In this document: piece after piece, positions 1-42,602 of the stretch
Layout of the letters: each line of letters begins with the position of its first letter
Numbering within the stretch: position 1 is the stretch's first letter
Virus genome (UHGV): UHGV-0263785
Origin: a virus
Reading direction: 5' to 3' (one strand)
Length of the DNA stretch: 42,602 nucleotides
Position numbers and translations under genes: made by a program
The notes under the pieces: generated by a model
The model's database searches: none
What the model saw: the letters and a program-made list of their open reading frames with translations, nothing else
Told to the model about the DNA's origin: nothing

Positions 1-8557: not shown

Positions 8558-9741
8558 TACGCAATCCTAATAGCTAAAAAACAGGCAGTCCCAATATCAC
8601 CGACTCCACCGGGTGAATACGCCATGGCTCGCCATGAGCCAATAAGTGGTGTGTCATAAAATGGTTTTGTGGCAATATCCGTGTTATATGAACCGGTATT
8701 ATTTATACTAGCGTAATATAAATCCCCTCCAGCCCATATGGAGCCCGGGAGTATTTGTGGTGCATGATTAATAGCGACAAGCGCATAAGTACCAACCGCG
8801 CCAACAACACCTATTTCCGGTGATGGGTCCGGTGAAAGACTTATATCTATGTTGCCATTTTCATCCGGCGACTCCCCGTTAATCGTTTTAACCGGTTTAA
8901 GATTAGCCTCATTCCAGTATTTATACGTCTGCCCGCCGCACAGTAACACCAGGCCATCATAGTGAACTCCGCGTAATCTATAAAAAACCTTCTGATTGTT
9001 TTCTCCACGGGTCGAAAAATCTAAATAATCGCCCGACACATCTGATAAACCAGCAAATGAAAACAACGTCAAATCAGTGCCCGGTTTGTTTATATTTATT
9101 TGTTTTTTAGAGGATAAAACGTCTTCAAAAATCACATCATCTTTAAAAGTATTTGGATGAGTAAATGCATTACCCTTATCTCTATATGCAACGTCCCCAT
9201 CTATACCAATATTTTTCCGCGCAGCCTGCTGAGCAGTTTCACCATTTGCGGGAATTTCAGATAAGTTTTTACTTATCTGCAAATATTTTTTGTCAGCTTC
9301 CTCGGGAGTTACGTAGTTGTCATATACTACAACATTAACCGTAGATGTGCTGGACACCGCGAGTGTGTATTTATACGTGATTGAAATCAGCGCACCGTTG
9401 CTGTCCGTAGGTTTTAAAATGTCCGGCGAGCGCGCCACAGAGTACAGCTCGCCTTTATCTGTTAATATCCCCACCTCACGGATAGTATAGCCCCCAGTGT
9501 CTGGCGGTACGTAAAGTGTAAAGATAACCTGGTTACCGCTATTTTCTGCGGATTTAATATCCCCACGATACGTCTCGTGAATTAATGCAGTTCGTGCCGG
9601 GTCCGGTGTTACGTCGTCGTTTCCGTTTGCGTCGCCAATAACGAATTTATTCAGCACCACGGGTACACCCGATGCCAGCGCAGCGGCTTCAAGTTGTGCG
9701 CCACGGTCTGTCAGTACTGCGTAAATTTTATTTTCAGCCAT
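8557..9741 (-). CDS. Tail fibre protein (P2 gpH-like N-terminal domain)
   Basis: N-terminus ..VIGDANGNDDVTPDPARTALIHETYRGDI...VPPDTGGYTIREVGILTDKGELYSVA parallels the conserved gpH N-terminal domain; follows gpI. Confidence 0.7.
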   Translation of the reverse strand: MAENKIYAVLTDRGAQLEAAALASGVPVVLNKFVIGDANGNDDVTPDPARTALIHETYRGDIKSAENSGNQVIFTLYVPPDTGGYTIREVGILTDKGELYSVARSPDILKPTDSNGALISITYKYTLAVSSTSTVNVVVYDNYVTPEEADKKYLQISKNLSEIPANGETAQQAARKNIGIDGDVAYRDKGNAFTHPNTFKDDVIFEDVLSSKKQININKPGTDLTLFSFAGLSDVSGDYLDFSTRGENNQKVFYRLRGVHYDGLVLLCGGQTYKYWNEANLKPVKTINGESPDENGNIDISLSPDPSPEIGVVGAVGTYALVAINHAPQILPGSIWAGGDLYYASINNTGSYNTDIATKPFYDTPLIGSWRAMAYSPGGVGDIGTACFLAIRIA

Positions 9742-10360
9742 TTGGCCCTATCTCCACATTTAAACTAACAATTGGTGAGCCCGATATATATAGCCCGCCG
9801 TTAATTTTTACACCGCCGTCGCCGTCTGCTGGGACGTTTACGCCTATTTTCGCGTAAGGTGTACCGGCTATAAAAAACTCACCATCGACACCCGTTTCGA
9901 AATTTATTTCTTTTAATAAGGAACGACAATTTTTTGCATCAAATATTTGTGCAATAAATGTATTCAATAGTTCTAAATCTAACCCCATGCTTTTTAGCAG
10001 ATATATTTTAATTGCGAATGTATACGGGTCGTCCCTGGGCGTGGCTTCAAACCACTCTCTCATTTTGCTCTCAAAGCCAACAGTTAATAACGCTCGTTCA
10101 ACAGCTCCACGCGTTCCGCGGTGCTTATTCTGCCACGCAGCTGCTTTAATAATTTCGCGTTTTTGCTGCTCACTCCAGTCGGGGTTCCAGTAGGTGACCG
10201 CGTACTCCCACGCCAGCCACGGCAACAGATTTGCAGGGCACAAATCGGGATTTTTAATAATTCGAATATCGCCAGGCAGATCGCCGACGTGAGATAAAAC
10301 AACCTCAAGCGCCCTCTCAGGGGTTATTGCGTTCGGAGGCAGTACGCTTTGACTTGTCAT
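9734..10360 (-). CDS. Baseplate/tail protein I (P2 gpI-like)
   Basis: 208 aa; ..LLPWLAWEYAVTYWNPDWSEQQKREIIK.. motif; between gpJ and tail fibre. Confidence 0.7.
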   Translation of the reverse strand: MTSQSVLPPNAITPERALEVVLSHVGDLPGDIRIIKNPDLCPANLLPWLAWEYAVTYWNPDWSEQQKREIIKAAAWQNKHRGTRGAVERALLTVGFESKMREWFEATPRDDPYTFAIKIYLLKSMGLDLELLNTFIAQIFDAKNCRSLLKEINFETGVDGEFFIAGTPYAKIGVNVPADGDGGVKINGGLYISGSPIVSLNVEIGPNG

Positions 10361-10362
10361 GG

Positions 10363-11238
10363 CTACCCCATTTGCACGCTGAGTTTGATTTCTGTGCAGT
10401 ACGGAGCCTGCCCGACGCCAGCGATCACATCCTCTGTTGGCGATATCAGAATCACACGTTCAGTGCCGTCACGATGTATCGCGTCGTAAATTCCTGACAG
10501 AGCTGCCGTCGCTCCGATTTTATGTTGCGTATCCACATATATCGCCAAATCGCTCTGAGCACCGTTAAGCAAAACGTTCTGGTCGGGTCCGAGCCCGGCT
10601 ACGATAACGGCCTCAACCCGGTAATTCAGGTTCGACGCAGGTTTTACAGTCACGAAATCAGTCAGCGGTCGAGTATCGTCAGGAGACAGGGCCGCATTCA
10701 CTGTATTCAGTAGTGATTGAGGCGGAGTGCCGTCGCCGGTTCGCGACAAGACATACATATCGACGTATCCAGGCTGGGTCACCGGCGGGCCGTACGCCTG
10801 AGCTGACAGAACGTCGGGATCACTCGACAGCGCGAAATAGTTATAGGCGTTCGTACTGCCGGCAGTATTCCGCGCATACCATGATAGCTGTATTCGGTGT
10901 CGATACTCGTCGTCACTCTCGTAAACAGCCTCAGTCGGGGGAATTACATCGGGATTAGCTGGCGTTATCAACAGCCGCAGGCAGTCAAAATTAGCGCCAA
11001 TCTGGTCGAGGTCACTCCCCTTTGCAAACGCGAGCAATACAGCGAGCATCCCCTGATTTACCCGAGCTGTAATAATGATTTCTCTGTATGCAACTATTTC
11101 CAGCAGTTTAACGGCCGGGTCTGACTCCAGGAGTGCGTTAAATTGTGGATATAATATCTGCAGCTCTGACAGTAGATTAGATTTAACATCTGAAAATAAC
11201 GGGGTTTTAACGAATGCTGGCGGCGGCAGCAGACTCAT
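10363..11238 (-). CDS. Baseplate assembly protein J (P2 gpJ-like)
   Basis: ..EPAVKLLEIVAYREIIITARVNQ.. matches the gpJ N-terminal pattern; the listed ORF starts at TTG, so start moved to the internal ATG (MSLLPPPAF). Confidence 0.75.
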   Translation of the reverse strand: MSLLPPPAFVKTPLFSDVKSNLLSELQILYPQFNALLESDPAVKLLEIVAYREIIITARVNQGMLAVLLAFAKGSDLDQIGANFDCLRLLITPANPDVIPPTEAVYESDDEYRHRIQLSWYARNTAGSTNAYNYFALSSDPDVLSAQAYGPPVTQPGYVDMYVLSRTGDGTPPQSLLNTVNAALSPDDTRPLTDFVTVKPASNLNYRVEAVIVAGLGPDQNVLLNGAQSDLAIYVDTQHKIGATAALSGIYDAIHRDGTERVILISPTEDVIAGVGQAPYCTEIKLSVQMG

Positions 11239-11279
11239 ATCAATAGTTTTCACTATCGAATTCTGAACTGTTGATGTTA

Positions 11280-11621
11280 TCAAAATATCAGCTCCATATT
11301 ATTAAACTCTAATCGCTGTTGTGTTTCGATATCTGTTGCGATAATTAATATTGTTATTTTCCCGATATCCACTGCTAACACATTTATTCTGTCAATTCTG
11401 ACGCGTGGTTCCCATCGTGCTATTGCGCCAGCGCTTTCCATGATTATTCGCATAGCAAGCGACGGATCTGTGGGATTATCAACAAGATCAAATAATTTGC
11501 TGCCATATTCCGGCAGCATTACACGCGTCCCCAGCGGGGTCGTTAAAATATCAACGATAGACTGACGAATGTGATCAGTCCCCGATAAAAGTTTACCGGT
11601 GTTACGGTCCATTCCAAGCAT
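11280..11621 (-). CDS. Baseplate protein W (P2 gpW / gp25-like)
   Basis: MLGMDRNTGKLLSGTDHIRQSIVDILTTPLGTRVMLPEYGS...ARWEPRV fits the gpW family; start taken at the internal Met to avoid overlap with V. Confidence 0.75.
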   Translation of the reverse strand: MLGMDRNTGKLLSGTDHIRQSIVDILTTPLGTRVMLPEYGSKLFDLVDNPTDPSLAMRIIMESAGAIARWEPRVRIDRINVLAVDIGKITILIIATDIETQQRLEFNNMELIF

Positions 11622-11623
11622 CT

Positions 11624-12541
11624 TTACGCCATTGGTTGGTTCGGTTGTTGAGTTTCCCCGTCCGGACATATATGAGTGTGTCCGTTATACGTTGTGCGGA
11701 CTTCAGTTATTGTGCCTTGTCGGTCCTGCACCTCTTGCCCTGCTAACACACTACCGCGAGTTGTGATATTACCTGTTCCACCGTTATCTCCAGTGACAGA
11801 AATATCGTTACGGAATGTCGCTAATTTATCTACTACTAATGTCTCGGTAATATGCGTTGGACCAGCTAGTGTTATACCACCCGGAGCCCACGCGCTGATT
11901 GTTTGAGCTGTCAGCGATATTCTGTTCGCAGCAGTAACACTAACAGAACTCGTTGCTATAACGTTCACTAAATCAGCATGTGCGTTAATTGTATCTGTCG
12001 CTGTGACATTAATAATATCAGCGTCTGCGTTAATTAATTTCCCACCATGGATATTAACTACATTTTCGCTATTAATAGTAACATCTGCGCGTCCAAATAT
12101 TTCTATTTCAGACTCACCGAGTATTTTTACCACGCCGTCCGGTACGCCCTGCCATGTCAGAGTGTGATTTTTTGTGTTATACGTCATCGTAGCCCCGTCA
12201 CAGTATGCAGTGACATGATCATGGGGGTCATTGCTTGGCGGAGCTTTGTCGTCAATGTGCAGCCCGAGCATAACTACACCGTTCCGCGTATCCCCACCCT
12301 CAGAAACAACAGTAACGGGATCGCCCACTGATGGTGCGCTCCAGTCGACGCGTTCTGAGGTGGCGTGAGTAAACCACTGCAGCCAGCCTGACTGGTGTTC
12401 GCCACCAAATGAGACTCGGCAGCGTGGAGGATTCATTTTAACTGCAGCTATCGTGCCGCGTTTAACTGCGTCACGCAGCCTGCGCGCGTTCTCCGCTGCA
12501 GCATATTCATCGTCCGATTGGGCCATAATAGTCGCCCTCAT
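11624..12541 (-). CDS. Baseplate spike/assembly protein V (P2 gpV-like) with extended C-terminal region
   Basis: ..RCRVSFGGEHQSGWLQWFTHATSERVDWSAPSVGDPV.. parallels the gpV N-terminal domain. Confidence 0.7.
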   Translation of the reverse strand: MRATIMAQSDDEYAAAENARRLRDAVKRGTIAAVKMNPPRCRVSFGGEHQSGWLQWFTHATSERVDWSAPSVGDPVTVVSEGGDTRNGVVMLGLHIDDKAPPSNDPHDHVTAYCDGATMTYNTKNHTLTWQGVPDGVVKILGESEIEIFGRADVTINSENVVNIHGGKLINADADIINVTATDTINAHADLVNVIATSSVSVTAANRISLTAQTISAWAPGGITLAGPTHITETLVVDKLATFRNDISVTGDNGGTGNITTRGSVLAGQEVQDRQGTITEVRTTYNGHTHICPDGETQQPNQPMA

Positions 12542-13043
12542 GTTCTGCGCCGATATCTGGTGCTATTCCGACGTATATATTTTTCAGGGTCCCCTGTGAG
12601 GGATAATCGAAAATATCTGGACCAACGCCTACAACCTGCGTGAACGACACGCACTGAACTGAATGCGAACCGACTGACTGCCCGTTTTTAATCCAGTCGC
12701 ACGGTTCCGCGTCGCTGAATTTTGCCGGTTTAGTTCCGGGACCGAACATTCGCCCATTGATCCAGCTCGTCATATAGAGCGCTGCATTCTGCGATTTCAG
12801 TCCGTACTGATCAGCTGCAAATTCACGCAGCAAATACAAATTACACGACAGCTCGACTGACTGAATTGAGCCTGGAACCGATTCGTCACTCTGTGACCAG
12901 TTGCTGATTTCCAGGAACAGAGCTGGCGTTTCAAATCCAGCCGGAATTTCCGGATAAATTCCGAATGTTTTGATGAACGGTATTTGTAAAACCGCGCCTT
13001 TAACGCGATCAAGATATTCGTCAAATGCATCCAGTCCGCTCAT
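12507..13043 (-). CDS. Phage structural protein, probable tail completion (P2 R/S position)
   Basis: Position between head-tail joining genes and baseplate V; no motif recognised. Confidence 0.35.
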   Translation of the reverse strand: MSGLDAFDEYLDRVKGAVLQIPFIKTFGIYPEIPAGFETPALFLEISNWSQSDESVPGSIQSVELSCNLYLLREFAADQYGLKSQNAALYMTSWINGRMFGPGTKPAKFSDAEPCDWIKNGQSVGSHSVQCVSFTQVVGVGPDIFDYPSQGTLKNIYVGIAPDIGAEHEGDYYGPIGR

Positions 13044-13720
13044 AATCGTTTACCTGTTTTTGGGTCTACGTGGACATTACCTTTCACGCGACCGCGCAAA
13101 TCTTTCTCAAAAAAGCCCATAAAAACAGGGCCAATGTTTTCAAAAATATAATCATCGATAGCATCCTCCAGCGCGTCGTGCACAGGTACGCGAGCCTCTT
13201 CGATTCCTCCGCGATCCAGTCGAATCCAGACACTTTTCGCACCGTAGCGTTTCGCTACGAATGAATCGGGCCAACTCATCATCGCCAGCCCTGCACTTTT
13301 GGGTGTAAAAGTTGCCCCTCTAGCGCCTTTTTTGGTTTTCAAAAACAGGCCGGTCTCAAGATCGCGAGGCTGTTTTTGCCTCCGTGGATTTTGTAATCGC
13401 CCCTTTAGCTCAGATACCCGGAAATCATTCAGACCGTACCAGAGCTTGGCGCTGCTCAGGTCTCCTGCCCCTTCTTTTGTAAAATTACGGCGCTTAATGA
13501 ACGGCTTGATTCGTTTATCTACGGCCTTATGATTTTTAGCTGCCAGTGCAGTCAAAATCATTCCTGCTGAAATTCGGTGCATATGTTTTGCAGTTCGGTT
13601 CAGCGCCCTGTTGTATACCATTAACATTTGATGTTGCGTCGCGCTGATTTCGACTCTGAGCTGCTCCAGCGCCGAAACATCGATATCGAACATCTGCGCG
13701 TTACTACGTAAATCGGCCAC
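13040..13720 (-). CDS. Phage structural protein, probable tail completion / virion morphogenesis
   Basis: Position only. Confidence 0.35.
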   Translation of the reverse strand: MADLRSNAQMFDIDVSALEQLRVEISATQHQMLMVYNRALNRTAKHMHRISAGMILTALAAKNHKAVDKRIKPFIKRRNFTKEGAGDLSSAKLWYGLNDFRVSELKGRLQNPRRQKQPRDLETGLFLKTKKGARGATFTPKSAGLAMMSWPDSFVAKRYGAKSVWIRLDRGGIEEARVPVHDALEDAIDDYIFENIGPVFMGFFEKDLRGRVKGNVHVDPKTGKRL

Positions 13721-13751
13721 GGTTCCCCCTTAAGTGGGACCGAGGTCCCAC

Positions 13752-14132
13752 TTAGTATTTTGAATACTCGCTGTTTTCGCTGGACGTGTGAGGCTCTAAA
13801 AAAATATTCGTGAGCCCTGTGCCATCAGGTTGAGGCTCTTTAACCACGTAATCGGTCCAGCCAGACCAGGTAACAGAGCCGTCAGGTTCGATGCTGCGCT
13901 GCTTTGGAACCTGGACGACGTCACGCGCAACAACGCCAGCGACGTCGTCCGAGAGCGCCGTCAGGCTCGTTACTGTACCGGTAATAAAACCAGCGTGAGG
14001 AACGTCAACGCGCGCGTAAGGCTCGTTGAAAATAGCGATAATGGGGTCGGTTTTACCGCGTAATTTAACGGGCCGTCCCCACTCACGGATCATCTCCTCG
14101 TCGCCGGCCCGGAGGTCATCGTAGTAGCTCAT
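13752..14132 (-). CDS. Putative head-tail joining protein (lambda FII position)
   Basis: Position after FI-like gene. Confidence 0.35.
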   Translation of the reverse strand: MSYYDDLRAGDEEMIREWGRPVKLRGKTDPIIAIFNEPYARVDVPHAGFITGTVTSLTALSDDVAGVVARDVVQVPKQRSIEPDGSVTWSGWTDYVVKEPQPDGTGLTNIFLEPHTSSENSEYSKY

Positions 14133-14548
14133 AGAGCGTAAACGTGATCAGCTGCGATAAGGTCTGCGACCTCCGGTGAATCAACAACAATTTCACGGCC
14201 TGCGGCAACAATCTCGCGAACGCGACGCCCGTTCACGTAGTGATAAACGTCCAGCGTGTTACGCAACTTGACGCGGCGCGTAGCCGGTGCGAGCTCCTGC
14301 TCTTGTGACTGTGAAACGATAGCGCTCGCGATTGATTGAGCGAGTTCATTATCGGTCCCGGACGCAGTATTCACTGTAATCTCGATGCCTCCCGCGTCAC
14401 CGGATTGCTCGTTCAGAATATCGAGCTCTGACTCAGCGCCGGCAACGATTGATTCCAGTTCCGCAATAGTCCCGCTGCGCGGTAATTCGCGACCGAGCTG
14501 AGCGCTCAGATCGTCAATACGCGCCAGCAATTCTGTTTTTGTGCTCAT
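14129..14548 (-). CDS. DNA packaging protein (lambda FI-like)
   Basis: 139 aa acidic protein directly after the major capsid gene; N-terminus ..ELLARIDDLSAQLGREL resembles lambda FI. Confidence 0.45.
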   Translation of the reverse strand: MSTKTELLARIDDLSAQLGRELPRSGTIAELESIVAGAESELDILNEQSGDAGGIEITVNTASGTDNELAQSIASAIVSQSQEQELAPATRRVKLRNTLDVYHYVNGRRVREIVAAGREIVVDSPEVADLIAADHVYAL

Positions 14549-14582
14549 GTTGATTCCTTAACAAAAAAGAGCCTTTCGACTC

Positions 14583-15617
14583 TTACGCGATTTTTACGAC
14601 AACGAACGCGTCGGCGTCCGTGAGGACCATTGCTGGCGCGGATTGCGTCATTGTTTGCGTCACTGCCGGATCACCGGTAGTGGTCCAGACTTTTGGATAG
14701 CGCGTCGCTTCGGAAATACCCTCTTTCAGCGCGTCTTCGTCCTGAATTGCGCCATAAGTGCGGAGCCCGCGGTTTTTTGTGTTGCCAAGGATCATCGTGT
14801 TATCCGGCATATAACGCGTTTCAGTGTCTGTTACCGGGTCGAGGTATTGCCCTTTGTAGACAAACAGCGCAGTGTCGCCGTAGTAGCCTTTAAAGCTGAC
14901 AACGTCGCCCAGGTTTTTCAGCGCGACCTCGAGCTGGCTGTTTGAGCCACGGCGCGTATCCAGTGCCGTCCAGAATTTTTTAAAACGCTTCAACTGCTTC
15001 CAGGCTTTACCATCCATGATGATCACGTTAACCGCACCGGAGGCGAGGTCCGCGTAGGATTCAATATCGTCGCTCGGGTCATACGTTTCCGCGTCCTGAG
15101 TCGACCAGGCTGTCGAACCGGACTGAGTGACGTTATTCGTCGCGCTGCGGCTCATGTCGATCTCATAGGTCTCGATATTGCTGCCGGAAACAGTGTATTT
15201 ACCGTACAGAACAGCCTGTACCGCCTGGAACTCTTCGAGCTGGCTGATGCTCAGTTCCTCATCAAGCAGGTTCTGCATGATGATTTTTGCACGACGTTCG
15301 ACCGGCGTTTCCGGCTGGCCAATCTGCTCACCGGCTGCGCGCTTGATGCTCATATTCGGATTGATCGTGTGCTTGGGTTTCGTGTAACCCGGTTTGAAAT
15401 GGTTCGTTGAATAGCCGCGAGTGCGGTCAACTTTGCCGGTGATCATCGGCGCGCAGTACACGGCCATGTTCACTTTTCCCGGGATTTTATCCAGAAAAAC
15501 CTCTTCGCTCGTAAACGTGTAGGTCTCACGGAAAAACAGCTTTAAAAACAACGGATTGAACTTAAATACCTGCTGTGTCGCGGTAATCAGTTCTGACGTA
15601 GTAAACGAATCGCTCAT
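14583..15617 (-). CDS. Major capsid protein (lambda gpE family)
   Basis: 344 aa; KFNPLFLKLFFRETYTF..KIPGKVNMAVY..GYTKPKH..TYDPSDDIE..TRRGSNSQLE..LPDNTMILGNT..RGLRTYGAIQD..RYPKVWTTTGDPA are near-identical blocks to lambda E as I recall it. Confidence 0.9.
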   Translation of the reverse strand: MSDSFTTSELITATQQVFKFNPLFLKLFFRETYTFTSEEVFLDKIPGKVNMAVYCAPMITGKVDRTRGYSTNHFKPGYTKPKHTINPNMSIKRAAGEQIGQPETPVERRAKIIMQNLLDEELSISQLEEFQAVQAVLYGKYTVSGSNIETYEIDMSRSATNNVTQSGSTAWSTQDAETYDPSDDIESYADLASGAVNVIIMDGKAWKQLKRFKKFWTALDTRRGSNSQLEVALKNLGDVVSFKGYYGDTALFVYKGQYLDPVTDTETRYMPDNTMILGNTKNRGLRTYGAIQDEDALKEGISEATRYPKVWTTTGDPAVTQTMTQSAPAMVLTDADAFVVVKIA

Positions 15618-15675
15618 TTATATATCCTGTTATAAAAAAACCGCCCGGAGGCGGCTTGTTTTGAGTTTTTTGCTA

Positions 15676-16005
15676 TCAGCCGACGCTGATCGGCGTACCC
15701 GCAAATGCTGATTTGCGTTTAGCTACGTCGGTAACCGTACCCCAGTTAATCGCCGTGTAACGGAACGAGCCTGATTTATAGTACGAGCAGTCTGCAGAAC
15801 TGGAGCCAGTATTAACTGCGGTGGCAGTGAGGCCAATAGCTTTACCGACTGAGCCGTCCCAAACCTTAAACGTCCCGACAGTAGCGTCGAGCATAATCGG
15901 TGTCAGCCGGGGTACGTTGATCCCGCCCTGAAAATGACCGACGGTCGTGACAACAAGGTCAGGCCCAAGAATAAAATCGTCCGGGCTATACGTTTCTGTA
16001 GTCAT
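15676..16005 (-). CDS. Head decoration protein (lambda gpD family)
   Basis: 109 aa; ..PIMLDATVGTFKVWDG...YYKSGSFRY....SAFAGTPIS.. parallels lambda D. Confidence 0.8.
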   Translation of the reverse strand: MTTETYSPDDFILGPDLVVTTVGHFQGGINVPRLTPIMLDATVGTFKVWDGSVGKAIGLTATAVNTGSSSADCSYYKSGSFRYTAINWGTVTDVAKRKSAFAGTPISVG

Positions 16006-17312
16006 TATTCATCCCCTAAAATTGAACGCCCTGCAGCAACCAGCATCGAGACGTTTGCGGTTGTTCCTGTTGCCGTAGTACTGCCAGCATCCTGAATAGT
16101 CGCTGGTGATTCAGTGCTCATTAGTGTATCGAGCGCCGTTTCTGTCCGCGCCTGCGCCGTTTTAGGTGCTGCAGCGAGGACTACCTGCGCCTGCCCGACC
16201 GTCATCCCGGGGACGCCAGCGAGCGCTTTTGCCTGCGCCTCGCGCCCAACAGCTTCGGGACAATTGATGATGGCCATCACACGCGCCAGTTCGCTTGATG
16301 CGGCGTCCGCGCGAATCTGCTCCGTGTTAAACTCAACCTGCGCGACAGTAGTCGTGGTCGCGGTTTGTTCTGTGGTCGTGGTCTCCGCCGTGGTTTCTGT
16401 ACCAGACATAAAGCGCTCCATTTTTGGTTTCAGTGCGTCGGCCATCACTGCGATAGCGTCCGCGTAATTAACGAGTTGATCAGCGAGACCAGATTTAATC
16501 GCGTCCGCGCCGATAAATACTGCAGCTTCCGTGGCCAGCACCCTGGATTTTTTCAGCCCGGTATAATCCGAGACTTTTTGCGCGAACTGCTCGCGCGTGC
16601 TGTTAATACTCAGCTGGAATTCGTCGCGAACGTCGCCTGGCAGCTGGGAATACGGGTTCCCGTCAACTTTGTGCGCGCCGGCGTAAATCAGCGTCACGTC
16701 GACGCCAGCAATCTCCAGCGCTTTTTCGACGCAGCGGTGAGCCATCAGGACACCGATTGAACCAACTGTGCCTGTCTGCGTTATCAGCCGGCGCGAACAC
16801 GCTGACGCCAGCAAATAGGCAGCGCTGCAGGCCGTATCGCTGGCCAGCGCCCACACAGGTTTTTGCTCTCGCGCCCGGGCGATTAAATCAGCAGTATCAA
16901 ACGCGCCGGCGACTTCACCGCCAGGGGAGTCAATATCAAGCAGGACCCCTCTTACATCGGGATCAGAAATCGCCTGCTGCAGGCGTTTTGCGATTCCGTT
17001 GTAACCGCTCATCCCGCTAACTGGGTTGATATAACCCAATTTATGAACCAGCGTCCCGGTAACCGGCAGAACGGCTATACCACGCTCCACGCGATACGAT
17101 TTCTGGCGTGTTCGCTCGCTGCTGTCCCACCCCATCGCGAGCGCGTTCATTTCGTCGCTGTTCATTACCTCTCCAGACGCTGTATCAATCAGTCGCCCGG
17201 TACCGAACCGGTCGCTCAGCGCCGAAAAAAATACCCGCGCGTAGGTGGGCTCCAGCAAAAGCGGTTGATTGAACGCCCTGGCGGCGAGGTGCGGAAAATT
17301 GTTCCACGGCAT
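16005..17312 (-). CDS. Head protease / minor capsid protein C (S49 family, lambda gpC-like)
   Basis: 435 aa; ..GYNGIAKRLQQAISDPDVRGVLLDIDSPGGEVAGAF..PVWALASDTACSAAYLLASACSRRL..SHKVDGNPYS.. parallels lambda C. Confidence 0.85.
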   Translation of the reverse strand: MPWNNFPHLAARAFNQPLLLEPTYARVFFSALSDRFGTGRLIDTASGEVMNSDEMNALAMGWDSSERTRQKSYRVERGIAVLPVTGTLVHKLGYINPVSGMSGYNGIAKRLQQAISDPDVRGVLLDIDSPGGEVAGAFDTADLIARAREQKPVWALASDTACSAAYLLASACSRRLITQTGTVGSIGVLMAHRCVEKALEIAGVDVTLIYAGAHKVDGNPYSQLPGDVRDEFQLSINSTREQFAQKVSDYTGLKKSRVLATEAAVFIGADAIKSGLADQLVNYADAIAVMADALKPKMERFMSGTETTAETTTTEQTATTTTVAQVEFNTEQIRADAASSELARVMAIINCPEAVGREAQAKALAGVPGMTVGQAQVVLAAAPKTAQARTETALDTLMSTESPATIQDAGSTTATGTTANVSMLVAAGRSILGDE

Positions 17313-18876
17313 CAGTTACCTCCCCAGCCGTTATCGTTGGTATTTGAGGGGTGAGATACAGACCATGACGGTTCGCTCAGCCCCATTTCACGCCGGCGCT
17401 GAATTTCGTATTCCTGCTGCTCCATAACCTCCTCGTAATCCTGTCCCTGCAGCGCCAGTTCGTTCTGATACGTGCTGAGGCCAGTTGTGATGCGCATGGC
17501 GCTCTCCTGAACCTCTTTCAGCCCATCAATCGCCATGCGACCAGCGCCGATCCAGAGCGCGTTCGTCCAGGAGTTCCGCGCCTCATAAAACGACCGGACA
17601 GCTGAGCGTGGCAGGGTGATAATTCCGCGTGCCAGCGCCTCTTCAAACCAGCAGCAGAACATCAGCGACGCCTGTCGCGCGGCGATAAAACGTCGACGCC
17701 CCATGAAAAATCGCCAGCTGACGTTAGCACTGGCCCGGGCGCTGGAGTAACTGACCTGGCTGTAGTCCCGGCTAAGTTCTTCGTATGACGCGCCAACGCC
17801 AGCTGCAACGTAACGCAGGAGTGATTTTTCCAGTGAACTAAAACCAGCATCAGCATTCTGAGCGGTCTGTAAACTGAGTTTGTCGCCGGGATGCAGGTGG
17901 GGAACTTTCACACCACCGAGCTTGATATTTGCGCCGTTGTAGTACGTCACGTAACTCTGAATAAACGAATTCAGCGGGTTCGAGTCGATATCAGTACCCG
18001 CGCCGGCGATATATTCAAACGCCTGCTGGCTGTCGAGCTCTGATTCGATTGTCGCGGCATACATCGCCATGATGATCCGCGAGGGCGTGGCTACTCACGC
18101 TTTCAACGGTGAAACCTGCGTACAACCAGTCTGGGAGAGTAGTGCCGGCAGCGTTTTTCGGACGCGATTCAAAATGGTCTCACCGAAACGGATTCGAAAT
18201 CCGGGTTACGCAGCTGACACTCAATTTCGCCGCGCCGGTGTTGATATCGATAAAAACGGGGCCGCGGTCGGGTACTGGATAGCCGAGGATACTTACCCTC
18301 TCGGCGGAGTCGGTAAATGCCGGCGTATCCCAGCACAGCTCAGCAGCGGCAGACACGCATTCATCCACATATTCGAGCCGCTCGAGGACGGACAGACCCG
18401 CGGGGACAATATTTTTTACAGCGTCATGGAGCGCCTGAAAATGCTCGACACACTGCAGCAAACACAACTGCAGAGCGCCATTGTGAAGGCGATGTATGCC
18501 GCGACAATGTGCAGTGAGGGTCCTCGGCGTATTCAGTCCACGCTACCTCGACGTCACGCGCCAGCGCCCTGGCGTCCTCGCGAGATATGCCGAGGTAACG
18601 CCAGTTAGGGCGATAACTCAACTTAAACAGATTGCCGACGATATGATCCTGGTGCAGCTGCACGGCGTTCGACGCGACGCCGTTATTGCGAACGAGATCG
18701 TCTGCTCGCGCGTTACCGCGATAAAAATTCGGCAACAGTGCTGCGTCGGCGCTCTGCTGTGGTGCGTTCCAGTCAATCAGCTGGCCACCGAAACCGGGAC
18801 CGCCGCCGTTATACCCCGCGTAACGGCGTAGTGGCGTTTTACCGTCAGGCCCGAGCAGCTGCTGCGGAGCAGTCAT
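17312..18876 (-). pseudogene. Portal protein gene (lambda gpB family) interrupted by an internal inverted block
   Basis: N-terminal part on the minus strand (18876 to about 18509: ..LLGPDGKT..YAGYNGGGPGFGGQL..RGNARADDLVRNNG..LHQDHIVG..), middle part on the PLUS strand (18069-18487: MMIREGVATHAF...FIHIFEPLEDGQTRGDNIFYSVMERLKMLDTLQQTQLQSAIVK) and C-terminal part on the minus strand (18067-17312: AMYAATIESELD...GRMAIDGLKEVQES..). Confidence 0.8.
18048..18508. repeat. Perfect 21-bp inverted repeat (18048-18068 attgtcgcggcatacatcgcc; reverse complement at 18488-18508) bracketing the inverted portal block
   Basis: Read directly; neighbouring bases do not extend the repeat. Confidence 0.85.
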
Positions 18877-19106
18877 AATCGAACTCCCACGGGCCGACGG
18901 CGTCCCGTACTCAGACCGAGCTGTGATTTCAGCTCGATAATGTACGTTCGGAGCTGCTCAATACTCGCCTGCGAGTATTGATAGCTCCGGTTATTTCCTG
19001 CTGAATCGCCGTGAGACAGCGACACGGTCGATTTACCCGTTAATAATTTGTGCAGAGCGATTTCCGCTTCCAGCAGTCGTTCTGTTAAAACCTCGCGCGA
19101 CGTCAT
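18873..19106 (-). CDS. Head-tail joining protein (lambda gpW-like)
   Basis: 77 aa between terminase large subunit and portal; ..LHKLLTGK....YIIELKSQ.. resembles lambda W. Confidence 0.7.
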   Translation of the reverse strand: MTSREVLTERLLEAEIALHKLLTGKSTVSLSHGDSAGNNRSYQYSQASIEQLRTYIIELKSQLGLSTGRRRPVGVRL

Positions 19107-21067
19107 TAGCTCCCTCCGAGCATTCTGGCCATCTCCTCGAGAGACAGTTTGTTTTGTGATTTTTTCCGTTGCTCAGCGAGCGTCTCGAGATTGAGCTGGA
19201 AACGAATTTTACTGATACGCAGCGCTGCCAGTCCGTACACCCAGCAGTCGAGCGCCTCATTTCGCCGGCCCTGGTTGTCCCAACGATAAACGACGCGACC
19301 GTTAATGAGTTTCGGGATCAGAACCTCGGAGACGAGCTGTTTTGCCTCTGTCGTGCTGAATATTTCGTCGTCGTTGGGAAAATGAATCGCACCTGGTGTC
19401 GCCGATTTGGAGTCGGGTTCCAGCTGCAGGCGCATTGCGAGCAGGTCTTTCGCTGTATCTGTCCCAATCAACGACAAATACACTTTATTCGCGTTACGGG
19501 TACGAGGCATATTTACGACCGGCTGGCCGTATGAGCTCGCGCCCTTGATTGGAATGACCCACAGCGGACCGAGTTTCAGCGAGCGGTTATAAACGACCTG
19601 CGCATCTATACCACCGGTATCCCACGCCCAGCGACTGACGCCGATTGTGGTCCCGTCGCTGCGCCGGTATTGTTTGCGAATCACTCCGTCGACGCGCTGC
19701 AGCGTGTCCTCCTCGTCGTAGCGACCGAGGACGATTGTTTTATCAATCAGCCAGCACTCCTCCTCGGCTCCCCAGCCCCACACATAACACTCGTAGCGCC
19801 CGGACGTCTGAGAGTCGATGCCGCCGGTTATATAAACAACACCGTCAGGAACCTGGCTGGCGTATTTTTCCCGGCGATTAACCAGAATATCGTGCTCCAG
19901 CTGCTCGCTGGCCACGTCGCTCCAGAGTTCGCCGAGCGTCGTGTTATGAAACGTCTTTTCCTTGAGCGGGTCGCCTTTCGCTTTCAGCCACTCGCTGACA
20001 ATCTCGCCCCATCCATCGAGGTTTAGTGAATACAGGGCGTTTATCACGATCGCAGCGTGTTTCGGCGCGCGAACGACGCCACCGTCATGATCAAAAAAAT
20101 GAATGCCGTCTCGGGTCCAGGTGCAGTCCTCGGCTATCCAGCGCCCCCCGAACTCCATTTTTTCGAGATCGCGATAGTAAAAATGTTCCGGGCAGTGGCA
20201 GCACTGGTAATACGCGGACGACGATTTCGCCTCATTGGTCTGCAGGCTGTTATCCCATTTGAGGCCGTATTCGATACCGTCGAAACCAAATACCAGGACC
20301 TGCTCCTCGCCACAATGCGGACATGTCAGGTAAAAACGAAACGTCAGATCGGCAGCGTCTTCGAGCATTTCGATATGACTTTTGCCGGTAACGGTCGGCG
20401 TCGAACCAAAAATCGCCTTCGGGTACGCTGCCCCTTTAATTCGAACGAGCGCCAGTTCGATGGGCGAGCCCTCGCCTTTGCCTTTTTTGGCAACTTCCAG
20501 CGGCCAGCCGTCAACTTCGTCACCCTCGACAACCTGTTTCGTTAGTCGCCGGAAATTTCCTGGTGCACTCGCGCCGCGAAAATCAAGAATCGCGCCGCTC
20601 ATTTCTTTACGCTGGAGATTGTTACGCTCGTTGCTTTTATCCCAGTCGGGGAAAATTTTCTGAATCACTGGCATTTCGGCGATAGCGGGGTCAACCTCGT
20701 CGGCGACAAATCCATCCGATTCGTCATCGATAGGCTGATAGACCACGGCACTACGTTTTTTGTGCTCAGCGAAATAGAGCAGCGCCGCGACGAGTATTTT
20801 TGTATAACCGAGACGAGCTGATTTGCGAACAGACACGATTTTTATCGCGTCGTTCGTCATCATATTGAGCATCACTACCTGGACCGGCTGAGTCGTCCAG
20901 TGCCCAGCGATGTGGCTGGAGCCCTCAGGGAGATAAAAATATTTATCAGCCCACTCAACACCCGTCATCGGTATCGTCACGCGCAAGGGATTCAACCCTG
21001 TCGAGATCGCGTTCGATATCGCTGACATCGTAATCGCTGAAGTCGATTCGTATGTCTGACAACTCAT
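19106..21067 (-). CDS. Terminase large subunit (lambda gpA family)
   Basis: 653 aa; blocks VEWADKYFYLP, CPHCGEEQ, NTTLGE, GIDSQ, RYECYVWGWG, WLIDKTI, WDTGGID, IPIKGAS, RNEALDCWVYGLAALRIS match lambda A as I recall it. Confidence 0.9.
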   Translation of the reverse strand: MSCQTYESTSAITMSAISNAISTGLNPLRVTIPMTGVEWADKYFYLPEGSSHIAGHWTTQPVQVVMLNMMTNDAIKIVSVRKSARLGYTKILVAALLYFAEHKKRSAVVYQPIDDESDGFVADEVDPAIAEMPVIQKIFPDWDKSNERNNLQRKEMSGAILDFRGASAPGNFRRLTKQVVEGDEVDGWPLEVAKKGKGEGSPIELALVRIKGAAYPKAIFGSTPTVTGKSHIEMLEDAADLTFRFYLTCPHCGEEQVLVFGFDGIEYGLKWDNSLQTNEAKSSSAYYQCCHCPEHFYYRDLEKMEFGGRWIAEDCTWTRDGIHFFDHDGGVVRAPKHAAIVINALYSLNLDGWGEIVSEWLKAKGDPLKEKTFHNTTLGELWSDVASEQLEHDILVNRREKYASQVPDGVVYITGGIDSQTSGRYECYVWGWGAEEECWLIDKTIVLGRYDEEDTLQRVDGVIRKQYRRSDGTTIGVSRWAWDTGGIDAQVVYNRSLKLGPLWVIPIKGASSYGQPVVNMPRTRNANKVYLSLIGTDTAKDLLAMRLQLEPDSKSATPGAIHFPNDDEIFSTTEAKQLVSEVLIPKLINGRVVYRWDNQGRRNEALDCWVYGLAALRISKIRFQLNLETLAEQRKKSQNKLSLEEMARMLGGS

Positions 21068-21521
21068 TTAAGGCTATCGCCAGCTCCTCTCGTAATACAC
21101 TGCTCGCCTCTTGCGGCATCTCCGGCCAGACCTTTTTCAGGCGTGGTGGCCACGACTCGACGCGGGTACGTAATTCAACGGCGACGCGAGATACAGCGAC
21201 GCTAATTAATTCAATTGGCGCGTAGCGTTTAGCGAGAATGCGGCGTTTTACTCGTGCCATCAGGATTCGCTCCTGTCGTTCCTCATTTTTCAGCCACTGC
21301 TCGCGATTTTTTTCGGGAGAATTGTCCCCCGCTTCCGGTTCGTCATTACTAGTTGTGTCGCGTCTATTGCTCCGGAGATAACGAATATAAAAATGGCGCC
21401 ATGCGTCTAGCTCCCAATCACCACGTCCTTGTGGGACTGGTGCTCCCGGAAGTTTTGCGAGATCGCGCAGACGACGATCAGATAGCAGTAAATGTGCTGC
21501 AACCTCAGCCTGACTTGCCAT
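20955..21521 (-). CDS. Putative terminase small subunit
   Basis: 188-aa ORF immediately upstream of and overlapping the terminase large subunit gene; ATG start. Confidence 0.55.
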   Translation of the reverse strand: MASQAEVAAHLLLSDRRLRDLAKLPGAPVPQGRGDWELDAWRHFYIRYLRSNRRDTTSNDEPEAGDNSPEKNREQWLKNEERQERILMARVKRRILAKRYAPIELISVAVSRVAVELRTRVESWPPRLKKVWPEMPQEASSVLREELAIALNELSDIRIDFSDYDVSDIERDLDRVESLARDDTDDGC

Positions 21522-21874
21522 TAAAAATCCTCACCGGAACCGGAAATACCCAAAATGAAAAAATACTAAAAACGAGCGAGTTTTTGCGCGTCTACCGACC
21601 CTCGGTGTTTTGGATTTCGGAAAGGACCCGCGACCAGGGGGCTATCTCCCTTTCAGGACAGGAATTAGGGGCTCGCATCAGGTTCATCAAACTCAACTGT
21701 AGCCTCGCGGCGTACTTGTTTGCATACATCAGCTTTGTGTATCTGATTATCAGCGTAAGCTTTCACTTTGGCAGCGAGCCATCCTTTTGTGCTGTATCGA
21801 TAGACTACCGAACAAGTTTTCCATATATGTATATATCTTGAACTTATTGATATCATTACAGAAAAACAACAACC

Positions 21875-22135
21875 ATGAGAACGCAAAAAATGAACAGAGA
21901 AAAAATTGAAGCCTTAATGAGCGTAATATTAAAAGAAGCTGACCCAAAAAAGTTTCCTGAGAAGTTATCAGAGGACGCCATCGTATCTTTTTATCGTGCG
22001 AACTCCTCTTATCTAAATTGTTCAACTTTAAGAGAATGGCTAAGCGGCGAAGCAGAGCCTTCAGATGAGATACTTCAGAAGATTATGGTTCAGAACAACT
22101 GGCGCGCAACAAAATGGTCAAATCAGTTACCTTAA
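21875..22135 (+). CDS. Hypothetical protein (opposite orientation to flanking late genes)
   Basis: 86-aa ORF followed by a hairpin; no motif recognised. Confidence 0.3.
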   Translation: MRTQKMNREKIEALMSVILKEADPKKFPEKLSEDAIVSFYRANSSYLNCSTLREWLSGEAEPSDEILQKIMVQNNWRATKWSNQLP

Positions 22136-22150
22136 TCTGTTGAATGTGTG

Positions 22151-22172
22151 CCGCCTTAAAACAAAAAGGCGG
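22151..22172. terminator. Hairpin (ccgcctt-aaaacaaa-aaggcgg) between convergent genes; possible bidirectional terminator
   Basis: Inverted repeat between the + ORF ending at 22135 and the minus ORF ending at 22195. Confidence 0.35.
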
Positions 22173-22194
22173 CCTCTCGTTAAAGTAAATTACC

Positions 22195-22389
22195 CTATTT
22201 TCCACCAAGGCATGAAGCCTCTGCCCCGGTTGAATCAATACAACCACCGTTCGCAGTAGTAATCTTCGTACCCGGCGCGATCATCACGTGTTTAATACTG
22301 CTGCCGTCAGCGCGAGTCGCTTCGGTGTATGTCGAATGTGTGCAGCCTGCCAGCGTGAAGAACGCGACAGCTAAGAGAAGTTTTTTCAC
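22195..22389 (-). CDS. Small lipoprotein at end of lysis cassette (possible o-spanin-like)
   Basis: 64 aa; signal peptide plus lipobox (FTLAGC|T); two Cys in the mature part; directly downstream of endolysin. Confidence 0.45.
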   Translation of the reverse strand: MKKLLLAVAFFTLAGCTHSTYTEATRADGSSIKHVMIAPGTKITTANGGCIDSTGAEASCLGGK

Positions 22390-22396
22390 GTTTTAC

Positions 22397-22876
22397 CTAC
22401 GCTTCTGAGATAGATTTCTCAGCATTCACCAATGGAAGTGATTGTGGAACATCCGTTTGACCTGCTGGCCAGCGGTAGCCTGTTACGCGGGAACGAGGAA
22501 AAGCTTTGATATTTACTTCATCTGCCTGGTTGCCCCCCAAAATCATTAAATCCCCGGCGGCATTTTTCCCGACAACAAAGCCGACGTGACCACCGCCAGA
22601 CCGAGACAGAATAGCAATGCATCCATAGGCGGGTTCCTTCAGTTCATTACCCCAATCGAGATAAGAATTCGCAGACTCAAAACGCGTTGAGCGAATACCC
22701 GCACGTTCCAGCATTGCCCCGGTGAAAGCAGCGCACCACGGTGTTTCGTCATCCTTAATGCCGCCGCGTTTGATATCTTTCCAGTACTGCACAATTTCTG
22801 CAGCATGTTGCTTCCCTTTCATTTCCCGAATGCCGAGGTTTTTTCGAGCCTCGATTAGCCATTTAGGATCCGTCAT
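22397..22876 (-). CDS. Endolysin, Cys/His peptidase type (CHAP / NlpC-P60-like)
   Basis: 159 aa; conserved-looking ..TPWCAAF.. and ..GGGHVGFVVG.. motifs; located between holin-like genes and the lipoprotein, downstream of Q. Confidence 0.6.
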   Translation of the reverse strand: MTDPKWLIEARKNLGIREMKGKQHAAEIVQYWKDIKRGGIKDDETPWCAAFTGAMLERAGIRSTRFESANSYLDWGNELKEPAYGCIAILSRSGGGHVGFVVGKNAAGDLMILGGNQADEVNIKAFPRSRVTGYRWPAGQTDVPQSLPLVNAEKSISEA

Positions 22877-23148
22877 TACCTGTCTCCTGTTATTTTTGAA
22901 ATATTCCCTCGTGCCCGCCAGACAGCAATACAGATGGTGAGGTTGAGAAAGAACTCTGCGGGATCAACCTGCGTATATTTCCCGTAAAAAATTCGTAGGG
23001 CTATCCACGCAGCAGACAGAATCGCGAGGTAAGCAGTTAGTGAGATGAAAAAACGATAGCGGCCTGTTTTTTGAAAAAACATCAACCGTAGTGCCAACAT
23101 CAGACAAATAATTGCATTGGCATTGATGAGGACAGAGTGCAGGGTCAT
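22876..23148 (-). CDS. Small membrane protein, holin/antiholin-like
   Basis: 90 aa with about three hydrophobic helices, lysis-cassette position. Confidence 0.4.
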   Translation of the reverse strand: MTLHSVLINANAIICLMLALRLMFFQKTGRYRFFISLTAYLAILSAAWIALRIFYGKYTQVDPAEFFLNLTICIAVWRARGNISKITGDR

Positions 23149-23531
23149 TATTTCATCCCCTTATCTGATTTCCATAAACGAGCTTGTGACATGATCCGCA
23201 ACAGTGATGTAACGCTGATTACTGATGCAACCAGTGCACCAATGGCGGGAGAGACTTTTACTGTTACGGGAGGGTTCAGGTGACTCAGCACCGCGTTCAG
23301 AATACCGGTAATGATGGCTGACGCTGTCTCAGCGCAATACACACCGCCAACAAACGAAATGAGTGCGAAAATAACCTGCTTCCAGAATCGATGCTGCCCG
23401 GACGACAACACATAGAGAGCTGCGCCTGCCAGCGCACAGATCATCACTGCAGGTGTTGCCTCAGGAAATAACGCAGCAAACGTCACCCCCGCCGAGCCAG
23501 CAGCAACGCCAGCGGTTAGAGGTTCAGACAT
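23148..23531 (-). CDS. Putative holin
   Basis: Multi-TM small protein, first gene after Q; the listed ORF starts at TTG (23612), so the ATG at 23531 with upstream AGGAAAAA is the more plausible start. Confidence 0.45.
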   Translation of the reverse strand: MSEPLTAGVAAGSAGVTFAALFPEATPAVMICALAGAALYVLSSGQHRFWKQVIFALISFVGGVYCAETASAIITGILNAVLSHLNPPVTVKVSPAIGALVASVISVTSLLRIMSQARLWKSDKGMK

Positions 23532-23550
23532 GATTTTTCCTGATTCAGAA

Positions 23551-23575
23551 ACGACAAAACCCCGCCGTGGCGAGG
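23551..23575 (-). terminator. tR'-like hairpin plus U-tract in the Q-to-holin leader
   Basis: Minus-strand reading cctcgcc-acg-ggcgggg followed by TTTTGTCGTTTC. Confidence 0.3.
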
Positions 23576-23643
23576 TTCTTAGAAATTTGGCAACATACCA
23601 AATTAGCGTCAAATATGGCCTATTTTGTTCGTTTTTGCAAGCA
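23576..23643 (-). promoter_or_regulatory. Candidate Q-dependent late promoter region (TATAAT-like -10 on the minus strand)
   Basis: Minus-strand reading contains TTGCGTATAATGC just downstream of the Q stop. Confidence 0.3.
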
Positions 23644-24315
23644 TTATACGCAAACGTCGTCTAAATGGTTCTGATAATGATGCAAAGTTGCAAGAAGTGC
23701 CACTTCATCAAGTGCTCTCACCGCCTCTTTCATTCCTACCCAGTGCAGGGAGTATGTTTCGCACCAGGTGGAACGAGAAACCGACAGCATTCCTGCTAGG
23801 GTAGATCCGGCCATCTCCTTAAAATCCTCGCGTTTATTTGCTGCTGCGACCGCCTGCACGGACAACCACACCAACGAAAGCAGGCGCTTAACTACTTTTC
23901 TCTGAGTTGACGCGGGGATGTTTCCTTTATAGCGACTCCAGACAGCCTCACAAATAGCTGTTTGGTGTTTGAATGCCAGGTTACCACCGTAGCAATAACG
24001 CAACCACGCTTGCTGACTTGCATCCAGCGAGTTCACAGAACGCCGCCAGGATGAATCAGCAAATTCAAAATCACTCATCGGCGGCGCGGGGCGACGTCTG
24101 CTGAAACTTTCCAGAGCGTAAACTGGCGTAACCAGAGCATCAACGGTCCGGTCCTCCAGCTGCACACGGTGAATATGTTTGCGTGGGTATGCGTTTTTGT
24201 CTGCCGGTGGGTGCTCACACAATGCTTCCAGTTGCCCCTTAGAACCACCAGACAAATCCCGCAATGCAGCGCGCAGTTTTATGCGGGTATATTCCAATAA
24301 ATACTCGTTACTCAT
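23644..24315 (-). CDS. Putative late antiterminator (Q-like)
   Basis: 223 aa, immediately upstream of the lysis cassette and downstream of nin-type genes; assignment is largely positional. Confidence 0.5.
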   Translation of the reverse strand: MSNEYLLEYTRIKLRAALRDLSGGSKGQLEALCEHPPADKNAYPRKHIHRVQLEDRTVDALVTPVYALESFSRRRPAPPMSDFEFADSSWRRSVNSLDASQQAWLRYCYGGNLAFKHQTAICEAVWSRYKGNIPASTQRKVVKRLLSLVWLSVQAVAAANKREDFKEMAGSTLAGMLSVSRSTWCETYSLHWVGMKEAVRALDEVALLATLHHYQNHLDDVCV

Positions 24316-24608
24316 CAGATAAACTCCTCATCGCGCCAGATAGCCAGTGTTCTGAAAACTCCCTCAGCGTGCATCAACAACAATGAGTCGTGCTCGTAAT
24401 CCGTTTTTGTACGTCCGTCGATGGCATCGTGACACGCACTGCAGGCGATAGCGCCCTGCATATCGTGAGGTTTGATGGCTGTGCCGCACGTTCCGGCGAG
24501 ACGATAATGAGCCAGTACGCTGGTTTCAGGATTGTGATTGCACACACCGGGGATACGCACAGTACAAGCGCGACTGCGTGCAGCTTTTCTCAGGTCGATT
24601 TTTTTCAT
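24315..24608 (-). CDS. YbcO-like (DUF1364) Cys-rich nin-region protein
   Basis: 97 aa; ..LRKAARSRACTVRIPGVCNHNPETSVLAH.RL.G.CGT..KP.D...IACSACHD.ID.. closely parallels DLP12 YbcO as I recall it. Confidence 0.65.
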   Translation of the reverse strand: MKKIDLRKAARSRACTVRIPGVCNHNPETSVLAHYRLAGTCGTAIKPHDMQGAIACSACHDAIDGRTKTDYEHDSLLLMHAEGVFRTLAIWRDEEFI

Positions 24609-25201
24609 GATGTGTAATCCAGCAGCTGCGCGGCGGCATTTTCAGCGGCCTCCTGAGAGGCAAATGTGCGGAACAAAATATAATTCCACAGCACATCTAA
24701 AACGGCTGAATACAGTTGACCGAACTCAAGATCGTCCATCGCTGCAAACGAGATTGAACGAGGTACGCGCATCAAACTGCCGTCTGGCATCTGATGAACG
24801 TCATAAAACCCAGCTTCCATAATCGCCCATGCGCGAAACGCCTCGAACGACTTCACCGCACTGATACTCCCCGCGCGCTTTTCCGACTCATCGAGAAGAT
24901 ACTGATCAGCCAGCTCTGCCATGACATCACCGTGTCCACCGTAATACGCCAGTAACTTAACGTAGCCGTGAACCAGTTCGCGCTCCGCAGGAGAAATAGC
25001 CCCTCCGGACGGATGCCAGTAATCAAAGCCCAGGTTGAGAAGTGAGAAAAATTTACGATGAAACGCGGGATTACGCGCCTGTTTGAAATCTGCATACACA
25101 ACAGCACCTGGTTTGACTCGTTCAGTCAACCAGCGTTGCGTGTCTGGTGTCGCGGGTATTAGCGAACCGCCGGATACCCTGATAAATGAATGCTGCGCCA
25201 T
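24605..25201 (-). CDS. nin-region protein, possibly NinB-like
   Basis: 198 aa; weak resemblance to the NinB core pattern; low-confidence family call. Confidence 0.3.
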   Translation of the reverse strand: MAQHSFIRVSGGSLIPATPDTQRWLTERVKPGAVVYADFKQARNPAFHRKFFSLLNLGFDYWHPSGGAISPAERELVHGYVKLLAYYGGHGDVMAELADQYLLDESEKRAGSISAVKSFEAFRAWAIMEAGFYDVHQMPDGSLMRVPRSISFAAMDDLEFGQLYSAVLDVLWNYILFRTFASQEAAENAAAQLLDYTS

Positions 25202-25278
25202 GGTTAACTCCAGGTGGCGCGGCAGTGTTCAGAAAATGGTGCCGGGTGTTCAATCCAGCACCGATATTATACCGTGTT

Positions 25279-25479
25279 TTACGCGTCAGGGGGTGTAATA
25301 GTATATCCAGCTATTTCTGCCAACTCGAGAAACGCCATCAGGCTGGCAATCCGCTCATCATCGGTCAGAACACGCACACCAACGATGTGTCCGTCCTTAC
25401 GCTTGATAACAGCCCGGCATGTTTCCGGTAGTTCGCCTATAGATTCTTGAATATTCATGTCTTCCCCCCAATGCCACAA
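25279..25479 (-). CDS. Hypothetical small protein
   Basis: 66-aa ORF in the operon direction. Confidence 0.3.
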   Translation of the reverse strand: MWHWGEDMNIQESIGELPETCRAVIKRKDGHIVGVRVLTDDERIASLMAFLELAEIAGYTITPPDA

Positions 25480-25609
25480 CCTGTATATTTATACAGTATT
25501 TTATGGCATTTGTCATAACGCCAAATACAATGAGGGAATAATGAACAATTATATTCACGTCGTGAATTTTATTAAACGGTTTTATAGGGGATTAAACCGT
25601 TTATGGTCA

Positions 25610-26250
25610 TTATTTATCACTCCTGTAAATTGGAATTAACCATTTTCTAATCGTCGACGCTGCAGGTGGGTCAGAGTATTTCGCCACAAAAATACCGGAT
25701 ATGTATTGCACGCCACGCGATAATGGCGCTGTCGGGTTTTCAGTAAAAAAACGATCAGCCAGTTCAATGGCTTCGCTTTTTAATCTGTGCTGTGGTCGTC
25801 CTCCGCCCTTTGTTCCCAGGTATCGCGCCAGTTGTTTGAAACGGTAGGCGATGATTAACGGTCGCATCATCATATTGAAAAAATCGCGGGCATCGTTGTC
25901 AGCGCCTTGCGCTATCAACAGTGCAAAAAACAGATACGGGATTATGTACACTTCAGGAGATATACGAACCCGTTCACAAGTTGGTGGAGCCAACTCAATA
26001 AGTAAGTCAGCCAGCGGATTCCCCTTTTCTCCACGTTTGTAATAGCGATACAGCGGCCCGATATCAAGTTCACTCACGTCGATTTCAGGATGCCCGGCAA
26101 CGACTGTACGTATCTCTTCTGCCAGAGCGTCAAATATTGCCCCGGTCCGTTCAAGATAGAGCCTCCGGGTCGAACCGCGATCATCCAACGCCCGTAACAT
26201 ATCTAACCGGCTAACGAAAGTTTCAGGCCAGTCCTCATAGAAGGTTTTCA
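25610..26250 (-). CDS. Hypothetical protein
   Basis: The listed ORF starts at GTG (26287); the ATG at 26250 (MKTFYEDW) is preceded by GAGGT. Confidence 0.4.
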
Positions 26251-26494
26251 TAATTACCTCGAATAATAAAAACTGCACTATTTGCACAATTTATTATTCG
26301 TTTTCACGCCGCTGAGTTCTATAAAAAAGAAAAAACCTCCGAGGCAGGGTTTTGTTATGGCTCGTTAAATCATCATCCAACTTTTTAGACTGAACGGTGA
26401 TACTTGCAAATATTTGAAAATATGGGCTGGAACCCTATCTTATGATGTGCCTGGTAATTTATATTGTTGGGTCTTTATATCATGAGGAATCACT

Positions 26495-26728
26495 ATGGGT
26501 ACGTTAGGCAACCAGCCGTGCAGAAGTCGTTATGAGTTCGATGATTTTAATTTAGCCAATCGAGCTGCGGCTCTTACTAAGTTAGCAAAAGAAACTGGTG
26601 TATCGGTGGATACCTTAATCAAACTTGAAATTGCTATGCAACTGAATCGGCTCAACTCCATCCTTATCGAAAACGGTGACAAGATGGACGAGAATCTGGC
26701 AGGTATTGGCGAGATACTGCAGAAGTGA
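26495..26728 (+). CDS. Hypothetical small protein, possible HTH (..LAKETGVSVDTLIKLE..)
   Basis: 77-aa ORF at the edge of the AT-rich island, about 400 bp upstream of the ImmA-like gene. Confidence 0.3.
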   Translation: MGTLGNQPCRSRYEFDDFNLANRAAALTKLAKETGVSVDTLIKLEIAMQLNRLNSILIENGDKMDENLAGIGEILQK

Positions 26729-27126
26729 GAGTAGCCCCTCTTCTGAGGGGTTGCACATTTAAAATATTAAGGGCGGTCTTCTTCACGTACACAGTCACCT
26801 GGTCGAATCGTTCACGCATACTGAGTACAAAAAATCTCAACGATAAGATCAGGTTAGACCTGTATTTTCCAGAAACATATAGACGCCTAAAAAAACACTA
26901 AACTCATGATTATCATGTATGTTTTTACTGGAAACATTGAACCATCCACAATACAGCGTAAAAAGCAAGCAATTCACAAGATTTTAAAGTGATTTATCTG
27001 GAAGACTTTACTACTAACAGTTAATATCGTACCAGAAGTGCAGAATTTGCACTTTTACAGGAATGTGGTACGGAACATGCTGTCTATATTTCAACCAATA
27101 ATCGTAATGCAGTAACTGGAGGAGCT

Positions 27127-27615
27127 ATGGCTACCAACCCAAGAGAGCACGCCCGGCGAGTGCTGGACACGTTCTGGTGCGGGCGTGGTTTCCCTGTTGA
27201 TCCAGCGAAAATTGCTCACGACATGGGATTAGATGTTTTTATTACCGATCTTCCTGGGAAAGTTTCTGGCGCACTGATTAAACAAAAAGATCAAGATCCA
27301 GCGATCTTTCTAAACAGTGATGACAACAAAGTTCGTCAACGTTTTTCATGTGGGCATGAGTTGGGGCATTACATCGCCCGGCAAGCATCGCATAGCGATG
27401 AATATGAGTACGTTGATTTACGTGGCGAAACCGCAAGCGCCGGAACGCATCCTGATGAAATTTTTGCAAACAAGTTCGCAGCAGAACTTCTGATGCCGGT
27501 AGATGAGGTCAGAAAACTGCACGCTGACGGTCAACCAAGTTATATAATGGCGCATTATTTTGGCGTATCTGACGATGCGATGACTTATCGTTTAAAGAAC
27601 TTGAGGTTGGGGTAA
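27127..27615 (+). CDS. ImmA/IrrE-family zinc metallopeptidase (COG2856-like)
   Basis: 162 aa; HEXXH motif (HELGHY) followed by ..DEIFANKFAAELLMP.. characteristic of ImmA/IrrE peptidases; GGAGGAG RBS before the ATG. Confidence 0.7.
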   Translation: MATNPREHARRVLDTFWCGRGFPVDPAKIAHDMGLDVFITDLPGKVSGALIKQKDQDPAIFLNSDDNKVRQRFSCGHELGHYIARQASHSDEYEYVDLRGETASAGTHPDEIFANKFAAELLMPVDEVRKLHADGQPSYIMAHYFGVSDDAMTYRLKNLRLG

Positions 27616-27624
27616 CGCTTTAAA

Positions 27625-28230
27625 ATGCCATCGGATGACGATTTTAACAGCCGTTTCAAACAGGAAGTAGCACGCAGACTGAAGGATTCCCTCAACCTAC
27701 ACCGTCAGTTAGCAGAAGAGGTTGAGCCGGAGGACGATGAAACTCCGGTTCAGTCTCCTGACGAAGCTTCACCTCAGCCAAAGGTTTCGCACGCCCCCAA
27801 AAAAACGGCTGTCCGTATTCGCGGAATAGCCAGAAAAAGAGCTGCCGAAGCTCGCAAAATGGCTGTAGCTGCGTCTAGCAAAAGAATTCCAACTGCTACA
27901 CCCTCTCAACAAGTCACCCGTACTGAGAGTAAAATCTTGACCGAGTTCACATCTGTGAAACAGGTGAATTCACTTGATACCGAGCATGAGCGCAAACAAC
28001 TCAACAACAAAGATTTTGAAGCAGAAATCGCTCTAAAAAAACGATACGGGAAATGGTTCCTGATTATCCTTGCTTTCCAACTTCTGATAATGAATGGTGT
28101 ATTTATTGCCGACGGCGCAGGTAAGCTGGAATTTGAGGATTTAACACTACAGTTGTACATGGGCGGTACTTTGACAGAGGTATTCGGCCTCGTGCTGGTC
28201 GTGACAAAATACCTTTTTAAACGCAAGTAA
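27625..28230 (+). CDS. Membrane protein with charged, low-complexity N-terminal region and two C-terminal TM helices; partner of the ImmA-like peptidase
   Basis: 201 aa; starts 9 bp after the peptidase stop; C-terminus ..WFLIILAFQLLIMNGVFIADGAG..LTEVFGLVLVVTKYLFKRK. Confidence 0.55.
   Translation: MPSDDDFNSRFKQEVARRLKDSLNLHRQLAEEVEPEDDETPVQSPDEASPQPKVSHAPKKTAVRIRGIARKRAAEARKMAVAASSKRIPTATPSQQVTRTESKILTEFTSVKQVNSLDTEHERKQLNNKDFEAEIALKKRYGKWFLIILAFQLLIMNGVFIADGAGKLEFEDLTLQLYMGGTLTEVFGLVLVVTKYLFKRK
28152..28230 (+). repeat. Direct repeat copy 1 (the last ~26 codons of the membrane-protein gene)
   Basis: About 79 bp, roughly 90% identical to 31575-31653; homology ends exactly at the stop codon. 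Confidence 0.8.
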
Positions 28231-28244
28231 CTCTCTCGGTCCAA

Positions 28245-28266
28245 CAGTCTTTCGAAGGCCCTGATC
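28245..28266 (+). terminator. Hairpin (aaggccc-tgatca-aagggcctt) 3' of the membrane-protein gene
   Basis: Inverted repeat 15 bp after the stop. Confidence 0.35.
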
Positions 28267-28692
28267 AAAGGGCCTTGATAAATTAGCAGTGCGTTGAAAA
28301 CAGATAGTTATTCCCATCAGTTCCAACGTAATACACATCAAAAAAATCACCATTCTTTTGCTCTAACGTCAACACCTACCCTTAAAAAAATAATTCTCCA
28401 AGAATGAGAAAGTTATTGTGTGTATTAGATAAGATATGAGCTGACACATCTATGGCGTGGAGCCAAATTTAATATGACAGTCCGCTCTGTGCCATAAGCG
28501 GACTGTCAATAAACAGATTCACTTGTAAATCTTGAAGCTATACATATTTACTTTCAATGATAAATAAAAGAACTATCCAAAAATCACTGAGAGCATATTT
28601 TAACTAACCCTCCGCTACTATTAACATAAATTTCACCCAACCATAATTAAATTGATACATATAGCAACTTACCTTGATACGAATCATCTGGG

Positions 28693-29391
28693 TTATATTT
28701 TTCCATATTTTTTTCCGTCAAATCGAATCATGCCAGGATCAAGAAAATTAATTAAATCGATTAACGCGTGCTGTATTCTGATTAGCCTTTCTTTATAAAT
28801 TCCGATATCTCTTGTCATATTTATCACTTCATTGTTTAAATCTAAAAAAAATGGCTCATTGATAAAGCAATTTTCCTTTGTGAAACTGCCGTAACCTATG
28901 CAATCAAATCCAGTATCTGTTGATATCAGCATCTTTTCTGCAATAGCTCTCTGCTCTCCTATGAAAAACATAAAATACTGACCAAAGACGTCTGTTTGGA
29001 TTAATGAGTTAATATTGTTCTGTAATCTAATAAACTCCCTCATTTTTTTATTTTTTTCTAGGCTAAGGTATTGAATGTCTATGCGGGCAGCTTCTGTCCA
29101 TGCAAAAAACTGGGAAAAAAGAAAAACAGTATTGTTGATAACATAATCTTGTTGGCGCTTATTCCCATTATGATAAAACTCTTCAATGAACCCCAATTCT
29201 AATATATTATAAATACGGCTTTGTAAGTCTGAAGCTGAGCGAATTAACGGTTCAATATAGTACTGATGTTTTCTCCTTACATCCAGTGATTCATTGAGCT
29301 TGTTTATTCTATTCTGATTATAAGTAGATATAGCAATAGAGATTATAGCTATTGCACCACTAATAAAGCTTGAAATTAATGCCGTACCCAT
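28693..29391 (-). CDS. Membrane-anchored hypothetical protein (N-terminal TM helix), strongly AT-rich gene
   Basis: 232 aa, ATG start; N-terminus MGTALISSFISGAIAIISIAISTY; base composition clearly lower in GC than the phage backbone. Confidence 0.5.
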   Translation of the reverse strand: MGTALISSFISGAIAIISIAISTYNQNRINKLNESLDVRRKHQYYIEPLIRSASDLQSRIYNILELGFIEEFYHNGNKRQQDYVINNTVFLFSQFFAWTEAARIDIQYLSLEKNKKMREFIRLQNNINSLIQTDVFGQYFMFFIGEQRAIAEKMLISTDTGFDCIGYGSFTKENCFINEPFFLDLNNEVINMTRDIGIYKERLIRIQHALIDLINFLDPGMIRFDGKKYGKI

Positions 29392-29954
29392 CTAAAAGTC
29401 CTTTGATTCTTGCTTGGTTAACAAAATGACATAATTTTATTTAATGCCATAACAACTTAACAATATATCATAATATGATTATTATGGTGTAGCTTGTCGC
29501 ATCTACGCTCCATTACAAACAGATGTAAGATATAACCTATATGTTTTAGCCAGCAAATTCGAAAGCATTCAAAGTAGTCTCATCGAACTCTCGAAACCCT
29601 ATGTCTTCGGGTATAAAATATTTAAATCCATTTGCATAATATCGACTCATGTTTATTATATTCTCCCCATTCACCATTAAGATTTGACATTATTTTCAAC
29701 AATCGGTTATTGCAAGATTGAAATATATTTTTACTTGACACAATATTCCATGTAGCCCAGCGATTCGACTTACCCCCAACTATACGGACAATCTAAATTA
29801 AATCGATGATTTTTTGATACATTCTCCTCTCTCCATTACTTTATGTTTTTGTTCCCCAAAAATACCTTGCTCTCTAAAAAATAATTGTTCTTTAAGTTCA
29901 AAATCGAGATCTACATGAGCGTTAGATACAAAGCTAATATGTTGAAATGTCTTT

Positions 29955-29963
29955 CCCCCCCCC
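29955..29963. repeat. Homopolymeric C9 (G9 on the minus strand) tract
   Basis: Counted directly: ctttccccccccc|ataacgg. Confidence 0.9.
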
Positions 29964-30579
29964 ATAACGGCATTGTTATCTAAACTATGTTACACAAATA
30001 TAATATTACCCTTTCAACGTAATCCAAGAATAAGATTAATGCCATTATATATATCATAAATATGATATTTTGTATATTTTTATCATTTAGCCTTGATTGT
30101 ACTAGGTGTACTCTCAACGAAGTAGGGAAAGTCTGTTCCTCGCTCACAGCTGCCCTTCAGTAAGCGAAAAAATGCCTACTCGGTGCCATATACAGCCATT
30201 GTTATTAACAGCAGGGAATAATTCAAAACTGAAATTAAATATCTACCTTTTACAGTAGAAATAGTTCCTCCAGGACACTATCCATTGCCGGGCACAATCA
30301 CTCGGGGTATAACGATATAAAATATGTTCATGATAGTGCAGGTTCGTATATTAAGTTCAGCAGCGAAAACATGCCTTACAGGTTTCCGGTTTTGGGAGCG
30401 TCGTTACAGGATCCTGCGCATACCGTTCCCATCTGTTGAATTAAAGGTTTCACAGCCTTTGCCGATATCACCTTTTACCTTACCTGTGATGCGTTCAGTG
30501 CTCAGCGTTGTTTACTGTAGCTCTCGGGACTGATTACAGACCGCGTCTTAAAAACCAATCCTTACTCTAAAGGGAATTC

Positions 30580-31503
30580 ATGAGATTAAAATACTCAGTA
30601 CTCTTACTCGCCATTGCCCTTACAGGCTGTGATAACAAAAAAGATGAGATCGGTTGTTCTTCGGAAATAACCCAGTCAGCTCTCATGGATTTATTAAAAA
30701 AATCTGCTTATGAAGGACTCTCTGAACAGGTCGATAAATACCCTGATGTCACTAATCAGACCAAACGAAGCACACTGGACAAGATCAAACTAGCCATCTC
30801 TGAGATCTCCACAACATCAAGTGACACGGGCAGCACAATGAAAACTTGTGAAGGGACCGTGACGATGACTCTATCTGCGAACGAGTACGTCCAGCTTTCA
30901 GATGCTTACAGAAAGAATTTTAATCGTAATCTCGATAAGCAAATGGAAAGCCTGTTTTTGGAGAACAACGCAAACGCCTTTTCAAAACGTATCACCTACA
31001 CCGTGCAGGCGACCGACGATCAGAAAAACGTTTTTGTAAAAACCTCTACTGATAATCCGATATCAGTGGGCGCCGCTTTACTGACATCGCTTTCCATTAT
31101 CACCCCGATCGTTGAGCAGCAGAAAATCCAGCAGGCTAAGGATGCCCAACAGAGTCAAATTGAAGCGGAACAACAGGTGCAACTCAGGGCGCAAGAACAG
31201 GCTAAGTATGAGGCGGAGAAGCAAATAGAGAGACAGGCACAACTTCAGCCGCAAAAAGCTGACAACCTTGATCAGTCCCGAATGGCATTTGCGAATGCCG
31301 ACTCTGATTTGAGTACCGTCTGGAGCAAGTTAACCCCGGCGAAGAAAAAAGATTTGCTGCCTTCTCAGCGTCAGTGGATCAAAACTAAGGATGCTATGTG
31401 CGGTAAAGTTTCAATGCAGGGAACAGATGCTGAAGTCAAGAAAATGGTCGACTGCCAGACGCAAATGACCCTTTCAAGAATCGCTTTCCTCAGAAACCAA
31501 TAA
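30580..31503 (+). CDS. Lipoprotein with central Gln/Glu-rich coiled-coil and C-terminal DUF1311 (LprI-like) domain
   Basis: 307 aa; lipobox (LLAIALTGC|D); C-terminal ..SQRQWIKTKDAMCGKVSMQGTDAEVKKMVDCQTQMTLSRIAFLRNQ fits the DUF1311 pattern (Q..W...RD..C......C....T..R...L). Confidence 0.6.
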   Translation: MRLKYSVLLLAIALTGCDNKKDEIGCSSEITQSALMDLLKKSAYEGLSEQVDKYPDVTNQTKRSTLDKIKLAISEISTTSSDTGSTMKTCEGTVTMTLSANEYVQLSDAYRKNFNRNLDKQMESLFLENNANAFSKRITYTVQATDDQKNVFVKTSTDNPISVGAALLTSLSIITPIVEQQKIQQAKDAQQSQIEAEQQVQLRAQEQAKYEAEKQIERQAQLQPQKADNLDQSRMAFANADSDLSTVWSKLTPAKKKDLLPSQRQWIKTKDAMCGKVSMQGTDAEVKKMVDCQTQMTLSRIAFLRNQ

Positions 31504-31574
31504 CTGAAGTCTCCTTCAAGCTGGCGCCAGGTGTTAACCTGGTGCCAGCTTAGTCATCAAGTGCATATGTAACT

Positions 31575-31653
31575 GTTTTATATGGGCGGTACTTTGACAG
31601 AGGTATTCGGTCTCGTGCTGGTCGTGGTCAAATACCTTTTTAAGCGCAAATAG
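31575..31653 (+). pseudogene. Direct repeat copy 2: orphan 3' remnant of a homologous membrane-protein gene (encodes ..YMGGTLTEVFGLVLVVVKYLFKRK*)
   Basis: In-frame through to a TAG stop, differences mostly synonymous, no upstream coding sequence. Confidence 0.7.
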
Positions 31654-31677
31654 AGTATTTCCGCCCCAAACAACCTG

Positions 31678-32496
31678 TCAAAATGCTGAATTAGCAACGG
31701 ATATAGCCGACTTTTTCCCCATTACCATCAATTTATCCAGTGTCATACTTCGCAGATTGTCGCTGTGGATCACCAGATACCCTGCCCGCTCAGCGATCTC
31801 TTTGAAAGCGTCAAAGGTCATCAGATGTTCGCCTTTGGCAACATGGCGCATCCCGGTCACTTTTCCATTTTTGATAGTGGTGATAAAAGAAAAATCTGGA
31901 ATGGTTGGGTGATTTTCATCGAGTAGCAGGCAGTGGATGTATTCAATCGCCTCTAACATTTGCGTCTGTGACAGTTGTTCTATGTGAGAGACGGCGAAGC
32001 GTTGATGAATCATGGTGTAGGCATCGGGATACATCATGCCTTTCTTGCCGACCAGTATATTAACGGCATCACGCAAGGGAGTACGGTCATCGGTAGTTGT
32101 ACTCCGCCTCTCTGGACGCTGGCTAAAATAACAATCTTCCAGCTTTTCGAAAACTTCCCAGGCCTGTTCTGTTTCCAGCATTTTGGCATGGCGAGCTGCG
32201 CCGCGTTCTGTCCAGAGAATGAGGGATCGGGTATGTTTAGCAACTGACTGACTATCTGTCAGTCTGTTTTTGAAGTCGCGTAATTCATTACCTTCCAGCT
32301 TAAAAAAATGCTTTCCTACGACAAATCTGGCGATGTTGCGCTTGAAGTTTTGCTGGATACCATTTACTTCCGTGCCATACAAACTGGCAAGCAATTCAGT
32401 AGTGATGACGGGAAGTTGGTTATGATGTAGCGGAGAAAGGGATTCCGCAGATATTTGGACTGTCATCGCAGTGGCCTCACTTAGTGTTTTTTTCAT
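31678..32496 (-). CDS. Phage antirepressor (Ant-like)
   Basis: N-terminal region resembles antirepressor N-domains and the C-terminal half KilA-C-type domains; the listed ORF starts at TTG (32514), the first ATG is at 32496. Confidence 0.55.
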   Translation of the reverse strand: MKKTLSEATAMTVQISAESLSPLHHNQLPVITTELLASLYGTEVNGIQQNFKRNIARFVVGKHFFKLEGNELRDFKNRLTDSQSVAKHTRSLILWTERGAARHAKMLETEQAWEVFEKLEDCYFSQRPERRSTTTDDRTPLRDAVNILVGKKGMMYPDAYTMIHQRFAVSHIEQLSQTQMLEAIEYIHCLLLDENHPTIPDFSFITTIKNGKVTGMRHVAKGEHLMTFDAFKEIAERAGYLVIHSDNLRSMTLDKLMVMGKKSAISVANSAF

Positions 32497-32528
32497 CACC
32501 ACCAGCGACGCCAATCATCTGGTGGTGA
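32496..32528. promoter_or_regulatory. Perfect 10-bp palindrome (tcaccaccag N13 ctggtggtga) overlapping the antirepressor RBS/start
   Basis: Read directly; the 3' arm contains the GGTGGTG Shine-Dalgarno-like sequence. Confidence 0.35.
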
Positions 32529-32738
32529 GCTGTGCAGGGTTGGCGTAACCGGCTAAGTGAACCCGGCGCTTCCACAGAAGCCCCCACACAGCCCACCATA
32601 ATGCGAATGTGGCCGTGCCTAACACATAAAAAAACCGCTAACGCGGCTATGCGTCACTTAGATATCCGGGACGCCAATCCCGGCAACCGATTTTGCGGCT
32701 GCGCGGAAACTATAGCCCCGGACTTTTTCTAAGTCAAT

Positions 32739-32960
32739 TCAATCAACTTCAAACCTCCGGTGTTCACATTCCATACACTCAACGGGAACATCATCGCGAT
32801 GCAAGTCCACATATCCGACCCGCTTATACAACTCAATAATGTCCGGTAACGTGACCAGATGTTTTTCCGGTTCCAACACCTCAGCCCGGGTTACTTTGTA
32901 ATCTGAAATATAGAGCACTATCCGCCCGTTCCGTGGTAACTCCAGTTTATCGCCAAACAT
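32739..32960 (-). CDS. Hypothetical small protein (nin-like region)
   Basis: 73-aa ORF in the operon direction. Confidence 0.3.
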   Translation of the reverse strand: MFGDKLELPRNGRIVLYISDYKVTRAEVLEPEKHLVTLPDIIELYKRVGYVDLHRDDVPVECMECEHRRFEVD

Positions 32961-33147
32961 GTCCTTTCCCTCCGGGAAACCAATGATATTGACGATATTA
33001 CACCCACAACGATTCGTTTTACGTCACTCCGCAATCACCATACATCCGTACCAATCCGTACATTCCCACCACAAAAACGATATTTGACAGGCACTGGTAA
33101 TAGATTTTTAACGCGTGCTATTGCCTTGCGACGTATTTTCAATTCAC

Positions 33148-33372
33148 TCATACAGCCTCCCTGCTCTCAAACGGACGAATATTGGTTGGTTCTCCACACG
33201 GAATAGCCCAACCCAGCCAGGTAAATATTTTCAGGTCACACATCGCGTCATACCGTTCGCCAGGATTCACATCCACCATGCTGCAGGCAATTTCATATTG
33301 TTCACCATTATCAGTCAGTGCGATCTGGTCATTAATAAACCGGGGCACAAATGCAAGAAAAAGTTCTTTCAT
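33148..33372 (-). CDS. Hypothetical small protein (nin-like region)
   Basis: 74-aa ORF in the operon direction; preferred over the overlapping + strand ORF. Confidence 0.3.
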   Translation of the reverse strand: MKELFLAFVPRFINDQIALTDNGEQYEIACSMVDVNPGERYDAMCDLKIFTWLGWAIPCGEPTNIRPFESREAV

Positions 33373-33680
33373 GAAATTCTCCGCTCAAAATAAACAAACT
33401 GATTCACCGCTCCGATCGGCATTTCGAGTTTTTCTGCGATATCCTGGCGATTAATACCCGACTGATGTAATTCCCTTGCCAGCTCGATATCTTCCTGGAG
33501 GTATTTCACTGACTGGTGATAATTACCCCGCAGATACATACAGATTTTCAGCTCGCGCGCTTTTGTGCGTACCGCTGCACCGGTTCTGCCAATAAGCTGC
33601 CCTATACGTTCAACTGTCATGCTGCCCGCACATTGTTTGATGATTACGACTTCCGCACGCACCCACCGTTTGTATTTCAT
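33369..33680 (-). CDS. Small putative DNA-binding (HTH) protein
   Basis: 103 aa with two HTH-like stretches (..MTVERIGQLIGRTGAAVRTKAREL.., ..GINRQDIAEKLEMPIGAVNQFVY..). Confidence 0.3.
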   Translation of the reverse strand: MKYKRWVRAEVVIIKQCAGSMTVERIGQLIGRTGAAVRTKARELKICMYLRGNYHQSVKYLQEDIELARELHQSGINRQDIAEKLEMPIGAVNQFVYFERRIS

Positions 33681-33913
33681 TGTTCCATCACCCCTCTCCA
33701 GTAGTTCAGACGCTCTCTGAAAAATTCCCGGTACGTATCTGGCGTCATTCCGATTTGCTCAATCACGCTTCCCCTCGGAATACGTTTCTCAAAGAGTTGG
33801 CGGATCAGCGCCGCCGCTCGCATGTCGTAGTGCTCTTTAAGCTGGTATTCCTGGGGCCATTTGGCGCGGTTGTGTGGTAAGCCGGGCGGCAGGTAATCTG
33901 ATTGCCCGGCCAT
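33677..33913 (-). CDS. Hypothetical small protein
   Basis: 78-aa ORF tightly packed in the operon. Confidence 0.3.
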   Translation of the reverse strand: MAGQSDYLPPGLPHNRAKWPQEYQLKEHYDMRAAALIRQLFEKRIPRGSVIEQIGMTPDTYREFFRERLNYWRGVMEQ

Positions 33914-33914
33914 A

Positions 33915-34325
33915 TCACGCCCCTTTCTTTGCTATCGGAGTGATGGAACTCAGCAGCAGGCGGCAGCGACCAGGCGCGCCAATGCGCTGCCCGGTTATCT
34001 TGTCGTAAGTTTCATGCGGTGAGGCACACCAGGTTGTCGCTGTTTCGTGGAGTTTCACTTGCCGCTCACCATTTCTGCGAATCGCGATCCCGGTGTGCGT
34101 TTTGCCCTTACGTTTCACTGCTGGCGCTGCGGCTACGGATGCCTGACGGGCAGGCTTAGCAGGGGTTGAAAAATTGCCTGCTTTAGGTCTTGGCACAAAA
34201 ACCGCGCGAGTGCGCGCACGTGGCCCGACGTTCATATTCCACAAAATGACGTCGAGATAGTTTTTACCGTCGTCTATGTGTCCTTTGTCCGACGGGTACT
34301 CTAATTTGCCTGGAGTGGTGGTCAT
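33915..34325 (-). CDS. Hypothetical protein
   Basis: 136-aa ORF directly downstream of the helicase gene. Confidence 0.3.
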   Translation of the reverse strand: MTTTPGKLEYPSDKGHIDDGKNYLDVILWNMNVGPRARTRAVFVPRPKAGNFSTPAKPARQASVAAAPAVKRKGKTHTGIAIRRNGERQVKLHETATTWCASPHETYDKITGQRIGAPGRCRLLLSSITPIAKKGA

Positions 34326-34363
34326 TGGTCTTTCCTCGGTTATTTCACGCTGGTCAGGCGTGG

Positions 34364-35806
34364 TTAAAATTCATTTGTGCGAGAATTATCGCTACGGGAA
34401 TAACGTTTATTTTTTTCTGAGCGGTCGTTGGTAAGGCGATAAACCTCCTCATCGCTGATATCAATAACTGAGCCATTTTTCATCAGGGCATAGGCTGTTC
34501 CCGATGGTCCTTCGCGGTTCAGACGTAGCAACATTTCCATGAGATTTGGGTCGGCATTTTCGTTATAAACAGCATCACGATAGAGGCCAATCCAGACATC
34601 GCAATCTTGTTCGATCTGCCCGGTATCTTTACTGTCGCTCGGGTTAGGCCGCTTATCGGCACGTTCTTCAAGCTTTCGGTTGAGTTGCGTCAGCAGGACC
34701 ACAACACAATCCAGCTCTTTTGCCAGGTTCTTCAAACCGGTTGTGATATCGCCATACGCAATATCCCTACGCTCTGCCGATTCGGTCTTCATCAGCGTCA
34801 AATAGTCAATTGCCACCAGGCCAACCGAGCCACGCATCCGTTTAACTTTTCGACATTCAGCGACAATATGCGCAAGGGTTACACCTGCCGTGCTGTCAAT
34901 CATCATGTTGGATTCGGCAATCTCCCCCGCCTTTGCTATTGCGAGACTCAATTCAGATTCATCGTTAGGGCCAAGATAAAAAATCTCCGAATTGACCTTT
35001 GCTTCCTGCGCAACCATGCGTTCAATGAGACTTCTGTCAGTCATTTCCAGGCTAAATACCAGCGTCGGCAAACGATGATTCAGAGCAAAATGCACCGCAA
35101 TTTTATTAAACGCGGCTGTCTTGCCCATTTTTGGCCGGGCACCAATAACGACCAATGAACCTCTTAACGCCTGCTTTGGTGCCATTAAGCGATCAAGGCT
35201 TTCGATTCCGAGCGTTAGTCCGGCTGCATGTGCTGGATCATTGAAACGGCGCTCAAGGTCATCTATCCAGTCATCGACGACTTCACTTGCCGGACGCAAA
35301 CCGCCCTTATGCCCGGTACGGGAATGTTCGGCCACCTGCCCAATCACTTGCTGAACGGCGGTGATCCTGTCAGTAGCAGTCATATCTGCAGGCTGGATCA
35401 TAATCTCCAGACAAGAATTCAACTTTTCCACGGCATAACGAAGAATGGCTTTTTCACGTACAATTTTCGCGTAGTTGACCATTGAGGCCGGAATCGCCGC
35501 CTTACTCATTTCAGCCAGGTATGCGAATCCCCCCACGCGCTCATACAGCCCCTTCGATTCCATCAGTTCGGTCAGTGTTATCAGGTCAGTTGGTTTATCA
35601 GCTTGAAATAATCCTTTGATCTCCCGGTAGATAACCTGATGCGCATTGATATAAAACGTTTCCGGTTTCAGTAACGCAAATACCGCATTGGTTCTGTCGT
35701 GGTCGGTATTCAGCATCAGACAGCCCAGAACAGCCTGTTCTGCGTCAACGCTGTACAGTGCAATCGCGTTATTTATCATTTGCGCGTTCTTCCTTGACCG
35801 AAACAT
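34364..35806 (-). CDS. Replicative DNA helicase (DnaB family)
   Basis: DnaB N-terminal ..SVDAEQAVLGCLML.., Walker A ..GARPKMGKTA.., and ..TQLNRKLEERADKRP.. blocks; an alternative ATG at 35779 is also possible. Confidence 0.85.
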   Translation of the reverse strand: MFRSRKNAQMINNAIALYSVDAEQAVLGCLMLNTDHDRTNAVFALLKPETFYINAHQVIYREIKGLFQADKPTDLITLTELMESKGLYERVGGFAYLAEMSKAAIPASMVNYAKIVREKAILRYAVEKLNSCLEIMIQPADMTATDRITAVQQVIGQVAEHSRTGHKGGLRPASEVVDDWIDDLERRFNDPAHAAGLTLGIESLDRLMAPKQALRGSLVVIGARPKMGKTAAFNKIAVHFALNHRLPTLVFSLEMTDRSLIERMVAQEAKVNSEIFYLGPNDESELSLAIAKAGEIAESNMMIDSTAGVTLAHIVAECRKVKRMRGSVGLVAIDYLTLMKTESAERRDIAYGDITTGLKNLAKELDCVVVLLTQLNRKLEERADKRPNPSDSKDTGQIEQDCDVWIGLYRDAVYNENADPNLMEMLLRLNREGPSGTAYALMKNGSVIDISDEEVYRLTNDRSEKNKRYSRSDNSRTNEF

Positions 35807-36524
35807 AGCAGCGTTCGGTAATCAGATAATCAAGATTTTTACGCCGCCAGAATCCTCCCCTGCCATTTGGCCTGTCCTCCAGCATCCAGCGACAATTGCC
35901 ACCGATAAATTCCAGATAGGCCCGCCAACGGGACTCATTGAAATTGAATTTTTTCCAGAAAGTGCGAAGGTGTTTTTTTCTGCCGTCAGTGAGGATTTTC
36001 ACTGGTGGCATCTCTGGCAAAATCTCGTGATAGGTATCGAGTATCACCTGATAATTTATTCTCTGGTCGGCAGGTTGTTGGGTGTCGGCGTCAGCCGATT
36101 CACCATCAGTAATAATCTCTGTAGTATTCTCTGTAAGAATGTTTGTTGGTTTTCCACGTACAGGCCTGGTGGTTTTCCCCTCACCTGTATGTGGTTTTTC
36201 CGCATCCTTGTATGCGGACGTAAGTAGCTGGCACAACACATCATTATCGATTTTGTAGTACAGCCTGGCAGGCAAGCCCTGTTTACGTTCCAGCAAGACG
36301 CCGAGACCACGTAGTTTTTTGCGCGCGCCCTCCTGCTCGTATCGTGAAAGCCCTGTTTCCTCTTCCCACTCATCCTGGGTTTTATATACCCAGCCGTCGT
36401 CAGTTGTTCTGTTTGTCCAGTACGTCAACTGCGACAGAAACAATGCGGCAGTCACGCCCATTTCAAGACGGATAAAACTTCTCTGGAAGGCTATGGGTCT
36501 ATCAAGTAACGGGAGGATGTTCAT
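35769..36524 (-). CDS. Replication initiation / replisome organiser protein (lambda O-like role)
   Basis: 251 aa immediately upstream of DnaB-like helicase; N-terminal region resembles winged-helix phage replication proteins. Confidence 0.6.
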   Translation of the reverse strand: MNILPLLDRPIAFQRSFIRLEMGVTAALFLSQLTYWTNRTTDDGWVYKTQDEWEEETGLSRYEQEGARKKLRGLGVLLERKQGLPARLYYKIDNDVLCQLLTSAYKDAEKPHTGEGKTTRPVRGKPTNILTENTTEIITDGESADADTQQPADQRINYQVILDTYHEILPEMPPVKILTDGRKKHLRTFWKKFNFNESRWRAYLEFIGGNCRWMLEDRPNGRGGFWRRKNLDYLITERCYVSVKEERANDK

Positions 36525-36745
36525 ATGCCCAAAGCCTCTGAGAGAACGCGACAGCCAGCCTCATAGGCAGCGCCAGAGAGATTTTGCTCACGCAGTTTCG
36601 CTTTTTCTTCTTCGTACTTTTCCCATACAGAACGTGCAGCTGCGACGCGGCCATCGAATATGGGGCGGATCTCTGCAACATGTGCCGGGCGTCCATTCAG
36701 GTGCCAGCCGTTACGCCAGGTAATGCGGTCAATATGTCTTAACAT
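36521..36745 (-). CDS. Hypothetical small protein
   Basis: 74 aa, ATG start, stop overlaps the start of the replication gene. Confidence 0.3.
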   Translation of the reverse strand: MLRHIDRITWRNGWHLNGRPAHVAEIRPIFDGRVAAARSVWEKYEEEKAKLREQNLSGAAYEAGCRVLSEALGI

Positions 36746-36784
36746 CGGTCTTTCCTCGGTATAAGTTAAACGCTGGTCAGGCGC

Positions 36785-37261
36785 TCATGCATGGTGGTCT
36801 TGCGCAGTGCGTATCACTGCTCCTCGCGTCGCTACCAGCGCCGCTATTGCTTCGTCAATTTCCTGAATAGTTAACTCTGGCGCGAAGTGGAGATGTACAG
36901 CGTTAATCGCTTCCACCCCTTCTTTTGCCGCCAGCGTTGCCAGCAAAACGGGATCGCCCGGCGACTCCAGACGTGCCCGCCGTTCTGCGGGTAGCACGGC
37001 TTTCATCACACTGGCCAGCACCTGAGTTTTTCGGCGCGCCGCCGTTGTCTCGCCACGTAACCAGCGAAAGATTTTCTGCCGATTGTTGTTGATGGCTCTC
37101 CAGTCCACGTTGCCGTCCGCGTCCTCAAATTCATGTAGTCTCAACTCATCATTGCGTCCCTGACTGAACCAGGCCCGGCAGATTTCAATCGTGACGAGTT
37201 CCTGCCCTGCCCTTGCCGCCCAGGTCAAAATCTCTTTTTGTAATTCCTCTTGGTTTTCCAT
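36785..37261 (-). CDS. YdaT-like protein (CII-analogue position downstream of the Cro/YdaS-like gene)
   Basis: 158 aa; position and size match the ydaS-ydaT arrangement of Rac-type lambdoid prophages; sequence-level family call is tentative. Confidence 0.45.
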   Translation of the reverse strand: MENQEELQKEILTWAARAGQELVTIEICRAWFSQGRNDELRLHEFEDADGNVDWRAINNNRQKIFRWLRGETTAARRKTQVLASVMKAVLPAERRARLESPGDPVLLATLAAKEGVEAINAVHLHFAPELTIQEIDEAIAALVATRGAVIRTAQDHHA

Positions 37262-37319
37262 AGCGTCTCCTGTCGCTAAAAATTGATTACGCTTAATCAG
37301 ATTTGGGGCTCACCAACAG

Positions 37320-37552
37320 TTAAGCTGCTTCCGTTTTAGGCAAGCTGTCATCTGGGTTTGGGTAAAGATCCGGTCTAAGATCATGAGGGGTCACGCGCCA
37401 TTCAAGAGCTTCAGATGTGCGCAAAACCTCTTCACCGGGAACCCGTCCTTTGAACCAGAGGCTTACCGTTTGTGGTTTTTTCCCTAATCGCCGCCCTAAC
37501 TCGGATTGACTCATTACGGAAAGAATTTTGTCTTGCAGTTGTTTATCCATAT
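37320..37552 (-). CDS. Cro/YdaS-like HTH regulator (DUF1019-like)
   Basis: ..LGRRLGKKPQTVSLWFKGRVPGEEVLRTSEALEWRVTPHDLRPDLY fits the YdaS/DUF1019 pattern; divergent from the repressor gene; start taken at the ATG preceded by AGGAG (MDKQLQ). Confidence 0.6.
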
Positions 37553-37648
37553 GGACTCCTTGTGTCCGCGTCATCATTACAAACAATAACTGTAATTACA
37601 AATTATATTTGCAATGCTCCCTACAATTAAACCTTGTATCCTTACGGT
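37553..37648. promoter_or_regulatory. Divergent promoter/operator region between cro-like and repressor genes, with repeated TTACAA/TTGTAA half-sites
   Basis: ATTACA-N9-TGTAAT, the palindrome TGTAATTACA, and TTACAA-N7-TTGCAA at 37577-37615. Confidence 0.45.
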
Positions 37649-38062
37649 ATGAACACAAAAACGAAAAACATGGCTTTTGCTAGCCGACTACAACGGATTC
37701 TAAAAGACTTAGGCTGGTCTCAATCTGAGTTAGCTCGCCATATTGGGGTTACGGCTCAATCAGTTCAGGCATGGTGTAATGGGGTAACTCCAAGAAAAGA
37801 TAAATTAGACAAGCTAGCAAAAGTGACCGGATACCCTGTTCATTTTTTCTTCATGAATGAAGGGGAATATTTGGATGAATCCACACTACACCCGGGTAAT
37901 TACAATCAAGAACTAACCCCGCAAGAACAGGCTCTACTGCAACTATTCAGAGGACTGCCTGAGAGCGAAAAAAATAAATTAATCAATGAGCTAAAAGAAA
38001 AAAGAGAGCACTTCGATCTACTGCTAAAAGAACTACTTGAAGCCAAAAACCAGACAAAATAG
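37649..38062 (+). CDS. XRE-family HTH repressor (CI-like role), no LexA/S24 peptidase domain
   Basis: N-terminal HTH (..LQRILKDLGWSQSELARHIGVTAQSVQAWCNG..), C-terminal coiled-coil; the listed ORF starts at TTG (37634), the ATG is at 37649. Confidence 0.65.
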   Translation: MNTKTKNMAFASRLQRILKDLGWSQSELARHIGVTAQSVQAWCNGVTPRKDKLDKLAKVTGYPVHFFFMNEGEYLDESTLHPGNYNQELTPQEQALLQLFRGLPESEKNKLINELKEKREHFDLLLKELLEAKNQTK

Positions 38063-38180
38063 TTCAGTTCAAATTTCCAGGCCAGCCGCTGCTGGCATGC
38101 AACTTTCCCCTAACACAAAAACACCTTTACACAGTGAATATTTTTTTGCCCCTCACTACAAATTATTTTTTAAAAACACA

Positions 38181-38209
38181 TTGACCATTACAAATACAAA
38201 TTGTAAAGT
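38181..38209 (+). promoter_or_regulatory. Candidate PL-like promoter with overlapping operator (TTGACC-N17-TAAAGT; TTACAA-N7-TTGTAA inside the spacer)
   Basis: Same half-site family as in the cro/repressor intergenic region. Confidence 0.3.
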
Positions 38210-38459
38210 CACTTTCATCAACAACGCTTACCCAGCGGCAGTTGTTCAGAAACACGTTCTGACAGCCGGAAAGACGGCACCAAATTTTGCGCGTCGGCGC
38301 CAACACGGTGACAGAGGGAAAGACTTCACCGGCATATGGCACATGTGTCGAAGCGGTCTGGATGGAAGCGGAGCCTTAACGCGTTGTCTCCATAGCAGGT
38401 AGCCGGAATGTGCAAGCCACAGCCAGGTATGAGCGATTGATTCACCATCAAGGCGATAC

Positions 38460-39430
38460 GGTGTGACCACCAGGGAAGAGTCCTGGCTACAACACGAGAG
38501 CGCACTTCATCGACTCAACTTTGAGCTTTGTCGTTAAATTTTGAAATGGCGGAGTGCGCTCCCGGTTGTGGTGAACAGGTGTTTAACGGGAACTCCCTGC
38601 CCGTTACCCGGTTCGATTCCGGGCGCCCATCATCAATTTGCTGTGTTTAGTCTTTGCCCAGTCCGCACGATGGGCCATTTTTTCACACAGCCAGGTTTTA
38701 TCGCTGTGCCTGAGTCCCCAACAGGAGAGGCCAAACCCGCAGCGTGACACCAGGGAAAGACCGGAGGAAGTACCACGCCTGACCAGCGTTGACCATGAGC
38801 CTGACCAGCTCAAAACAGGAAAGACCAGCCCGGGCCTGACCAGCCCTGTACGGTCGTAATGGAAACATAACGACGCCGGAAACGTAACCGGCACCCTTTA
38901 GATAGCAAAAGACCCGCACAAGGCGGGCCAGTTACCCCGAACGGCGACCAAACCATTCGGATTTATCACAAGTGACCAAACTTGTGATGAGGAAAGACCA
39001 ACGACACTGACGCTATGGAAGCTGATCAATATTCGCTGATCGGCTCTGAGTATACATTACCAAGGAGTCGCTATGGAAGCGCGCACCATCCCAGTAACAC
39101 TCTTTATTCATTATGCAACTTCAACTTTCAGCCACGAAAAGCTGCTTGTTGCGACTGTTGATATGTCAAAAAATTTTCCAGACAGGTACATCCTTCTGGA
39201 AAGCCGCGAAATTGAAATTACCGTTAACCAGCCCGAGCCAATCGACATCATCGGTTTACAGGTCGAGCAACTGCGTGAACAAAAACAGAAAACAGTCGCC
39301 GACGCCCAACAGCGTATTGCTGCTATCGATGACAAAATCCAGCAGTTACTTTGCATCGAATACACGCCAGATACCGATGAGCTCCCCTACTAAAAACCAC
39401 TGACCTGTAATGAGGAAAGACCAATGACCA
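38460..39430 (+). repeat. Array of short direct repeats built on GGAAAGACC / CCTGACCAGC, extending to the RBS of downstream genes
   Basis: Occurrences near 38466, 38745, 38813, 38979 and 39407 (and again at 42585); CCTGACCAGC three times within 38770-38840. Confidence 0.5.
39073..39393 (+). CDS. Hypothetical protein
   Basis: 106 aa, ATG preceded by AAGGAG. Confidence 0.35.
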   Translation: MEARTIPVTLFIHYATSTFSHEKLLVATVDMSKNFPDRYILLESREIEITVNQPEPIDIIGLQVEQLREQKQKTVADAQQRIAAIDDKIQQLLCIEYTPDTDELPY

Positions 39431-41640
39431 TTTTTAACGGCTTGTTAGAAGCGAAAAAAGGCGCGCTCAAAAACGGCGCGATCCCGGCGCTGGCCATCGC
39501 CATCGCCGCCCCTAACAAAAAAGTTGCCGAGAACATCATCATCGGCAAATTGTGGGAAGCCTACCCTGACCACGGCGACAACTATTTCAAACCTAAAATC
39601 TGGGAAGATGCCCCGGGCCAACCGCGCCCAGGCGTCGGTGAGTTTGATGAGACGTTTGCCACAGAACACAGTTTTGATGGCGAAAAATGGGTAGTTAACA
39701 CTCCTGTTGATTCAGATTGCAGTTCAGCAGATATCTCACAGGTTAGCGACCTGATGAAACTGCCGGCTCGTGAACGATTCGCCGCCGTTCTGCTGTTCAG
39801 CCACGACGCCAACGAAGTCGACAGTGAATTGCTTGTGCAGACGCGTGAATACCTGGAGATGCTCGATAACAGTGATACTGACAGTGAGGATGAGGTTGAC
39901 GCGTTTAACCGCATCGTTCTTGATGCCATGGTGGCGTGTAAGCCCATCGAGTACATGCATATTGCTGGATTGAATAATCTGGTACATGCAATTTTGGCAA
40001 GTTGCGATACCCAGGAACAAAACCCGACCAGTTGGACTATCTCCAAATTTATAAAAAAATGGGTAGAGAATCCCGGTAAACGAGATGAAATGCTGCCGGA
40101 GGTAAAACCAGAAACAGCATCCGCACGTCCTTACAAACAGACTCACGCCACTCTGGATCGTGAAATTGCCTGCGCCCTGTTACCTGTTGCCCCGGAAAAA
40201 ATCACCCCCAGCATCCTGAAAGCGGCAGACGAAATAATCAGTCAGGACAGGGAAGATTTTAAACGCTGGTCAATGGCCTTGCGCACAACGGATCAGATCC
40301 TTGCCTATGACCGCGCATCAGTATTCGGTGTTATTCAGAGCGCCCCCGCAAAAGACACGTACCACTTCCCACAATCCCTGCGCAGTCACATCGACAACTG
40401 GCTGCAAGCTAACGGGCAGCGTGATGCAAATGCTGTTGAAGAGAAGCCAAAGGAAGCAGCACCCAAGGATGATGTAAAAGTCACCAACCACGGCGGCGGA
40501 CGATTCTCAATTGATGGGATGATGTCAGAAACACCCTCAAATCAGGGCGAAAAAAGCGAAGCTGCAAATGCTGGAGAACGTAGTTTGCAGCAGTTGCGTG
40601 AGCAGTTTGTCACGCCTCGCCATGTGTATGACGTACCTGAAAATAACGCCGTATCACAGAGGGAACCTGCAGCTATTACCCTGGCAGAAGAGACTCCTCC
40701 ACAAGAACAACTTAGCGAGCAGGTAAAGGATCTGGTGCAGAACGTTGACGCGCTGGTTGAGCGGATCCATGCCGAAGAGCACAAGCGGCAGAATGCAATC
40801 TCAGCTATCGAAACGGAGTTAAAGGACTCAGATGACACGGATAACCTGGCATTGTGGAAGAACGTATTCAAAACCGATGAGCGCTTCACCAGTGCTTTCT
40901 CTCAGAATGGCGGCGGCACATCCATCAACGGCACTTATATAGCGATGAAAGCGACTCGCGAATTTGGGCCATTTGGTATTGGCTGGGGGGTAGAGGTGCT
41001 GGAGGAGCGCTTTGATAAAGGCGCACCAATAGTTCGCAAAAAACAGGTTGGTGAAAAAATAGAATGGGATCTGATTCAAGACGGTGTTGGCGGGTACCTA
41101 TGTGAAATGCACCACACCATGAAAGTGAGAGTCTGGTACATATTGAATGGGGTACGCGGTGAGTCCGAGGCTTACGGATGCACACCTTATATCTACGACA
41201 CTAAATACGGACCAACAAGCGACGGCGAAGCACCGAAGAAATCCTGGACGGATGCTGTTAAGAAAGCGCTATCCCCTCTCGGATTCAGCGCCGATATTTT
41301 CATGGGCCTGTACGACAATCCGGAATACCGCCAGAGGAATAAAGCTGAGTTTGATATCAAGAATGCCAGCGAGAATGCGGAAGATGCTACCCGTCTGCGT
41401 AAGGAACTGGATGAGAAGCTTATCAACGTTGCCAATACGCTGGCCGCCGCGGTAACCGCCAACGAAGTAAACAAGGTATTTGGCCTCATCGCCCGCGAAG
41501 TGGATGTACACAGGAAAGCAGCGGAAACCAAAGGCGATAAAGAATATTCATCGTATCTGGGATCACGTCTGCGCCGTATCACCGACATTAAAACTGAACG
41601 CCTCGCCGCCCTTACCGCTGCACAGGAGCAAACAGCATGA
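39424..41640 (+). CDS. Large protein with C-terminal Rad52-like single-strand annealing (Sak-type) domain
   Basis: C-terminal ..INGTYIAMKATREFGPFGIGWGVEV.. and ..KKSWTDAVKKALSPLGFSADIFMGLYDNPEY parallel the Rad52 N-domain blocks ([20 protein letters not shown] / [28 protein letters not shown]) as I recall them. Confidence 0.5.
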   Translation: MTIFNGLLEAKKGALKNGAIPALAIAIAAPNKKVAENIIIGKLWEAYPDHGDNYFKPKIWEDAPGQPRPGVGEFDETFATEHSFDGEKWVVNTPVDSDCSSADISQVSDLMKLPARERFAAVLLFSHDANEVDSELLVQTREYLEMLDNSDTDSEDEVDAFNRIVLDAMVACKPIEYMHIAGLNNLVHAILASCDTQEQNPTSWTISKFIKKWVENPGKRDEMLPEVKPETASARPYKQTHATLDREIACALLPVAPEKITPSILKAADEIISQDREDFKRWSMALRTTDQILAYDRASVFGVIQSAPAKDTYHFPQSLRSHIDNWLQANGQRDANAVEEKPKEAAPKDDVKVTNHGGGRFSIDGMMSETPSNQGEKSEAANAGERSLQQLREQFVTPRHVYDVPENNAVSQREPAAITLAEETPPQEQLSEQVKDLVQNVDALVERIHAEEHKRQNAISAIETELKDSDDTDNLALWKNVFKTDERFTSAFSQNGGGTSINGTYIAMKATREFGPFGIGWGVEVLEERFDKGAPIVRKKQVGEKIEWDLIQDGVGGYLCEMHHTMKVRVWYILNGVRGESEAYGCTPYIYDTKYGPTSDGEAPKKSWTDAVKKALSPLGFSADIFMGLYDNPEYRQRNKAEFDIKNASENAEDATRLRKELDEKLINVANTLAAAVTANEVNKVFGLIAREVDVHRKAAETKGDKEYSSYLGSRLRRITDIKTERLAALTAAQEQTA

Positions 41641-42206
41641 GCACTGCTATCGCTATTGCAAAAGAATATGCCAGTCTGATTGACCTGTTAGAAACCGCCG
41701 ATGAACTGACGCCAGAGATGATCGCCGACACGCTTGAAGGCATGGAAGGAGAACTGGGAGACAAACTGGACGCCATGATGGTCATCTGCCGTAATTTACA
41801 GGGCAATGCCAATACCTGCGCTGAAGAAATGTCTCGCCTGGCAACCCGTAAGACGTCCTTTGAAGGCAAGGAAAAAGCAATTCGAAAGCATATGCTCACC
41901 TGCCTGCAAGCTGCTGGCCTGGATAAACTGAAAACCGCAAAAAACACATTTACTGATGCACAGGGGGCTATCCGGGTAATTATCGATAGCAAAGATAAGA
42001 TCCCGGATGAGTATGAGGGCGTGTCACTTGTTGATGTAGAAACGGTTATTACACCAAACAAGCGAGCCATTAAAGAAGTGATTGAATCTGCGGAGGCGGT
42101 TGCCGCCGAAATACTGGCGCGTGGAGAAACACCACCAGCCGAGTTATTAAACCCGGTACCAGGCGCACATCTGGAACGCGGCGAACGGTCACTGAGGATA
42201 CGCTAA
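41637..42206 (+). CDS. Hypothetical protein in the recombination module
   Basis: 189 aa, start overlaps the stop of the Rad52-like gene. Confidence 0.35.
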   Translation: MSTAIAIAKEYASLIDLLETADELTPEMIADTLEGMEGELGDKLDAMMVICRNLQGNANTCAEEMSRLATRKTSFEGKEKAIRKHMLTCLQAAGLDKLKTAKNTFTDAQGAIRVIIDSKDKIPDEYEGVSLVDVETVITPNKRAIKEVIESAEAVAAEILARGETPPAELLNPVPGAHLERGERSLRIR

Positions 42207-42388
42207 TGCTTAAACTCACATTAAAGCGTGGTGACGCGGTTCACCTGGTACTTGCCGATGGTACCAATGGCATTATTGAAGCACGGAGCCGCTGCGAACT
42301 TGGGCTACACCTGCCAGAAAACATTAAGGTCACTCGGGAGAAATCGGCATTCACCCCACAAGAACTGATTACGCCTAATCAGAAATAA
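42206..42388 (+). CDS. Small hypothetical protein (weak CsrA-like pattern)
   Basis: 60 aa; MLKLTLKRGD...ELGLHLPENIKVTREK loosely parallels CsrA (MLILTRRVGE...RIGVNAPKEVSVHREE). Confidence 0.3.
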   Translation: MLKLTLKRGDAVHLVLADGTNGIIEARSRCELGLHLPENIKVTREKSAFTPQELITPNQK

Positions 42389-42437
42389 AAACTCACCATC
42401 GCTAGCATTGCGATTCACCAGACACCGGAGGATCACA

Positions 42438-42602
42438 ATGCTGCGATGGCAACCGGGAGCAACTCTGCTCTCCGCATTTGATATCAAAATTGGTCGACTG
42501 TCGGCCAGCGTCAGGAAACAGACTTTGACCGAGTCTGATATTGCCCGTGCCTGCCAGAAGGCAGATGACGCAATAAGCTACATAATGAGGAAAGACCATG
42601 AA
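42438..42602 (+). CDS. Hypothetical protein, 3'-partial (runs off the window)
   Basis: ATG at 42438 preceded by GGAGGA; open to the window end (MLRWQPGATLLSAFDIKIGRLSASVRKQTLTESDIARACQKADDAISYIMRKDHE..). Confidence 0.35.
   Translation, partial: MLRWQPGATLLSAFDIKIGRLSASVRKQTLTESDIARACQKADDAISYIMRKDHE

What the first reader, a model, noticed from the sequence alone, without database searches (positions are those of the whole stretch)
17312..18876. Portal gene carries an internal inverted block flanked by a perfect 21-bp inverted repeat
The lambda gpB-like portal is readable in three pieces: N-terminal part on the minus strand (ends ..AEDPHCT, then runs into nonsense), middle part on the plus strand (18069-18487, MMIREGVATHAF...LQSAIVK), and C-terminal part on the minus strand (AMYAATIESELD...). 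The block is bracketed by attgtcgcggcatacatcgcc at 18048-18068 and its exact reverse complement at 18488-18508; both copies encode the same peptide AMYAAT. Flipping the block back joins ..SAIVK directly to AMYAATIESELD, as in intact portals. By my frame arithmetic, though, no single clean inversion puts all three pieces in frame; the N-terminal junction closes only if the right-hand repeat copy is treated as an extra 20-nt inverted duplication. So this is an inversion plus duplication that inactivates the portal, a recombinase-flipped segment, or a misassembly.
Basis: partly seen in the sequence, partly recalled or inferred. Interest (0 to 1): 0.75.

Follow-up and report, generated by a model that had tools for sequence, protein, structure and literature searches.

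The report
Scrambled, dead portal gene in prophage
In an otherwise intact E. coli phage genome, 440 bases of the head-portal gene were re-copied from the opposite strand, which kills the gene and leaves a 21-base inverted repeat as a scar; this is an accident or an artefact, not a genetic switch.

Summary
A perfect 21-nt inverted repeat (18048-18068 / 18488-18508) brackets a 419-nt piece of a lambda-family portal gene that lies on the wrong strand.

The intact allele is present in 442 complete E. coli genomes. Against it, the window equals ancestor[..4069] + revcomp(ancestor[4049..4488]) + ancestor[4520..], base for base (L001 coordinates). That is three changes at once:
- a 419-nt inversion;
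- a 21-nt inverted duplication;

The net change is -10 nt. Flipping the block back gives a stop after about residue 130, so no orientation restores the portal.

The 21-mer is single-copy in every intact relative. The only recombinase in the genome is the phage integrase. This is therefore not a programmed invertible segment.

The anatomy matches a single switch-and-return template switch (four-point model, type 3-1-2-4). A pre-existing 9-nt inverted repeat abuts the first switch point, but neither junction has in-register microhomology.

I found the arrangement nowhere else in the databases I searched, and it is the window's only private difference from its relatives. Without reads I cannot separate a true recent knockout (about 0.5) from an amplification or assembly chimera (about 0.35). 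Interest is low.

The parts
18509..18876 (-). Portal N-terminal part: CDS nt 1-368 of the intact 1575-nt gene (aa 1-122 plus 2 nt of codon 123). In the window it reads on into 27 nonsense codons (ORF 18424-18876).
   Evidence: Identical to L001 4520-4887. PF05136 profile 2-101.
18488..18508 (.). Right arm: a new, inverted second copy of the 21-mer. It occupies the place of the 31 deleted nt. Junction J2 lies at 18508|18509.
   Evidence: It is the reverse complement of L001 4049-4069. No such copy exists in intact relatives.
18069..18487 (+). Inverted middle of the portal gene (CDS nt 400-818, aa 134-273), now on the opposite strand. Junction J1 lies at 18068|18069.
   Evidence: It is the reverse complement of L001 4070-4488 at 100% identity. 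PF05136 profile 102-235.
18048..18068 (-). Left arm: the native copy of the 21-mer (CDS nt 819-839, encodes AMYAATI).
   Evidence: Equals L001 4049-4069, in its ancestral place and orientation.
17312..18047 (-). Portal C-terminal part (CDS nt 840-1575, including the stop codon). J1 fortuitously creates an ATG at 18070-18068, which gives a 252-aa ORF.
   Evidence: Identical to L001 3313-4048. PF05136 profile 237-354. ORF listed.
16005..17312 (-). Downstream head protease/scaffold gene (S49 peptidase). Its start overlaps the portal stop codon. Context only.
18873..21067 (-). Upstream gpW-like gene (18873-19106) and large terminase (19106-21067), both intact. Context only.
198..1244 (+). Tyrosine integrase, the only recombinase found in the genome.
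   Evidence: PF00589 and PF22022. RefSeq annotation of the SA186 prophage.
1306..1430 (.). attP core (125 nt, includes the 3' part of tRNA-Leu). It occurs once here but at both ends of the integrated prophage, so the window is the excised circular form.

Best explanation
This is a one-off, unprogrammed lesion made by a single switch-and-return strand switch of a DNA polymerase.

Inferred sequence of events, in the coordinates of the intact allele (L001):
1. Synthesis ran to position 4069.
2. It jumped to the opposite strand at 4488 and copied back to 4049 (440 nt).
3. It returned to the original strand at 4520.

Shown result: 419 nt are inverted, the 21 nt copied twice form a perfect inverted repeat, and the 31 nt skipped on return are lost. 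The inverted repeat is a scar of the event, not a recombination site.

The consequence is a portal gene split into three fragments. No orientation of the block repairs it. From established lambda gpB biology, the phage should be unable to build procapsids or package DNA. Integrase, att site, replication, lysis, terminase and tail genes are untouched.

I favour a real, very recent mutation in this particular phage/prophage genome over an in-vitro origin, but only modestly.
For: - Exact three-fragment reconstruction: window 17000-19200 == L001[3001-4069] + rc(L001[4049-4488]) + L001[4520-5211].
- A pre-existing 9-nt inverted repeat, TTCACAATG (L001 4070-4078 / 4486-4494), abuts switch point 1 and overlaps point 2. 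Random placements give a repeat this long that close only 0.16% of the time. This points to strand pairing rather than a random mis-join.
- The 21-mer is single-copy in all intact relatives.
- Apart from this lesion the window has no difference of its own from its relatives. It is 100% identical to H105 over the 23.3 kb compared, apart from lacking that strain's IS1. It is near-identical to SA186, with 0 mismatches over 24.1 kb and 3 mismatches plus one 1-nt gap over 16.8 kb.
- A flip between the arms gives a stop after about aa 130.
- The intact portal is conserved in 442 complete E. coli genomes.
Against: - In-register microhomology is 0 nt at both junctions. The nearby 9-nt and 6-nt homologies are offset by 6 nt and 1 nt, so a clean microhomology-primed switch does not give the observed sequence.
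- The copied tract (440 nt) is far longer than the short events for which the four-point model was documented.
- The arrangement is a singleton. It is in 0 of 5426 complete E. coli genomes. Neither junction occurs in the viral, genome or metagenome collections. None of the three fragment proteins is on record. There is therefore no inheritance evidence that it ever existed in a cell.
- The window is a closed, excised circle. If that DNA came from virions, a portal-less phage should not have been packaged.
Confidence: 0.5

Rival explanations
1. The rearrangement is an artefact. It would be a chimeric molecule made in vitro, for example by phi29/MDA strand displacement with two consecutive inverted switches, or an assembly, consensus or editing error. 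The real genome would then carry the intact portal.
For: - MDA chimeras are mostly 'inverted sequences with intervening deletions' between segments less than 10 kb apart (PMC1855051). That is the form of both junctions here (419 and 471 nt apart).
- The arrangement is a singleton across all collections searched.
- The window is an excised circular phage genome. If it was sequenced from particles, it should carry a working portal.
- There are zero private SNPs elsewhere.
- The small 6-nt and 1-nt offsets from the neighbouring microhomologies could be consensus errors.
Against: - Two coordinated junctions would have to dominate the read consensus in a genome that otherwise assembled perfectly and closed.
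- 93.5% of MDA inverted chimeras under 10 kb show complementarity at the junction. Here there is none in register.
- De Bruijn graph ambiguity cannot produce it, because both junction k-mers are novel and the ancestral inverted repeat is only 9 nt.
Confidence: 0.35
2. The inversion is real but made by breakage and rejoining rather than by copying. It would need a staggered double-strand break at the left breakpoint (a 21-nt 5' overhang filled in on both ends), a resected break at the right breakpoint (31 nt lost), and re-ligation of the middle fragment in reverse.
For: The absence of in-register microhomology at both junctions fits blunt rejoining. An inverted duplication at one breakpoint with a deletion at the other is what filled-in staggered breaks give (recalled from work on Drosophila inversion breakpoints, not tested here).
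Against: - E. coli has no Ku/LigD end-joining, and its alternative end-joining is inefficient (established knowledge).
- The model needs four ends to be handled correctly.
- It does not explain why a 9-nt inverted repeat sits exactly at J1 (P about 0.002).
Confidence: 0.08
3. It is a programmed or recombinase-driven invertible segment, that is, a phase switch of portal expression acting through the 21-bp inverted repeats.
For: A perfect inverted repeat brackets a segment inside a phage gene. Phages such as Mu, P1 and e14 are known to carry invertible segments (established knowledge).
Against: - There is no invertase. The only recombinase is the integrase.
- The repeat does not exist in any intact relative.
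- Neither orientation yields a full portal.
- 442 genomes carry one orientation and none carries the other.
- The 21-mer has no internal dyad symmetry of the kind Hin-family sites have (read directly from the sequence).
Confidence: 0.02

Closest known systems
Template-switch mutations: four-point model event type 3-1-2-4 (mirror 1-3-4-2) of Loytynoja & Goldman 2017 (PMC5453318), which generalises the bacterial quasipalindrome template-switch mechanism (Ripley 1982; Dutra & Lovett 2006, as cited in that paper)
   Same: The mutant is exactly F1 + revcomp(F2) + F3 of the ancestor. The point order 3<1<2<4 produces a new perfect inverted repeat around an inverted spacer, with loss of the sequence between points 2 and 4. 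A short pre-existing inverted repeat lies at the switch site.
   Different: The copied tract is 440 nt rather than roughly 10-50 nt. There is no in-register microhomology. The junctions are displaced 6 nt and 1 nt from the nearest homologies. Only a single occurrence is known.
MDA (phi29) chimeras (Lasken & Stockwell 2007, PMC1855051)
   Same: Junctions are inverted, with an intervening deletion, between sites a few hundred nt apart on the same molecule.
   Different: Two successive switches would have to appear in an assembled consensus. The usual 2-21 nt of complementarity at the junction is absent. It is not known whether MDA was used.
Site-specific invertible segments of phages and prophages (Mu G/Gin, P1 C/Cin, e14 P/Pin, Salmonella Hin) and tyrosine-recombinase invertons (fimS, Bacteroides)
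   Same: A segment of a few hundred bp is bracketed by short inverted repeats in a temperate phage genome.
   Different: There is no cognate invertase. The repeats are absent from relatives. The repeat is ordinary portal coding sequence duplicated by the event. Both orientations are non-functional.
Prophage decay or domestication by structural-gene knockouts, e.g. the IS1 insertion in the baseplate gene V of this same prophage in strain H105
   Same: A single lesion in one virion-assembly gene of an otherwise complete prophage.
   Different: The lesion here is a copy-error rearrangement, not an IS insertion, and it is private to this sequence.

Membership tests
Lambda-family phage portal protein (Pfam PF05136, Phage_portal_2) | Sequence match to the family profile above the gathering score | tested here: met
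   The three fragments score 82.5, 87.9 and 96.1 bits against a cut-off of 32.9, and cover profile 2-101, 102-235 and 237-354.
Lambda-family phage portal protein (Pfam PF05136, Phage_portal_2) | One continuous reading frame encoding the whole protein (a functional gene) | tested here: not met
   The gene is in three ORF fragments on two strands. 31 nt are missing relative to the 1575-nt intact allele. It is a pseudogene as written.
Site-specific DNA inversion switch (serine invertase Hin/Gin/Cin/Pin type or tyrosine-recombinase inverton) | A cognate invertase encoded next to or within the element | tested here: not met
   RefSeq annotation of the identical prophage lists only a tyrosine integrase. 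A Pfam scan of 10 of the ORFs of 150 aa or more, mostly ones RefSeq leaves unnamed, found only PF00589 in the integrase and no resolvase/invertase domain.
Site-specific DNA inversion switch (serine invertase Hin/Gin/Cin/Pin type or tyrosine-recombinase inverton) | Inverted-repeat sites present in relatives, and both orientations seen among genomes | tested here: not met
   The 21-mer is single-copy in L001-L004. 442 of 5426 complete E. coli genomes hold most of the region in the intact arrangement, and none matches across the junctions.
Site-specific DNA inversion switch (serine invertase Hin/Gin/Cin/Pin type or tyrosine-recombinase inverton) | At least one orientation, usually both, gives a functional product | tested here: not met
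   As written there are three fragments. After an in-silico flip there is a stop after about aa 130 and a separate 391-aa ORF.
Site-specific DNA inversion switch (serine invertase Hin/Gin/Cin/Pin type or tyrosine-recombinase inverton) | Both orientations coexist in one population | not testable with these tools
   This needs raw reads or PCR.
Template-switch mutation (four-point model, type 3-1-2-4) | The mutant is explained exactly by three ancestral fragments, the middle one reverse-complemented | tested here: met
   String equality of the reconstruction with window 17000-19200.
Template-switch mutation (four-point model, type 3-1-2-4) | Switch-point order 3<1<2<4, giving a new inverted repeat plus an inverted spacer | tested here: met
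   Points are 4049 < 4069 < 4488 < 4520 in L001. The definition is in PMC5453318.
Template-switch mutation (four-point model, type 3-1-2-4) | Priming microhomology or a pre-existing quasipalindrome at the switch points (classical bacterial mechanism) | tested here: inconclusive
   There are 0 nt in register at both junctions. A 9-nt inverted repeat lies at J1 but is offset by 6 nt (P about 0.0016). A 6-nt match lies at J2, offset by 1 nt (P about 0.09).
Template-switch mutation (four-point model, type 3-1-2-4) | The event arose in vivo during replication or repair | not testable with these tools
   There are no reads, no second isolate and no inheritance data (searches are all negative).
MDA/phi29 amplification chimera | An inverted join with an intervening deletion between sites less than 10 kb apart | tested here: met
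   J1 joins 4069(+) to 4488(-). J2 joins 4049(-) to 4520(+). The criterion is from PMC1855051.
MDA/phi29 amplification chimera | 2-21 nt of complementarity at the junction (93.5% of proximal inverted chimeras) | tested here: not met
   There are 0 nt in register at both junctions.
MDA/phi29 amplification chimera | The library was made by MDA, and the junction is supported by only a minority or clonal set of reads | not testable with these tools
   The provenance of the window is unknown.

The most novel reading that the evidence does not exclude
The lesion is a genuine in-vivo template-switch event of unusually large size. It would be a 440-nt switch-and-return of type 3-1-2-4, nucleated by a 9-nt inverted repeat, caught at zero divergence in a clinical-lineage E. 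coli prophage.

That would show two things. First, the 'short template switch' process operates at the several-hundred-nt scale in bacteria. Second, it can disable virion assembly in one step while leaving excision and replication intact.

A still more speculative extension (about 0.03) is that the newborn 21-bp inverted repeat now lets the segment flip at low frequency, which would be the birth of an invertible element.
Probability: 0.45. Interest if true: 0.35.

Novelty: new member of a known kind. Interest (0 to 1): 0.2.

Why it matters
If real, it is a clean, fully resolved example of how a single replication error can turn a complete temperate phage into a defective one that can still excise. 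The ancestral sequence is known base for base, so it gives a natural data point for the size range and junction rules of template-switch mutagenesis in bacteria.

If it is an artefact, it is a useful warning. An inverted block flanked by a perfect inverted repeat looks like an inverton to repeat-based finders. Comparison with the intact allele shows that the repeat was created by the event and is not a recombination site.

Either way it does not reveal a new biological system.

Tried and rejected
1. Clean inversion by recombination between the ancestral 9-nt inverted repeats (TTCACAATG). The predicted product keeps TTCACA at the left junction and 25 nt of native sequence at the right. The window differs by -6 nt, and 25 nt are replaced by 21 nt. 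Rejected as sufficient (reading).

2. A clean microhomology-primed switch using the 9-nt and 6-nt homologies. This predicts 32-nt arms and a net change of -3 nt. The window lacks a further 6 nt and 1 nt, so it does not fit without extra events.

3. De Bruijn graph ambiguity (21 is a common k-mer size). Rejected, because both junction k-mers are novel sequence and the ancestor has no inverted repeat of k-mer length.

4. Hin/Gin-type or integrase-mediated inversion. There is no invertase. The 21-mer has no dyad symmetry, and the repeat is absent from relatives.

5. Looking for a second occurrence. The searches were megablast against 5426 E. coli genomes, phages and plasmids. I also ran exact junction scans of viral, genome and metagenome contigs, and exact-protein look-ups of the three fragment ORFs. 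All were negative. The genome-contig collection holds only one genome per species, so it is a weak test at strain level.

6. The identical intact allele was already in hand, so they could not change the verdict.
Full report
**What is there**

The window carries a perfect 21-nt inverted repeat. ATTGTCGCGGCATACATCGCC lies at 18048-18068 and its reverse complement at 18488-18508, with 419 nt between them. These are the only two copies in the 42.6-kb window even with 3 mismatches allowed. No shuffle of the window produced two copies.

The surrounding 17312-18876 is a lambda-family portal gene (Pfam PF05136) in three pieces, and the profile coordinates of the pieces follow one another:

| Piece | Window coordinates | Strand | PF05136 profile |
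|---|---|---|---|
| N part | 18424-18876 | - | 2-101 |
| Middle | 18069-18487 | + | 102-235 |
| C part | 17312-18070 | - | 237-354 |

.

**Exact anatomy against the intact allele**

Megablast finds most of the region in 442 of 5426 complete E. coli genomes, at 99.9% identity in the best matches. It also finds it in four partial phage records. In the hits listed, the match breaks into two pieces around the block, so the block lies the other way round in those genomes. The three relatives I inspected, SA186, H105 and phage vB_EcoM-720R5, each annotate one 1575-nt portal CDS there, WP_000126513.1 in the two genomes.

Base-by-base comparison with strain SA186 (locus L001) gives this mapping:
- window 17000-18068 = L001 3001-4069
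- window 18069-18508 = reverse complement of L001 4049-4488
- window 18509-19200 = L001 4520-5211

A reconstruction from these three fragments is string-identical to the window.

Relative to the ancestor there are three changes:
- a 419-nt inversion (CDS nt 400-818, aa 134-273);
- an inverted duplication of 21 nt (CDS nt 819-839);
- a 31-nt deletion (CDS nt 369-399, which is the third base of T123 plus IDIERKRTFT, aa 124-133).

The net change is -10 nt. Their '20-nt extra' arithmetic closes the frame only by accepting the loss of ten codons.

**Consequences**

As written, the portal is split into a 150-aa N fragment that ends in nonsense, an antisense-oriented middle, and a 252-aa C fragment. 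The ATG of the C fragment is created by the junction itself.

Flipping the block between the arms in silico gives a stop after about aa 130 and a separate 391-aa ORF that starts at M134. No orientation restores the gene. The portal is essential for procapsid assembly and DNA packaging (established lambda gpB biology). If the sequence is true, this genome cannot make virions on its own.

**Context**

The window is a complete temperate phage genome in its excised, circularly closed form.
- Window 1306-42602 is colinear with a prophage that lies between yecA and tRNA-Leu in ST131-type strains.
- Window 1-1430 continues directly from the window's end in SA186.
- The 125-nt att core (1306-1430) occurs at both prophage ends in SA186 but only once in the window.

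The heads are lambda-like and the tails P2-like.

Apart from the portal lesion, the window is extremely close to its relatives.
- It is 100% identical to H105 over the 23.3 kb compared, and it lacks the IS1 that H105 carries in baseplate gene V.
- Against SA186 it has 0 mismatches over 24.1 kb, and 3 mismatches plus one 1-nt gap over 16.8 kb.

The rearrangement is thus the only private feature of this sequence.

**Not a programmed switch**

- The 21-mer is single-copy in every intact relative examined. The inverted repeat was created by the event and is ordinary coding sequence (AMYAATI).
- No invertase is encoded. RefSeq annotation of the same prophage and my Pfam scan of 10 of the large ORFs, mostly unnamed ones, find only the tyrosine integrase at 198-1244.
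- None of 5426 genomes shows the other orientation.
- Neither orientation is functional.

**Mechanism**

The pattern is F1 to point 1 (4069), reverse-complement copy from point 2 (4488) to point 3 (4049), then resumption at point 4 (4520). This is exactly a single switch-and-return event of the four-point template-switch model. [quoted passage not shown]

A pre-existing 9-nt inverted repeat supports a pairing-nucleated strand switch. TTCACAATG lies at L001 4070-4078, immediately after point 1, and its complement lies at 4486-4494, overlapping point 2. With random placement of the points in this prophage, a repeat this long that close occurs in 0.16% of trials.

Against a textbook event:
- In-register microhomology is 0 nt at both junctions.
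- The 9-nt homology is displaced by 6 nt.
- The 6-nt homology at J2 (P about 0.09) is displaced by 1 nt.
- The copied tract is much longer than the documented short events.

A breakage and rejoining model (staggered break filled in, plus resection) also reproduces the anatomy. It fits E. coli biology poorly and ignores the 9-nt repeat.

**Real or artefact?**

This cannot be settled here. The arrangement is a singleton:
- it is absent from all complete E. coli genomes;
- it is absent from the phage and plasmid collections;
- exact junction scans of the viral, genome and metagenome contigs are negative;
- none of the three fragment proteins is in the exact-protein index.

MDA is known to create inverted joins with intervening deletions between nearby sites (PMC1855051). 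A portal-less genome recovered as a closed circle would be odd if the DNA came from particles.

On the other side, an artefact needs two coordinated junctions to dominate the consensus of an otherwise perfect assembly. 93.5% of proximal inverted MDA chimeras show junction complementarity, which is absent here. K-mer graph ambiguity cannot create novel junctions.

| Explanation | Weight |
|---|---|
| Real recent template-switch mutation | 0.5 |
| Amplification, assembly or editing artefact | 0.35 |
| Real break-and-rejoin inversion | 0.08 |
| Programmed inversion | 0.02 |

**Verdict**

This is a scar of a strand-switch copying error, or a chimera, in a phage portal gene. It is a known kind of lesion, of modest interest mainly as a fully resolved and unusually long example.

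Noticed in passing
window 1-1430 and 42602 (the wrap-around); att core 1306-1430: The window is a whole temperate phage genome in excised, circularised form. Its end joins its start in the SA186 chromosome, and the 125-nt att core (3' part of tRNA-Leu) is present once here but at both ends of the integrated prophage.
   Followed up: yes
window about 11930 (baseplate gene V, ORF 11624-12541): The closest chromosomal relatives, H105 among them, carry an IS1 insertion (about 777 nt including the target duplication) in baseplate gene V. The window and SA186 lack it. The prophage has therefore been disabled independently in other lineages.
   Followed up: partly
window 2508-3281 (-): The gpD/VgrG-like tail gene is 257 aa here and in H105, but 347 aa in SA186. 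A 1-nt gap in the window-versus-SA186 alignment of 1306-18068 may be what truncates it. It gives only a weak PF05954 match (22 bits, below the cut-off).
   Followed up: no
window 28437-30150; 78-nt repeats at 28149-28226 and 31572-31649: This region is 86.7% identical to the 'Z-region ORF1' cassette of phage P2-EC58 (AJ512683), a cargo gene annotated there as flanked by roughly 100-nt inverted repeats. In the window, a 3.4-kb stretch holding this ORF (28693-29391) and an LprI-family gene (30580-31503) is bracketed by 78-nt direct repeats of 90% identity. It looks like a mobile cargo cassette shared between unrelated phage types.
   Followed up: partly
window 34347-34364 and 38772-38789; also 38800-38809 and 38826-38835: This is the only other perfect inverted repeat in the window: 18 nt, ACGCTGGTCAGGCGTGGT, with the copies 4.4 kb apart. 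It is native, because the sequence is identical in SA186. The right copy belongs to three tandemly spaced CCTGACCAGC motifs upstream of the early-left genes. The left copy sits at the stop codon of the DnaB-like helicase gene. These may be binding sites for a regulator or origin protein. Unexplained.
   Followed up: no
window 18066-18072: Junction J1 fortuitously creates overlapping divergent start codons: ATG on the minus strand (18070-18068) for the 252-aa C fragment, and ATGATG on the plus strand (18069-18074) for the 179-aa inverted-middle ORF. There is no evidence that either is expressed.
   Followed up: no

What the first reader, a model, noticed from the sequence alone, without database searches (positions are those of the whole stretch)
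27127..28230. ImmA/IrrE-like metallopeptidase with a 2-TM membrane partner, oriented against the early operon
A tight two-gene cassette (9-bp gap) on the plus strand sits inside an otherwise minus-strand early region. Gene 1 has HEXXH (HELGHY) and the ImmA/IrrE fold signature. Gene 2 is a 201-aa protein with a long charged, low-complexity N-terminal region and two C-terminal transmembrane helices. ImmA-type proteases usually pair with an XRE repressor they cleave; here the partner is a membrane protein instead. The prophage repressor (37649-38062) lacks a self-cleavage domain, so one hypothesis is a remote ImmA-type induction protease. The other is a protease-controlled membrane effector acting in abortive infection or superinfection exclusion. 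I do not recognise this pairing as a described system.
Basis: partly seen in the sequence, partly recalled or inferred. Interest (0 to 1): 0.7.

Follow-up and report, generated by a model that had tools for sequence, protein, structure and literature searches.

The report
Prophage RosmerTA-type peptidase/membrane-toxin defence pair
This two-gene cassette in an E. coli ST131 prophage is related, in both genes, to a toxin-antitoxin phage-defence pair from Gordonia phage Kita that was tested experimentally in 2023 (a zinc peptidase plus a membrane-depolarising toxin), so it is a new member of a known kind that current annotation tools miss.

Summary
Two plus-strand genes lie 9 nt apart. The first (27127-27615) encodes a 162-aa M78/ImmA-IrrE zinc peptidase with HELGH. 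The second (27625-28230) encodes a 201-aa protein with an N-terminal helix, a disordered linker and two C-terminal membrane helices.

The peptidase is 44% identical to Gordonia phage Kita gp32 (RmrA_D25). The membrane protein matches Kita gp33 (RmrT_D5) by profile (hhalign 94.9%). Ernits et al. 2023 showed that the Kita pair is a RosmerTA toxin-antitoxin system, that its toxin depolarises the membrane, and that it defends E. coli against phages.

The membrane-protein family is large (690 clusters at 50% identity). In about 28 loci checked, from Gammaproteobacteria to a Rhodococcus MAG, a stand-alone M78 peptidase sits immediately upstream. No helix-turn-helix partner or other third gene is conserved.

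The "remote prophage-induction protease" idea is not supported. The pair occurs with a self-cleaving CI repressor, in a decayed island and outside prophages.

The best reading is a prophage-carried abortive-infection and addiction module. How the peptidase controls the toxin is unknown. Verdict: new member of a known kind, modest interest.

The parts
27127..27615 (+). Stand-alone M78 (ImmA/IrrE/CapP-like) zinc metallopeptidase, 162 aa. It is a homologue of the RosmerTA antitoxin RmrA_D25 and has no HTH domain and no C-terminal GAF-like domain.
   Evidence: Pfam PF06114 E 7.7e-18. PADLOC capP 2.4e-25, then 14 RmrA models. 44% identical to Kita gp32 over 93% of its length, E 5e-31. AF2 pLDDT 89, with Foldseek matches to CapP 7t5t at 1.1e-7 and to IrrE/PprI.
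27355..27369 (+). HELGH zinc-binding and catalytic motif (H77 E78 H81). The likely third ligand, E111, is at 27457-27459.
   Evidence: H77, E78, H81, E111 and the block A114 N115 F117 ... L121 L122 M123 P124 are invariant in 40 homologues down to 44% identity.
27616..27624 (+). 9-nt intergenic spacer. The two genes are probably translationally coupled.
   Evidence: Gaps of -1 to +11 nt in the first 10 loci and about -14 to +15 nt in 19 more.
27625..28230 (+). 201-aa two-TM membrane protein, a homologue of the membrane-depolarising RosmerTA toxin RmrT_D5.
   Evidence: No hit in Pfam, PADLOC or NCBIfam; matches phrog_5346. Kita gp33 matches the family profile at 31.8 bits, E 5.6e-11, and hhalign gives 94.9%, E 4.8e-8 over 75 columns.
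27634..27720 (+). N-terminal cytoplasmic helix (residues 4-32). It is conserved in the Enterobacterales subfamily only.
   Evidence: AF2 helix with pLDDT about 75-87. L19, L23 and R27 are invariant in alignment A1. It is absent from the short family members of 107-125 aa.
27721..27978 (+). Disordered low-complexity linker (residues 33-118), which varies widely in length between relatives.
   Evidence: AF2 pLDDT below 50. Protein lengths in the family run from 130 to 239 aa, and the variation maps here.
27979..28116 (+). Juxtamembrane helix (LKKxY motif) running into TM1. TM1 is residues 144-162, at 28054-28110.
   Evidence: AF2 helix 119-164. Kyte-Doolittle peak of 2.26. Y141 and G164 are invariant across alignment A3.
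28138..28221 (+). TM2 helix (residues 172-199) with the core motif LYMGGTLTEVFGLVLVVTKYLF. The invariant intramembrane glutamate E185 is at 28177-28179.
   Evidence: E185, L197 and F198 are invariant in 28 diverse members. AF2 helix 172-199.
28255..28275 (+). 8-bp GC-rich hairpin just after the stop codon. It is a weak terminator candidate with no T-run.
   Evidence: MFE -15.5 kcal/mol, but z-score only -0.79 against shuffles. The terminator scan did not call it.

Best explanation
The cassette is a RosmerTA-type toxin-antitoxin and abortive-infection module of the RmrA_D25/RmrT_D5 kind, carried as autonomous cargo by the prophage.

**Proposed mechanism.**
- Gene 2 inserts in the inner membrane as a helical hairpin with both ends in the cytoplasm. 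When it is uncontrolled it oligomerises, forms pores and collapses the membrane potential. The invariant Glu185 in TM2 and the polar Q/N residues in TM1 fit this role.
- Gene 1, a cytoplasmic stand-alone M78 zinc peptidase made from the same, probably translationally coupled, message, keeps the toxin in check. It most likely acts on the toxin's cytoplasmic N-terminal or juxtamembrane segment.
- Infection by particular phages breaks this control. The cell depolarises and the infection aborts. This protects the lysogen population and also stabilises the prophage.

**What is shown and what is inferred.**
- Shown here: homology of both genes to the Kita pair, strict synteny, conservation of the catalytic site, and autonomy of the two-gene unit.
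- Shown in the literature for the Kita homologue: toxicity, partial neutralisation by the peptidase, depolarisation and pore formation, and defence against Bas54 and Bas59.
- Inferred: that the E. coli pair behaves the same way, that proteolysis is the means of control, and what the trigger is.
For: **Homology to the Kita pair.**
- Gene 1 is 44% identical to Kita gp32. The two proteins have the same PADLOC profile pattern.
- Kita gp33 matches the gene-2 family profile and hhalign gives 94.9%.
- A Rhodococcus MAG member (L038) bridges the proteobacterial and Kita toxins.
- Kita gp32 and gp33 are YP_009301393.1 and YP_009301394.1, that is RmrA_D25 and RmrT_D5.

**Published function of the Kita pair.** PMC10440598 reports toxicity, neutralisation, membrane depolarisation and anti-phage defence.

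**Synteny and autonomy.**
- The pair is adjacent and on the same strand in every locus examined: 10 loci, and 19 of 19.
- No third gene is conserved within 2 kb.
- The identities of the two proteins co-vary (r = 0.94).

**Active site.** The catalytic residues are invariant.

**Genomic context typical of defence and TA cargo.**
- Locations include next to the integrase and att site, the nin region beside ParDE and hok, and after Q.
- The pair persists in a decayed Salmonella island.
- Its neighbours are swapped in E. coli S42 while the pair stays intact.

**Related RosmerTA systems.** rmrA is essential in Pectobacteriaceae Tn-seq.
Against: - No experiment exists on the E. coli pair.
- The toxin-to-Kita link is profile-level only (24% identity), although synteny supports it.
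- PADLOC RmrT models do not hit gene 2, and canonical RmrA proteins carry an N-terminal HTH that is absent here.
- In Kita the toxin was not fully neutralised, and AlphaFold could not predict a complex.
- One assembly (L046) has the peptidase frameshifted at a T5 run while the toxin gene is intact. The same frameshift product is recorded on other contigs. If this is real, the peptidase is not strictly essential at native expression.
- No convincing promoter was found.
Confidence: 0.75

Rival explanations
1. Proteolytic switch. The peptidase is not an antitoxin but a sensor and activator. The membrane protein is held inactive by its own cytoplasmic N-terminal region (helix plus disordered linker). 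On infection or DNA damage the peptidase is activated, as CapP and IrrE are by ssDNA or zinc, and cuts this region off. That releases an active pore.
For: - The best sequence and structure matches are CapP and IrrE/PprI, which are signal-activated site-specific proteases.
- The long, protease-accessible disordered linker and the conserved N-terminal helix are found in the enterobacterial subfamily.
- A peptidase frameshift is tolerated with the toxin intact in L046.
Against: - In the Kita homologue the toxin alone is toxic and the peptidase reduces toxicity.
- Many family members (107-125 aa) have almost no N-terminal region to remove.
- The peptidase lacks the C-terminal GAF-like sensor domain of CapP and IrrE; the match covers only positions 3-151 of 242 profile positions, and TM-score normalised to the target is 0.40.
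Confidence: 0.15
2. Phage life-cycle function. The two-TM protein is a holin-, antiholin- or superinfection-exclusion-type membrane protein of the prophage, and the peptidase tunes its level. On this reading the pair does not act as heterotypic defence.
For: - It is a small two-TM protein with charged cytoplasmic ends, like class II holins.
- In Serratia the pair lies between the antiterminator Q and the holin genes.
Against: - The position varies: next to integrase, in the nin region, after Q, and outside phages.
- The window prophage has its own holin and endolysin cassette at about 22.4-23.6 kb.
- The pair is retained in a decayed island without lysis genes.
- The Kita homologue gave defence when cloned alone in E. 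coli.
Confidence: 0.07
3. Remote ImmA-type anti-repressor. The peptidase cleaves the prophage's HTH-only CI-like repressor (37634-38062) to induce the prophage, and the membrane protein is an accessory.
For: - The repressor has no Peptidase_S24 domain.
- ImmA, IrrE and CapP all cleave XRE-family repressors.
Against: - The peptidase is about 10 kb from the repressor, whereas ImmA, CapP and IrrE systems have adjacent or dedicated HTH partners.
- The same pair occurs in a prophage whose CI has an S24 domain (L014), in a prophage remnant and outside prophages.
- The pair is linked to the membrane protein in every locus and never to an HTH gene.
- The prophage carries an ORF6N-domain protein (31678-32514) that could serve as a conventional anti-repressor.
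Confidence: 0.03

Closest known systems
RosmerTA of Gordonia phage Kita (RmrA_D25 YP_009301393.1 / RmrT_D5 YP_009301394.1; Ernits et al. 2023, PMC10440598)
   Same: - Both are phage- or prophage-encoded two-gene operons with the peptidase first and the genes abutting or overlapping.
- Both have a stand-alone M78 peptidase without an HTH (44% identity).
- In both, the downstream small protein has a C-terminal two-TM core with the same conserved Glu and a terminal LF(K) motif.
   Different: - The E. coli toxin is 201 aa against 119 aa, with an added N-terminal helix and an ~85-residue disordered linker.
- Toxin similarity is detectable only by profile.
- The hosts are Gammaproteobacteria and Actinobacteria.
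- The E. coli pair is untested.
Canonical RosmerTA (Millman et al. 2022; PADLOC and DefenseFinder RmrA/RmrT)
   Same: A zinc-peptidase (COG2856/M78) antitoxin is paired with a toxin of no known domain, and the system is a TA-type phage defence.
   Different: - Canonical RmrA proteins are about 360-400 aa: an XRE HTH, the M78 domain and a C-terminal region. Gene 1 aligns only to positions ~150-290 of those profiles.
- No PADLOC RmrT model hits gene 2 or Kita RmrT_D5.
CapH/CapP regulators of CBASS (Lau et al. 2022; PDB 7t5t)
   Same: CapP is the best sequence and structure match for the peptidase domain.
   Different: There is no C-terminal GAF-like domain, no adjacent CapH-type HTH substrate, and no CBASS or other regulated operon nearby.
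ImmA/ImmR (ICEBs1) and IrrE/DdrO
   Same: The M78 fold with HExxH and a downstream Glu is shared.
   Different: These proteases cleave a dedicated XRE repressor to induce an element or regulon. No HTH partner is conserved here, and the obligate partner is a membrane protein.
Lambda RexAB and Sbash gp30/31 (cytoplasmic sensor plus membrane channel, abortive infection)
   Same: The logic is analogous: a prophage-expressed cytoplasmic protein controls a membrane-depolarising partner.
   Different: There is no homology. RexA and Sbash gp30 carry DUF4747, and RexB and gp31 have four TM helices.

Membership tests
RosmerTA, D25/D5 type (Kita RmrA_D25/RmrT_D5) | The first gene is an M78/ImmA-type zinc peptidase homologous to RmrA_D25. 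| tested here: met
   tblastn finds 44% identity over 93% of the length, E 5e-31. A profile of the peptidase clade hits Kita gp32 at 1.2e-48.
RosmerTA, D25/D5 type (Kita RmrA_D25/RmrT_D5) | The adjacent gene is homologous to the membrane toxin RmrT_D5. | tested here: met
   Family HMM against Kita gp33: 31.8 bits, E 5.6e-11. hhalign gives 94.9% probability, E 4.8e-8, across the whole two-TM core. Identity is only 24%, so this rests on the profile plus synteny.
RosmerTA, D25/D5 type (Kita RmrA_D25/RmrT_D5) | The system is a conserved bicistronic two-gene unit. | tested here: met
   The genes are adjacent and on the same strand in all ~28 loci. No conserved third gene was found.
RosmerTA, D25/D5 type (Kita RmrA_D25/RmrT_D5) | The toxin is toxic and depolarises the membrane, and the peptidase neutralises it. 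| not testable with these tools
   Shown only for the Kita pair. A natural peptidase frameshift with an intact toxin (L046) leaves essentiality of the peptidase open.
RosmerTA, D25/D5 type (Kita RmrA_D25/RmrT_D5) | The system confers anti-phage defence. | not testable with these tools
   Shown for Kita against Bas54 and Bas59. Not tested for the E. coli pair.
Canonical RosmerTA (PADLOC RmrA + RmrT) | RmrA carries an N-terminal XRE HTH fused to the peptidase. | tested here: not met
   Gene 1 is 162 aa with only PF06114. It aligns to about positions 150-290 of RmrA profiles that are 357-400 positions long. No HTH was found in five other family peptidases.
Canonical RosmerTA (PADLOC RmrA + RmrT) | The toxin matches a catalogued RmrT model. 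| tested here: not met
   No PADLOC hit for gene 2 at E <= 1 apart from a chance JetC match. The validated Kita RmrT_D5 also has no hit.
ImmA/ImmR-type induction module | The protease is encoded next to the XRE-family repressor that it cleaves. | tested here: not met
   No HTH gene is conserved within 2 kb in 28 loci. The 77-aa HTH-like ORF at 26495-26728 is absent from the other loci and is replaced in strain S42.
CapH/CapP | The M78 domain is joined to a C-terminal GAF-like domain, with an adjacent CapH and a regulated defence operon. | tested here: not met
   The match covers only positions 3-151 of 242 in the capP profile. TM-score normalised to the target is 0.40. The neighbourhood has no CapH or CBASS genes.
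Peptidase family M78 (Pfam PF06114) | The protein has the HExxH motif, a downstream Glu ligand and the M78 fold. | tested here: met
   64.9 bits against a 22-bit cut-off. H77, E78, H81 and E111 are invariant. The AF2 model matches CapP, IrrE and PprI.

The most novel reading that the evidence does not exclude
The peptidase controls the pore by cutting it. On this reading a stand-alone M78 protease acts directly on the cytoplasmic tail of a membrane toxin, either destroying it continuously as an enzyme-antitoxin or releasing it on a phage cue. The N-terminal helix and disordered linker specific to Enterobacterales would serve as a tethered substrate or pro-domain. That would be a proteolysis-gated toxin-antitoxin mechanism not yet demonstrated for any RosmerTA system. 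It would apply to a family of at least 690 protein clusters that Pfam and PADLOC do not cover.
Probability: 0.25. Interest if true: 0.55.

Novelty: new member of a known kind. Interest (0 to 1): 0.3.

Why it matters
**Annotation gap.**
- The cassette sits in a prophage found in about 400 of 5,426 complete E. coli genomes, including the pandemic ST131 lineage.
- RefSeq labels it only "ImmA/IrrE peptidase + hypothetical protein".
- The PADLOC models do not detect its toxin.
- Recognising it as a RosmerTA D25/D5-type module fills that gap and points to a probable phage-resistance determinant relevant to phage therapy against ST131.

**Breadth of the family.** The Kita-type pair turns out to be one member of a large, strictly syntenic family spanning several phyla.

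**Open mechanism.** How an HTH-less M78 peptidase controls a two-TM toxin is unknown. The E. coli pair is a convenient native-host model for that question.

Tried and rejected
1. **The 77-aa ORF at 26495-26728 as the missing XRE partner.** It has an HTH-looking motif (MerR E 0.13). I rejected it because it is absent upstream of the pair in every other locus and is replaced in strain S42.
2. **Sbash gp30/31 or CarolAnn gp43/44 as homologues, via Che9c.** I rejected this because those systems are RexAB-like with DUF4747. Che9c gp32 is a related M78 peptidase, but its partner gp33 does not match the gene-2 profile.
3. **PD-lambda-2 of Vassallo et al. 2022.** It has a different architecture: HigB, an Xre-peptidase fusion and a P4 antitoxin.
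4. **A conserved promoter, operator or RNA structure upstream.** The upstream DNA is conserved only with one Salmonella locus. The promoter scan found no more sites than shuffled sequence gives. The folds are not consistently better than shuffles.
5. **A broad alignment (A3) for the locus search.** It was too divergent, so I narrowed it to A4.
6. **tblastn of gene 2 against phage genomes.** It found nothing, and the Kita link needed profiles.
7. **A search for the RefSeq accessions in the literature.** It found nothing.
8. **A truncated peptidase in S. Kentucky CP069813.** That assembly is riddled with frameshifts, so it is uninformative.
Full report
**Observation.** The window is a prophage of E. 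coli ST131-type strains. It is 100% identical to JJ1887 and many others, and the queried 3.2-kb stretch around the cassette is present in 457 of 5,426 complete genomes. The prophage has lambdoid regulation (a CI-like HTH, Cro-like and YdaT proteins, a replicative helicase and Q) and a contractile tail.

They are 27127-27615 (162 aa) and 27625-28230 (201 aa), both on the plus strand and 9 nt apart.

Gene 1 contains HELGH. It scores 64.9 bits on Pfam Peptidase_M78 against a cut-off of 22. Its AF2 model (pLDDT 89) best matches CapP 7t5t (E 1.1e-7) and IrrE/PprI.

Gene 2 has no hit in Pfam, NCBIfam or PADLOC.
- AF2 and hydropathy give a helix at residues 4-32, a disordered stretch at 33-118, and a helical hairpin with TM1 at 144-162 and TM2 at about 175-193.
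- Positive charges flank both cytoplasmic ends.

The one correction is that the surrounding 26.3-31.6 kb is a mixed-orientation cargo hotspot rather than a uniform minus-strand operon.

**Is the pairing real?** Yes, and strikingly so. A word-index search found 48 clusters of gene-2 homologues, all in Enterobacterales. In every neighbourhood retrieved, a 162-aa M78 peptidase lies immediately upstream. This held in Serratia, Salmonella, E. coli, Klebsiella, Cronobacter and Plesiomonas.

Peptidase homologues at 47-62% identity, all ~160-170 aa stand-alone M78 proteins, are followed by shorter proteins. Examples are Pectobacterium, Pseudoalteromonas and a second Salmonella type, with partners of 107-125 aa. 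These partners share the same two-TM core.

An exhaustive profile search found 690 clusters (50% identity) at E <= 1e-3 and 184 at E <= 1e-10. The shared core is LKKxY, then ILxxQLxxMN, then LYxGGTLxEVFGxVLVxTxYLF, with an invariant intramembrane Glu (E185).

A scan of one genome per species returned 19 loci. They came from Gamma-, Beta- and Deltaproteobacteria, a Nitrospirae MAG and a Rhodococcus MAG. All 19 had the M78 gene directly upstream on the same strand. None of those checked carried an HTH.

An all-against-all comparison of ORFs within 2 kb of the pair in 28 loci found no conserved third gene. Only an integrase was shared, by three loci of the same tRNA-Ser-associated prophage type.

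The 77-aa HTH-looking ORF upstream in the window is not part of the unit. The catalytic residues H77, E78, H81 and E111 are invariant, so enzymatic activity is under selection.

**What it is.** A tblastn search of gene 1 against phage genomes gave Gordonia phage Kita gp32 as the best non-self hit, at 44% identity and E 5e-31.
- Kita gp32 (178 aa, no HTH) overlaps gp33 (119 aa).
- Kita gp33 matches the gene-2 family HMM at 31.8 bits and E 5.6e-11.
- hhalign gives 94.9% probability over the whole two-TM core, aligning the invariant Glu and the terminal LFK.
- The Rhodococcus member L038 is an evident intermediate.

The supplementary tables of Ernits et al. 2023 (PMC10440598) identify these two proteins as RmrA_D25 (YP_009301393.1) and RmrT_D5 (YP_009301394.1). 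[quoted passage not shown]
- The toxin has a C-terminal membrane region.
- It abolishes translation, transcription and replication at once.
- It depolarises and permeabilises E. coli membranes.
- The peptidase neutralises it only partly.
- The operon protects E. coli against Bas54 and Bas59.

RosmerTA itself, a zinc-peptidase antitoxin with a toxin of unknown function, was defined by Millman et al. 2022.

**How it most likely works.** The membrane protein is the effector. It is a two-TM hairpin with polar or charged intramembrane residues (Q152, N157, T182, E185). It is predicted to oligomerise into a pore and collapse the membrane potential.

The cytoplasmic peptidase is probably co-translated from the same message and restrains it. 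Infection by certain phages relieves the restraint, and the infected cell dies or arrests before releasing phage.

Homology, synteny, active-site conservation and autonomy of the unit are shown here. Toxicity, depolarisation, neutralisation and defence are shown only for Kita. The behaviour of the E. coli pair, the role of proteolysis and the trigger are inferred.

The genomic contexts fit defence or addiction cargo:
- between the att site (tRNA-Ser) and int in E. coli and Klebsiella;
- in the nin region beside ParDE and hok in Cronobacter;
- after Q in Serratia;
- surviving next to an integrase fragment at the Salmonella SPI-5 border;
- beside an IS element outside any prophage in Pseudoalteromonas.

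In E. coli S42 both neighbours of the pair are swapped while the pair stays intact.

**Rivals.**
- *Proteolytic activation rather than neutralisation* stays plausible (about 0.15). The nearest relatives, CapP and IrrE, are signal-activated proteases. The enterobacterial toxins carry a long disordered cytoplasmic tail. One assembly has the peptidase frameshifted (T5 to T4 at 27342-27346) with an intact toxin. The same frameshift product is recorded on several other contigs. Against this, Kita's toxin is toxic alone, and many family members have almost no N-terminal tail.
- *A lysis or exclusion role* (about 0.07) does not fit the variable and non-phage contexts.
- *The remote ImmA-type induction protease* (about 0.03) is contradicted in three ways. 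The pair occurs in a prophage with an S24-type CI. It occurs in remnants and non-phage loci. It is invariably linked to the membrane protein and never to an HTH gene.

**Comparison and membership.** The pair passes the sequence-testable criteria for the Kita D25/D5 type of RosmerTA. It fails two features of canonical RosmerTA as catalogued in PADLOC: the HTH fusion in RmrA, and a match to an RmrT model. The validated Kita pair fails those same two features. It is not a CapH/CapP or ImmA/ImmR module, because it lacks the GAF-like domain, an HTH substrate and a regulated operon. It resembles RexAB and Sbash gp30/31 in logic only.

**Novelty and score.** This is a new member of a known kind. The added value has three parts:
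- an annotation gap is closed for a widespread ST131 prophage;
- the Kita-type pair is shown to represent a very large, strictly syntenic, multi-phylum family missing from Pfam and PADLOC;
- the enterobacterial toxins carry an extra N-terminal helix and a variable disordered linker.

The control mechanism is still unknown, and that is the main reason to study the pair. Interest is 0.3.

**In passing.**
- A type I-E CRISPR array in E. coli JX21CE8 carries two adjacent spacers that match gene 1 (27335-27366) and gene 2 (28181-28212) perfectly. Both have proper PAMs (ATG and AAG) on the same strand. This suggests primed acquisition from an element carrying this cassette.
- Other strains carry a spacer near 30572-30615.

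Noticed in passing
window 27335-27366 and 28181-28212; L044 (E. coli JX21CE8, NZ_CP178438.1, about 2025068-2025160): A type I-E CRISPR array in another E. coli strain has two adjacent spacers that match the peptidase gene and the toxin gene perfectly. Both protospacers are on the minus strand with functional PAMs (ATG and AAG). This looks like primed acquisition from an element carrying this cassette.
   Followed up: partly
window about 30572-30615 (start of the LprI-family gene 30580-31503): CRISPR arrays of several E. coli strains (NMBU-W10C18, 5283, isolateA, E28) hold a spacer about 93% identical to this site.
   Followed up: no
window 28693-29391 (-): This 232-aa protein has an N-terminal TM segment. 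It is 90.6% identical at the DNA level to the "putative lysogenic protein" in the cargo hotspot of phage P2-EC58, and it has a weak PADLOC hit to RTasTM/DRT at 1.8e-5. In strain S42 it is replaced by a hypothetical gene plus a GIY-YIG nuclease. It may be a separate defence or cargo gene.
   Followed up: partly
window 26495-26728 (+): This 77-aa ORF (phrog_5550) has an HTH-like motif (MerR E 0.13). It is not conserved with the cassette and is replaced in strain S42. Its function is unknown.
   Followed up: partly
window 27342-27346 (T5), 27799-27805 (A7), 28035-28041 (A7); L046: Homopolymer frameshift variants exist in public assemblies. T5 to T4 truncates the peptidase at HELGH while the toxin stays intact (L046; the same product is recorded on several contigs). 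Frameshifts at the two A7 runs truncate the toxin before TM1 (P0002, P0313-P0316). It was not resolved whether these are real mutations, phase variation or sequencing errors.
   Followed up: partly
L040 (Che9c gp32/gp33), L041 (P2-like phage NC_070905 gp41/gp42): Related stand-alone M78 peptidases (45% and 37% identity) are followed by different small membrane proteins that do not match the gene-2 profile. This looks like partner swapping within the ImmA-antitoxin network. The P2 copy sits in a P2 cargo hotspot.
   Followed up: partly
L042 (E. coli AVS0193) and four other listed genomes; corresponds to window about 28232-28692: An IS1 element is inserted between the toxin stop codon and the 232-aa gene in some strains. 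The cassette itself is left intact.
   Followed up: yes
window 27015-27126 and L003 5395-5502: About 170 bp upstream of the peptidase is conserved only between the window and one Salmonella locus. It includes a GTACCA...TGGTAC inverted repeat around an inner hairpin. Folding is better than shuffles in the window (z -2.1) but not in Salmonella.
   Followed up: partly
L003/L004 (Salmonella enterica): The pair lies between yccA (Bax1-I) with its upstream region and an integrase fragment, directly beside pipA, pipB2 and sopB (SPI-5). That is, it sits at the edge of a pathogenicity island where a prophage seems to have decayed.
   Followed up: no
window 30580-31503 (+) and 31678-32514 (-): Two more cargo genes lie in the same hotspot. 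One is an LprI-family (lysozyme-inhibitor-like) lipoprotein with a Q/E-rich coiled segment. The other is an ORF6N-domain protein, a possible anti-repressor for the HTH-only CI.
   Followed up: no

What the first reader, a model, noticed from the sequence alone, without database searches (positions are those of the whole stretch)
28152..31653. ~3.3 kb AT-rich segment bracketed by a ~79-bp direct repeat that is the 3' end of the membrane-protein gene
The last ~26 codons of the membrane-protein gene (28152-28230) recur at 31575-31653 at roughly 90% identity, still in frame and ending at a stop, but with no gene body upstream. Homology stops exactly at the stop codon in both copies. The intervening segment (28231-31574) is much more AT-rich than the phage backbone and carries two orphan genes in opposite orientations. 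This is the signature of a module gained by recombination between diverged homologues. The island also sits head-on in the early operon between the antirepressor and the Q-proximal genes, which may decouple Q expression from the early promoter.
Basis: seen in the sequence. Interest (0 to 1): 0.6.

Follow-up and report, generated by a model that had tools for sequence, protein, structure and literature searches.

The report
Gene-tail scar bracketing swapped prophage cargo
The repeat is real, but it is a decaying leftover of an older copy of a membrane-protein gene, sitting in a cargo-swapping hotspot of an E. coli ST131 prophage; the DNA it brackets is two or more independently exchanged accessory-gene cassettes rather than one island, which is an ordinary (if nicely documented) case of phage mosaicism.

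Summary
Observation confirmed. The last 81 nt of the 201-aa membrane-protein gene (28149-28229) recur at 31572-31652 at 89% identity. The second copy ends in a stop codon and has an in-frame TAA just upstream.

Interpretation partly supported. The 3.4 kb between the copies is not one AT-rich island.
- Only 28253-30178 is AT-rich (32.8% GC). It is 86% identical to a cassette from the Z/fun variable locus of P2-like phages and still carries pieces of that locus's conserved flanks.
- The LprI-like lipoprotein module (30179-31571, 44% GC) plus the gene-tail remnant is a separate, older unit. It occurs in related prophages with entirely different upstream cargo.

Copy B is a pseudogene fragment. 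It changes residues that are invariant in 45 of 46 intact homologues and carries frameshifts or stops in other lineages.

The two tails still recombine. One genome of 452 (GPEC172) has lost exactly this segment and carries an A/B chimeric tail. An E. whittamii remnant and one copy in strain LCP30S3_I5 are also chimeras.

There is no integrase, transposase or att-like core.

The effect on Q expression cannot be tested here. This is a new member of a known kind, an accessory-gene hotspot with recombination scars. Interest is modest.

The parts
27127..27615 (+). ImmA/IrrE-family metallopeptidase gene (162 aa), first gene of the two-gene ImmA-TM module
   Evidence: Pfam Peptidase_M78 7.7e-18. PADLOC CapP 2.4e-25. 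A diverged copy of the same gene pair lies next to the integrase of another prophage (L009).
27625..28230 (+). 201-aa membrane-protein gene; variable N-terminal part and a conserved C-terminal two-helix part
   Evidence: phrog_5346. 48 protein clusters, all named ones from Enterobacterales. The last 26 residues are identical or nearly so across the family.
28149..28229 (+). Repeat copy A: the functional 3' end of the membrane-protein gene
   Evidence: The encoded tail is identical (26/26) in 20 of the 46 intact homologous proteins and near-identical (21-25/26) in the rest.
28231..28418 (+). Native 3' untranslated region of the membrane-protein gene, with an 8-bp hairpin at 28255-28276
   Evidence: It follows remnant copies in LCP30S3_I5 (80-83%) and in E. 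whittamii (96%). The hairpin is read directly from the sequence.
28419..28508 (.). About 85-nt structured element, the left anchor of the P2 Z/fun cargo slot; includes a 12-13-bp hairpin at 28475-28508 that also serves as a terminator-like site for the 232-aa gene
   Evidence: Annotated 'left inverted repeat' in P2-EC58. In the three P2-type left-flank clusters (31 of 43 IMG/VR loci) it directly follows the stop codon of a P2 G-like (tail-fibre assembly) gene. Across those loci there are 6 left contexts but 16 right contexts. Fold z-score -5.2 on the minus strand. Terminator-like hit.
28693..29391 (-). 232-aa single-pass membrane protein ('lysogenic protein'), the cargo of the AT-rich cassette
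   Evidence: 91% amino-acid identity to P2-EC58 Z-region ORF1. 290 homologues. All 45 aligned members hit PADLOC RTasTM. It is a solitary gene in mobile-element and defence-island contexts. AlphaFold2 pLDDT 87, helical.
29392..30126 (-). AT-rich (32% GC) non-coding leader of the 232-aa gene
   Evidence: 86% nucleotide identity to P2-EC58, but its small ORFs are only 55-77% identical as proteins and are frame-broken there. No Rfam match.
30127..30150 (.). Truncated right anchor of the P2 Z/fun slot (first ~12-24 nt of the P2-EC58 'right inverted repeat'); breakpoint cluster 30137-30179
   Evidence: Homology to P2-EC58 ends at 30150. The P2 right anchor starts at L001 1739-1757 in 22 of the 24 P2-context loci where it was detected, whatever the cargo. 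Variant junctions fall at 30137, 30144 and 30179.
30179..31571 (+). LprI-like lipoprotein module: upstream region, 307-aa gene (30580-31503) and a 15-bp hairpin (31518-31551)
   Evidence: Pfam LprI 4.1e-07; phrog_5094. The lipobox LTGC is read from the translation. Present in 441 genomes behind several different upstream cargos.
31572..31652 (+). Repeat copy B: truncated, decaying 3' remnant of an older membrane-protein gene
   Evidence: Its three amino-acid changes fall at positions shared by 45 of 46 intact homologues, and no full-length B-type protein was returned. Frameshifted or stop-containing versions occur in other lineages.
31678..32514 (-). ORF6N antirepressor gene, tail-to-tail with copy B (24-nt spacer)
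   Evidence: Pfam ORF6N 1e-21. phrog_4792 anti-repressor.
32518..32715 (-). C4 antisense RNA, isrK and c4-a1b1 elements upstream of the antirepressor (P1 immI-like control region)
   Evidence: Rfam RF01695 75 bits, RF01394 80 bits, RF03163 53 bits; all exceed their gathering scores.

Best explanation
The interval lies in a cargo-swapping hotspot between the replication genes and the ninB-Q genes of a lambdoid prophage that is widespread in E. coli ST131. It is a stack of independent accessory-gene modules, not one island.

Modules:
1. An AT-rich cassette (about 28419-30150) encoding a solitary single-pass membrane protein. It was captured from the Z/fun slot of a P2-like phage together with about 85 nt of that slot's left flank and about 12-24 nt of its right flank.
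2. An inner-membrane-type lipoprotein gene of the LprI family with its own hairpin.
3. The last 81 nt of an older, diverged copy of the membrane-protein gene, now a pseudogene fragment lying tail-to-tail with the antirepressor gene.

Inferred origin of the repeat: DNA carrying a complete ImmA-membrane-protein module and downstream cargo was joined to a resident genome that already had such a gene next to the antirepressor. The left join was homologous and the right join illegitimate, inside the resident gene about 81-90 nt before its stop. This stranded the resident tail.

Shown here: the two tails are substrates for ordinary homologous recombination. Crossovers within them delete the whole segment, regenerating an intact-length chimeric gene, or re-associate what lies downstream. 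The tail therefore acts as a hinge for module shuffling.

Inferred function: the cargo genes probably act in the lysogen as envelope-located conversion or anti-phage functions.
For: Composite nature:
- GC is 32.8% for 28253-30178 and 44.4% for 30179-31571.
- 28421-30150 is 86% identical to the P2-EC58 Z-region. The same cassette lies between the tail-fibre assembly and sheath genes in strain EC-107.
- 22KM0354, S42 and E. whittamii replace 28253-30178 with a GIY-YIG cargo. Ecol_AZ159 replaces 28508-30136 with 4.2 kb of other genes. LD91-1 and LCP30S3_I5 have LprI plus remnant with other cargo and no full-length membrane-protein gene.

Remnant status:
- 7 of 10 differences are at third codon positions and the stop is kept.
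- The Q->L, L->F and T->V changes fall at positions shared by 45 of 46 intact homologues.
- LD91-1, S42 and E. whittamii share a 1-nt deletion, and LCP30 copy 1 has an in-frame TAA.
- The window-type and LD91-type remnants share TTT...AAG CGC AAA TAG, which indicates one old truncation followed by independent decay.

Recombination in the tail:
- A synthetic deletion junction finds exactly 1 of 452 genomes (GPEC172). All eleven neighbouring genes I compared encode proteins with the same accessions as in ST131 strain SA186; the one exception is the 225-aa gene left of the hotspot, which has a different accession and annotated start.
- Its single tail is A-type on the 5' side and B-type on the 3' side, so the crossover lies in the 29-nt identical core.
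- The E. whittamii remnant is LD91-type at its 5' end and A-type at its 3' end, and continues into a 96% copy of 28231-28502.
- LCP30 copy 2 is likewise mixed.

Hotspot anchors:
- The 85-nt element has 6 left but 16 right contexts in IMG/VR.
- In P2-context loci the right anchor starts at a fixed point whatever the cargo (22 of the 24 where it was detected).

General phenomenon: rapid swapping of P2 hotspot cargo, sharing with non-P2 prophages, and small intergenic pseudogene remnants attributed to recombination are described in bioRxiv 10.64898/2026.02.27.708500 and PMC9122126.
Against: - The founding event is inferred. No genome with a full-length B-type gene next to the antirepressor was found, so the order of events (one homology-plus-illegitimate join versus successive independent acquisitions) is unresolved.
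- The ACA->GTC change (three adjacent substitutions) is unusual for simple decay.
- The direction of transfer between the P2-like and lambdoid phages rests only on the carried-over flank fragments.
- Functions of the cargo genes are untested. The PADLOC match of the window's own 232-aa protein is weak (1.8e-05), and no solved structure resembles the model beyond generic helical bundles.
- Promoter-like hits in the region do not exceed chance.
Confidence: 0.75

Rival explanations
1. The 81-nt repeats are the ends (att-like or target-duplication sites) of one discrete mobile island that inserted as a unit by site-specific recombination or transposition.
For: The repeats are direct and bracket DNA of lower GC. 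One genome lacks exactly the bracketed segment.
Against: - The copies are only 89% identical and are coding sequence of a gene family.
- The two large ORFs in 28231-31574 are neither an integrase nor a transposase, and no other long ORF lies there.
- Sub-segments have independent distributions, and their breakpoints are not at the repeats.
- The remnant exists without copy A.
- The one deletion is a chimera with its crossover inside the repeat, as expected for homologous rather than site-specific exchange.
Confidence: 0.04
2. Copy B is kept because it is functional: a 23-aa hydrophobic peptide (MGGTLTEVFGLVLVVVKYLFKRK, toxin-like) or a cis-acting element for the neighbouring antirepressor or LprI genes.
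For: An ATG at 31582 opens a 23-codon frame that ends at the retained stop. The fragment persists in about 440 genomes.
Against: - No Shine-Dalgarno-like sequence lies upstream (read).
- There is a 1-nt deletion in LD91-1, S42 and E. whittamii, and an in-frame stop in LCP30 copy 1.
- Its substitutions fall at residues shared by 45 of 46 intact family members.
- No Rfam match.
- Its persistence is explained by the near-clonal spread of ST131.
Confidence: 0.05
3. The segment was not built by a single joining event. Two ImmA-membrane-protein modules were acquired independently at the same hotspot, and the older one was then eroded by successive cassette replacements. The repeat is an incidental leftover with no historical link to the DNA between the copies.
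For: - The hotspot holds many unrelated cargos.
- The ImmA-membrane-protein module is itself mobile.
- The remnant predates the split between the window-type and LD91-type lineages.
Against: It requires two acquisitions of the same rare module (48 protein clusters in 5.8 billion sequences) at one locus. It differs from the best explanation only in the order of events, and the present data cannot separate the two.
Confidence: 0.15

Closest known systems
Accessory-gene ('moron') and anti-phage hotspots of temperate phages, especially the P2 Z/fun and tin-old variable loci (Nilsson et al. 2004 and Odegrip et al. 2006, from reference lists and my own knowledge; Rousset et al. 2022, PMC9122126; Moura de Sousa et al. 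2026, bioRxiv 10.64898/2026.02.27.708500)
   Same: - A fixed slot in a conserved backbone.
- Unrelated, often AT-rich cargo swapped between near-identical phages.
- Conserved flanks.
- Cargo shared with non-P2 prophages.
- Small intergenic pseudogene remnants left by recombination.
- The cassette here is 86% identical to a deposited P2-EC58 Z-region sequence.
   Different: - The slot here is in the nin region of a lambdoid prophage.
- The P2 flank fragments have travelled with the cargo.
- The remnant is long enough, and paired with an intact homologue, to still drive deletion and reassortment.
Mosaic module boundaries and gene remnants in lambdoid phages (Juhala et al. 2000 and the Hendrix model; own knowledge)
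   Same: Sharp homology transitions at gene ends, and illegitimate joins later spread by homologous recombination in shared flanks.
   Different: Here both parental versions of one gene end survive side by side in the same genome. This gives a direct repeat, and recombinant derivatives were observed.
Homology-facilitated illegitimate recombination (de Vries and Wackernagel 2002; own knowledge)
   Same: One homologous anchor plus one illegitimate join would produce exactly a full incoming gene, foreign DNA, and a stranded tail of the resident gene.
   Different: It is proposed here only by inference from the structure. It was not demonstrated, and the original work concerns natural transformation rather than phage-phage exchange.
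Transmembrane partners of defence-associated reverse transcriptases (PADLOC models RTasTM and Drt1b; RT-nitrilase + 1TM system in PMC9122126)
   Same: All 45 aligned members of the 232-aa family match the RTasTM models (best 9.8e-11). They share the single N-terminal membrane helix architecture.
   Different: No reverse transcriptase gene lies next to it in the window or in any of the nine homologous places examined (three distinct contexts), so it is a stand-alone gene.

Membership tests
Phage accessory-gene (moron / defence) hotspot cargo | Replaced by unrelated DNA at the same backbone position in otherwise closely related phages | tested here: met
   At least five different cargos lie between the same flanking genes.
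Phage accessory-gene (moron / defence) hotspot cargo | Base composition unlike the backbone | tested here: met
   Met for 28253-30178 (32.8% against 48-49%). Not met for the LprI module (44.4%).
Phage accessory-gene (moron / defence) hotspot cargo | Own promoter and terminator; expressed in the lysogen | tested here: inconclusive
   Hairpins follow each gene. Promoter-like hits do not exceed chance. The P2-EC58 record annotates -35/-10 signals for its ORF1. Expression is not testable here.
P2 Z/fun-locus cassette | Sequence homology to a Z/fun cargo, including the slot's conserved flanks | tested here: met
   86% identity over 1.73 kb, including 85 nt of the left anchor and about 12-24 nt of the right anchor.
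P2 Z/fun-locus cassette | Located between tail-fibre assembly gene G and sheath gene FI of a P2-like phage | tested here: not met
   In the window it lies between the replication genes and the ninB-Q genes of a lambdoid prophage. The P2 location is seen in EC-107.
Integrated island bounded by att repeats | Integrase or recombinase in or next to the island, and an identical core in both repeats | tested here: not met
   The two large ORFs in 28231-31574 show no recombinase domain and no other long ORF lies there. The repeats are 89% identical coding sequence.
Transposon or insertion sequence with target-site duplication | Transposase, terminal inverted repeats, and short identical direct repeats | tested here: not met
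   No transposase. The repeat is 81 nt and diverged. The P2 'inverted repeats' pair over only 37 nt at 76%, and the right one is truncated here.
Integron gene cassette | IntI integrase with attI, and attC at the 3' end of each cassette | tested here: not met
   No integron integrase was seen in the window or in the related loci examined. The 85-nt hairpin element lies at the 3' end of the cargo, but it was not tested against attC models.
Reverse-transcriptase-associated defence system (DRT type 1-like) | Membrane protein matching the RTasTM/Drt1b profiles | tested here: met
   45 of 45 family members match, best E 9.8e-11. The window's own protein scores 1.8e-05.
Reverse-transcriptase-associated defence system (DRT type 1-like) | Adjacent reverse transcriptase gene | tested here: not met
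   None in the window, and none in the nine places (three distinct contexts) that hold homologues.
Small hydrophobic toxin-type mini-ORF (for copy B) | Open frame conserved across lineages, with translation signals | tested here: not met
   Frameshift or stop in four other copies. No ribosome-binding site visible.

The most novel reading that the evidence does not exclude
The ~85-nt hairpin-bearing element (28419-28508) and the conserved gene tail may be more than passive scars. They could be portable docking sequences that travel with cargo and allow cassettes to shuttle, by short-homology recombination or by an unidentified single-strand or hairpin-directed enzyme, between unrelated hotspots. 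The hotspots concerned are P2 Z/fun, the lambdoid nin region, lambdoid integrase-proximal and tail-fibre loci, and chromosomal sites such as nanQ-gltD. In addition, the solitary 232-aa protein could be a free-standing membrane anti-phage effector derived from reverse-transcriptase-associated systems.
Probability: 0.2. Interest if true: 0.6.

Novelty: new member of a known kind. Interest (0 to 1): 0.33.

Why it matters
This is a clear, datable example of how prophage accessory regions are assembled and taken apart:
- a stranded gene tail that still mediates precise loss of 3.4 kb;
- chimeric tails that record crossovers;
- a cassette that moved between a P2-like and a lambdoid phage carrying fragments of its old slot.

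The prophage is present in about 400 complete genomes, many labelled ST131. Its cargo therefore belongs to the accessory make-up of a pandemic clone: a membrane protein related to defence-system partners, and an LprI-like lipoprotein. E. coli CRISPR arrays hold perfect spacers against it.

None of this changes current views of phage mosaicism. The cargo genes are reasonable candidates for anti-phage or envelope-protection tests.

Tried and rejected
- tblastn of the 201-aa protein against 50,697 phage records gave no match.
- Rfam at E<=1 found nothing inside 28231-31653, only the C4/isrK elements further right and a chance miRNA hit.
- A literature search for 'RTasTM' returned only unrelated papers.
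- Nilsson et al. 2004 and Odegrip et al. 2006 are not held, so the original description of the P2-EC58 inverted repeats could not be read.
- The genome-contig scan with the membrane-protein profile returned only 3 loci.
- Small ORFs upstream of the 232-aa gene were considered as genes and rejected. Their protein identity is lower than their DNA identity, and the frame is broken in P2-EC58.
- A remnant of the membrane-protein gene body or of ImmA upstream of LprI was sought by blastn and tblastx and not found.
- An 'inverted-repeat-flanked mobile cassette' was considered. The right repeat is absent near the 85-nt element in BL21, UTI89 and GDSC2239, so it is kept only as a low-probability reading.
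- Phage record ON470624 gave no information on inducibility.

Full report
**Setting**

The window is a lambdoid-type prophage with lambda-like head genes and a contractile tail. It is integrated next to tRNA-Leu/Cys/Gly and pgsA-uvrC. About 400 complete E. coli genomes, many labelled O25b:H4-ST131 (EC958, JJ1886 and others), carry the 26300-32600 stretch at essentially 100% identity.

The early rightward operon runs on the minus strand:
- replication genes and helicase (36524-34364);
- several small genes;
- an ORF6N antirepressor (32514-31678), preceded by C4/isrK-type RNAs;
- further on, DUF1367/NinB, DUF1364 and Q (25201-23644).

Between the antirepressor and NinB lie about 6 kb of accessory genes in both orientations. 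The finding sits inside this stretch.

**The observation**

The repeat is real. It spans 28149-28229 and 31572-31652, 81 nt at 89% identity, and is by far the longest repeat in the region.
- In the frame of the 201-aa membrane-protein gene the copies differ at 10 positions. Seven are third-codon positions, and TAA becomes TAG, so the stop is kept.
- Copy B is preceded by an in-frame TAA and has no gene body.
- Within the window, similarity ends at the stop codon.

The composition claim needs correction. The interval is bipartite, with 32.8% GC for 28253-30178 and 44.4% for 30179-31571. The latter is like the neighbouring genes; the backbone is 48-49%.

**The interval is composite**

The AT-rich part (28421-30150) is 86% identical to GenBank AJ512683, 'bacteriophage P2-EC58 proviral Z-region, ORF1'. 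The same cassette lies between the tail-fibre assembly and tail-sheath genes of a P2-like prophage in strain EC-107.

Relatives of the window's prophage show independent exchange of sub-segments.
- 22KM0354, S42 and E. whittamii Sa2BVA5 keep ImmA, the membrane-protein gene, LprI and the remnant (22KM0354 and S42 also the antirepressor; the E. whittamii remnant runs into native UTR instead). They replace 28253-30178 with a GIY-YIG nuclease cargo.
- Ecol_AZ159 replaces exactly 28508-30136 with 4.2 kb of other genes.
- LD91-1 has LprI, the remnant and the antirepressor behind GIY-YIG and HNH genes, with no ImmA-membrane-protein module in the 5 kb examined upstream.
- LCP30S3_I5 has two remnants flanking IS3, a DUF262 gene and LprI.

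Census among 5,426 genomes:

| Feature | Genomes |
|---|---|
| Membrane-protein gene | 431 |
| AT-rich cassette | 413 |
| LprI plus remnant | 441 |

The unit bounded by the repeats is therefore not a unit of inheritance.

**What copy B is**

The membrane-protein family has 48 clusters, and all the named ones come from Enterobacterales. Its N-terminal part is variable and its C-terminal two-helix part is conserved.
- The 26-residue tail of copy A is identical in 20 of 46 intact homologues and near-identical in the rest.
- Copy B's three amino-acid changes (Q->L, L->F, T->V) fall at positions shared by 45 of those 46, and no full-length B-type protein was returned.
- Other lineages carry decayed versions. 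LD91-1, S42 and E. whittamii share a 1-nt deletion, and LCP30 copy 1 has an in-frame TAA.
- The window-type and LD91-type remnants share TTT...AAG CGC AAA TAG. This indicates one old truncation beside the antirepressor followed by independent decay (my inference).

Copy B is thus a pseudogene fragment. Its synonymous-biased divergence dates from when it was still part of a working, diverged homologue.

**The tails still recombine**

I searched with a synthetic junction made of the gene with its A-tail followed directly by the DNA right of copy B. It found 1 genome of 452 with the contiguous arrangement: GPEC172.
- All eleven neighbouring genes I compared encode proteins with the same accessions as in ST131 strain SA186. 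The exception is the 225-aa gene left of the hotspot, which has a different accession and annotated start.
- Its single tail is A-type at the 5' polymorphisms and B-type at the 3' ones. The crossover therefore lies in the 29-nt identical core.

This is a recent homologous deletion of the 3,423-bp segment. It regenerates a 201-codon chimeric gene and is not an ancestral empty site.

Two further chimeras exist.
- The E. whittamii remnant is LD91-type at its 5' end and A-type at its 3' end. It continues into a 96% copy of 28231-28502, the native untranslated region plus the 85-nt element.
- LCP30 copy 2 is window-B-type at the 5' end and LCP30-type at the 3' end, with about 200 nt of native downstream sequence.

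The tail therefore behaves as a homology hinge that deletes or re-associates modules.

**The cargo slot and its anchors**

Window 28419-28508 corresponds to the 'left inverted repeat' annotated in P2-EC58. A pattern scan of IMG/VR found 43 loci.
- In the 31 loci of the three P2-type left-flank clusters, the element directly follows the stop codon of a P2 G-like (tail-fibre assembly) gene.
- Left flanks fall into 6 clusters and right flanks into 16. Divergence begins in or just after the hairpin GTCCGCTCTGTGCC.
- The P2 right anchor begins at the same point (L001 1739-1757) in 22 of the 24 P2-context loci where it was detected, whatever the cargo.
- The window's homology runs 12-24 nt into it and then stops at 30150.
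- The variant junctions at 30137, 30144 and 30179 cluster there.

The lambdoid slot therefore contains a P2 Z/fun cassette together with fragments of both P2 anchors. I read this as capture from a P2-like phage. In Ecol_AZ159 the cargo has since been swapped precisely between these anchors.

The 85-nt element also occurs beside other variable DNA:
- integrase-proximal cargo in UTI89 and GDSC2239;
- the nanQ-gltD interval of E. coli B;
- a lambdoid integrase/tail-fibre locus whose SMEK-methyltransferase cargo is 89% identical to the cargo of the ECO21 nin slot.

The right anchor does not accompany it in several of these. A dedicated mobile element is therefore not supported. The element folds well, with z-scores of -3 to -5, and its hairpin is terminator-like for the 232-aa gene.

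**The cargo genes**

The 232-aa protein is named 'lysogenic protein' by NCBI, following the P2-EC58 record.
- It has 290 homologues.
- All 45 aligned members match the PADLOC model for the membrane partner of defence-associated reverse transcriptases, best E 9.8e-11. The window's own protein scores 1.8e-05.
- No reverse transcriptase is adjacent in the window or in the nine homologous places examined (three distinct contexts). These are an AlpA/DUF4238 island, a conjugative element, and a site next to SIR2-HerA.
- The AlphaFold2 model (pLDDT 87) is an N-terminal membrane helix running into a helical bundle, without a specific structural relative.
- The 735-nt AT-rich stretch upstream is non-coding.

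The 307-aa protein has a lipobox (LTGC) followed by Asp. By the E. coli +2 rule (own knowledge) this predicts inner-membrane retention. It also has a C-terminal LprI/DUF1311 domain.

My inference, at low confidence, is that both act at the envelope of the lysogen. The first would be an exclusion or abortive-infection-type effector. The second would be a periplasmic inhibitor, for example of incoming muralytic enzymes.

**How the repeat most likely arose (inferred)**

A genome that carried ImmA and a B-type membrane-protein gene tail-to-tail with the antirepressor recombined with DNA carrying ImmA, an A-type gene, its untranslated region, cargo and LprI. The left join was homologous. The right join was illegitimate, between the LprI hairpin and a point about 81-90 nt before the resident stop.

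This is the geometry of homology-facilitated illegitimate recombination (own knowledge). It yields exactly a complete incoming gene, foreign DNA and a stranded resident tail.

Successive independent acquisitions with erosion cannot be excluded.

**The transcription idea**

Inside the interval only LprI opposes the early operon. ImmA and the membrane-protein gene also oppose it but lie outside the interval. The 232-aa gene is co-directional.

All relatives carry 3-9 kb of bidirectional cargo at this position, so the architecture is tolerated. Whether early transcripts reach Q cannot be decided without RNA data.

**Comparison with what is known**

Hotspots of rapidly swapped accessory and defence genes in P2-like phages, sharing of their cargo with non-P2 prophages, and small intergenic pseudogene remnants attributed to intense local recombination are already described. 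The sources are PMC9122126 and bioRxiv 10.64898/2026.02.27.708500.

The present case is a new, well-resolved instance in a lambdoid nin region. It is not a new kind of element.

**Verdict**

| Item | Assessment |
|---|---|
| Observation | Confirmed |
| Novelty | New member of a known kind |
| Interest | About 0.33 |

Noticed in passing
window 30580-30611, 28181-28212, 27333-27367, 31053-31085: E. coli type I-E CRISPR arrays carry spacers that match this accessory region.
- A 32/32 match to the first 32 nt of the LprI gene with an ATG PAM; about 121 genomes hold matches of this class.
- A 32/32 match to repeat copy A with an AAG PAM, in strain 23CRST031. It has 4 mismatches to copy B.
- 35-nt and 33-nt perfect matches in ImmA and LprI, in single strains.
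   Followed up: partly
window 32518-32715 (minus strand): C4 antisense RNA, isrK and c4-a1b1 target elements sit upstream of the ORF6N antirepressor, behind a promoter-like site at 32737-32709. This resembles the P1 immI region and the Gifsy-1 IsrK-AnrP arrangement.
   Followed up: partly
window 28419-28508; L006 3001-3081; L007 3001-3084; L008 3001-3104: The ~85-nt hairpin-bearing element occurs at 76-80% identity in about 880 E. coli genomes. Sites include the gap between nanQ and a 101-aa 'transposase' in E. coli B, and integrase-proximal cargo in other prophages. It has no Rfam family. Beyond acting as a terminator and a homology anchor, its role is unexplained.
   Followed up: partly
L005 7831-12830; L064 4186-7408 (also L033, L038): The SMEK-domain gene plus methyltransferase cargo in the ECO21 nin slot is 89% identical to cargo lying between the integrase and the tail-fibre genes of another lambdoid prophage. 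There it is flanked by the 85-nt element and an 84-nt homologue of the P2 right inverted repeat.
   Followed up: partly
window 27625-28230, 28510-30130, 30180-31700 (in strains AR_451, MSB1_4E, 20AR0479, R10): In individual genomes that carry the window-identical prophage, IS1 insertions interrupt the membrane-protein gene, the 232-aa cassette or the LprI region.
   Followed up: no
window 30580-30660: The LprI-like lipoprotein has the lipobox LTGC followed by Asp at +2. By the E. coli sorting rule (own knowledge) this predicts inner-membrane retention.
   Followed up: no
L009 5310-6277: A diverged ImmA plus 155-aa membrane-protein pair lies between tRNA-Ser and the integrase of a different prophage in strain ECL27829. 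The two-gene module is therefore itself mobile. No helix-turn-helix partner for ImmA was seen.
   Followed up: partly
L069 (ON470624.1 25797-27112): The phage record vB_EcoM-705R4 is labelled a complete genome (27 kb), yet it ends inside this ImmA gene. It is probably a truncated prophage-derived sequence.
   Followed up: no

Follow-up and report, generated by a model that had tools for sequence, protein, structure and literature searches.

A membrane partner is part of many RT-nitrilase defence systems, and in at least one validated case this partner is required. The literature describes such TM proteins for a minority of the UG1/DRT1 and UG5-large RT-nitrilases, and the Drt1b TM protein is encoded next to about 18% of drt1/UG1 genes (PMC13275509). 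The reference partner for the comparisons made here is the 229-aa "1TM" protein of the validated RT-nitrilase + 1TM system from E. coli E101 (Rousset et al. 2022, PMC9122126, Table S2A), which corresponds to TM cluster 1858 of Mestre et al. 2022 (PMC9226505) and is encoded with an RT of type UG5-large. The E101 partner is necessary for defence (PMC9226505), and it matches the RTasTM model of PADLOC at 2e-163, which identifies it as RTasTM. The RT-nitrilase + 1TM system showed activity at room temperature only. One UG5-large system, from rhizobia, functions with no TM protein (PMC13436386). For RT-associated TM proteins a gated channel has been put forward as speculation (PMC13275509), and the "effector" role of RTasTM is an assumption in the literature. 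A second point of reference is the P2 protein Fun(Z) (NP_046777.1); according to its GenBank annotation, the gene when cloned prevents growth of T5.

The stretch of DNA analyzed here, 42,602 nucleotides long and referred to below as the window, is an E. coli prophage that lies beside a tRNA-Leu/Cys/Gly cluster near pgsA-uvrC. On its minus strand is an ATG-initiated open reading frame encoding 232 aa, the frame of which was checked in the window (Table 1), and the database record of the predicted protein bears the name "hypothetical protein." The original prediction had described this gene as an AT-rich, membrane-anchored orphan in an accessory island of a prophage, and a candidate for a new defence or exclusion function. 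Its composition is indeed atypical, with a GC content of 0.32 (GC3 0.305) versus 0.48 for the window, and just 1.7% of 699-nt windows are as AT-rich. At this composition stops would make up ~7.6% of random codons, and the sequence gives a probability of ~1e-8 for a 232-codon open frame arising by chance. ORF1 in the Z region of P2-EC58 is the same gene, with 91.4% amino acid and 94% nucleotide identity, compared with 82% to 86% nucleotide identity for the non-coding flanks of the cassette in which both copies reside. The dN/dS ratio between the 2 coding sequences is 0.25. The ORF is real and under purifying selection, and we read it as a functional, horizontally mobile single-gene module.

The gene occupies an accessory region between Q/nin-like genes and replication genes, in the early region of a lambdoid-type prophage, flanked by an ImmA/IrrE-TM gene pair on one side and an LprI-domain lipoprotein gene on the other. 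Its orientation opposite to its neighbours and its possession of its own upstream region, both noted before, are borne out: it is convergent with a 201-aa gene at 27625-28230(+), divergent from the LprI-domain lipoprotein gene at 30580-31503(+), and preceded by about 1.2 kb of non-coding DNA. Promoter-like sites upstream of the ORF, including the candidate listed in Table 1, are no commoner than in shuffled sequence, and the P2-EC58 record annotates another promoter ~205 to 235 nt upstream of the start. The slot is variable; in strain APEC20/16 it is filled by a GIY-YIG nuclease gene together with small ORFs. At 99% identity or above, the gene is present in 409 of 5,426 complete E. coli genomes (about 8%), on the chromosome in every case, and one of the 409 carriers is labelled O25b:H4-ST131.

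Table 1. Positions in the window of the 232-aa gene, its protein segments, and the surrounding cassette.
Feature	Position	Strand	Remarks
CDS, 232 aa	28693..29391	-	WP_000536231.1; member of phrog_5606 and of the "lysogenic protein" family
Ribosome-binding site AAAGGA	29399..29404	-	7 nt 5' of the ATG; equivalent site annotated in P2-EC58
Candidate sigma-70 promoter TTGTTA-18-TAAAAT	29434..29463	-	Consensus match only
13-bp terminator-like hairpin with T-rich tail	28475..28508	-	"Left inverted repeat" of the P2-EC58 Z region; kept just 3' of gene G in P2
Single N-terminal TM helix, residues ~3-23, with Ser/Gly/Ala small-xxx-small spacings	29323..29385	-	Kyte-Doolittle 19-residue mean 2.16
Conserved helical cytoplasmic domain (predicted side), residues ~45-232	28696..29259	-	Family alignment; AF2 pLDDT 87
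Mobile cassette, ~1.7 kb: boundary hairpin, ORF, ~750-nt upstream region, truncated right inverted repeat	28437..30152	.	87% identity, megablast
AT-rich upstream region travelling with the gene, stop-interrupted frames	29392..30125	-	Conserved between cassette copies
Truncated copy of the P2-EC58 "right inverted repeat" (GGGAAAGTCTGTTCCTCGCTCACAGC...)	30126..30160	+	P2-EC58 homology ends inside

The designation of orphan does not hold, as the protein has thousands of relatives. The phrog_5606 profile matches it over its full length (residues 1-232 of 232, E 7e-163), and a search of 5.8 billion proteins returned 290 homologues of constant length, 232 to 270 aa, none of which has a precomputed Pfam domain and which are named only "lysogenic protein" or "hypothetical." When 1.84 billion cluster representatives were searched exhaustively with the family profile, 1,928 matched at E <= 1e-3 and 424 of these at <= 1e-30, which sets a lower bound of 1,928 representatives, from many phyla, on the size of the family. 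In a set of 185,579 species genomes (one genome per species), 268 loci of this family were found in Enterobacterales, Acidobacteriota, Cyanobacteria, Alpha-, Beta-, and Gammaproteobacteria, Actinomycetota, Bacteroidales, and Firmicutes. The family alignment contains the invariant motifs EPLxRxAxDLQSRxYN, (A/S)Q(Y/F)FAWTExxR, GEQRAIGE, CxGYGxF, and LQxALIDLxxFLDP. We found no paper characterizing the 232-aa protein or its "lysogenic protein" family, and a 2026 paper on P2/P4 hotspots is silent on the gene. In two rare fusion proteins the family domain is joined to an NAL1-like module of chymotrypsin fold, an arrangement that would, on thin evidence, fit a modular component of conflict systems.

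A soluble domain without any recognizable family motif had been proposed, and this stands in part. Pfam and NCBIfam, including the SLATT and Abi families, gave no above-threshold match to the 232-aa protein; on the other hand, it does have a recognizable relative in RTasTM, as discussed below. A sub-threshold match of CNNM to the TM helix, and weak, isolated matches to Cas3, AbiTi, and PDC-M38B, were treated as noise.

The predicted N-terminal TM helix is confirmed as the single hydrophobic segment of the protein, with no 19-residue Kyte-Doolittle mean above 1.6 elsewhere, and its sequence has small-xxx-small spacings at S7-S11-A15 and S18-S22. A hydrophobic N-terminal segment recurs in all 56 sampled members of the family and in 18 of 18 RTasTM proteins. 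Only 3 residues precede the helix and 5 K/R residues fall within the 21 that follow it, and by the positive-inside rule the soluble domain should therefore be cytoplasmic, with an N-out/C-in topology in which ~200 residues face the cytoplasm and a very short N-terminus lies outside. An exclusion function acting in the periplasm, one of the possibilities raised initially, is unlikely with a soluble domain predicted on the cytoplasmic side. The AlphaFold2 (AF2) model (pTM 0.79; pLDDT in Table 1) consists of a long helix spanning residues 3-65 (TM helix plus stalk), after which comes a helical bundle that includes a small beta-hairpin (155-164). Fold searches with this model returned generic helical-bundle matches only, none of them significant, and the predicted structure therefore gives no independent support for a pore. 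A sequence search of solved structures gave a single chance match (E 0.82), which was discarded.

The remote homology search and the defence predictor that had been proposed as checks both lead to the membrane partner of RT-nitrilase systems. PADLOC matches the window protein to RTasTM (DRT) weakly, with 22.4 bits and an E value of 1.8e-5, aligned over residues 71-204 only, whereas true RTasTM members score 405 to 539 bits over their full length on the same model; with this difference in score and without the defining adjacency to an RT, membership of the RTasTM family is rejected. The relationship is nevertheless consistent across the family. Of 2 RTasTM models (PADLOC PDLC03799/PDLC03013), one was matched by all 56 sampled family members (best 9.8e-11) and the second by 44 of 56. 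When the family alignment was compared by hhalign with the E101 partner, the probability was 96.1% (E 3.7e-9), and a profile-to-profile comparison with an 18-sequence alignment of the partner gave 96.4% (E 1.4e-9) over 144 columns. In an AF2 model of the E101 partner (pLDDT 87), the elements follow one another as in the window protein, small beta-hairpin included. In a merged alignment, 20 positions are conserved in both families, and the shared core includes R59, Y83, T88, Q94, W98, R103, E146, Q147, C164, Y167, and F170. The 2 families share ancestry and, judging from sequence profiles and predicted structures, a common fold; the standalone family is a well-supported remote homologue of RTasTM.

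Our leading reading, which we advance tentatively and at somewhat less than an even chance, is that the 232-aa protein may be a standalone, membrane-anchored anti-phage sensor/effector that acts by membrane-disrupting abortive infection. The specific mechanism of membrane disruption is less likely than the defence reading itself, which also stays a little short of even.

The standalone part of this reading can be compared directly with the neighbourhoods of the family. A tblastn search with the RT-nitrilase of the reference locus gave no match in the window or within +/-8 kb at 87 family loci, while a positive-control locus (L096) was detected, and no RT is annotated in this prophage. Among 773 neighbouring ORFs from 81 loci, clustering revealed no recurrent partner; the largest neighbour cluster, LysR-type regulators, was present at 7 of the 81 loci. 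At the sampled loci the family occurs without a conserved neighbouring partner gene or RT. These results weigh against a reading in which the gene belongs to an incomplete system, requiring a partner in trans (for example an RT such as Abi-P2) or a decayed upstream gene, and is by itself inert or a leftover. Such a requirement would be in keeping with the function of RTasTM in a two-gene system, with the presence of the Abi-P2 RT in another variable region of P2-EC58 (PMC9508834), and with a remnant reading frame (~145 codons, 29546-29965) that is broken by stops and immediately precedes the gene on its own strand. The remnant, however, has no similarity to RT-nitrilase or to any sampled neighbour, it decays while the ORF stays under purifying selection, and other family members have short upstream regions without a remnant. 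We consider an incomplete system quite improbable.

The gene is part of a mobile cassette that the window has in common with the Z region of P2-EC58 (AJ512683) and with E. coli EC-107. In P2-EC58, ORF1 (CAD54907.1, annotated as "putitive lysogenic protein") lies between inverted repeats, and in EC-107 the gene for the corresponding protein (WP_087889723.1) is antisense to genes G (tail-fibre assembly) and FI (tail sheath) of a P2-like prophage and lies in the interval that separates them. The P2-EC58 and EC-107 copies are both located between these tail genes, whereas the window copy is in a lambdoid-type early region and its right repeat is truncated. P2 itself keeps about 75 nt around the left hairpin, at a position just 3' of G, and directly beyond them the cargo is divergent. 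Searched within the window cassette alone, inverted repeats amount to short pairs at chance level, and only alignment with P2-EC58 brings out the real boundary repeat. The presence of P2-type boundary sequence in a lambdoid-type prophage points to exchange with the P2 hotspot, and the sequence comparison shows the cassette to be mobile between the P2 Z/fun slot and this prophage. The ~750 nt upstream of the gene have no Pfam match, no Rfam family, and no phage match besides P2-EC58; their small ORFs are not conserved as ORFs, and their E. coli matches are copies of the cassette only.

The P2 slot invites comparison with Fun(Z). The likeness lies in the shared G-FI slot, the antisense orientation, the character of non-essential lysogenic-conversion cargo, and the same conserved hairpin region 3' of G; it holds for the EC-107 and P2-EC58 copies, while the window copy is in another phage type with the P2-type boundary kept. 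Fun(Z) is, however, a protein of 528 aa that is unrelated in sequence to the 232-aa protein, and homology was rejected at an hhalign probability of 0.06%. The position and antisense orientation shared with fun(Z), a gene that acts on T5, together with the predicted inner-membrane anchor and the existence of a single prophage gene with its own expression signals, would suit a non-abortive form of superinfection exclusion, in which DNA entry or an early membrane step is blocked at the inner membrane and the cell survives. Apart from the missing similarity to Fun(Z), the prediction places nearly all of the protein in the cytoplasm and only 3 residues outside, and the family is mostly non-phage and found in phyla with widely differing phages, a poor fit to a specific injection apparatus. 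Exclusion of this kind appears improbable.

The upstream region also bears on a toxin-like function, in which a membrane toxin would stabilize the cassette or the prophage as an addiction element and be silenced by the long leader or by an antisense RNA. The protein is small and membrane-bound, a long, conserved, AT-rich leader travels with it, and some relatives have TA-rich neighbourhoods. Against this, neighbour clustering and Rfam turned up neither an antitoxin gene nor a known RNA, the length of 232 aa and the large, conserved soluble domain set the protein apart from type I toxins, and IS1 insertions in a few genomes show that the cassette region tolerates disruption. An addiction role is in our judgement very improbable.

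Relatives elsewhere are frequently found beside defence genes or on mobile elements. In a Lonsdalea P2/186-like prophage a relative directly follows the integrase gene, overlapping its stop, and lies beside PARIS; in a Providencia P2-like prophage it adjoins DUF2971 and AAA_15 ATPase genes; in a Lysobacteraceae (Xanthomonadaceae-type) genome it adjoins SIR2+HerA; and in Serratia it adjoins a gene for an ORC/CDC6-like ATPase. Further copies were located in a TA-rich region of an acidobacterium, in a small insertion between smp and serB, and on an integrative conjugative element that carries the gene as cargo. A further 62 genomes supplied 124 immediate neighbours, about a dozen of which were strong PADLOC matches, including type I and type IV restriction enzymes, JukB, Mokosh MkoA/MkoC, PDC-S14, PDC-S37, PbeA, DrmC, Hhe, and ZacB. 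By our own rough estimate, this share of defence genes would be well above chance. A defence or mobile-element neighbourhood is frequent but not universal.

Most immediate neighbours of family members are ordinary genes. Synteny with metabolic genes is conserved in Acidobacteriaceae and in MAGs labelled Heliomicrobium, and in some lineages the neighbourhood of hemB/acyl-CoA dehydrogenase or carboxylase genes is kept, a pattern that is unlike the patchy distribution typical of defence genes. Viral carriage is confined to 7 of 2.9 million IMG/VR contigs. The defence-type context claimed at the outset is therefore partly upheld, by the P2 Z/fun slot and the PARIS and SIR2-HerA neighbours, and partly offset by the many relatives among ordinary chromosomal genes and the scarcity in viral contigs.

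These observations are the main grounds for a non-defence function, according to which the protein would be an inner-membrane regulator or stress protein, carried as lysogenic-conversion cargo on some elements, and the RT systems would have recruited a paralogue. Besides the conserved metabolic synteny, the mostly ordinary neighbours, and the rarity in viral contigs, the broad chromosomal distribution of the family described above is what such a function would predict, and very strong conservation of the cytoplasmic domain from phylum to phylum is suggestive of a cellular ligand that is itself conserved. The Enterobacterales copies, on the other hand, are in mobile or variable slots (P2 Z/fun, beside an integrase, in the integrative conjugative element, and in the smp-serB insertion), the base composition is strongly atypical, defence genes are over-represented among immediate neighbours by the estimate given above, and the sole detectable relative is a component of a defence system. 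We regard a non-defence role as unlikely, though it deserves serious consideration.

If the leading reading of a standalone anti-phage protein is followed, the protein would be expressed from the prophage and act alone at the inner membrane. Its cytoplasmic domain would sense an infection cue or a conserved ligand through a polar/aromatic core made up of R59, Y83, Q94, W98, R103, E146, and Q147. The TM helices, rich in small residues, might then associate and compromise the inner membrane, and the resulting damage would stop phage growth by abortive infection. A pore built from one TM helix per chain requires oligomerization.

A broader form of this proposal, which we think somewhat unlikely as it stands, is that the whole family could be a widespread, self-sufficient one-gene module of membrane defence, one branch of which was captured by RT-nitrilase systems (UG5-large, perhaps UG1) as a killing or arrest device. 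If this were true, the standalone protein would reveal the output mechanism of RT-nitrilase+TM systems, and a new one-gene system would reside in the prophage of those 409 E. coli genomes as well as in P2-like phages.

What has been gained here is a confident structural model, a list of residues that both families conserve, and a natural one-gene cassette. Should the lone protein defend, it would be a new compact defence gene and a handle on the TM partners associated with RTs; should it not, the TM partner would more likely be a regulated accessory than an autonomous effector. The 232-aa gene is a worthwhile lead and not a demonstrated new system.

Among described proteins, 3 comparisons place the family. 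Drt1b (PADLOC PDLC02172) is similar in being a membrane protein tied to an RT-nitrilase defence gene, but membership was rejected, with 1 of 56 family members matching (E 0.005) and the window protein not at all. The alpha-pore-forming toxins of the ClyA family (ClyA, NheA, YaxB, and Cry6Aa) resemble the predicted structure in their elongated helical bundles and small beta-hairpin flanked by short helices, and they recur among the top weak fold matches; the match is not significant and was set aside. The third and closest comparison is RTasTM. The 2 proteins are alike in length (229 versus 232 aa), in the single N-terminal TM helix followed by a long stalk helix and a helical domain with a beta-hairpin, and in being AT-rich cargo of phage or satellite hotspots. 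They differ in sequence, with an identity of only about 20% to 25%, and in the invariant residues particular to the standalone family (P48, D55, Q57, S58, N62, and D218-P219). They differ also in genetic setting, as RTasTM overlaps the stop of the RT-nitrilase gene by 4 nt and is found in a P4-like satellite, whereas loci of the standalone family are without a nearby RT. The family identified here is thus an RT-less sister of RTasTM with the same architecture, and it is far larger and taxonomically broader, with more than 290 matches versus 29 for RTasTM in the same kind of search.

The 232-aa ORF lies in a slot between the ImmA/IrrE peptidase gene and the LprI lipoprotein gene, and this slot is a variable cargo site, as seen by comparing window positions ~28231-30579 with positions 2246-5386 of locus L101. 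In E. coli APEC20/16, a gene from the GIY-YIG nuclease family occupies the slot together with three small hypothetical genes; they stand where the window has the 201-aa gene and the cassette with the 232-aa ORF. The ~75 nt that open the cassette are conserved in P2, in the P2-like phage P2-EC58, and in E. coli EC-107, directly downstream of tail gene G, and they contain a hairpin whose pairing is perfect over 10 bp and extends to 13 bp with G-T pairs. This segment is a P2-type hotspot boundary within a non-P2 prophage.

Features of the cassette and its flanks
Feature	Window position	Strand	Size	Position or matches
ImmA/IrrE M78 metallopeptidase gene + 201-aa gene	27127-28230			PADLOC, phrog matches
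P2-type boundary	28437-28508		~75 nt	
Gene remnant	29546-29965	minus	~145 codons	directly upstream of the 232-aa ORF
LprI-domain lipoprotein gene	30580-31503		307 aa	phrog_5094 match

Directly upstream of the 232-aa ORF, the reading frames are interrupted by stops and similar between the window and P2-EC58, and they are the remnant of a decayed gene. No similarity of this remnant was found to Pfam, Rfam, or phage entries, or to the RT-nitrilase gene that neighbors the remote relative RTasTM. Separately, a few E. coli genomes (H2, H18, and H43) have IS1-family transposases inserted within the cassette or adjoining it.

On one flank, the M78 metallopeptidase is classed as capP-like by PADLOC (E 2.4e-25), and the gene for the 201-aa protein (phrog_5346), which has a hydrophobic C-terminus, starts 9 nt after it. 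The two genes look like an operon, and their products could form a regulator/effector pair. An annotated CRISPR match in E. coli JX21CE8 (35 nt, 100% identity) corresponds to window ~27333-27367, within the peptidase gene. On the other flank, ~430 nt outside the cassette precede the lipoprotein gene, whose product combines a signal peptide with a lipobox-like LTGC, a Q/E-rich coiled region, and, at its C-terminus, an LprI (lysozyme-inhibitor) domain. The spacer ATGAGATTAAAATACTCAGTACTCTTACTCGCC, present in Type I-E CRISPR arrays on the iap-cas2e side, is a perfect match to the opening 33 nt of this gene (window 30580-30612); it was confirmed in NZ_CP028578.2, and the same blast match occurs in at least 7 further E. 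coli genomes.

Relatives of the 232-aa protein are found in other settings. At six Acidobacteriaceae loci (L013, L029, L033, L041, L044, and L075), the surroundings of the family gene are syntenic: hemB (ALAD) and a gene for an acyl-CoA dehydrogenase lie nearby, and TA genes of the PIN and MNT types stand in between. This conserved synteny suggests that the gene is stably inherited in the chromosomes of this group. In two long metagenomic members, P0129 and P0130, the conserved domain is fused to a C-terminal NAL1-like module with a chymotrypsin fold, which in P0130 contains a GDSGS motif.

What the first reader, a model, noticed from the sequence alone, without database searches (positions are those of the whole stretch)
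29792..29965. C9/G9 homopolymer abutting the start codon of a 57-codon minus-strand ORF
A run of nine C (29955-29963) sits in an AT-rich intergenic stretch. On the minus strand it reads ATG-G8 followed by an open frame of 57 codons (MGGGKTFQHISFVSNAHVDLDFELKEQLFFREQGIFGEQKHKVMERGECIKKSSI*). A mononucleotide tract at the 5' end of a reading frame is the classic arrangement for slipped-strand phase variation; a gain or loss of one G would switch the ORF on or off. Such tracts are unusual in enterobacterial phage DNA.
Basis: seen in the sequence. Interest (0 to 1): 0.45.

Follow-up and report, generated by a model that had tools for sequence, protein, structure and literature searches.

The report
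Variable poly-G tract in a dead gene
The nine-C/G run is real and its length differs between closely related E. coli ST131 genomes, but it sits at the head of a decayed nuclease-like gene, so it is most likely a neutral slippage-prone repeat and not a genetic on/off switch.

Summary
The C9 run (29955-29963) and the minus-strand ORF that starts ATG-G8 are there. The ORF is 55 aa (29798..29965), not 57 codons. The tract is the only G/C run of 8 or more in the window.

It lies in a 1.7-kb AT-rich accessory cassette (about 28437-30150) of an E. coli ST131 prophage. P2-like phages carry the same cassette in their Z region.

The 55-aa ORF is the N-terminal third of a decayed gene. That gene belongs to a family of more than 1,500 intact proteins of about 150 aa with a restriction-endonuclease-like fold. 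In the window the gene has frameshifts, a deletion and lost catalytic residues. The G run replaces the ancestral ribosome-binding site, spacer and start codon. P2-like copies have GGGGAGATG there, plus in-frame stops.

Tract length does vary among 409 complete genomes: C9 196, C8 185, C10 about 17, C7 about 11. In a 60-genome sample, most C8 genomes carried one extra mismatch in the same 4.8-kb stretch. This is probably the nearby SNP seen in JJ1886, which suggests mostly clonal inheritance with sporadic slippage.

Verdict: a slippage-prone repeat in a pseudogene, probably neutral. Functional phase variation is not supported. Interest is low.

The parts
29955..29963 (-). C9 on + strand / G9 on - strand. 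Its length is polymorphic (7-10) among ST131 genomes.
   Evidence: for the sequence. for lengths in other genomes and contigs.
29798..29965 (-). 55-aa ORF. It is the N-terminal fragment (about residues 1-50) of the decayed 'gene A'. It is open only in the C9 (or C6/C12) allele.
   Evidence: ORF; tblastn of P0121, E=4e-23; phrog_7353, a 55-position profile, matches residues 7-55 of intact P0121; allele-dependent ORF lengths.
29546..29965 (-). Whole remnant of gene A, a member of a ~150-aa family with a restriction-endonuclease-like fold. The N-terminal part is 29798-29965, the out-of-frame middle is 29622-29741, and the C-terminal part is the 43-aa ORF 29546..29677.
   Evidence: homology, frameshifts, D60N and E71G at invariant positions; 79% identity and 5 indel events against the P2-EC58 copy; fold of the intact family.
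29966..30150 (-). Conserved upstream region of gene A and right end of the cassette. It includes one arm of the imperfect terminal inverted repeat and the palindromic motif CAAAATATCATATTTATGATATAT (30049-30072).
   Evidence: conserved in the P2-like and L011 copies; inverted repeat in AJ512683; motif.
29463..29486 (-). Second copy of the ATCATA..TATGAT palindromic motif, just upstream of ORF1.
   Evidence: local alignment score 31, against a shuffle mean of 19.5 and maximum of 30.
28693..29391 (-). ORF1, 232 aa, the intact 'lysogenic protein' (phrog_5606). It has a hydrophobic N-terminal stretch that looks like a transmembrane helix. It is the conserved cargo of the cassette.
   Evidence: 94% identity and no indels against P2-EC58; weak PADLOC hit to RTasTM, E=1.8e-5.
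28475..28508 (-). Terminator-like hairpin downstream of ORF1. It lies inside the 'left inverted repeat' annotated in P2-EC58.
28437..30150 (.). Extent of the AT-rich cassette shared (87% identity) with the Z region of P2-EC58 and other P2-like prophages.

Best explanation
The G9/C9 run is a slippage-prone mononucleotide repeat inside non-functional DNA.

It lies at the 5' end of the remnant of a small gene ('gene A'). That gene once sat upstream of the still-intact 'lysogenic protein' gene (ORF1) in a 1.7-kb AT-rich accessory cassette. The intact family of gene A has a restriction-endonuclease-like fold. The cassette occurs in the Z region of P2-like phages and, here, in an E. coli ST131 prophage.

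Gene A was already broken before the ST131-type and P2-type cassettes diverged, because both share a 2-nt frameshift. In the ST131 lineage the stretch that held the ribosome-binding site, spacer and start codon became a run of G.

Because nothing is selected there, replication slippage changes the run by +/-1 now and then, and the changes persist. One early change (C9 versus C8) appears to mark a large sublineage. Later sporadic changes give C7, C10 and some exceptions.

The 55-codon 'ORF' is just the frame that happens to stay open in the C9 allele.

Shown: the tract, its polymorphism, the pseudogene status, and the absence of an SD or a spanning promoter. Inferred: slippage as the cause, neutrality, and no effect on ORF1.
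For: 1. Pseudogene. Reconstructing the less decayed copy (L011) gives a 150-aa protein. It matches more than 1,500 intact proteins of 150-160 aa over their full length, at 58-87% identity.
2. Intact P0121 aligns to the window at E=4e-23. The N- and C-terminal parts are in one frame and the middle is frameshifted or deleted.
3. Family-invariant D60 and E71 (FDLG...VECK) are N and G in the window.
4. Decay. Against the P2-EC58 copy, the remnant is 79% identical with 5 indel events. ORF1 is 94% identical with none.
5. The P2-like copies have GGGGAGATG in place of G9 and in-frame stops at codons 4, 23 and 27.
6. The G run replaces the ancestral ...GGAG-TTTATTCTG-ATG-GGA-AAG... region, so no SD precedes the window's ATG.
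7. No sigma-70-like site spans the tract and there is no Rfam hit. PGAP annotates nothing there.
8. Polymorphism: C9 196, C8 185, C7 about 11, C10 about 17 of 409 genomes. These lengths were read directly in six loci and in 5 viral or metagenome contigs.
9. There is no 3-nt periodicity favouring the open frame.
10. Control: a C7 run in a coding gene of the same prophage is identical in 419 of 429 genomes. The other 752 nt around the tract show almost no variation.
11. Linkage. In a 60-genome spread sample, about 16-17 of roughly 19 C8 genomes carry one extra mismatch in the 4.8-kb query, while 20 of 23 C9 genomes carry none. JJ1886 (C8) differs from the window by the SNP at 25239. About 201 genomes carry one mismatch in a 91-nt query around that site.
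12. [quoted passage not shown]
Against: - No expression data exist. A weakly translated 55-aa peptide, or a polar effect of its translation on ORF1, cannot be excluded by sequence alone.
- Converting GGGGAGATG to G9 needs three changes within five bases, which is more than the local divergence predicts. The origin of the run is therefore not explained.
- The cross-tabulation of tract length against the SNP rests on bit scores in a 60-row sample, not on a full phylogeny. I did not check that the extra mismatch is the 25239 SNP in each genome.
Confidence: 0.85

Rival explanations
1. One reading: a true contingency locus in which gain or loss of one G turns a functional 55-aa protein on or off.
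For: The tract is at the very start of an ORF. Length variants C7-C10 exist in the population. Only C9 keeps the frame open. The fragment has been called as a phage protein family (phrog_7353, 55 positions).
Against: The ORF is the first third of a ~150-aa protein and lacks that protein's conserved core. There is no SD. The homologous P2-like copies have no tract and three early stops. C8, which is out of frame, is as frequent as C9. Inheritance is mostly clonal. PGAP does not annotate it.
Confidence: 0.03
2. The tract tunes expression of the downstream intact gene ORF1. In this model a long transcript starts upstream of gene A, and translation of the leader ORF (open only in G9) reduces Rho-dependent polarity. 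Alternatively, the G run affects transcription elongation.
For: Gene A and ORF1 are co-oriented, and no terminator-like site was found between them. The region upstream of gene A is better conserved (88%) than the pseudogene (79%). It also shares a palindromic motif with the ORF1-proximal region.
Against: About 400 nt of untranslated remnant still follow the 55-codon ORF. ORF1 homologues elsewhere stand alone, with only 180-350 nt of upstream spacer and no gene A, so they must have their own promoter. AJ512683 annotates ORF1-proximal -35/-10 and RBS elements. In the sample, C8 and C9 largely follow lineages without sign of selection for either.
Confidence: 0.06
3. The length variation is mainly a sequencing or assembly artefact at a difficult homopolymer, and the true tract is the same in all strains.
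Against: In the 60-genome sample the C8/C9 split largely follows one extra mismatch 4.7 kb away, probably the 25239 SNP. It is also consistent across assemblies from many different laboratories and years (JJ1886, ZH063 versus SaT040, ZH193). A C7 run in the same prophage is identical in 98% of genomes. Human-gut and other metagenome contigs show C9.
Confidence: 0.06

Closest known systems
Poly-G/C contingency loci of Campylobacter jejuni, Neisseria and Haemophilus: slipped-strand phase variation through a homopolymer in the 5' coding region (from established knowledge, e.g. the work of Moxon and colleagues)
   Same: A G/C homopolymer of 8-10 next to a start codon. Length changes of +/-1 occur among close relatives. 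Only one length class keeps the frame open.
   Different: Those tracts sit in intact, selected genes with working translation signals, and they switch at high frequency within a clone. Here the frame is a pseudogene fragment with no SD, sister copies lack the tract, and tract length is mostly inherited clonally.
Small pseudogene remnants in the accessory/defence loci of P2-like prophages and P4-like satellites (PMC13586616)
   Same: A short, unannotated, decayed gene fragment next to an intact accessory gene in a phage variable locus. The same cassette lies between the tail fibre assembly and tail sheath genes of P2-like prophages.
   Different: The copy in the window is in a different prophage, one with a Q antiterminator and lambda-like head genes. 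It has also acquired a hypermutable homopolymer, a feature that paper does not describe.
Z-region ORF1 cassette of phage P2-EC58 (GenBank AJ512683, 'lysogenic protein')
   Same: Same gene order, the same ORF1 (94% nucleotide identity), the same decayed upstream gene with a shared 2-nt frameshift, and the same end sequences.
   Different: P2-EC58 has GGGGAGATG where the window has G9. The cassette's genomic location also differs.

Membership tests
Simple-sequence-repeat contingency (phase-variable) locus | Long mononucleotide tract (about 7 or more G/C) | tested here: met
   C9 at 29955-29963.
Simple-sequence-repeat contingency (phase-variable) locus | Tract length differs among closely related strains | tested here: met
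   C7 about 11, C8 185, C9 196, C10 about 17 of 409 genomes. Lengths were read directly in loci L005-L010.
Simple-sequence-repeat contingency (phase-variable) locus | The tract lies in an intact functional gene, or between promoter elements, so that its length gates expression | tested here: not met
   The ORF is a fragment of a frameshifted gene with lost invariant residues. No SD is present. No promoter-like site spans the tract.
Simple-sequence-repeat contingency (phase-variable) locus | Tract and reading frame are conserved in homologous loci | tested here: not met
   P2-EC58, EC-107 and GDAR2-2 have GGGGAGATG and early stops. L011 and the intact genes have SD-spacer-ATG with no run.
Simple-sequence-repeat contingency (phase-variable) locus | High-frequency reversible switching within a clonal population | not testable with these tools
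   No read-level data were available. Indirect evidence points against it: in a 60-genome sample, tract length mostly follows one extra mismatch in the same 4.8-kb stretch.
Pseudogene of the ~150-aa restriction-endonuclease-fold family (intact members P0121-P0240) | Significant similarity to intact members over both ends of the protein | tested here: met
   tblastn of P0121 against the window gives E=4e-23, covering residues 7-56 and 124-151. The family has 1,551 members at E<=0.01.
Pseudogene of the ~150-aa restriction-endonuclease-fold family (intact members P0121-P0240) | Reading frame disrupted relative to intact members | tested here: met
   A stop follows codon 55, the middle part is in other frames, and there is a 26-nt gap relative to L011.
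Pseudogene of the ~150-aa restriction-endonuclease-fold family (intact members P0121-P0240) | Loss of family-invariant (putative catalytic) residues | tested here: met
   Invariant D60, E71, C72 and H75 read N, G, G and N in the window's conceptual translation.
Pseudogene of the ~150-aa restriction-endonuclease-fold family (intact members P0121-P0240) | Intact members adopt a PD-(D/E)xK restriction-endonuclease-like fold | tested here: met
P2 Z-region 'lysogenic protein' cassette (AJ512683) | 232-aa ORF1 with flanking imperfect inverted repeats | tested here: met
   87% identity over 1.7 kb, including both ends.
P2 Z-region 'lysogenic protein' cassette (AJ512683) | Location between the tail fibre assembly gene and the tail sheath gene of a P2-like phage | tested here: not met
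   In the window it lies between an ImmA/IrrE module and an LprI-family gene of a different prophage. The P2 location holds for EC-107 and GDAR2-2.

The most novel reading that the evidence does not exclude
The G tract could be a working contingency element in a major pathogenic E. coli clone. In that reading, its length sets how far ribosomes travel on the leader of a long transcript, and so modulates expression of the downstream membrane 'lysogenic protein'. That protein is a candidate phage-defence or abortive-infection effector, with weak similarity to the TM partner of DRT reverse-transcriptase systems. ST131 sublineages fixed for C8 or C9 would then differ in a prophage-encoded phenotype.
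Probability: 0.05. Interest if true: 0.55.

Novelty: new member of a known kind. Interest (0 to 1): 0.15.

Why it matters
The main value is as a caution. An eye-catching 'ATG + homopolymer + ORF' arrangement can be the accidental product of gene decay.

There are two minor practical points:
- The tract is a fast-evolving length marker inside an otherwise almost invariant ST131 prophage (4 SNPs in 40 kb between JJ1886 and SaT040). It is also a likely site of homopolymer errors in assemblies.
- The analysis shows that the unannotated ~570 bp upstream of the 'lysogenic protein' gene is a dead gene from a family with a restriction-endonuclease-like fold. It also shows that the same cassette has moved between P2-like phages and an unrelated prophage.

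If the tract did regulate ORF1, it would be a rare case of repeat-based phase variation in E. coli.

Tried and rejected
- Rfam scan of 28300-30600 at a permissive threshold gave only a chance-level hit inside ORF1.
- The promoter/terminator scan found as many promoter-like sites as in shuffles, none spanning the tract.
- Pfam, PADLOC, NCBIfam and PDB sequence searches of the small ORFs and of intact gene A found nothing usable. Only the fold comparison was informative.
- I tested whether gene A and ORF1 form a conserved two-gene system and rejected it. Intact gene A homologues in the Yersinia, E. coli TA054 and Vibrio loci and in metagenome locus L016 have unrelated neighbours. ORF1 homologues in L014 and L015 (Providencia rettgeri) lack gene A.
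- I tested whether ORF1's proximal upstream DNA is conserved in distant homologues. Alignment scores were at shuffle level, so I make no claim from it.
- A pattern scan of the species-representative genomes found no copy.
- The EC958 genome paper lists homopolymer discrepancies, but none in or near a prophage cassette of this kind.
- The original P2-EC58 paper (Nilsson et al. 2004) is not held.

Full report
**Observation.** The run is the longest homopolymer in the window and the only G/C run of 8 or more. A C9/G9 occurred in 7 of 100 dinucleotide-preserving shuffles. The neighbourhood (28400-30200) is 29-37% GC, against 42-54% in the flanking parts of the profiled 26-34 kb stretch.

**Context.** The 2.3 kb around the tract is present at 99% identity or more in over 400 complete E. 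coli chromosomes, many of them labelled O25b:H4-ST131. It lies in a prophage next to tRNA-Leu/Cys/Gly-pgsA-uvrC.
- RefSeq annotates only one gene between 28300 and 30580. This is a 232-aa hypothetical protein, here called ORF1 (28693..29391, minus strand). Nothing is annotated under the tract.
- The only phage-database match is the 'Z-region' of P2-EC58 (AJ512683), at 87% identity over 28437-30150. There the depositors annotated ORF1 as a 'lysogenic protein', flanked by left and right inverted repeats.
- Four E. coli genomes carry this P2-type version. In the two I inspected, it lies between the tail fibre assembly and tail sheath genes of P2-like prophages.
- So the tract lies in a mobile 1.7-kb AT-rich accessory cassette, about 570 nt upstream of its one intact gene and on the same strand.

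**What the small ORF is.** A more divergent copy of the cassette (L011-L013, ORF1 85% identical at the protein level) has a clear Shine-Dalgarno and start at the homologous place (AAGGAG-N9-ATG GGA AAG...). A 63-aa ORF there aligns with the window's 55-aa ORF.
- Joining the two frames of L011 across one frameshift gives a 150-aa protein. It matches 1,551 database proteins, the best ones at 58-87% identity over the full length, and they are 150-160 aa long.
- Intact P0121 aligns to the window's minus strand at E=4e-23. Residues 7-56 fall in the 55-aa ORF and residues 124-151 in the 43-aa ORF 29546..29677. Both are in the same frame, and the middle part is out of frame and partly deleted.
- The family has 43 invariant positions, including FDLG...VECKSHRW. 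In the window's conceptual translation the corresponding residues read RFNLD and VGGKSNRW, so D60 became N and E71 became G.
- The 55-aa ORF is therefore the N-terminal third of a dead gene from a family with a restriction-endonuclease-like fold. PHROGs even holds a 55-position family (phrog_7353) that matches only this fragment of the intact protein.

**State of the tract in relatives.** The P2-like copies read GGGGAGATG where the window has G9. In the same frame they have stops at codons 4, 23 and 27.
- Anchoring on the conserved TTTCAAC shows that intact genes read ...GTTATGGAG TTTATTCTG ATG GGA AAG..., while the window reads ...GTTATGG GGGGGGG AAAG....
- The G run thus occupies the place of the ancestral SD, spacer and start codon. 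The window's ATG is the one that overlaps the old SD, and nothing SD-like precedes it (GATAACAATGCCGTT).
- The ST131-type and P2-type copies share a 2-nt frameshift after the KK codons, so the gene was dead before they diverged.
- Between these two copies, ORF1 is 94% identical with no indels and roughly equal numbers of synonymous and non-synonymous codon changes. The remnant is 79% identical with five indel events.

**Tract-length polymorphism.**
- A 91-nt query centred on the tract is identical in 196 genomes and differs in 213.
- A 37-nt query with C8 is identical in 185. It is one step away in 207 (196 C9 plus about 11 C7) and two steps away in 17 (C10).
- Reading six loci confirmed that the difference is in the run itself: C10 twice, C8 twice and C7 twice.
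- Two IMG/VR contigs have C8 and C9, and three metagenome contigs have C9.
- The variation is not general noise. The other 752 nt of a 761-nt query are almost invariant. A C7 run in a coding gene of the same prophage is identical in 419 of 429 genomes.
- Only C9 (or C6/C12) keeps the 55-codon frame. C8 gives 17 codons, C7 gives 9 and C10 gives 10. The frequencies show no preference for the open frame.

**Is it rapid switching?** JJ1886 (C8) and SaT040 (C9) differ over 40 kb of prophage by only four SNPs plus the tract. One of these SNPs, at window 25239, separates JJ1886 from the window.
- About 201 genomes carry one mismatch in a 91-nt query around that site.
- In a 60-genome spread sample of a 4.8-kb query covering both sites, bit scores and alignment spans give roughly this table:

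| 4.8-kb query | C7 | C8 | C9 | C10 |
|---|---|---|---|---|
| No extra mismatch | 0 | 2 | 20 | 1 |
| One extra mismatch | 2-3 | 16-17 | 3 | 1 |

- I did not confirm that the extra mismatch is the 25239 SNP in each genome. The table is a sample, not a census.
- On this evidence, tract length is mostly inherited with the lineage, with roughly 10-20% exceptions on either background.
- My inference: the run mutates far faster than single bases, but far slower than classical contingency loci, which would be randomised on this timescale.

**Other functions considered.** No promoter-like site spans the tract, and the number of such sites in this AT-rich region equals the shuffle expectation. No Rfam family matches.
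- An effect on ORF1 through a long leader transcript cannot be excluded by sequence.
- Against it, ORF1 homologues elsewhere stand alone with 180-350 nt of upstream DNA and no gene A. About 400 nt of untranslated remnant would also remain after the small ORF.
- Gene A and ORF1 are not a conserved pair. Intact gene A homologues have unrelated neighbours.

**Comparison with known systems.** The arrangement looks like the poly-G contingency genes of Campylobacter, Neisseria and Haemophilus. It fails two of their defining features: an intact gated gene, and conservation of tract and frame. A third, high-frequency switching within a clone, could not be tested directly, and the sample linkage argues against it. 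[quoted passage not shown]

**Verdict.** The best-supported reading is a neutral, slippage-prone homopolymer at the head of a decayed gene, not a phase-variation switch (confidence about 0.85). This particular tract has not, to my knowledge, been described, but it is an ordinary kind of thing. Interest is low.

Noticed in passing
window 18069-18508 (junctions 18049-18068 and 18489-18508): A 440-bp segment inside the portal gene is inverted relative to the JJ1886 and SaT040 prophages. The junctions carry a 20-nt inverted duplication, and about 26 nt of the reference are missing. The portal ORF is split (17312..18070 and 18424..18876). This could be a real rearrangement or an assembly artefact.
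   Followed up: partly
window 1-1430 versus 9950-42602: The window is a circular permutation of the chromosomal prophage. Its last base joins its first in the JJ1886 order, and the integrase end sits at 1-1430. It therefore looks like a circularised phage genome and not a chromosomal slice.
   Followed up: partly
window 28693-29391 (-): The intact 'lysogenic protein' (phrog_5606; at least 290 homologues across several bacterial groups) has a hydrophobic N-terminal stretch that looks like a transmembrane helix. It gives a weak PADLOC hit (E=1.8e-5) to RTasTM, the membrane partner of DRT reverse-transcriptase defence systems. That makes it a candidate stand-alone defence effector.
   Followed up: partly
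window 30049-30072 and 29463-29486 (-): A palindromic motif (ATCATA-N1-2-TATGAT, within CA[A/T]AAT..ATCATAT[T]TATGATATAT) occurs upstream of both the dead gene A and ORF1. It is followed in each case by T[A/G]T[A/T]ATGGCATTAA. It may be a shared promoter or operator.
   Followed up: partly
E. coli genomes H1-H4, H92, H222-H223, H248, H251, H271 (region homologous to window 25190-30600): Several ST131 genomes carry an IS1 insertion inside or next to the cassette. In WP4-S17-ESBL-03 it lies within 29400-30160. Others carry an ISEc53 element with a ClbS/DfsB gene nearby. This fits DNA that tolerates insertions.
   Followed up: no
L011-L013 (loci with an ORF1 homologue 85% identical): This third lineage of the cassette also has gene A inactivated, but by a different single frameshift, in an A-rich stretch after ...CPKQK. 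Gene A has therefore been lost more than once when it sits next to ORF1.
   Followed up: partly
window 27127-27615 (+) and 27625-28230 (+): An ImmA/IrrE metallopeptidase (PADLOC capP-like, E=2e-25) is followed by a 201-aa protein of unknown function (phrog_5346), immediately beside the cassette.
   Followed up: no
L025/L026 (Vibrio vulnificus): Intact gene A homologues in Vibrio sit in runs of short same-strand ORFs, which looks like an integron cassette array. I did not check for attC sites.
   Followed up: no

What the first reader, a model, noticed from the sequence alone, without database searches (positions are those of the whole stretch)
30580..31503. Prophage-borne lipoprotein with a DUF1311 (LprI-like) C-terminal domain
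The C-terminal ~45 residues fit the DUF1311 pattern with its two conserved cysteines, a domain associated with lysozyme-inhibitor-like proteins, attached to a lipobox and a long Gln/Glu-rich coiled coil. In a prophage island this could be a lysogenic-conversion factor that protects the envelope, or a superinfection-exclusion determinant. It is one of the two orphan genes of the island.
Basis: partly seen in the sequence, partly recalled or inferred. Interest (0 to 1): 0.35.

Follow-up and report, generated by a model that had tools for sequence, protein, structure and literature searches.

The report
Prophage ScwA-like DUF1311 lipoprotein gene
This is a real but already annotated cargo gene of an E. 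coli ST131 prophage: it encodes a membrane-tethered periplasmic lipoprotein with a DUF1311 ("LprI") end domain, distantly related to Salmonella ScwA, and it probably acts on cell-wall-cutting enzymes, although its "lysozyme inhibitor" label has never been tested.

Summary
The ORF (30580-31503, +, 307 aa), its lipobox (LTGC, Cys17) and its DUF1311 domain are real. Pfam PF07007 scores 30.8 bits against a cut-off of 22, over aa 225-304. The predicted three-helix fold matches PDB 3GI7.

The gene is not an orphan:
- RefSeq already names it "lysozyme inhibitor LprI family protein" (WP_001237642.1).
- About 439 of 5426 complete E. coli genomes carry it, including ST131 strain EC958.
- It belongs to PHROG 5094.
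- Full-length homologues occur across Enterobacterales.

This is a 155-aa N-terminal domain with no Pfam or NCBIfam model, found in at least 220 representative clusters. It is followed by a 62-residue Q-rich helix of variable length with no heptad pattern.

The only studied relative is Salmonella ScwA (hhalign 98.6%, E=1e-15, both domains). ScwA changes the levels of peptidoglycan hydrolases and gives no lysozyme protection.

The gene travels as a ~1.2-kb self-contained cassette, found in lambdoid prophages, Klebsiella phage-plasmids and several chromosomes. It is never next to a T6SS effector. Two E. coli type I-E CRISPR spacers match it exactly.

Best reading: an inner-membrane-anchored periplasmic binder or regulator of peptidoglycan glycosidases, carried as a phage moron. 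It is a new member of a known kind, of modest interest.

The parts
30335..30579 (+). Leader and promoter region (~245 nt) that is transferred together with the gene. It includes the Shine-Dalgarno AAGGGA at 30570-30575.
   Evidence: It aligns with the upstream DNA of the homologues in the Citrobacter chromosome, an Enterobacter prophage and Yersinia and with the Klebsiella phage-plasmid copy. Homology ends about 245 nt upstream. Identity is 71-85%, about the same as at third codon positions (78-87%), so there is no sign of extra constraint. There is no Rfam match, and promoter-like sites are no more frequent than in shuffled sequence.
30580..31503 (+). CDS of the 307-aa lipoprotein (RefSeq WP_001237642.1, "lysozyme inhibitor LprI family protein").
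   Evidence: Purifying selection is evident: against four homologues, codon positions 1 and 2 are 93-96% identical while position 3 is 78-87% identical.
30580..30630 (+). Signal peptide with lipobox LTGC (aa 1-17). The residues after the lipidated Cys17 are Asp-Asn.
   Evidence: Read directly from the sequence. C17 is invariant. The +2 residue is D in 18, N in 4 and G in 6 of 28 homologues. Asp at +2 is the E. coli Lol-avoidance (inner-membrane retention) signal; this rule is from my own knowledge and was not tested here.
30643..31113 (+). N-terminal alpha+beta domain (aa 22-178) with invariant C26 and C90. The wider family shows the motifs DPNSTK-x-FC and QPTDDGK.
   Evidence: The AlphaFold2 model of the domain alone has pLDDT 91 and pTM 0.86. 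No Pfam or NCBIfam model covers it. The best PDB structural match is only E=0.02 with TM<=0.33. A profile search finds 220 representative clusters at E<=1e-3. It is homologous to the N-terminal region of ScwA (hhalign 93.8%, E=1.7e-7).
31057..31242 (+). Single long helix (aa 160-221). Its Q/E/A/K-rich part (aa 178-232) varies in length among homologues.
   Evidence: DSSP assigns helix 160-221 on the model. In aa 178-232 there are 18 Q, 8 A, 7 E and 5 K out of 55 residues, with no heptad pattern. The spacer between P176 and D241 ranges from 60 to 94 residues among 28 homologues.
31252..31491 (+). DUF1311 / LprI domain (aa 225-304), a three-helix bundle with invariant C274 and C292.
   Evidence: Pfam PF07007, 30.8 bits against a cut-off of 22. 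Foldseek against 3GI7 gives probability 1.00 and TM 0.65 on the target. BLASTP against the ScwA C-terminal domain gives 33% identity and E=9e-10.
31519..31550 (+). GC-rich hairpin with a 14-bp stem, 16 nt after the stop codon, lying between two convergent genes. It looks like a terminator but has no T-run.
   Evidence: The 66-nt stretch 31500-31565 that contains it folds at -32.8 kcal/mol, z-score -5.95 against shuffles. It is conserved downstream of the gene in Citrobacter, Enterobacter, Yersinia and the Klebsiella phage-plasmid. The consensus terminator scan did not report it, because there is no T-run.
30580..30614 (-). Protospacer A (30580-30611) plus the adjacent CAT (30612-30614), which reads as a 5'-ATG PAM on the crRNA-sense strand.
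   Evidence: A 32/32 match to a spacer in the iap-cas2e type I-E array, e.g. NZ_CP022229.3. About 120 complete E. coli genomes carry this spacer.
31053..31087 (-). Protospacer B (31053-31084) plus the adjacent CAT (31085-31087), which again reads as a 5'-ATG PAM.
   Evidence: A 32/32 match to a spacer in the ygcE-queE array of NZ_CM137008.1. About 15 genomes carry it: 456 genomes match the 33-mer, against about 440 that carry the gene.

Best explanation
The gene is a self-contained phage cargo gene (a moron). Its product is exported by the Sec pathway and lipidated on Cys17. Because Asp follows the lipidated Cys, it is most likely kept in the outer leaflet of the inner membrane.

From that anchor the protein presents three parts: a compact disulfide-stabilised N-terminal domain; one long Q-rich helix, which would span about 9 nm if it is fully helical; and a disulfide-stabilised DUF1311 three-helix bundle held out towards the peptidoglycan layer.

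By homology with Salmonella ScwA, and by the repeated use of DUF1311 proteins as immunity partners of lysozyme-like T6SS toxins, the most likely activity is binding peptidoglycan-cleaving glycosidases (lytic transglycosylases or lysozyme-fold muramidases). Binding would neutralise or stabilise them. The lysogen would gain either cell-wall homeostasis or protection against wall-degrading enzymes that reach the periplasm.

Shown here: the ORF, the lipobox, the domain architecture, the homology to ScwA, the moron layout, and the mobility of the cassette. Inferred, not shown: inner-membrane location, the disulfides, expression in the lysogen, the identity of the target, and any phenotype.
For: Architecture:
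- Lipobox and invariant Cys17; Asp at +2.
- AlphaFold2 model with pLDDT 84: N-domain, helix 160-221, three-helix C-domain.
- The DUF1311 domain passes the Pfam threshold and matches the 3GI7 fold.
- Four invariant cysteines form two within-domain pairs.

Homology to ScwA: hhalign 98.6%, E=1e-15 over 255 columns covering both domains. The N-domain alone gives 93.8%, E=1.7e-7. The C-domain gives BLASTP E=9e-10.

What is known of ScwA (PMC7933661): it is periplasmic, stabilised by two disulfide bridges and a DsbA/DsbB substrate. It raises MltD levels and alters Slt, AmiC, NlpC, PBP4 and AmpH. Overproduction lyses cells.

DUF1311 proteins as T6SS immunity partners:
- Etsi4 rescues the toxicity of periplasmic Etse4 (PMC12981562).
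- Genomic pairing with lysozyme-like or transglycosylase effectors is reported in Pantoea and Salmonella Dublin (PMC9796082, PMC8867033).

Moron behaviour:
- The gene lies antisense to the flanking lytic genes.
- It sits at the same relative position in Enterobacter lambdoid prophages.
- It is carried on Klebsiella ~110-kb phage-plasmids.
- 38 IMG/VR viral contigs encode a relative.
- The cassette has its own leader and hairpin.
- The coding sequence is under purifying selection.
- In Morganella the gene sits directly after the yfhM (alpha-2-macroglobulin)-pbpC operon, genes that act on the cell envelope.
Against: - No biochemical or genetic data exist for this protein or its close homologues; a search for its accession in the paper library found nothing.
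- ScwA is only a remote relative (about 21% identity in the N-domain, 33% in the C-domain). It is soluble, not lipidated, and lacks the long helix, so its function may not transfer.
- The protein has no significant direct similarity to the validated immunity protein Etsi4 (BLASTP E=0.12; hhalign 0.1%).
- It is never adjacent to an effector or T6SS gene in any context examined.
- The N-domain, which is the larger and more distinctive part, has no functional precedent and no convincing structural neighbour. The key activity could lie there rather than in DUF1311.
- No promoter was identified.
- The inner-membrane prediction rests on the +2 rule alone.
Confidence: 0.45

Rival explanations
1. It is a genuine inhibitor of host (vertebrate c-type or g-type) lysozyme, as the RefSeq product name implies, and protects the lysogen's wall from innate immunity.
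For: The Pfam family is named after M. tuberculosis LprI. The protein is periplasmic and membrane-anchored like MliC-type inhibitors. It is fixed in a human extraintestinal pathogen lineage, ST131. One Enterobacter prophage that carries a homologue also carries an Ivy lysozyme-inhibitor gene.
Against: No MliC, Ivy or PliG domain is detected. The ScwA authors attribute lysozyme inhibition to MliC-type domains and state that no experiment supports it for the LprI domain. A Salmonella scwA deletion mutant was no more lysozyme-sensitive, with or without EDTA (PMC7933661).
Confidence: 0.1
2. It is an orphan immunity protein. It neutralises lysozyme-like or transglycosylase toxins that competitors inject into the periplasm through T6SS, or comparable bacteriocins, so the prophage gives its host a defensive edge.
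For: DUF1311 proteins act, or are predicted to act, as immunity partners of peptidoglycan-targeting T6SS effectors. Orphan copies of such genes are kept in Pantoea hcp islands. The protein is periplasmic. It spreads horizontally as a stand-alone cassette.
Against: It is about twice the size of those immunity proteins and has an additional N-domain and a stalk helix. It has no significant similarity to Etsi4. No effector gene is adjacent in any of the contexts examined.
Confidence: 0.2
3. It is a superinfection-exclusion factor. Anchored at the inner membrane, it blocks the wall-degrading tail enzyme or the DNA-entry step of incoming phages, in the manner of T4 Sp, which inhibits the gp5 tail lysozyme (comparison from my own knowledge).
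For: It is a prophage, phage-plasmid and viral-contig cargo gene. It sits in a region of the prophage that also holds defence-like genes: an ImmA/CapP-like protease, and a 232-aa membrane protein with a weak match to a DRT-associated protein. The predicted inner-membrane, periplasm-facing topology fits.
Against: PADLOC gives no hit. There is no homology to Llp, Cor, Sie, Imm or Sp-type proteins in Pfam, NCBIfam or PHROGs. Close homologues are ordinary chromosomal genes in Citrobacter and Pantoea with no phage nearby.
Confidence: 0.12
4. It is a decaying passenger gene with no role in E. coli.
For: No function is known. Truncated variants exist, for example a 259-aa form in E. coli (P0071). In two genomes an IS3-family element lies within the matched stretch around the gene.
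Against: The reading frame is intact and 100% identical in hundreds of genomes. Non-synonymous positions are clearly more conserved than synonymous ones. The architecture, the cysteines and the lipobox are conserved across genera.
Confidence: 0.08

Closest known systems
Salmonella Typhimurium ScwA (SL1344_0490; PMC7933661)
   Same: The two-domain build is the same: an N-terminal domain with two conserved cysteines and a C-terminal DUF1311/LprI domain with two conserved cysteines. Homology covers both domains (hhalign 98.6%, E=1e-15; N-domain alone 93.8%). Both are periplasmic, and both genes are horizontally acquired with G+C below the genome average.
   Different: ScwA has an ordinary signal peptide and is soluble; this protein has a lipobox. 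ScwA lacks the ~60-residue Q-rich helix. Identity is low (about 21% in the N-domain, 33% in the C-domain). The QPTDD motif is degenerate in ScwA. scwA is chromosomal, next to copA (its place between ybaP and copA follows the paper's primer names), not phage-borne.
Pfam PF07007 (LprI / DUF1311), including M. tuberculosis LprI and P. putida PP0307 (PDB 3GI7)
   Same: The C-terminal 80 residues pass the family threshold, keep both cysteines and adopt the same helical fold. Both LprI and this protein are lipoproteins.
   Different: LprI carries an MliC domain, which the ScwA authors hold sufficient for lysozyme resistance; they note no experimental evidence that the LprI domain inhibits lysozyme (PMC7933661). 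That domain is absent here. PP0307 is a ~100-aa single-domain protein.
DUF1311 immunity proteins of peptidoglycan-targeting T6SS effectors (e.g. EHEC Etsi4/ECs_0213; predicted Pantoea and Salmonella Dublin pairs)
   Same: They are periplasmic DUF1311 proteins. This is the best experimental hint that the domain can counteract a toxin that its authors assign to the cell wall.
   Different: They are about 100-150 aa, single-domain, and encoded next to their effector. This protein has 307 aa and three parts, has no adjacent effector, and shows no significant direct similarity.
Phage morons that encode envelope lipoproteins (lambda Bor, T5 Llp, phi80/N15 Cor) and T4 Sp (from my own knowledge)
   Same: All are small autonomous genes of temperate or virulent phages whose products sit in the envelope and change the host phenotype (serum resistance, receptor blocking, tail-lysozyme inhibition).
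   Different: No sequence or fold relation was detected. The function here is unknown.

Membership tests
Pfam PF07007 LprI / DUF1311 | The profile HMM score is above the curated gathering threshold. | tested here: met
   30.8 bits against a cut-off of 22, E=4.1e-7, aa 225-304.
Pfam PF07007 LprI / DUF1311 | A conserved cysteine pair within the domain. | tested here: met
   C274 and C292 are invariant in 28 homologues and in the wider 23-sequence alignment. Disulfide formation itself was not tested.
Pfam PF07007 LprI / DUF1311 | A helical-bundle fold like the solved family member 3GI7. | tested here: met
   Foldseek probability 1.00, TM 0.64-0.65 on the target, rmsd 3.3-3.4 Å over about 90 columns. 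The E-value is only 0.12-0.2 because the query was the full-length model.
Bacterial lipoproteins (signal peptidase II substrates) | An N-terminal signal peptide ending in the lipobox [LVI][ASTVI][GAS]C. | tested here: met
   MRLKYSVLLLAIALTG|C; Cys17 is invariant. Lipidation and cleavage cannot be tested with these tools.
Inner-membrane-retained lipoproteins of Enterobacteriaceae | Asp at position +2 after the lipidated Cys (the Lol-avoidance signal; rule from my own knowledge). | tested here: met
   The sequence reads C-D-N. The +2 residue is D in 18 of 28 homologues, N in 4 and G in 6. The actual localisation cannot be tested here.
Proteinaceous lysozyme inhibitors (MliC/PliC, Ivy, PliG) | Presence of an MliC (PF09864), Ivy (PF08816) or PliG domain. 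| tested here: not met
   Pfam returned only LprI plus two sub-threshold, unrelated hits, even at E<=10.
Proteinaceous lysozyme inhibitors (MliC/PliC, Ivy, PliG) | Inhibition of lysozyme activity in vitro, or protection in vivo. | not testable with these tools
   The only data are for the remote relative ScwA, and they are negative (PMC7933661).
DUF1311 T6SS immunity proteins | The gene lies next to a cognate peptidoglycan-targeting effector or inside a T6SS island. | tested here: not met
   No effector or T6SS gene flanks the gene in E. coli, Citrobacter, Enterobacter, Pantoea, Yersinia, Morganella, Kluyvera, the ter island or the Klebsiella phage-plasmid.
DUF1311 T6SS immunity proteins | Significant similarity to a validated member (Etsi4, ECs_0213). 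| tested here: not met
   BLASTP E=0.12; hhalign probability 0.1%. Etsi4 itself scores below the Pfam threshold (18.7 bits).
ScwA-like two-domain periplasmic proteins | Homology across both the N-terminal domain and the C-terminal LprI domain, with four conserved cysteines. | tested here: met
   hhalign of the family profile against ScwA gives 98.6%, E=1e-15 over 255 columns. The N-domain alone gives 93.8%, E=1.7e-7. The alignments place C26, C90, C274 and C292 opposite ScwA C30, C100, C237 and C259.
ScwA-like two-domain periplasmic proteins | Control of the levels of peptidoglycan hydrolases (MltD and others). | not testable with these tools
   Known only for ScwA (PMC7933661).
Phage moron (autonomous cargo gene of a temperate phage) | The gene lies between phage modules, is transcribed independently of them with its own terminator, and is present in some related phages but not others. 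| tested here: met
   It is antisense to the flanking replication and late genes. A conserved hairpin follows the stop codon. The same cassette occurs in unrelated elements and in chromosomes. A promoter was not identified: the scan found no more sites than in shuffles.
Known anti-phage defence or exclusion proteins | A match to a PADLOC model or to known exclusion lipoproteins. | tested here: not met
   PADLOC returned 0 families. The only NCBIfam hint, TrbK, is sub-threshold and limited to the signal peptide (E=0.089).

The most novel reading that the evidence does not exclude
The unnamed N-terminal domain defines an undescribed, widespread family of periplasmic lipoproteins: at least 220 representative clusters, fused to DUF1311, SH3, TPR or pseudopilin-like ends. 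Under this reading, the phage-borne version is a new kind of lysogenic-conversion or exclusion factor. It would be an inner-membrane-anchored stalk that holds a DUF1311 trap at the level of the sacculus and captures muramidases that enter the periplasm, whether from phage tails, T6SS or bacteriocins. Its spread in ST131, and the presence of two exact E. coli CRISPR spacers against it, would then reflect real selective weight.
Probability: 0.15. Interest if true: 0.6.

Novelty: new member of a known kind. Interest (0 to 1): 0.3.

Why it matters
- About 8% of complete E. coli genomes carry this exact gene, including the pandemic ST131 reference strain EC958.
- Its database name asserts a function, lysozyme inhibition, that the available evidence does not support.
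- The link to ScwA gives it its first experimentally studied relative and a concrete hypothesis to test: control or neutralisation of peptidoglycan glycosidases.
- The larger N-terminal domain has no family model at all.
- If the protein protects lysogens from wall-degrading enzymes, it would be a simple, transferable envelope-defence cassette shared by prophages, phage-plasmids and chromosomes of Enterobacterales.
- If it does nothing measurable, the product name should be softened.

Tried and rejected
1. Isolated phage genomes: megablast and tblastn against INPHARED found nothing. The PHROG 5094 match therefore presumably comes from prophages.
2. Solved structures by sequence: nothing significant.
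3. Structural neighbours of the N-domain: the best PDB hit had E=0.02 and TM<=0.33, with only loose resemblance to NTF2-like folds such as the PBP2a N-terminal lobe and the YcdA lipoprotein. BFVD gave nothing. I do not assign a fold.
4. Conserved 245-nt leader as a riboswitch or regulatory RNA: rejected as unsupported. There is no Rfam hit. RNAalifold gave an unfavourable covariation term, with 2 compensatory pairs out of 53 among 4 sequences. Indels break the 69-aa upstream ORF in the homologues. Leader identity equals third-codon-position identity.
5. Retrieving ScwA: two genome-contig scans with primer-derived patterns found nothing. A profile search seeded with a chimera did not return it. 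An N-domain profile search of the word-indexed database returned only 25 hits. Primer-derived fragments already mapped to the right profile positions. The full sequence finally came from a metagenome contig, next to copA.
6. Positional orthology with scwA: the Kluyvera homologue P0115 is not at the copA locus where scwA sits.
7. E. coli lipoprotein YafT as a relative of the N-domain: rejected (hhalign 0.5%).
8. Etsi4 as a close relative: rejected.
9. Canonical coiled coil: no heptad pattern.
Full report
**Observation.** The window holds an intact ORF at 30580..31503 on the + strand (307 aa). A Shine-Dalgarno AAGGGA lies 4 nt upstream of the ATG. The product starts with MRLKYSVLLLAIALTG|C, a textbook lipoprotein signal peptide with a lipobox. 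Pfam PF07007 (LprI, formerly DUF1311) matches aa 225-304 at E=4.1e-7 and 30.8 bits, above the curated cut-off of 22. NCBIfam and PADLOC give nothing meaningful. PHROG 5094, of unknown function, matches at E=4e-188.

**Anatomy.** An alignment of 28 homologues shows five invariant cysteines: C17 (the lipidation site), C26 and C90, and C274 and C292. AlphaFold2 on that alignment (mean pLDDT 84) gives four parts:
- a disordered tether after the lipobox;
- an alpha+beta N-terminal domain (aa ~29-155);
- one uninterrupted helix, aa 160-221;
- a three-helix bundle, aa 230-305.

The bundle matches the DUF1311 crystal structure 3GI7 (Foldseek probability 1.00, TM 0.65 on the target).

Modelled alone, the N-domain reaches pLDDT 91 and pTM 0.86. 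It still has no convincing neighbour in the PDB (best E=0.02, TM<=0.33) or among viral models.

The Q-rich segment (aa 178-232: 18 Q, 8 A, 7 E, 5 K) has no heptad hydrophobic pattern. The spacer varies from 60 to 94 residues among homologues. I read it as a stalk or spacer helix rather than a coiled coil.

The residue after the lipidated Cys is Asp (C-D-N). It is D in 18 of 28 homologues. In E. coli this is the classical inner-membrane retention signal. That rule comes from my own knowledge and was not tested here.

**Family.**
- Full-length homologues form 111 clusters at 90% identity, all from Enterobacterales: Citrobacter, Enterobacter, Klebsiella, Yersinia rohdei, Pantoea, Erwinia and Morganella. 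Most are already named "lysozyme inhibitor LprI family protein" or "DUF1311 domain-containing protein".
- An exhaustive profile search with the N-domain alone found 220 representative clusters at E<=1e-3, and 58 at E<=1e-10.
- In a sample of 41 members, the N-domain always sits right after a signal peptide, nearly always one ending in a Cys. It is followed by LprI in 24 members, and otherwise by SH3, TPR or a GspG-like domain.
- No Pfam or NCBIfam model covers the N-domain in any of them. Its signature motifs are DPNSTK-x-FC and QPTDDGK.

**Closest studied relative.** A literature search for DUF1311 led to Salmonella ScwA (PMC7933661). ScwA is a 275-aa periplasmic protein with four conserved cysteines and a C-terminal LprI domain.
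- Peptide fragments deduced from the paper's primers mapped to the expected positions of the family profile. The C100 fragment was equalled by 3 of 3000 shuffles and the C-terminal fragment by 1 of 3000.
- After two failed genome scans, the full gene was recovered from a metagenome contig, next to copA.
- The family profile aligns to ScwA over 255 columns covering both domains (hhalign 98.6%, E=1e-15).
- The N-domain profile alone gives 93.8%, E=1.7e-7, and the alignment places ScwA C30 and C100 opposite C26 and C90.
- BLASTP of the C-domains gives 33% identity, E=9e-10.

ScwA is thus a remote member of the same two-domain family. It differs in being soluble (an ordinary signal peptide) and in lacking the long helix.

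Experimentally, ScwA gives no lysozyme protection. It raises MltD and alters Slt, AmiC, NlpC, PBP4 and AmpH levels. It is stabilised by two disulfide bridges and is a DsbA/DsbB substrate. It lyses cells when over-produced.

**Context and mobility.**
- The exact sequence is in about 439 of 5426 complete E. coli genomes, always chromosomal, including ST131 strain EC958.
- There it lies in a prophage next to the tRNA-Leu/Cys/Gly-pgsA site. This prophage has lambda-like regulatory, replication and head genes and baseplate-type tail genes.
- Within the prophage the gene sits between the replication module and the Q/lysis module, and it is antisense to both.
- The window lies wholly inside that prophage (window coordinate = L001 coordinate + 10299).
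- In the Enterobacter cloacae complex, the homologue occupies the equivalent slot of other lambdoid prophages, again antisense.
- In Klebsiella it is on ~110-kb IncFIB plasmids that encode tail proteins, DnaE and PhoH, so these are phage-plasmids.
- 38 IMG/VR viral contigs encode a relative.
- In Citrobacter, Pantoea and Kluyvera it is a lone chromosomal gene with no phage genes nearby.
- In Yersinia rohdei it lies close to rpoD, and in one strain next to an integrase.
- In Morganella it directly follows the yfhM-pbpC operon and is also near rpoD.
- A more distant family member, P0120, lies in an island with tellurite-resistance-type (TerD/TerY) genes and an integrase.
- No context contains a T6SS effector.

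The transferred unit is about 1.2 kb: about 245 nt of leader, the CDS, and a strong hairpin 16 nt after the stop codon (the 66-nt stretch containing it folds at -32.8 kcal/mol, z=-5.95). All three are conserved across genera. Third codon positions are 78-87% identical between E. coli and the Citrobacter, Enterobacter, Yersinia and Klebsiella copies, while positions 1 and 2 are 93-96% identical. I take such high synonymous-site identity across genera to mean recent horizontal spread; this is my inference, since no core-gene comparison was run. The contrast between codon positions shows purifying selection. The leader is no better conserved than synonymous sites and has no Rfam match, so I do not claim a regulatory RNA.

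**An unexpected side result.** Two E. coli type I-E CRISPR spacers are identical to the gene.
- One matches 30580-30611. It sits in the iap-cas array of about 120 genomes.
- The other matches 31053-31084. It sits in the ygcE-queE array of about 15 genomes.
- Each protospacer is followed by CAT, which reads as a 5'-ATG PAM on the crRNA-sense strand.
- A third spacer in the same array as the first matches the prophage portal gene with 3 mismatches.
- The gene and the first spacer co-occur in at most 1 of 562 genomes. This is confounded by phylogroup.

**Mechanism.** I commit to the following. The product is a lipoprotein retained in the inner membrane and facing the periplasm. The N-domain sits near the membrane. 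The roughly 9-nm helix (62 residues at 1.5 Å each, if fully helical) projects the DUF1311 bundle towards the sacculus. There it binds peptidoglycan-cleaving glycosidases and either neutralises or stabilises them.

The support is indirect. It rests on homology to ScwA and on the use of DUF1311 proteins as immunity partners of T6SS effectors. Etsi4 rescue of Etse4 toxicity is shown experimentally. The Pantoea and Salmonella Dublin pairs, with lysozyme-like or transglycosylase effectors, are predictions.

Against it:
- The protein has no significant direct similarity to Etsi4.
- It has no adjacent effector.
- ScwA is only a remote relative.
- The function of the N-domain is completely open.

Confidence is 0.45.

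The rivals are:
- a true host-lysozyme inhibitor (0.10; no MliC domain, and ScwA is negative);
- an orphan anti-T6SS immunity protein (0.20; largely a special case of the main model);
- superinfection exclusion (0.12; no homology to known systems, and the chromosomal homologues are not phage-linked);
- a functionless passenger (0.08; contradicted by purifying selection).

These overlap and are not meant to sum to one.

**Novelty and verdict.** But the gene is already annotated, widespread, and a member of a known domain family.
- the link to ScwA;
- the recognition of an unmodelled N-terminal domain family;
- the cassette-like mobility across prophages, phage-plasmids and chromosomes;
- the exact CRISPR spacers;
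- a caution that the "lysozyme inhibitor" name is not backed by evidence.

I rate it a new member of a known kind, with interest 0.3.

Noticed in passing
window 30580-30614 and 31053-31087; L021 1170-1760; L020 1150-1640: Two E. coli type I-E CRISPR spacers (32/32 nt) match this gene exactly, each with an ATG PAM. One is in the iap-cas2e array of about 120 complete genomes and the other in the ygcE-queE array of about 15. The gene and the first spacer co-occur in at most 1 of 562 genomes, but this is confounded by phylogroup.
   Followed up: partly
window ~17463-17494: Another spacer in the same array (L021 spacer 4) matches the prophage portal gene with 3 mismatches. This suggests that the phage that donated the spacers resembled this prophage.
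   Followed up: no
window 28693-29391 (-): The neighbouring 232-aa protein has an N-terminal hydrophobic segment, 32% G+C and no Pfam match. It has a weak PADLOC match to RTasTM, a protein listed under DRT (defence reverse transcriptase) systems (E=1.8e-5).
   Followed up: partly
window 27127-28230 (+): An ImmA/IrrE (Peptidase_M78) gene has a strong PADLOC match to CapP (E=2.4e-25). It is followed 10 nt later by a 201-aa ORF with no family match. The pair shares the orientation of the lipoprotein gene and may be a regulator or defence module.
   Followed up: no
window 29392-30334: About 0.9 kb of AT-rich DNA (32-37% G+C) has no annotated gene, between the 232-aa gene and the start of the cassette leader. 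In two genomes (NZ_CM190134.1, NZ_CM190132.1) an IS3-like ISEc52 element lies within the matched stretch around the gene; its exact insertion point was not located.
   Followed up: no
L009 5178-5591: An Enterobacter lambdoid prophage that carries a homologue of this gene also carries an Ivy (inhibitor of vertebrate lysozyme, PF08816) gene between its antiterminator and terminase genes.
   Followed up: no
L006/L007/L008 1-9002: In Morganella morganii the homologue lies 300 bp downstream of the alpha-2-macroglobulin (yfhM)-pbpC operon and on the same strand. In both Morganella and Yersinia rohdei it is close to rpoD-dnaG.
   Followed up: no
window 30685 (Met36): The PHROG 5094 profile begins at Met36 of this protein. 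The prophage annotations behind that family may therefore have used a later start codon and so missed the signal peptide and lipobox.
   Followed up: no
protein P0071 (E. coli, 259 aa): A 259-aa form, 100% identical over 84% of the query, stands for 166 member sequences. It may be a truncated or frameshifted allele in some E. coli.
   Followed up: no
L031 230-1057 (-): In the family alignment, the four ScwA cysteines line up as two within-domain pairs (C30/C100 and C237/C259). This arrangement points to within-domain disulfides, whereas the ScwA paper proposed cross-domain pairs C30-C237 and C100-C259 from a sequence predictor.
   Followed up: partly

What the first reader, a model, noticed from the sequence alone, without database searches (positions are those of the whole stretch)
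31678..38062. Immunity circuit: peptidase-less repressor plus antirepressor with a palindrome over its start
The repressor (37649-38062) is an XRE HTH protein with no LexA-like self-cleavage domain, so induction probably needs an antirepressor, as in Gifsy-type prophages. An Ant-like gene is present at 31678-32496, and a perfect 10-bp palindrome (tcaccaccag N13 ctggtggtga) covers its Shine-Dalgarno and start codon. That could be a protein operator or an RNA hairpin that sequesters the RBS. I found no LexA box (CTGT-N8-ACAG) upstream of ant.
Basis: partly seen in the sequence, partly recalled or inferred. Interest (0 to 1): 0.35.

Follow-up and report, generated by a model that had tools for sequence, protein, structure and literature searches.

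The report
Antisense-RNA-controlled antirepressor in Gifsy-like prophage

Summary
The palindrome is real: 32496-32528, perfect 10+10 bp, none in shuffles. It does not cover the ant start. The conserved start is ATG 32466, 30 nt downstream. Rfam finds a complete P1-immI / Gifsy-1-isrK cassette on the minus strand: a1b1 targets plus IsrK sRNA (32715-32628), then C4 antisense RNA (32603-32518).

The palindrome's 5' arm is the 3' strand of the C4 basal stem. Its loop carries target a2 (UUGGCGU). Target b2 (CUAAGUGA) overlaps the ant Shine-Dalgarno. In 56 distinct cassettes, P1 included, the hairpin arms covary and a2 lies between them in 53. It is therefore an RNA structure, not an operator.

The ant product is 66% identical over its ORF6N domain to Gifsy-1 AnrP. 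The repressor (HTH only) is 36% identical to GfoR and 29% to DicA.

A near-consensus LexA box (25481-25496) precedes a 59-aa gene of the Rem family (Rem is the antirepressor of DicA). The same domain recurs as a 73-aa ORF (32739-32960) and as the C-terminus of Ant.

Verdict: the circuit idea is right in outline and wrong in detail. It is a new member of known kinds. The shared-strand hairpin and the three Rem-like modules are modestly new observations.

The parts
37670..38062 (+). Prophage repressor, 130 aa (137 aa if started at 37649). HTH_3 only, GfoR/DicA type.
   Evidence: Pfam HTH_3 1.7e-12 and no peptidase domain. 36% identity to Gifsy-1 GfoR, E 2e-21. 29% to DicA over the full length. 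NCBIfam DicA subfamily 1.3e-19, below its cutoff. PGAP start 37670.
37576..37615 (.). Two overlapping operator-like palindromes (ATTACA-N9-TGTAAT) between the repressor and cro-like genes. A third copy lies at 38187-38207.
   Evidence: Function is inferred from position. The sites are unrelated in sequence to the ant palindrome.
37320..37550 (-). Cro-like regulator (YdaS family), first gene of the early-right operon.
   Evidence: Pfam YdaS_toxin and HTH_3. phrog_35. PGAP coordinates.
36785..37261 (-). CII-like protein (YdaT family).
   Evidence: Pfam YdaT_toxin 2e-15. phrog_163 'CII-like' 7e-42.
32739..32960 (-). 73-aa ORF with a Rem-like (phrog_340) domain, the last gene of the early-right operon, ending 2 nt before the cassette promoter.
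   Evidence: phrog_340 3.5e-21. Strong GGAGGG Shine-Dalgarno. 32% identical to the Ant C-terminus, E 3e-5. Not annotated in NZ_AP018784.2.
32709..32737 (-). Sigma-70-like promoter of the cassette (TTGACT-17-TATAGT). The inferred transcription start is about 32702.
   Evidence: The -10 CTATAgT is conserved in homologous cassettes. The isrK model starts at 32702.
32628..32715 (-). IsrK-type leader / short sRNA. It holds the a1 site UUGGCGU (32677-32671, in the loop of hairpin 32683-32666), the b1 site CUAAGUGA (32661-32654) and an intrinsic terminator (32648-32628).
   Evidence: Rfam isrK 80.4 bits (gathering score 50) and c4-a1b1 52.9 bits (gathering score 46.7). Terminator scan. Sites read and named after the P1 record.
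32518..32603 (-). C4 antisense RNA. The mature form, by analogy with P1, would be 32597-32521 (77 nt). a' is ACGCCAA (32546-32540); b' is UCACUUAG (32560-32553).
   Evidence: Rfam C4 75.2 bits (gathering score 45). Structure 99.9% paired with heavy covariation in 31 cassettes. P1 c4 annotation.
32496..32528 (-). The 5' arm (32528-32519) is the 3' strand and tail of the C4 basal stem. The loop (32518-32506) carries a2 UUGGCGU (32514-32508). The 3' arm (32505-32496) is the conserved GGUGGUG element.
   Evidence: A helix of at least 7 contiguous bp is present in 80% of 56 distinct cassettes, against 7.5% when the downstream sequence is shuffled. a2 lies between the arms in 53 of 56. P1 has the same hairpin with different arms.
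32475..32484 (-). b2 target CUAAGUGA (32484-32477), overlapping the Shine-Dalgarno GAGG (32478-32475) of ant.
   Evidence: Complementary to the C4 stem-loop 2 loop. Cognate loop/target matches average 8.0 nt against 4.2 nt for non-cognate pairs. The site ends 9-12 nt before the AUG in most of the 31 cassettes.
31678..32466 (-). Antirepressor gene, 262 aa. N-terminal ORF6N domain (AnrP-like), a middle Ant-like segment, and a C-terminal Rem-like domain (about aa 199-236, nt 31759-31872).
   Evidence: Pfam ORF6N 9.6e-22. phrog_4792 'anti-repressor' 1.4e-165 and phrog_340 4.5e-12 on the C-terminus. 66% identity to Gifsy-1 AnrP over aa 1-117. 37% identity to the 59-aa protein over 38 aa, E 4e-7.
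25481..25496 (-). LexA box TACTGTATAAATATACAGgt, 17 of 20 matches to the E. coli consensus, 22 nt upstream of the 59-aa gene's ATG.
   Evidence: The only perfect CTGT-N8-ACAG in the window. The strict pattern is expected 0.01 times by chance. Retained in a homolog with 75% amino-acid identity and diverged flanks.
25279..25458 (-). 59-aa Rem-family protein, the candidate SOS-induced antirepressor.
   Evidence: phrog_340 1.6e-20; Rem itself scores 4.4e-21. Profile-profile comparison of window-type proteins against Rem proteins gives 94.9% probability, E 4e-8.

Best explanation
The window is an E. coli lambdoid prophage with a Gifsy/Qin-type immunity system. A short, non-cleavable HTH repressor (37670-38062) is probably switched off by antirepressor proteins, which reach it through separately controlled routes.

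The gene (31678-32466) encodes an ORF6N protein homologous to Gifsy-1 AnrP. It is preceded by its own promoter and a roughly 240-nt leader that is a complete P1-immI / Gifsy-1-isrK cassette. As shown for P1, C4 pairs through its junction (ACGCCAA) with a2 and through its loop (UCACUUAG) with b2. That pairing blocks ribosome binding and keeps Ant off in the lysogen. The short IsrK RNA carries the same a and b sequences. As shown for Gifsy-1, it can pair with the C4 region and switch translation on.

Role of the palindrome. It is an RNA hairpin that presents a2 in its loop. Because it shares 6 nt with the base of the C4 stem, it can form fully only when that stem is frayed or occupied. When it does not form, its 3' arm is predicted to pair with the SD/AUG region. 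It therefore probably acts as the anti-sequestering half of a conformational switch.

Route 2, the SOS input. A LexA box lies immediately upstream of a 59-aa Rem-family gene (25279-25458). DNA damage would de-repress it.

Route 3. A third Rem-like ORF (32739-32960) sits at the end of the early operon.

Shown here: the RNA family memberships, the covariation, the complementarities, the protein homologies and the LexA box. Inferred: that any of the three Rem-like modules binds this repressor, the direction of regulation, and the switch.
For: RNA cassette:
- Rfam isrK, C4 and c4-a1b1 all score above their gathering thresholds, contiguous and on the ant strand. The same trio precedes anrP in Gifsy-1.
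- The C4 fold is 99.9% paired, with a covariation score of 0.458 against 0.186 for shuffles.
- The hairpin is 94% paired, 7 pairs show double changes, and 0 of 500 shuffles reach the observed score. An alignment-free test on 56 cassettes agrees.
- The a'/a2 and b'/b2 complementarities covary, and b2 sits over the SD.
- The P1 record annotates a1, b1, c4, a2, b2 and icd in the same order.

Proteins:
- Ant versus AnrP: 66% identity.
- Repressor versus GfoR and DicA; no peptidase domain.
- phrog_340 matches the 59-aa protein, the 73-aa ORF, the Ant C-terminus and Rem. hhalign probability 94.9%.

SOS input:
- LexA box.

Switch:
- The predicted unpaired probability of the SD-AUG region rises from 0.32 to 0.45 when the C4 3' strand is available. 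It rises in 28 of 29 cassettes.

Literature:
- PMC4825925: IsrK activates anrP translation by pairing with the 'orf45' (C4) region, and AnrP induces Gifsy-1.
- PMC3121763: Gifsy repressors are inactivated by LexA-controlled small antirepressors.
- PMC10448788: Rem relieves DicA repression.
Against: - No experiment exists for this prophage.
- The Rem-like proteins show no detectable similarity to GfoA, and Rem itself has no LexA box. The LexA-plus-Rem-family combination is therefore by analogy only.
- AnrP's C-terminal half differs from this Ant's, so the target specificity is unknown.
- In equilibrium folding of the whole precursor, the full C4 stem wins. The palindrome costs 6.5 kcal/mol and has a probability of about 1e-4. 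The hairpin must therefore form conditionally.
- The accessibility effect is small in many homologs, and the sequences are related, so the p-value is inflated.
- P1 has an icd gene between C4 and ant; this prophage does not.
- The simple promoter scan did not call a promoter overlapping the LexA box. The ATGACA-17-TATAAA promoter is read by eye.
Confidence: 0.7

Rival explanations
1. The palindrome is a protein operator, or a hairpin that directly buries the SD and start codon (ATG 32496) of ant.
For: The palindrome is perfect and unique. An in-frame ATG abuts it at 32496, and GGTGGTGA is SD-like.
Against: - The ATG at 32496 is not conserved. The conserved SD and start lie at 32478-32464.
- The arms change sequence with compensation across cassettes, for example GCTACCGC/GCGGTAGC and GTTCGCC/GGCGAAC. 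That pattern fits RNA pairing, not a fixed protein site.
- One arm lies inside the C4 RNA.
- The repressor's operators have a different sequence.
Confidence: 0.03
2. The repressor is inactivated by proteolysis by the prophage's own M78 metallopeptidase (27127-27615, ImmA/IrrE/CapP-like), as in ImmR/ImmA, DdrO/IrrE or CapH/CapP. Antirepressors would not be involved.
For: - Pfam Peptidase_M78 7.7e-18.
- PADLOC CapP 2.4e-25.
- phrog_2439, a fused HTH-M78 family, matches both the repressor and the peptidase.
- An operator-like site with 2 mismatches lies at 27088-27108, just upstream.
Against: - The peptidase gene lies 10 kb from the repressor, on the opposite strand, inside an accessory-gene island. 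ImmA and CapP genes normally sit next to their HTH partner.
- The operator-like match is within chance expectation: 1.7 sites expected and 5 found in total.
- GfoR/DicA-type repressors have documented antirepressor control (PMC3121763, PMC10448788), and the window carries three Rem-like modules, one of them behind a LexA box.
Confidence: 0.1
3. The C4-controlled ORF6N protein and/or the extra Rem-like ORFs do not act on this prophage's own repressor. They would act in trans on repressors of co-resident prophages (cross-talk), or the C4 cassette would serve mainly as a superinfection-immunity determinant, as P1 immI does. Only the LexA-controlled 59-aa protein would induce this prophage.
For: - Lemire et al. 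[quoted passage not shown]
- The three Rem-like modules are only 26-37% identical to each other, which suggests different targets.
- C4 cassettes occur up to 7 times per E. coli genome.
Against: AnrP expression does induce its own prophage, Gifsy-1 (PMC4825925). Nothing in the sequence discriminates between targets.
Confidence: 0.25

Closest known systems
Gifsy-1 isrK-orf45-anrP locus of Salmonella (Hershko-Shalev et al. 2016, PMC4825925)
   Same: - The same three Rfam elements occur in the same order upstream of the gene.
- The Ant N-terminal ORF6N domain is 66% identical to AnrP.
- The host prophage has a GfoR-type repressor and a separate LexA-controlled locus.
- An ORF starts at the C4 AUGGUGG: orf40 here, orf45 there.
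   Different: - The cassette follows the replication/nin genes here, whereas it lies downstream of Q in Gifsy-1.
- The Ant C-terminus is a Rem-like domain, whereas AnrP's C-terminus belongs to phrog_22471.
- There is no isrJ downstream.
- The orf45-type ORF is not conserved in length across cassettes: 14-45 aa, or read-through.
- The published structural analysis covered nt 1-180 only and so excluded the downstream arm of the hairpin.
immI region of phages P1/P7: c4 antisense RNA - icd - ant (Citron & Schuster 1990; Biere et al. 1992; recalled from memory, plus the annotated record NC_005856)
   Same: - The layout is promoter, a1, b1, C4, a2, b2 over an RBS, then the regulated gene.
- A 77-nt C4 can be placed at the equivalent position.
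- P1 also has a hairpin built from the C4 3' end (CCUGCCACC), an a2 loop and GGUAGCAGG.
   Different: - There is no icd gene here; b2 covers the RBS of ant itself.
- P1 Ant is a different protein family acting on the C1 repressor.
- The P1 promoter has a C1 operator, whereas no operator-like site lies near this cassette.
- The a and b specificity sequences differ.
Gifsy GfoR/GfoA, GfhR/GfhA and GtgR/GftA repressor-antirepressor pairs (Lemire et al. 2011, PMC3121763)
   Same: - A peptidase-less repressor of about 130 aa, 36% identical to GfoR.
- A small gene behind a LexA box, lying outside the immunity region between the replication genes and Q.
   Different: - The 59-aa protein shows no detectable similarity to GfoA.
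- There is no dinI gene ahead of it and no irsA after it.
DicA/Rem of the E. coli Qin prophage (Ragunathan & Vanderpool 2023, PMC10448788)
   Same: - The repressor is 29% identical to DicA over its full length.
- The 59-aa, 73-aa and Ant C-terminal modules fall in the same PHROG as Rem and match it profile-to-profile.
   Different: - rem has no LexA box and its inducing signal is unknown (PMC10448788).
- The window proteins fall outside the Pfam family recorded for Rem clusters (PF27490).
- Pairwise BLAST between Rem and the 59-aa protein finds nothing.

Membership tests
C4 antisense RNA (Rfam RF01695) | Covariance-model score at or above the gathering threshold | tested here: met
   75.2 bits against a threshold of 45, full-length match at 32603-32518 on the minus strand.
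C4 antisense RNA (Rfam RF01695) | Long basal stem enclosing two hairpins, supported by covariation | tested here: met
   27 pairs, 99.9% of cells paired, 11 pairs with double changes, in 31 cassettes.
C4 antisense RNA / P1 immI | Two C4 segments (a', b') complementary to two target sets: a1/b1 upstream and a2/b2 downstream | tested here: met
   ACGCCAA pairs with UUGGCGU (two copies) and UCACUUAG pairs with CUAAGUGA (two copies). Cognate complementarity exceeds non-cognate.
C4 antisense RNA / P1 immI | b2 overlaps the ribosome-binding site of the first downstream gene | tested here: met
   b2 (32484-32477) overlaps GAGG (32478-32475). The site ends 9-12 nt before the AUG in most cassettes.
C4 antisense RNA / P1 immI | An icd gene lies between C4 and ant, and ant expression is coupled to icd translation | tested here: not met
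   ant starts 52 nt after the end of the Rfam C4 match, and there is no Icd-like ORF.
C4 antisense RNA / P1 immI | Processing by RNase P to a 77-nt RNA that represses in trans | not testable with these tools
   Only the positional analogy to the P1 c4 annotation is available.
isrK (Rfam RF01394) / Gifsy-1 isrK locus | Score at or above the gathering threshold, own promoter, intrinsic terminator, followed by an AnrP-type gene | tested here: met
   80.4 bits against a threshold of 50. Promoter-like and terminator-like sites. AnrP homology.
Gifsy/Qin-type (GfoR/DicA) repressors | Short HTH repressor without an S24 peptidase domain, homologous to GfoR/DicA | tested here: met
Gifsy/Qin-type (GfoR/DicA) repressors | Not cleaved on induction; displaced from DNA by antirepressor binding | not testable with these tools
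   Requires a Western blot and EMSA.
LexA/lambda-CI-type self-cleaving repressors | C-terminal Peptidase_S24 domain with an Ala-Gly cleavage site | tested here: not met
   No S24 hit at E <= 0.01. The protein is only 130-137 aa.
LexA-controlled small antirepressors of Gifsy phages (GfoA family) | LexA box at the promoter of the antirepressor operon | tested here: met
   25481-25496. Conserved in a homolog.
LexA-controlled small antirepressors of Gifsy phages (GfoA family) | Sequence homology to GfoA/GfhA/GftA/FsoA | tested here: not met
   No BLAST alignment. hhalign probability 1.7% and 0.1% with shallow profiles. GfoA is in phrog_4847, not phrog_340.
Rem family (phrog_340) | Profile match to the family that contains Rem, the demonstrated DicA antirepressor | tested here: met
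   59-aa protein 1.6e-20, 73-aa ORF 3.5e-21, Ant C-terminus 4.5e-12, Rem 4.4e-21. hhalign 94.9%, E 4e-8, with Rem excluded from the query set.
ORF6N/KilA-N-type antirepressors (AnrP; phrog_4792) | N-terminal ORF6N domain and a full-length family match | tested here: met
   Pfam ORF6N 77.5 bits. phrog_4792 1.4e-165. 66% identity to AnrP.
ImmR/ImmA or CapH/CapP protease-controlled repressors | M78 peptidase gene adjacent to its HTH repressor gene | tested here: not met
   The peptidase gene at 27127-27615 is 10 kb from the repressor, on the other strand, with no HTH neighbour.

The most novel reading that the evidence does not exclude
Two readings go beyond what is documented.

1. The palindrome may be a universal, so far unmodelled part of C4 cassettes. 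It would be a three-strand switch in which the C4 3' strand either closes the tRNA-like C4 stem or pairs with a conserved downstream arm. The second pairing displays target a2 and releases the ant RBS. Rfam's C4 model stops before this element, and the published Gifsy-1 structure work stopped at nt 180.

2. The Rem-like domain of about 40 aa may be the transferable repressor-binding module of these phages. Here it is present three times under three different controls: LexA, the C4/IsrK RNA, and early-operon read-through. This would let one non-cleavable repressor, or those of co-resident prophages, integrate three signals.
Probability: 0.3. Interest if true: 0.55.

Novelty: new member of a known kind. 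Interest (0 to 1): 0.35.

Why it matters
This prophage is present at 99% identity or more in about 450 of 5,426 complete E. coli genomes.

Two induction inputs are predicted here and can be tested. One is SOS, through a LexA-controlled Rem-family protein. The other is a C4/IsrK RNA switch on an AnrP-like antirepressor. Both bear on how antibiotics and stress mobilise the prophage.

More generally, C4 cassettes occur in about half of complete E. coli genomes, up to 7 per genome. They sit in front of ant, ORF6N, Rha, ash and Icd-like genes. A conserved hairpin that shares a strand with C4 would refine the model of how this very common module works.

None of this overturns existing knowledge.

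Tried and rejected
- **Repressor operator.** I compared the palindrome with the immunity-region repeats. The sequences are unrelated, so this was rejected.
- **Intrinsic terminator.** The A-run follows the hairpin on the minus strand and the T-run precedes it on the plus strand, and the scan did not call it. Rejected.
- **Conserved coding ORF in C4.** I tested whether the orf45-type ORF starting at the C4 AUG is conserved. Its length ranges from 14 to 45 aa or it reads through, and one cassette has AUU instead of AUG. It is not a conserved coding feature, though it may still be translated in particular phages.
- **Homology to GfoA.** Pairwise and profile-profile comparisons found nothing. The GfoA profile is shallow (Neff 1.4), so this result is weak.
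- **Pfam and NCBIfam for the small proteins.** No hits. PF27490, recorded for Rem clusters, is not in the local Pfam copy.
- **Solved structures.** None for Ant or the Rem-like domain.
- **Near-identical phage genome.** megablast against the phage collection found none.
- **Terminator after the 59-aa gene.** An 8-bp hairpin followed by AUUUUCU is present, but it is no more stable than shuffles (z = -0.89). Left open.
- **P1 primary literature.** The original papers on the a2/b2 structure are not in the held library. I could not establish whether the hairpin was described there.

Full report
**What the window is.** The region is 100% identical to a chromosomal prophage found in about 450 of 5,426 complete E. 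coli genomes. The annotated copy is NZ_AP018784.2, integrated next to a tRNA cluster beside pgsA. The early-right operon runs on the minus strand. In order it holds a cro-like YdaS-family gene (37320-37550), a CII-like YdaT-family gene (36785-37261), an O-like gene, a DnaB helicase and several small ORFs. The repressor gene is divergent, on the plus strand.

**Checking the observation.** The palindrome TCACCACCAG-N13-CTGGTGGTGA is present once, at 32496-32528, and never in shuffles. The repressor has HTH domains only. The ant ORF carries an ORF6N domain and matches PHROG anti-repressor families. The gene start, however, is ATG 32466, not 32496. PGAP uses 32466. Gifsy-1 AnrP aligns from residue 1 to that start. 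In the aligned homologous cassettes the conserved SD and start codon line up with 32478-32464, whereas the 32496 ATG is unique to this window. The palindrome therefore lies 30-62 nt upstream of the start and cannot bury the SD or AUG by itself.

**What the palindrome is.** A blastn search with the 380-nt region upstream of ant gave hits in 2,670 of 5,426 E. coli genomes. The hits lie next to ORF6N, Ant, Rha, ash and Icd-like genes. That pattern pointed to a conserved non-coding module. Rfam then gave three contiguous matches above their gathering scores on the ant strand:
- c4-a1b1 at 32715-32663
- isrK at 32702-32628
- C4 antisense RNA at 32603-32518

The palindrome's 5' arm (32528-32519) is the 3' strand and tail of the C4 basal stem.

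The richly annotated P1 record has the same order: a1, b1, the 77-nt c4 RNA, a2 three nt after C4, b2 over the icd RBS. Using P1 nomenclature, the window's features are:
- a' ACGCCAA at 32546-32540
- b' UCACUUAG at 32560-32553
- a1 UUGGCGU at 32677-32671, in a hairpin loop
- b1 CUAAGUGA at 32661-32654
- a2 UUGGCGU at 32514-32508, in the loop of the palindrome
- b2 CUAAGUGA at 32484-32477, overlapping the SD GAGG of ant

**Comparative evidence.** One pattern scan of IMG/VR yielded 120 loci.
- From these, plus Gifsy-1, I aligned 31 distinct cassettes.
- The Rfam C4 fold is 99.9% paired with strong covariation.
- The palindrome helix (8 outer pairs plus a 3-pair inner helix) is 94% paired. Seven pairs show double changes, and 0 of 500 shuffles reach the observed score. 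Slid controls give 26-62% pairing.
- Where the shared strand mutates, the C4 5' strand tolerates it through G-U pairs, while the downstream arm restores Watson-Crick pairs.
- The C4 loop and the b2 site match over a mean of 8.0 contiguous nt in cognate pairs, against 4.2 nt in non-cognate pairs. b2 ends 9-12 nt before the AUG. a' and a2 match over 7 nt in all but one cassette (8 nt there), against 4.0 nt for non-cognate pairs.
- I built a covariance model from C4 with the hairpin columns left unstructured. It found 67 cassettes, including GC-rich, divergent ones and P1.
- In an alignment-free test on the 56 distinct sequences, a helix of at least 7 contiguous bp joins the C4 3' strand to a downstream arm in 80%. 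With the downstream sequence shuffled the figure is 7.5%.
- a2 lies between the arms in 53 of 56. The arms differ completely between lineages, for example GCTACCGC/GCGGTAGC, GTTCGCC/GGCGAAC and GCCGCUCUCC/GGGGAGCGGU.
- P1 itself has CCUGCCACC, an a2 loop, and GGUAGCAGG.

The palindrome is therefore a conserved RNA hairpin, not a protein operator. It is also unlike the repressor's own operator-like sites, ATTACA-N9-TGTAAT at 37576, 37595 and 38187.

**How the hairpin may work (inference).** The hairpin shares 6 nt with the base of the C4 stem. In equilibrium folding of the precursor the full C4 stem wins, and the 3' arm instead pairs with the GGCCACUGCGAUG segment around the start codon. Forcing the palindrome costs 6.5 kcal/mol. 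RNAalifold keeps C4 and adds a short, register-slipped ACC/GGU helix plus the covarying inner helix around a2. Making the C4 3' strand available raises the predicted unpaired probability of the SD-AUG region from 0.32 to 0.45. The rise is seen in 28 of 29 cassettes and is largest in the ORF6N group. These sequences are related, so the statistic is only indicative.

This fits the published Gifsy-1 model. There the read-through isrK-orf45-anrP transcript is translationally silent. Short IsrK RNA pairs with the 'orf45' region, which is the C4 sequence, and switches anrP translation on (PMC4825925). That work analysed nt 1-180 only and so excluded the downstream arm. The orf45-type ORF (orf40 here, 32599-32477) is not conserved in length across cassettes.

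**The proteins.**
- Ant is 66% identical to AnrP over the ORF6N domain, aa 1-117. AnrP expression raises antQ-operon transcripts and induces Gifsy-1 (PMC4825925).
- The repressor is 36% identical to GfoR and 29% to DicA. Gifsy repressors are not cleaved; they are displaced from DNA by small antirepressors whose genes are LexA-controlled (PMC3121763). DicA is relieved by Rem (PMC10448788).
- PHROG family 340 matches Rem (4.4e-21). In this window it also matches a 59-aa ORF at 25279-25458 (1.6e-20), a 73-aa ORF at 32739-32960 (3.5e-21) and the C-terminus of Ant (4.5e-12).
- A profile of the window-type proteins, built without Rem, matches a Rem profile at 94.9% probability, E 4e-8.
- GfoA is not detectably related to these proteins.

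**The SOS link.** The window's only perfect CTGT-N8-ACAG is at 25481-25496. It reads TACTGTATAAATATACAGgt and lies 22 nt upstream of the 59-aa gene's ATG. The strict form of the pattern is expected 0.01 times by chance. The box is retained in a homolog with 75% amino-acid identity whose flanks have diverged. It is absent from 43%-identical homologs. Gifsy-1 has its LexA box before dinI-gfoA. rem has none.

**Rival explanations.** A CapP/ImmA-like M78 peptidase (27127-27615) could in principle cleave the repressor. It is 10 kb from the repressor, on the opposite strand, and has no HTH partner, so I give this about 0.1. The Rem-like modules may instead target repressors of other prophages, as FsoA does (PMC3121763). 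The sequence cannot exclude this.

**Verdict.** The details are wrong. The element is a standard P1-C4 / Gifsy-IsrK cassette, the start codon was misplaced, and the LexA-controlled gene lies elsewhere. This is a new member of known kinds. Two observations may be new and are testable: the strand-sharing a2 hairpin conserved across C4 cassettes, and the triple use of a Rem-like module, once fused to an ORF6N antirepressor.

Noticed in passing
window 27127-28230 (+), and 27088-27108: An M78 metallopeptidase gene (best PADLOC hit CapP, 2.4e-25; Pfam Peptidase_M78) is followed by a 201-aa protein whose C-terminal part is hydrophobic by eye (phrog_5346). A 2-mismatch copy of the repressor-operator motif lies 19 nt upstream of the peptidase start. 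The pair could be a DNA-damage-sensing protease module or part of a defence system.
   Followed up: partly
window 25610-31503: An island of accessory genes sits between the ant gene and the nin/Q genes, in mixed orientation. It includes an LprI-family lysozyme-inhibitor lipoprotein (30580-31503), a 232-aa protein with a weak PADLOC DRT 'RTasTM' hit of 1.8e-5 (28693-29391), and a phrog_5215 protein (25610-26251).
   Followed up: partly
L076 9640-11108 (IMGVR_UViG_2671181028_000005); also L035, L050, L070: C4 cassettes occur in tandem arrays. L076 has three cassettes 656 nt apart, each followed by a near-identical gene of about 120 aa (MATVPTSP...). Their a' specificity sequences differ: UACGCC, AGUUCC, ACUGCG. 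The arrangement looks like a multi-specificity immunity array.
   Followed up: partly
window 32380-32760; E. coli genomes: The cassette leader matches 2,670 of 5,426 complete E. coli genomes, with up to 7 places per genome. The places lie in front of genes annotated ORF6N, Ant, Rha, ash or Icd-like, or in unannotated DNA. Cross-regulation between co-resident cassettes with the same a/b specificity is conceivable.
   Followed up: no
window 32477-32599 (-): A 40-codon ORF starts at the conserved C4 AUGGUGG. Its UGA stop lies inside the ant Shine-Dalgarno. It is the counterpart of Gifsy-1 orf45. In 13 of 31 cassettes the equivalent ORF runs in frame into the downstream gene.
   Followed up: yes
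L032 4742-4853: In one divergent cassette the C4 stem is followed directly by a run of 8 U, making it look like an intrinsic terminator. The hairpin arm there is UUCCGCCCUU/AGGGGCGGGA. C4 3'-end formation may differ between lineages.
   Followed up: no
window 38187-38207: A third operator-like site (ATTACAAATACAAATTGTAAA, 1 mismatch) lies downstream of the repressor gene and ahead of the plus-strand early-left genes (39073 onward). It is probably the O_L equivalent.
   Followed up: no
window 32739-32960 (-): The 73-aa Rem-like ORF is not annotated in NZ_AP018784.2 although it has a strong SD and a PHROG match of 3.5e-21. In one E. coli genome (H1, NZ_CP196521.1) an ISEc52 element interrupts the 31400-33000 region.
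   Followed up: no
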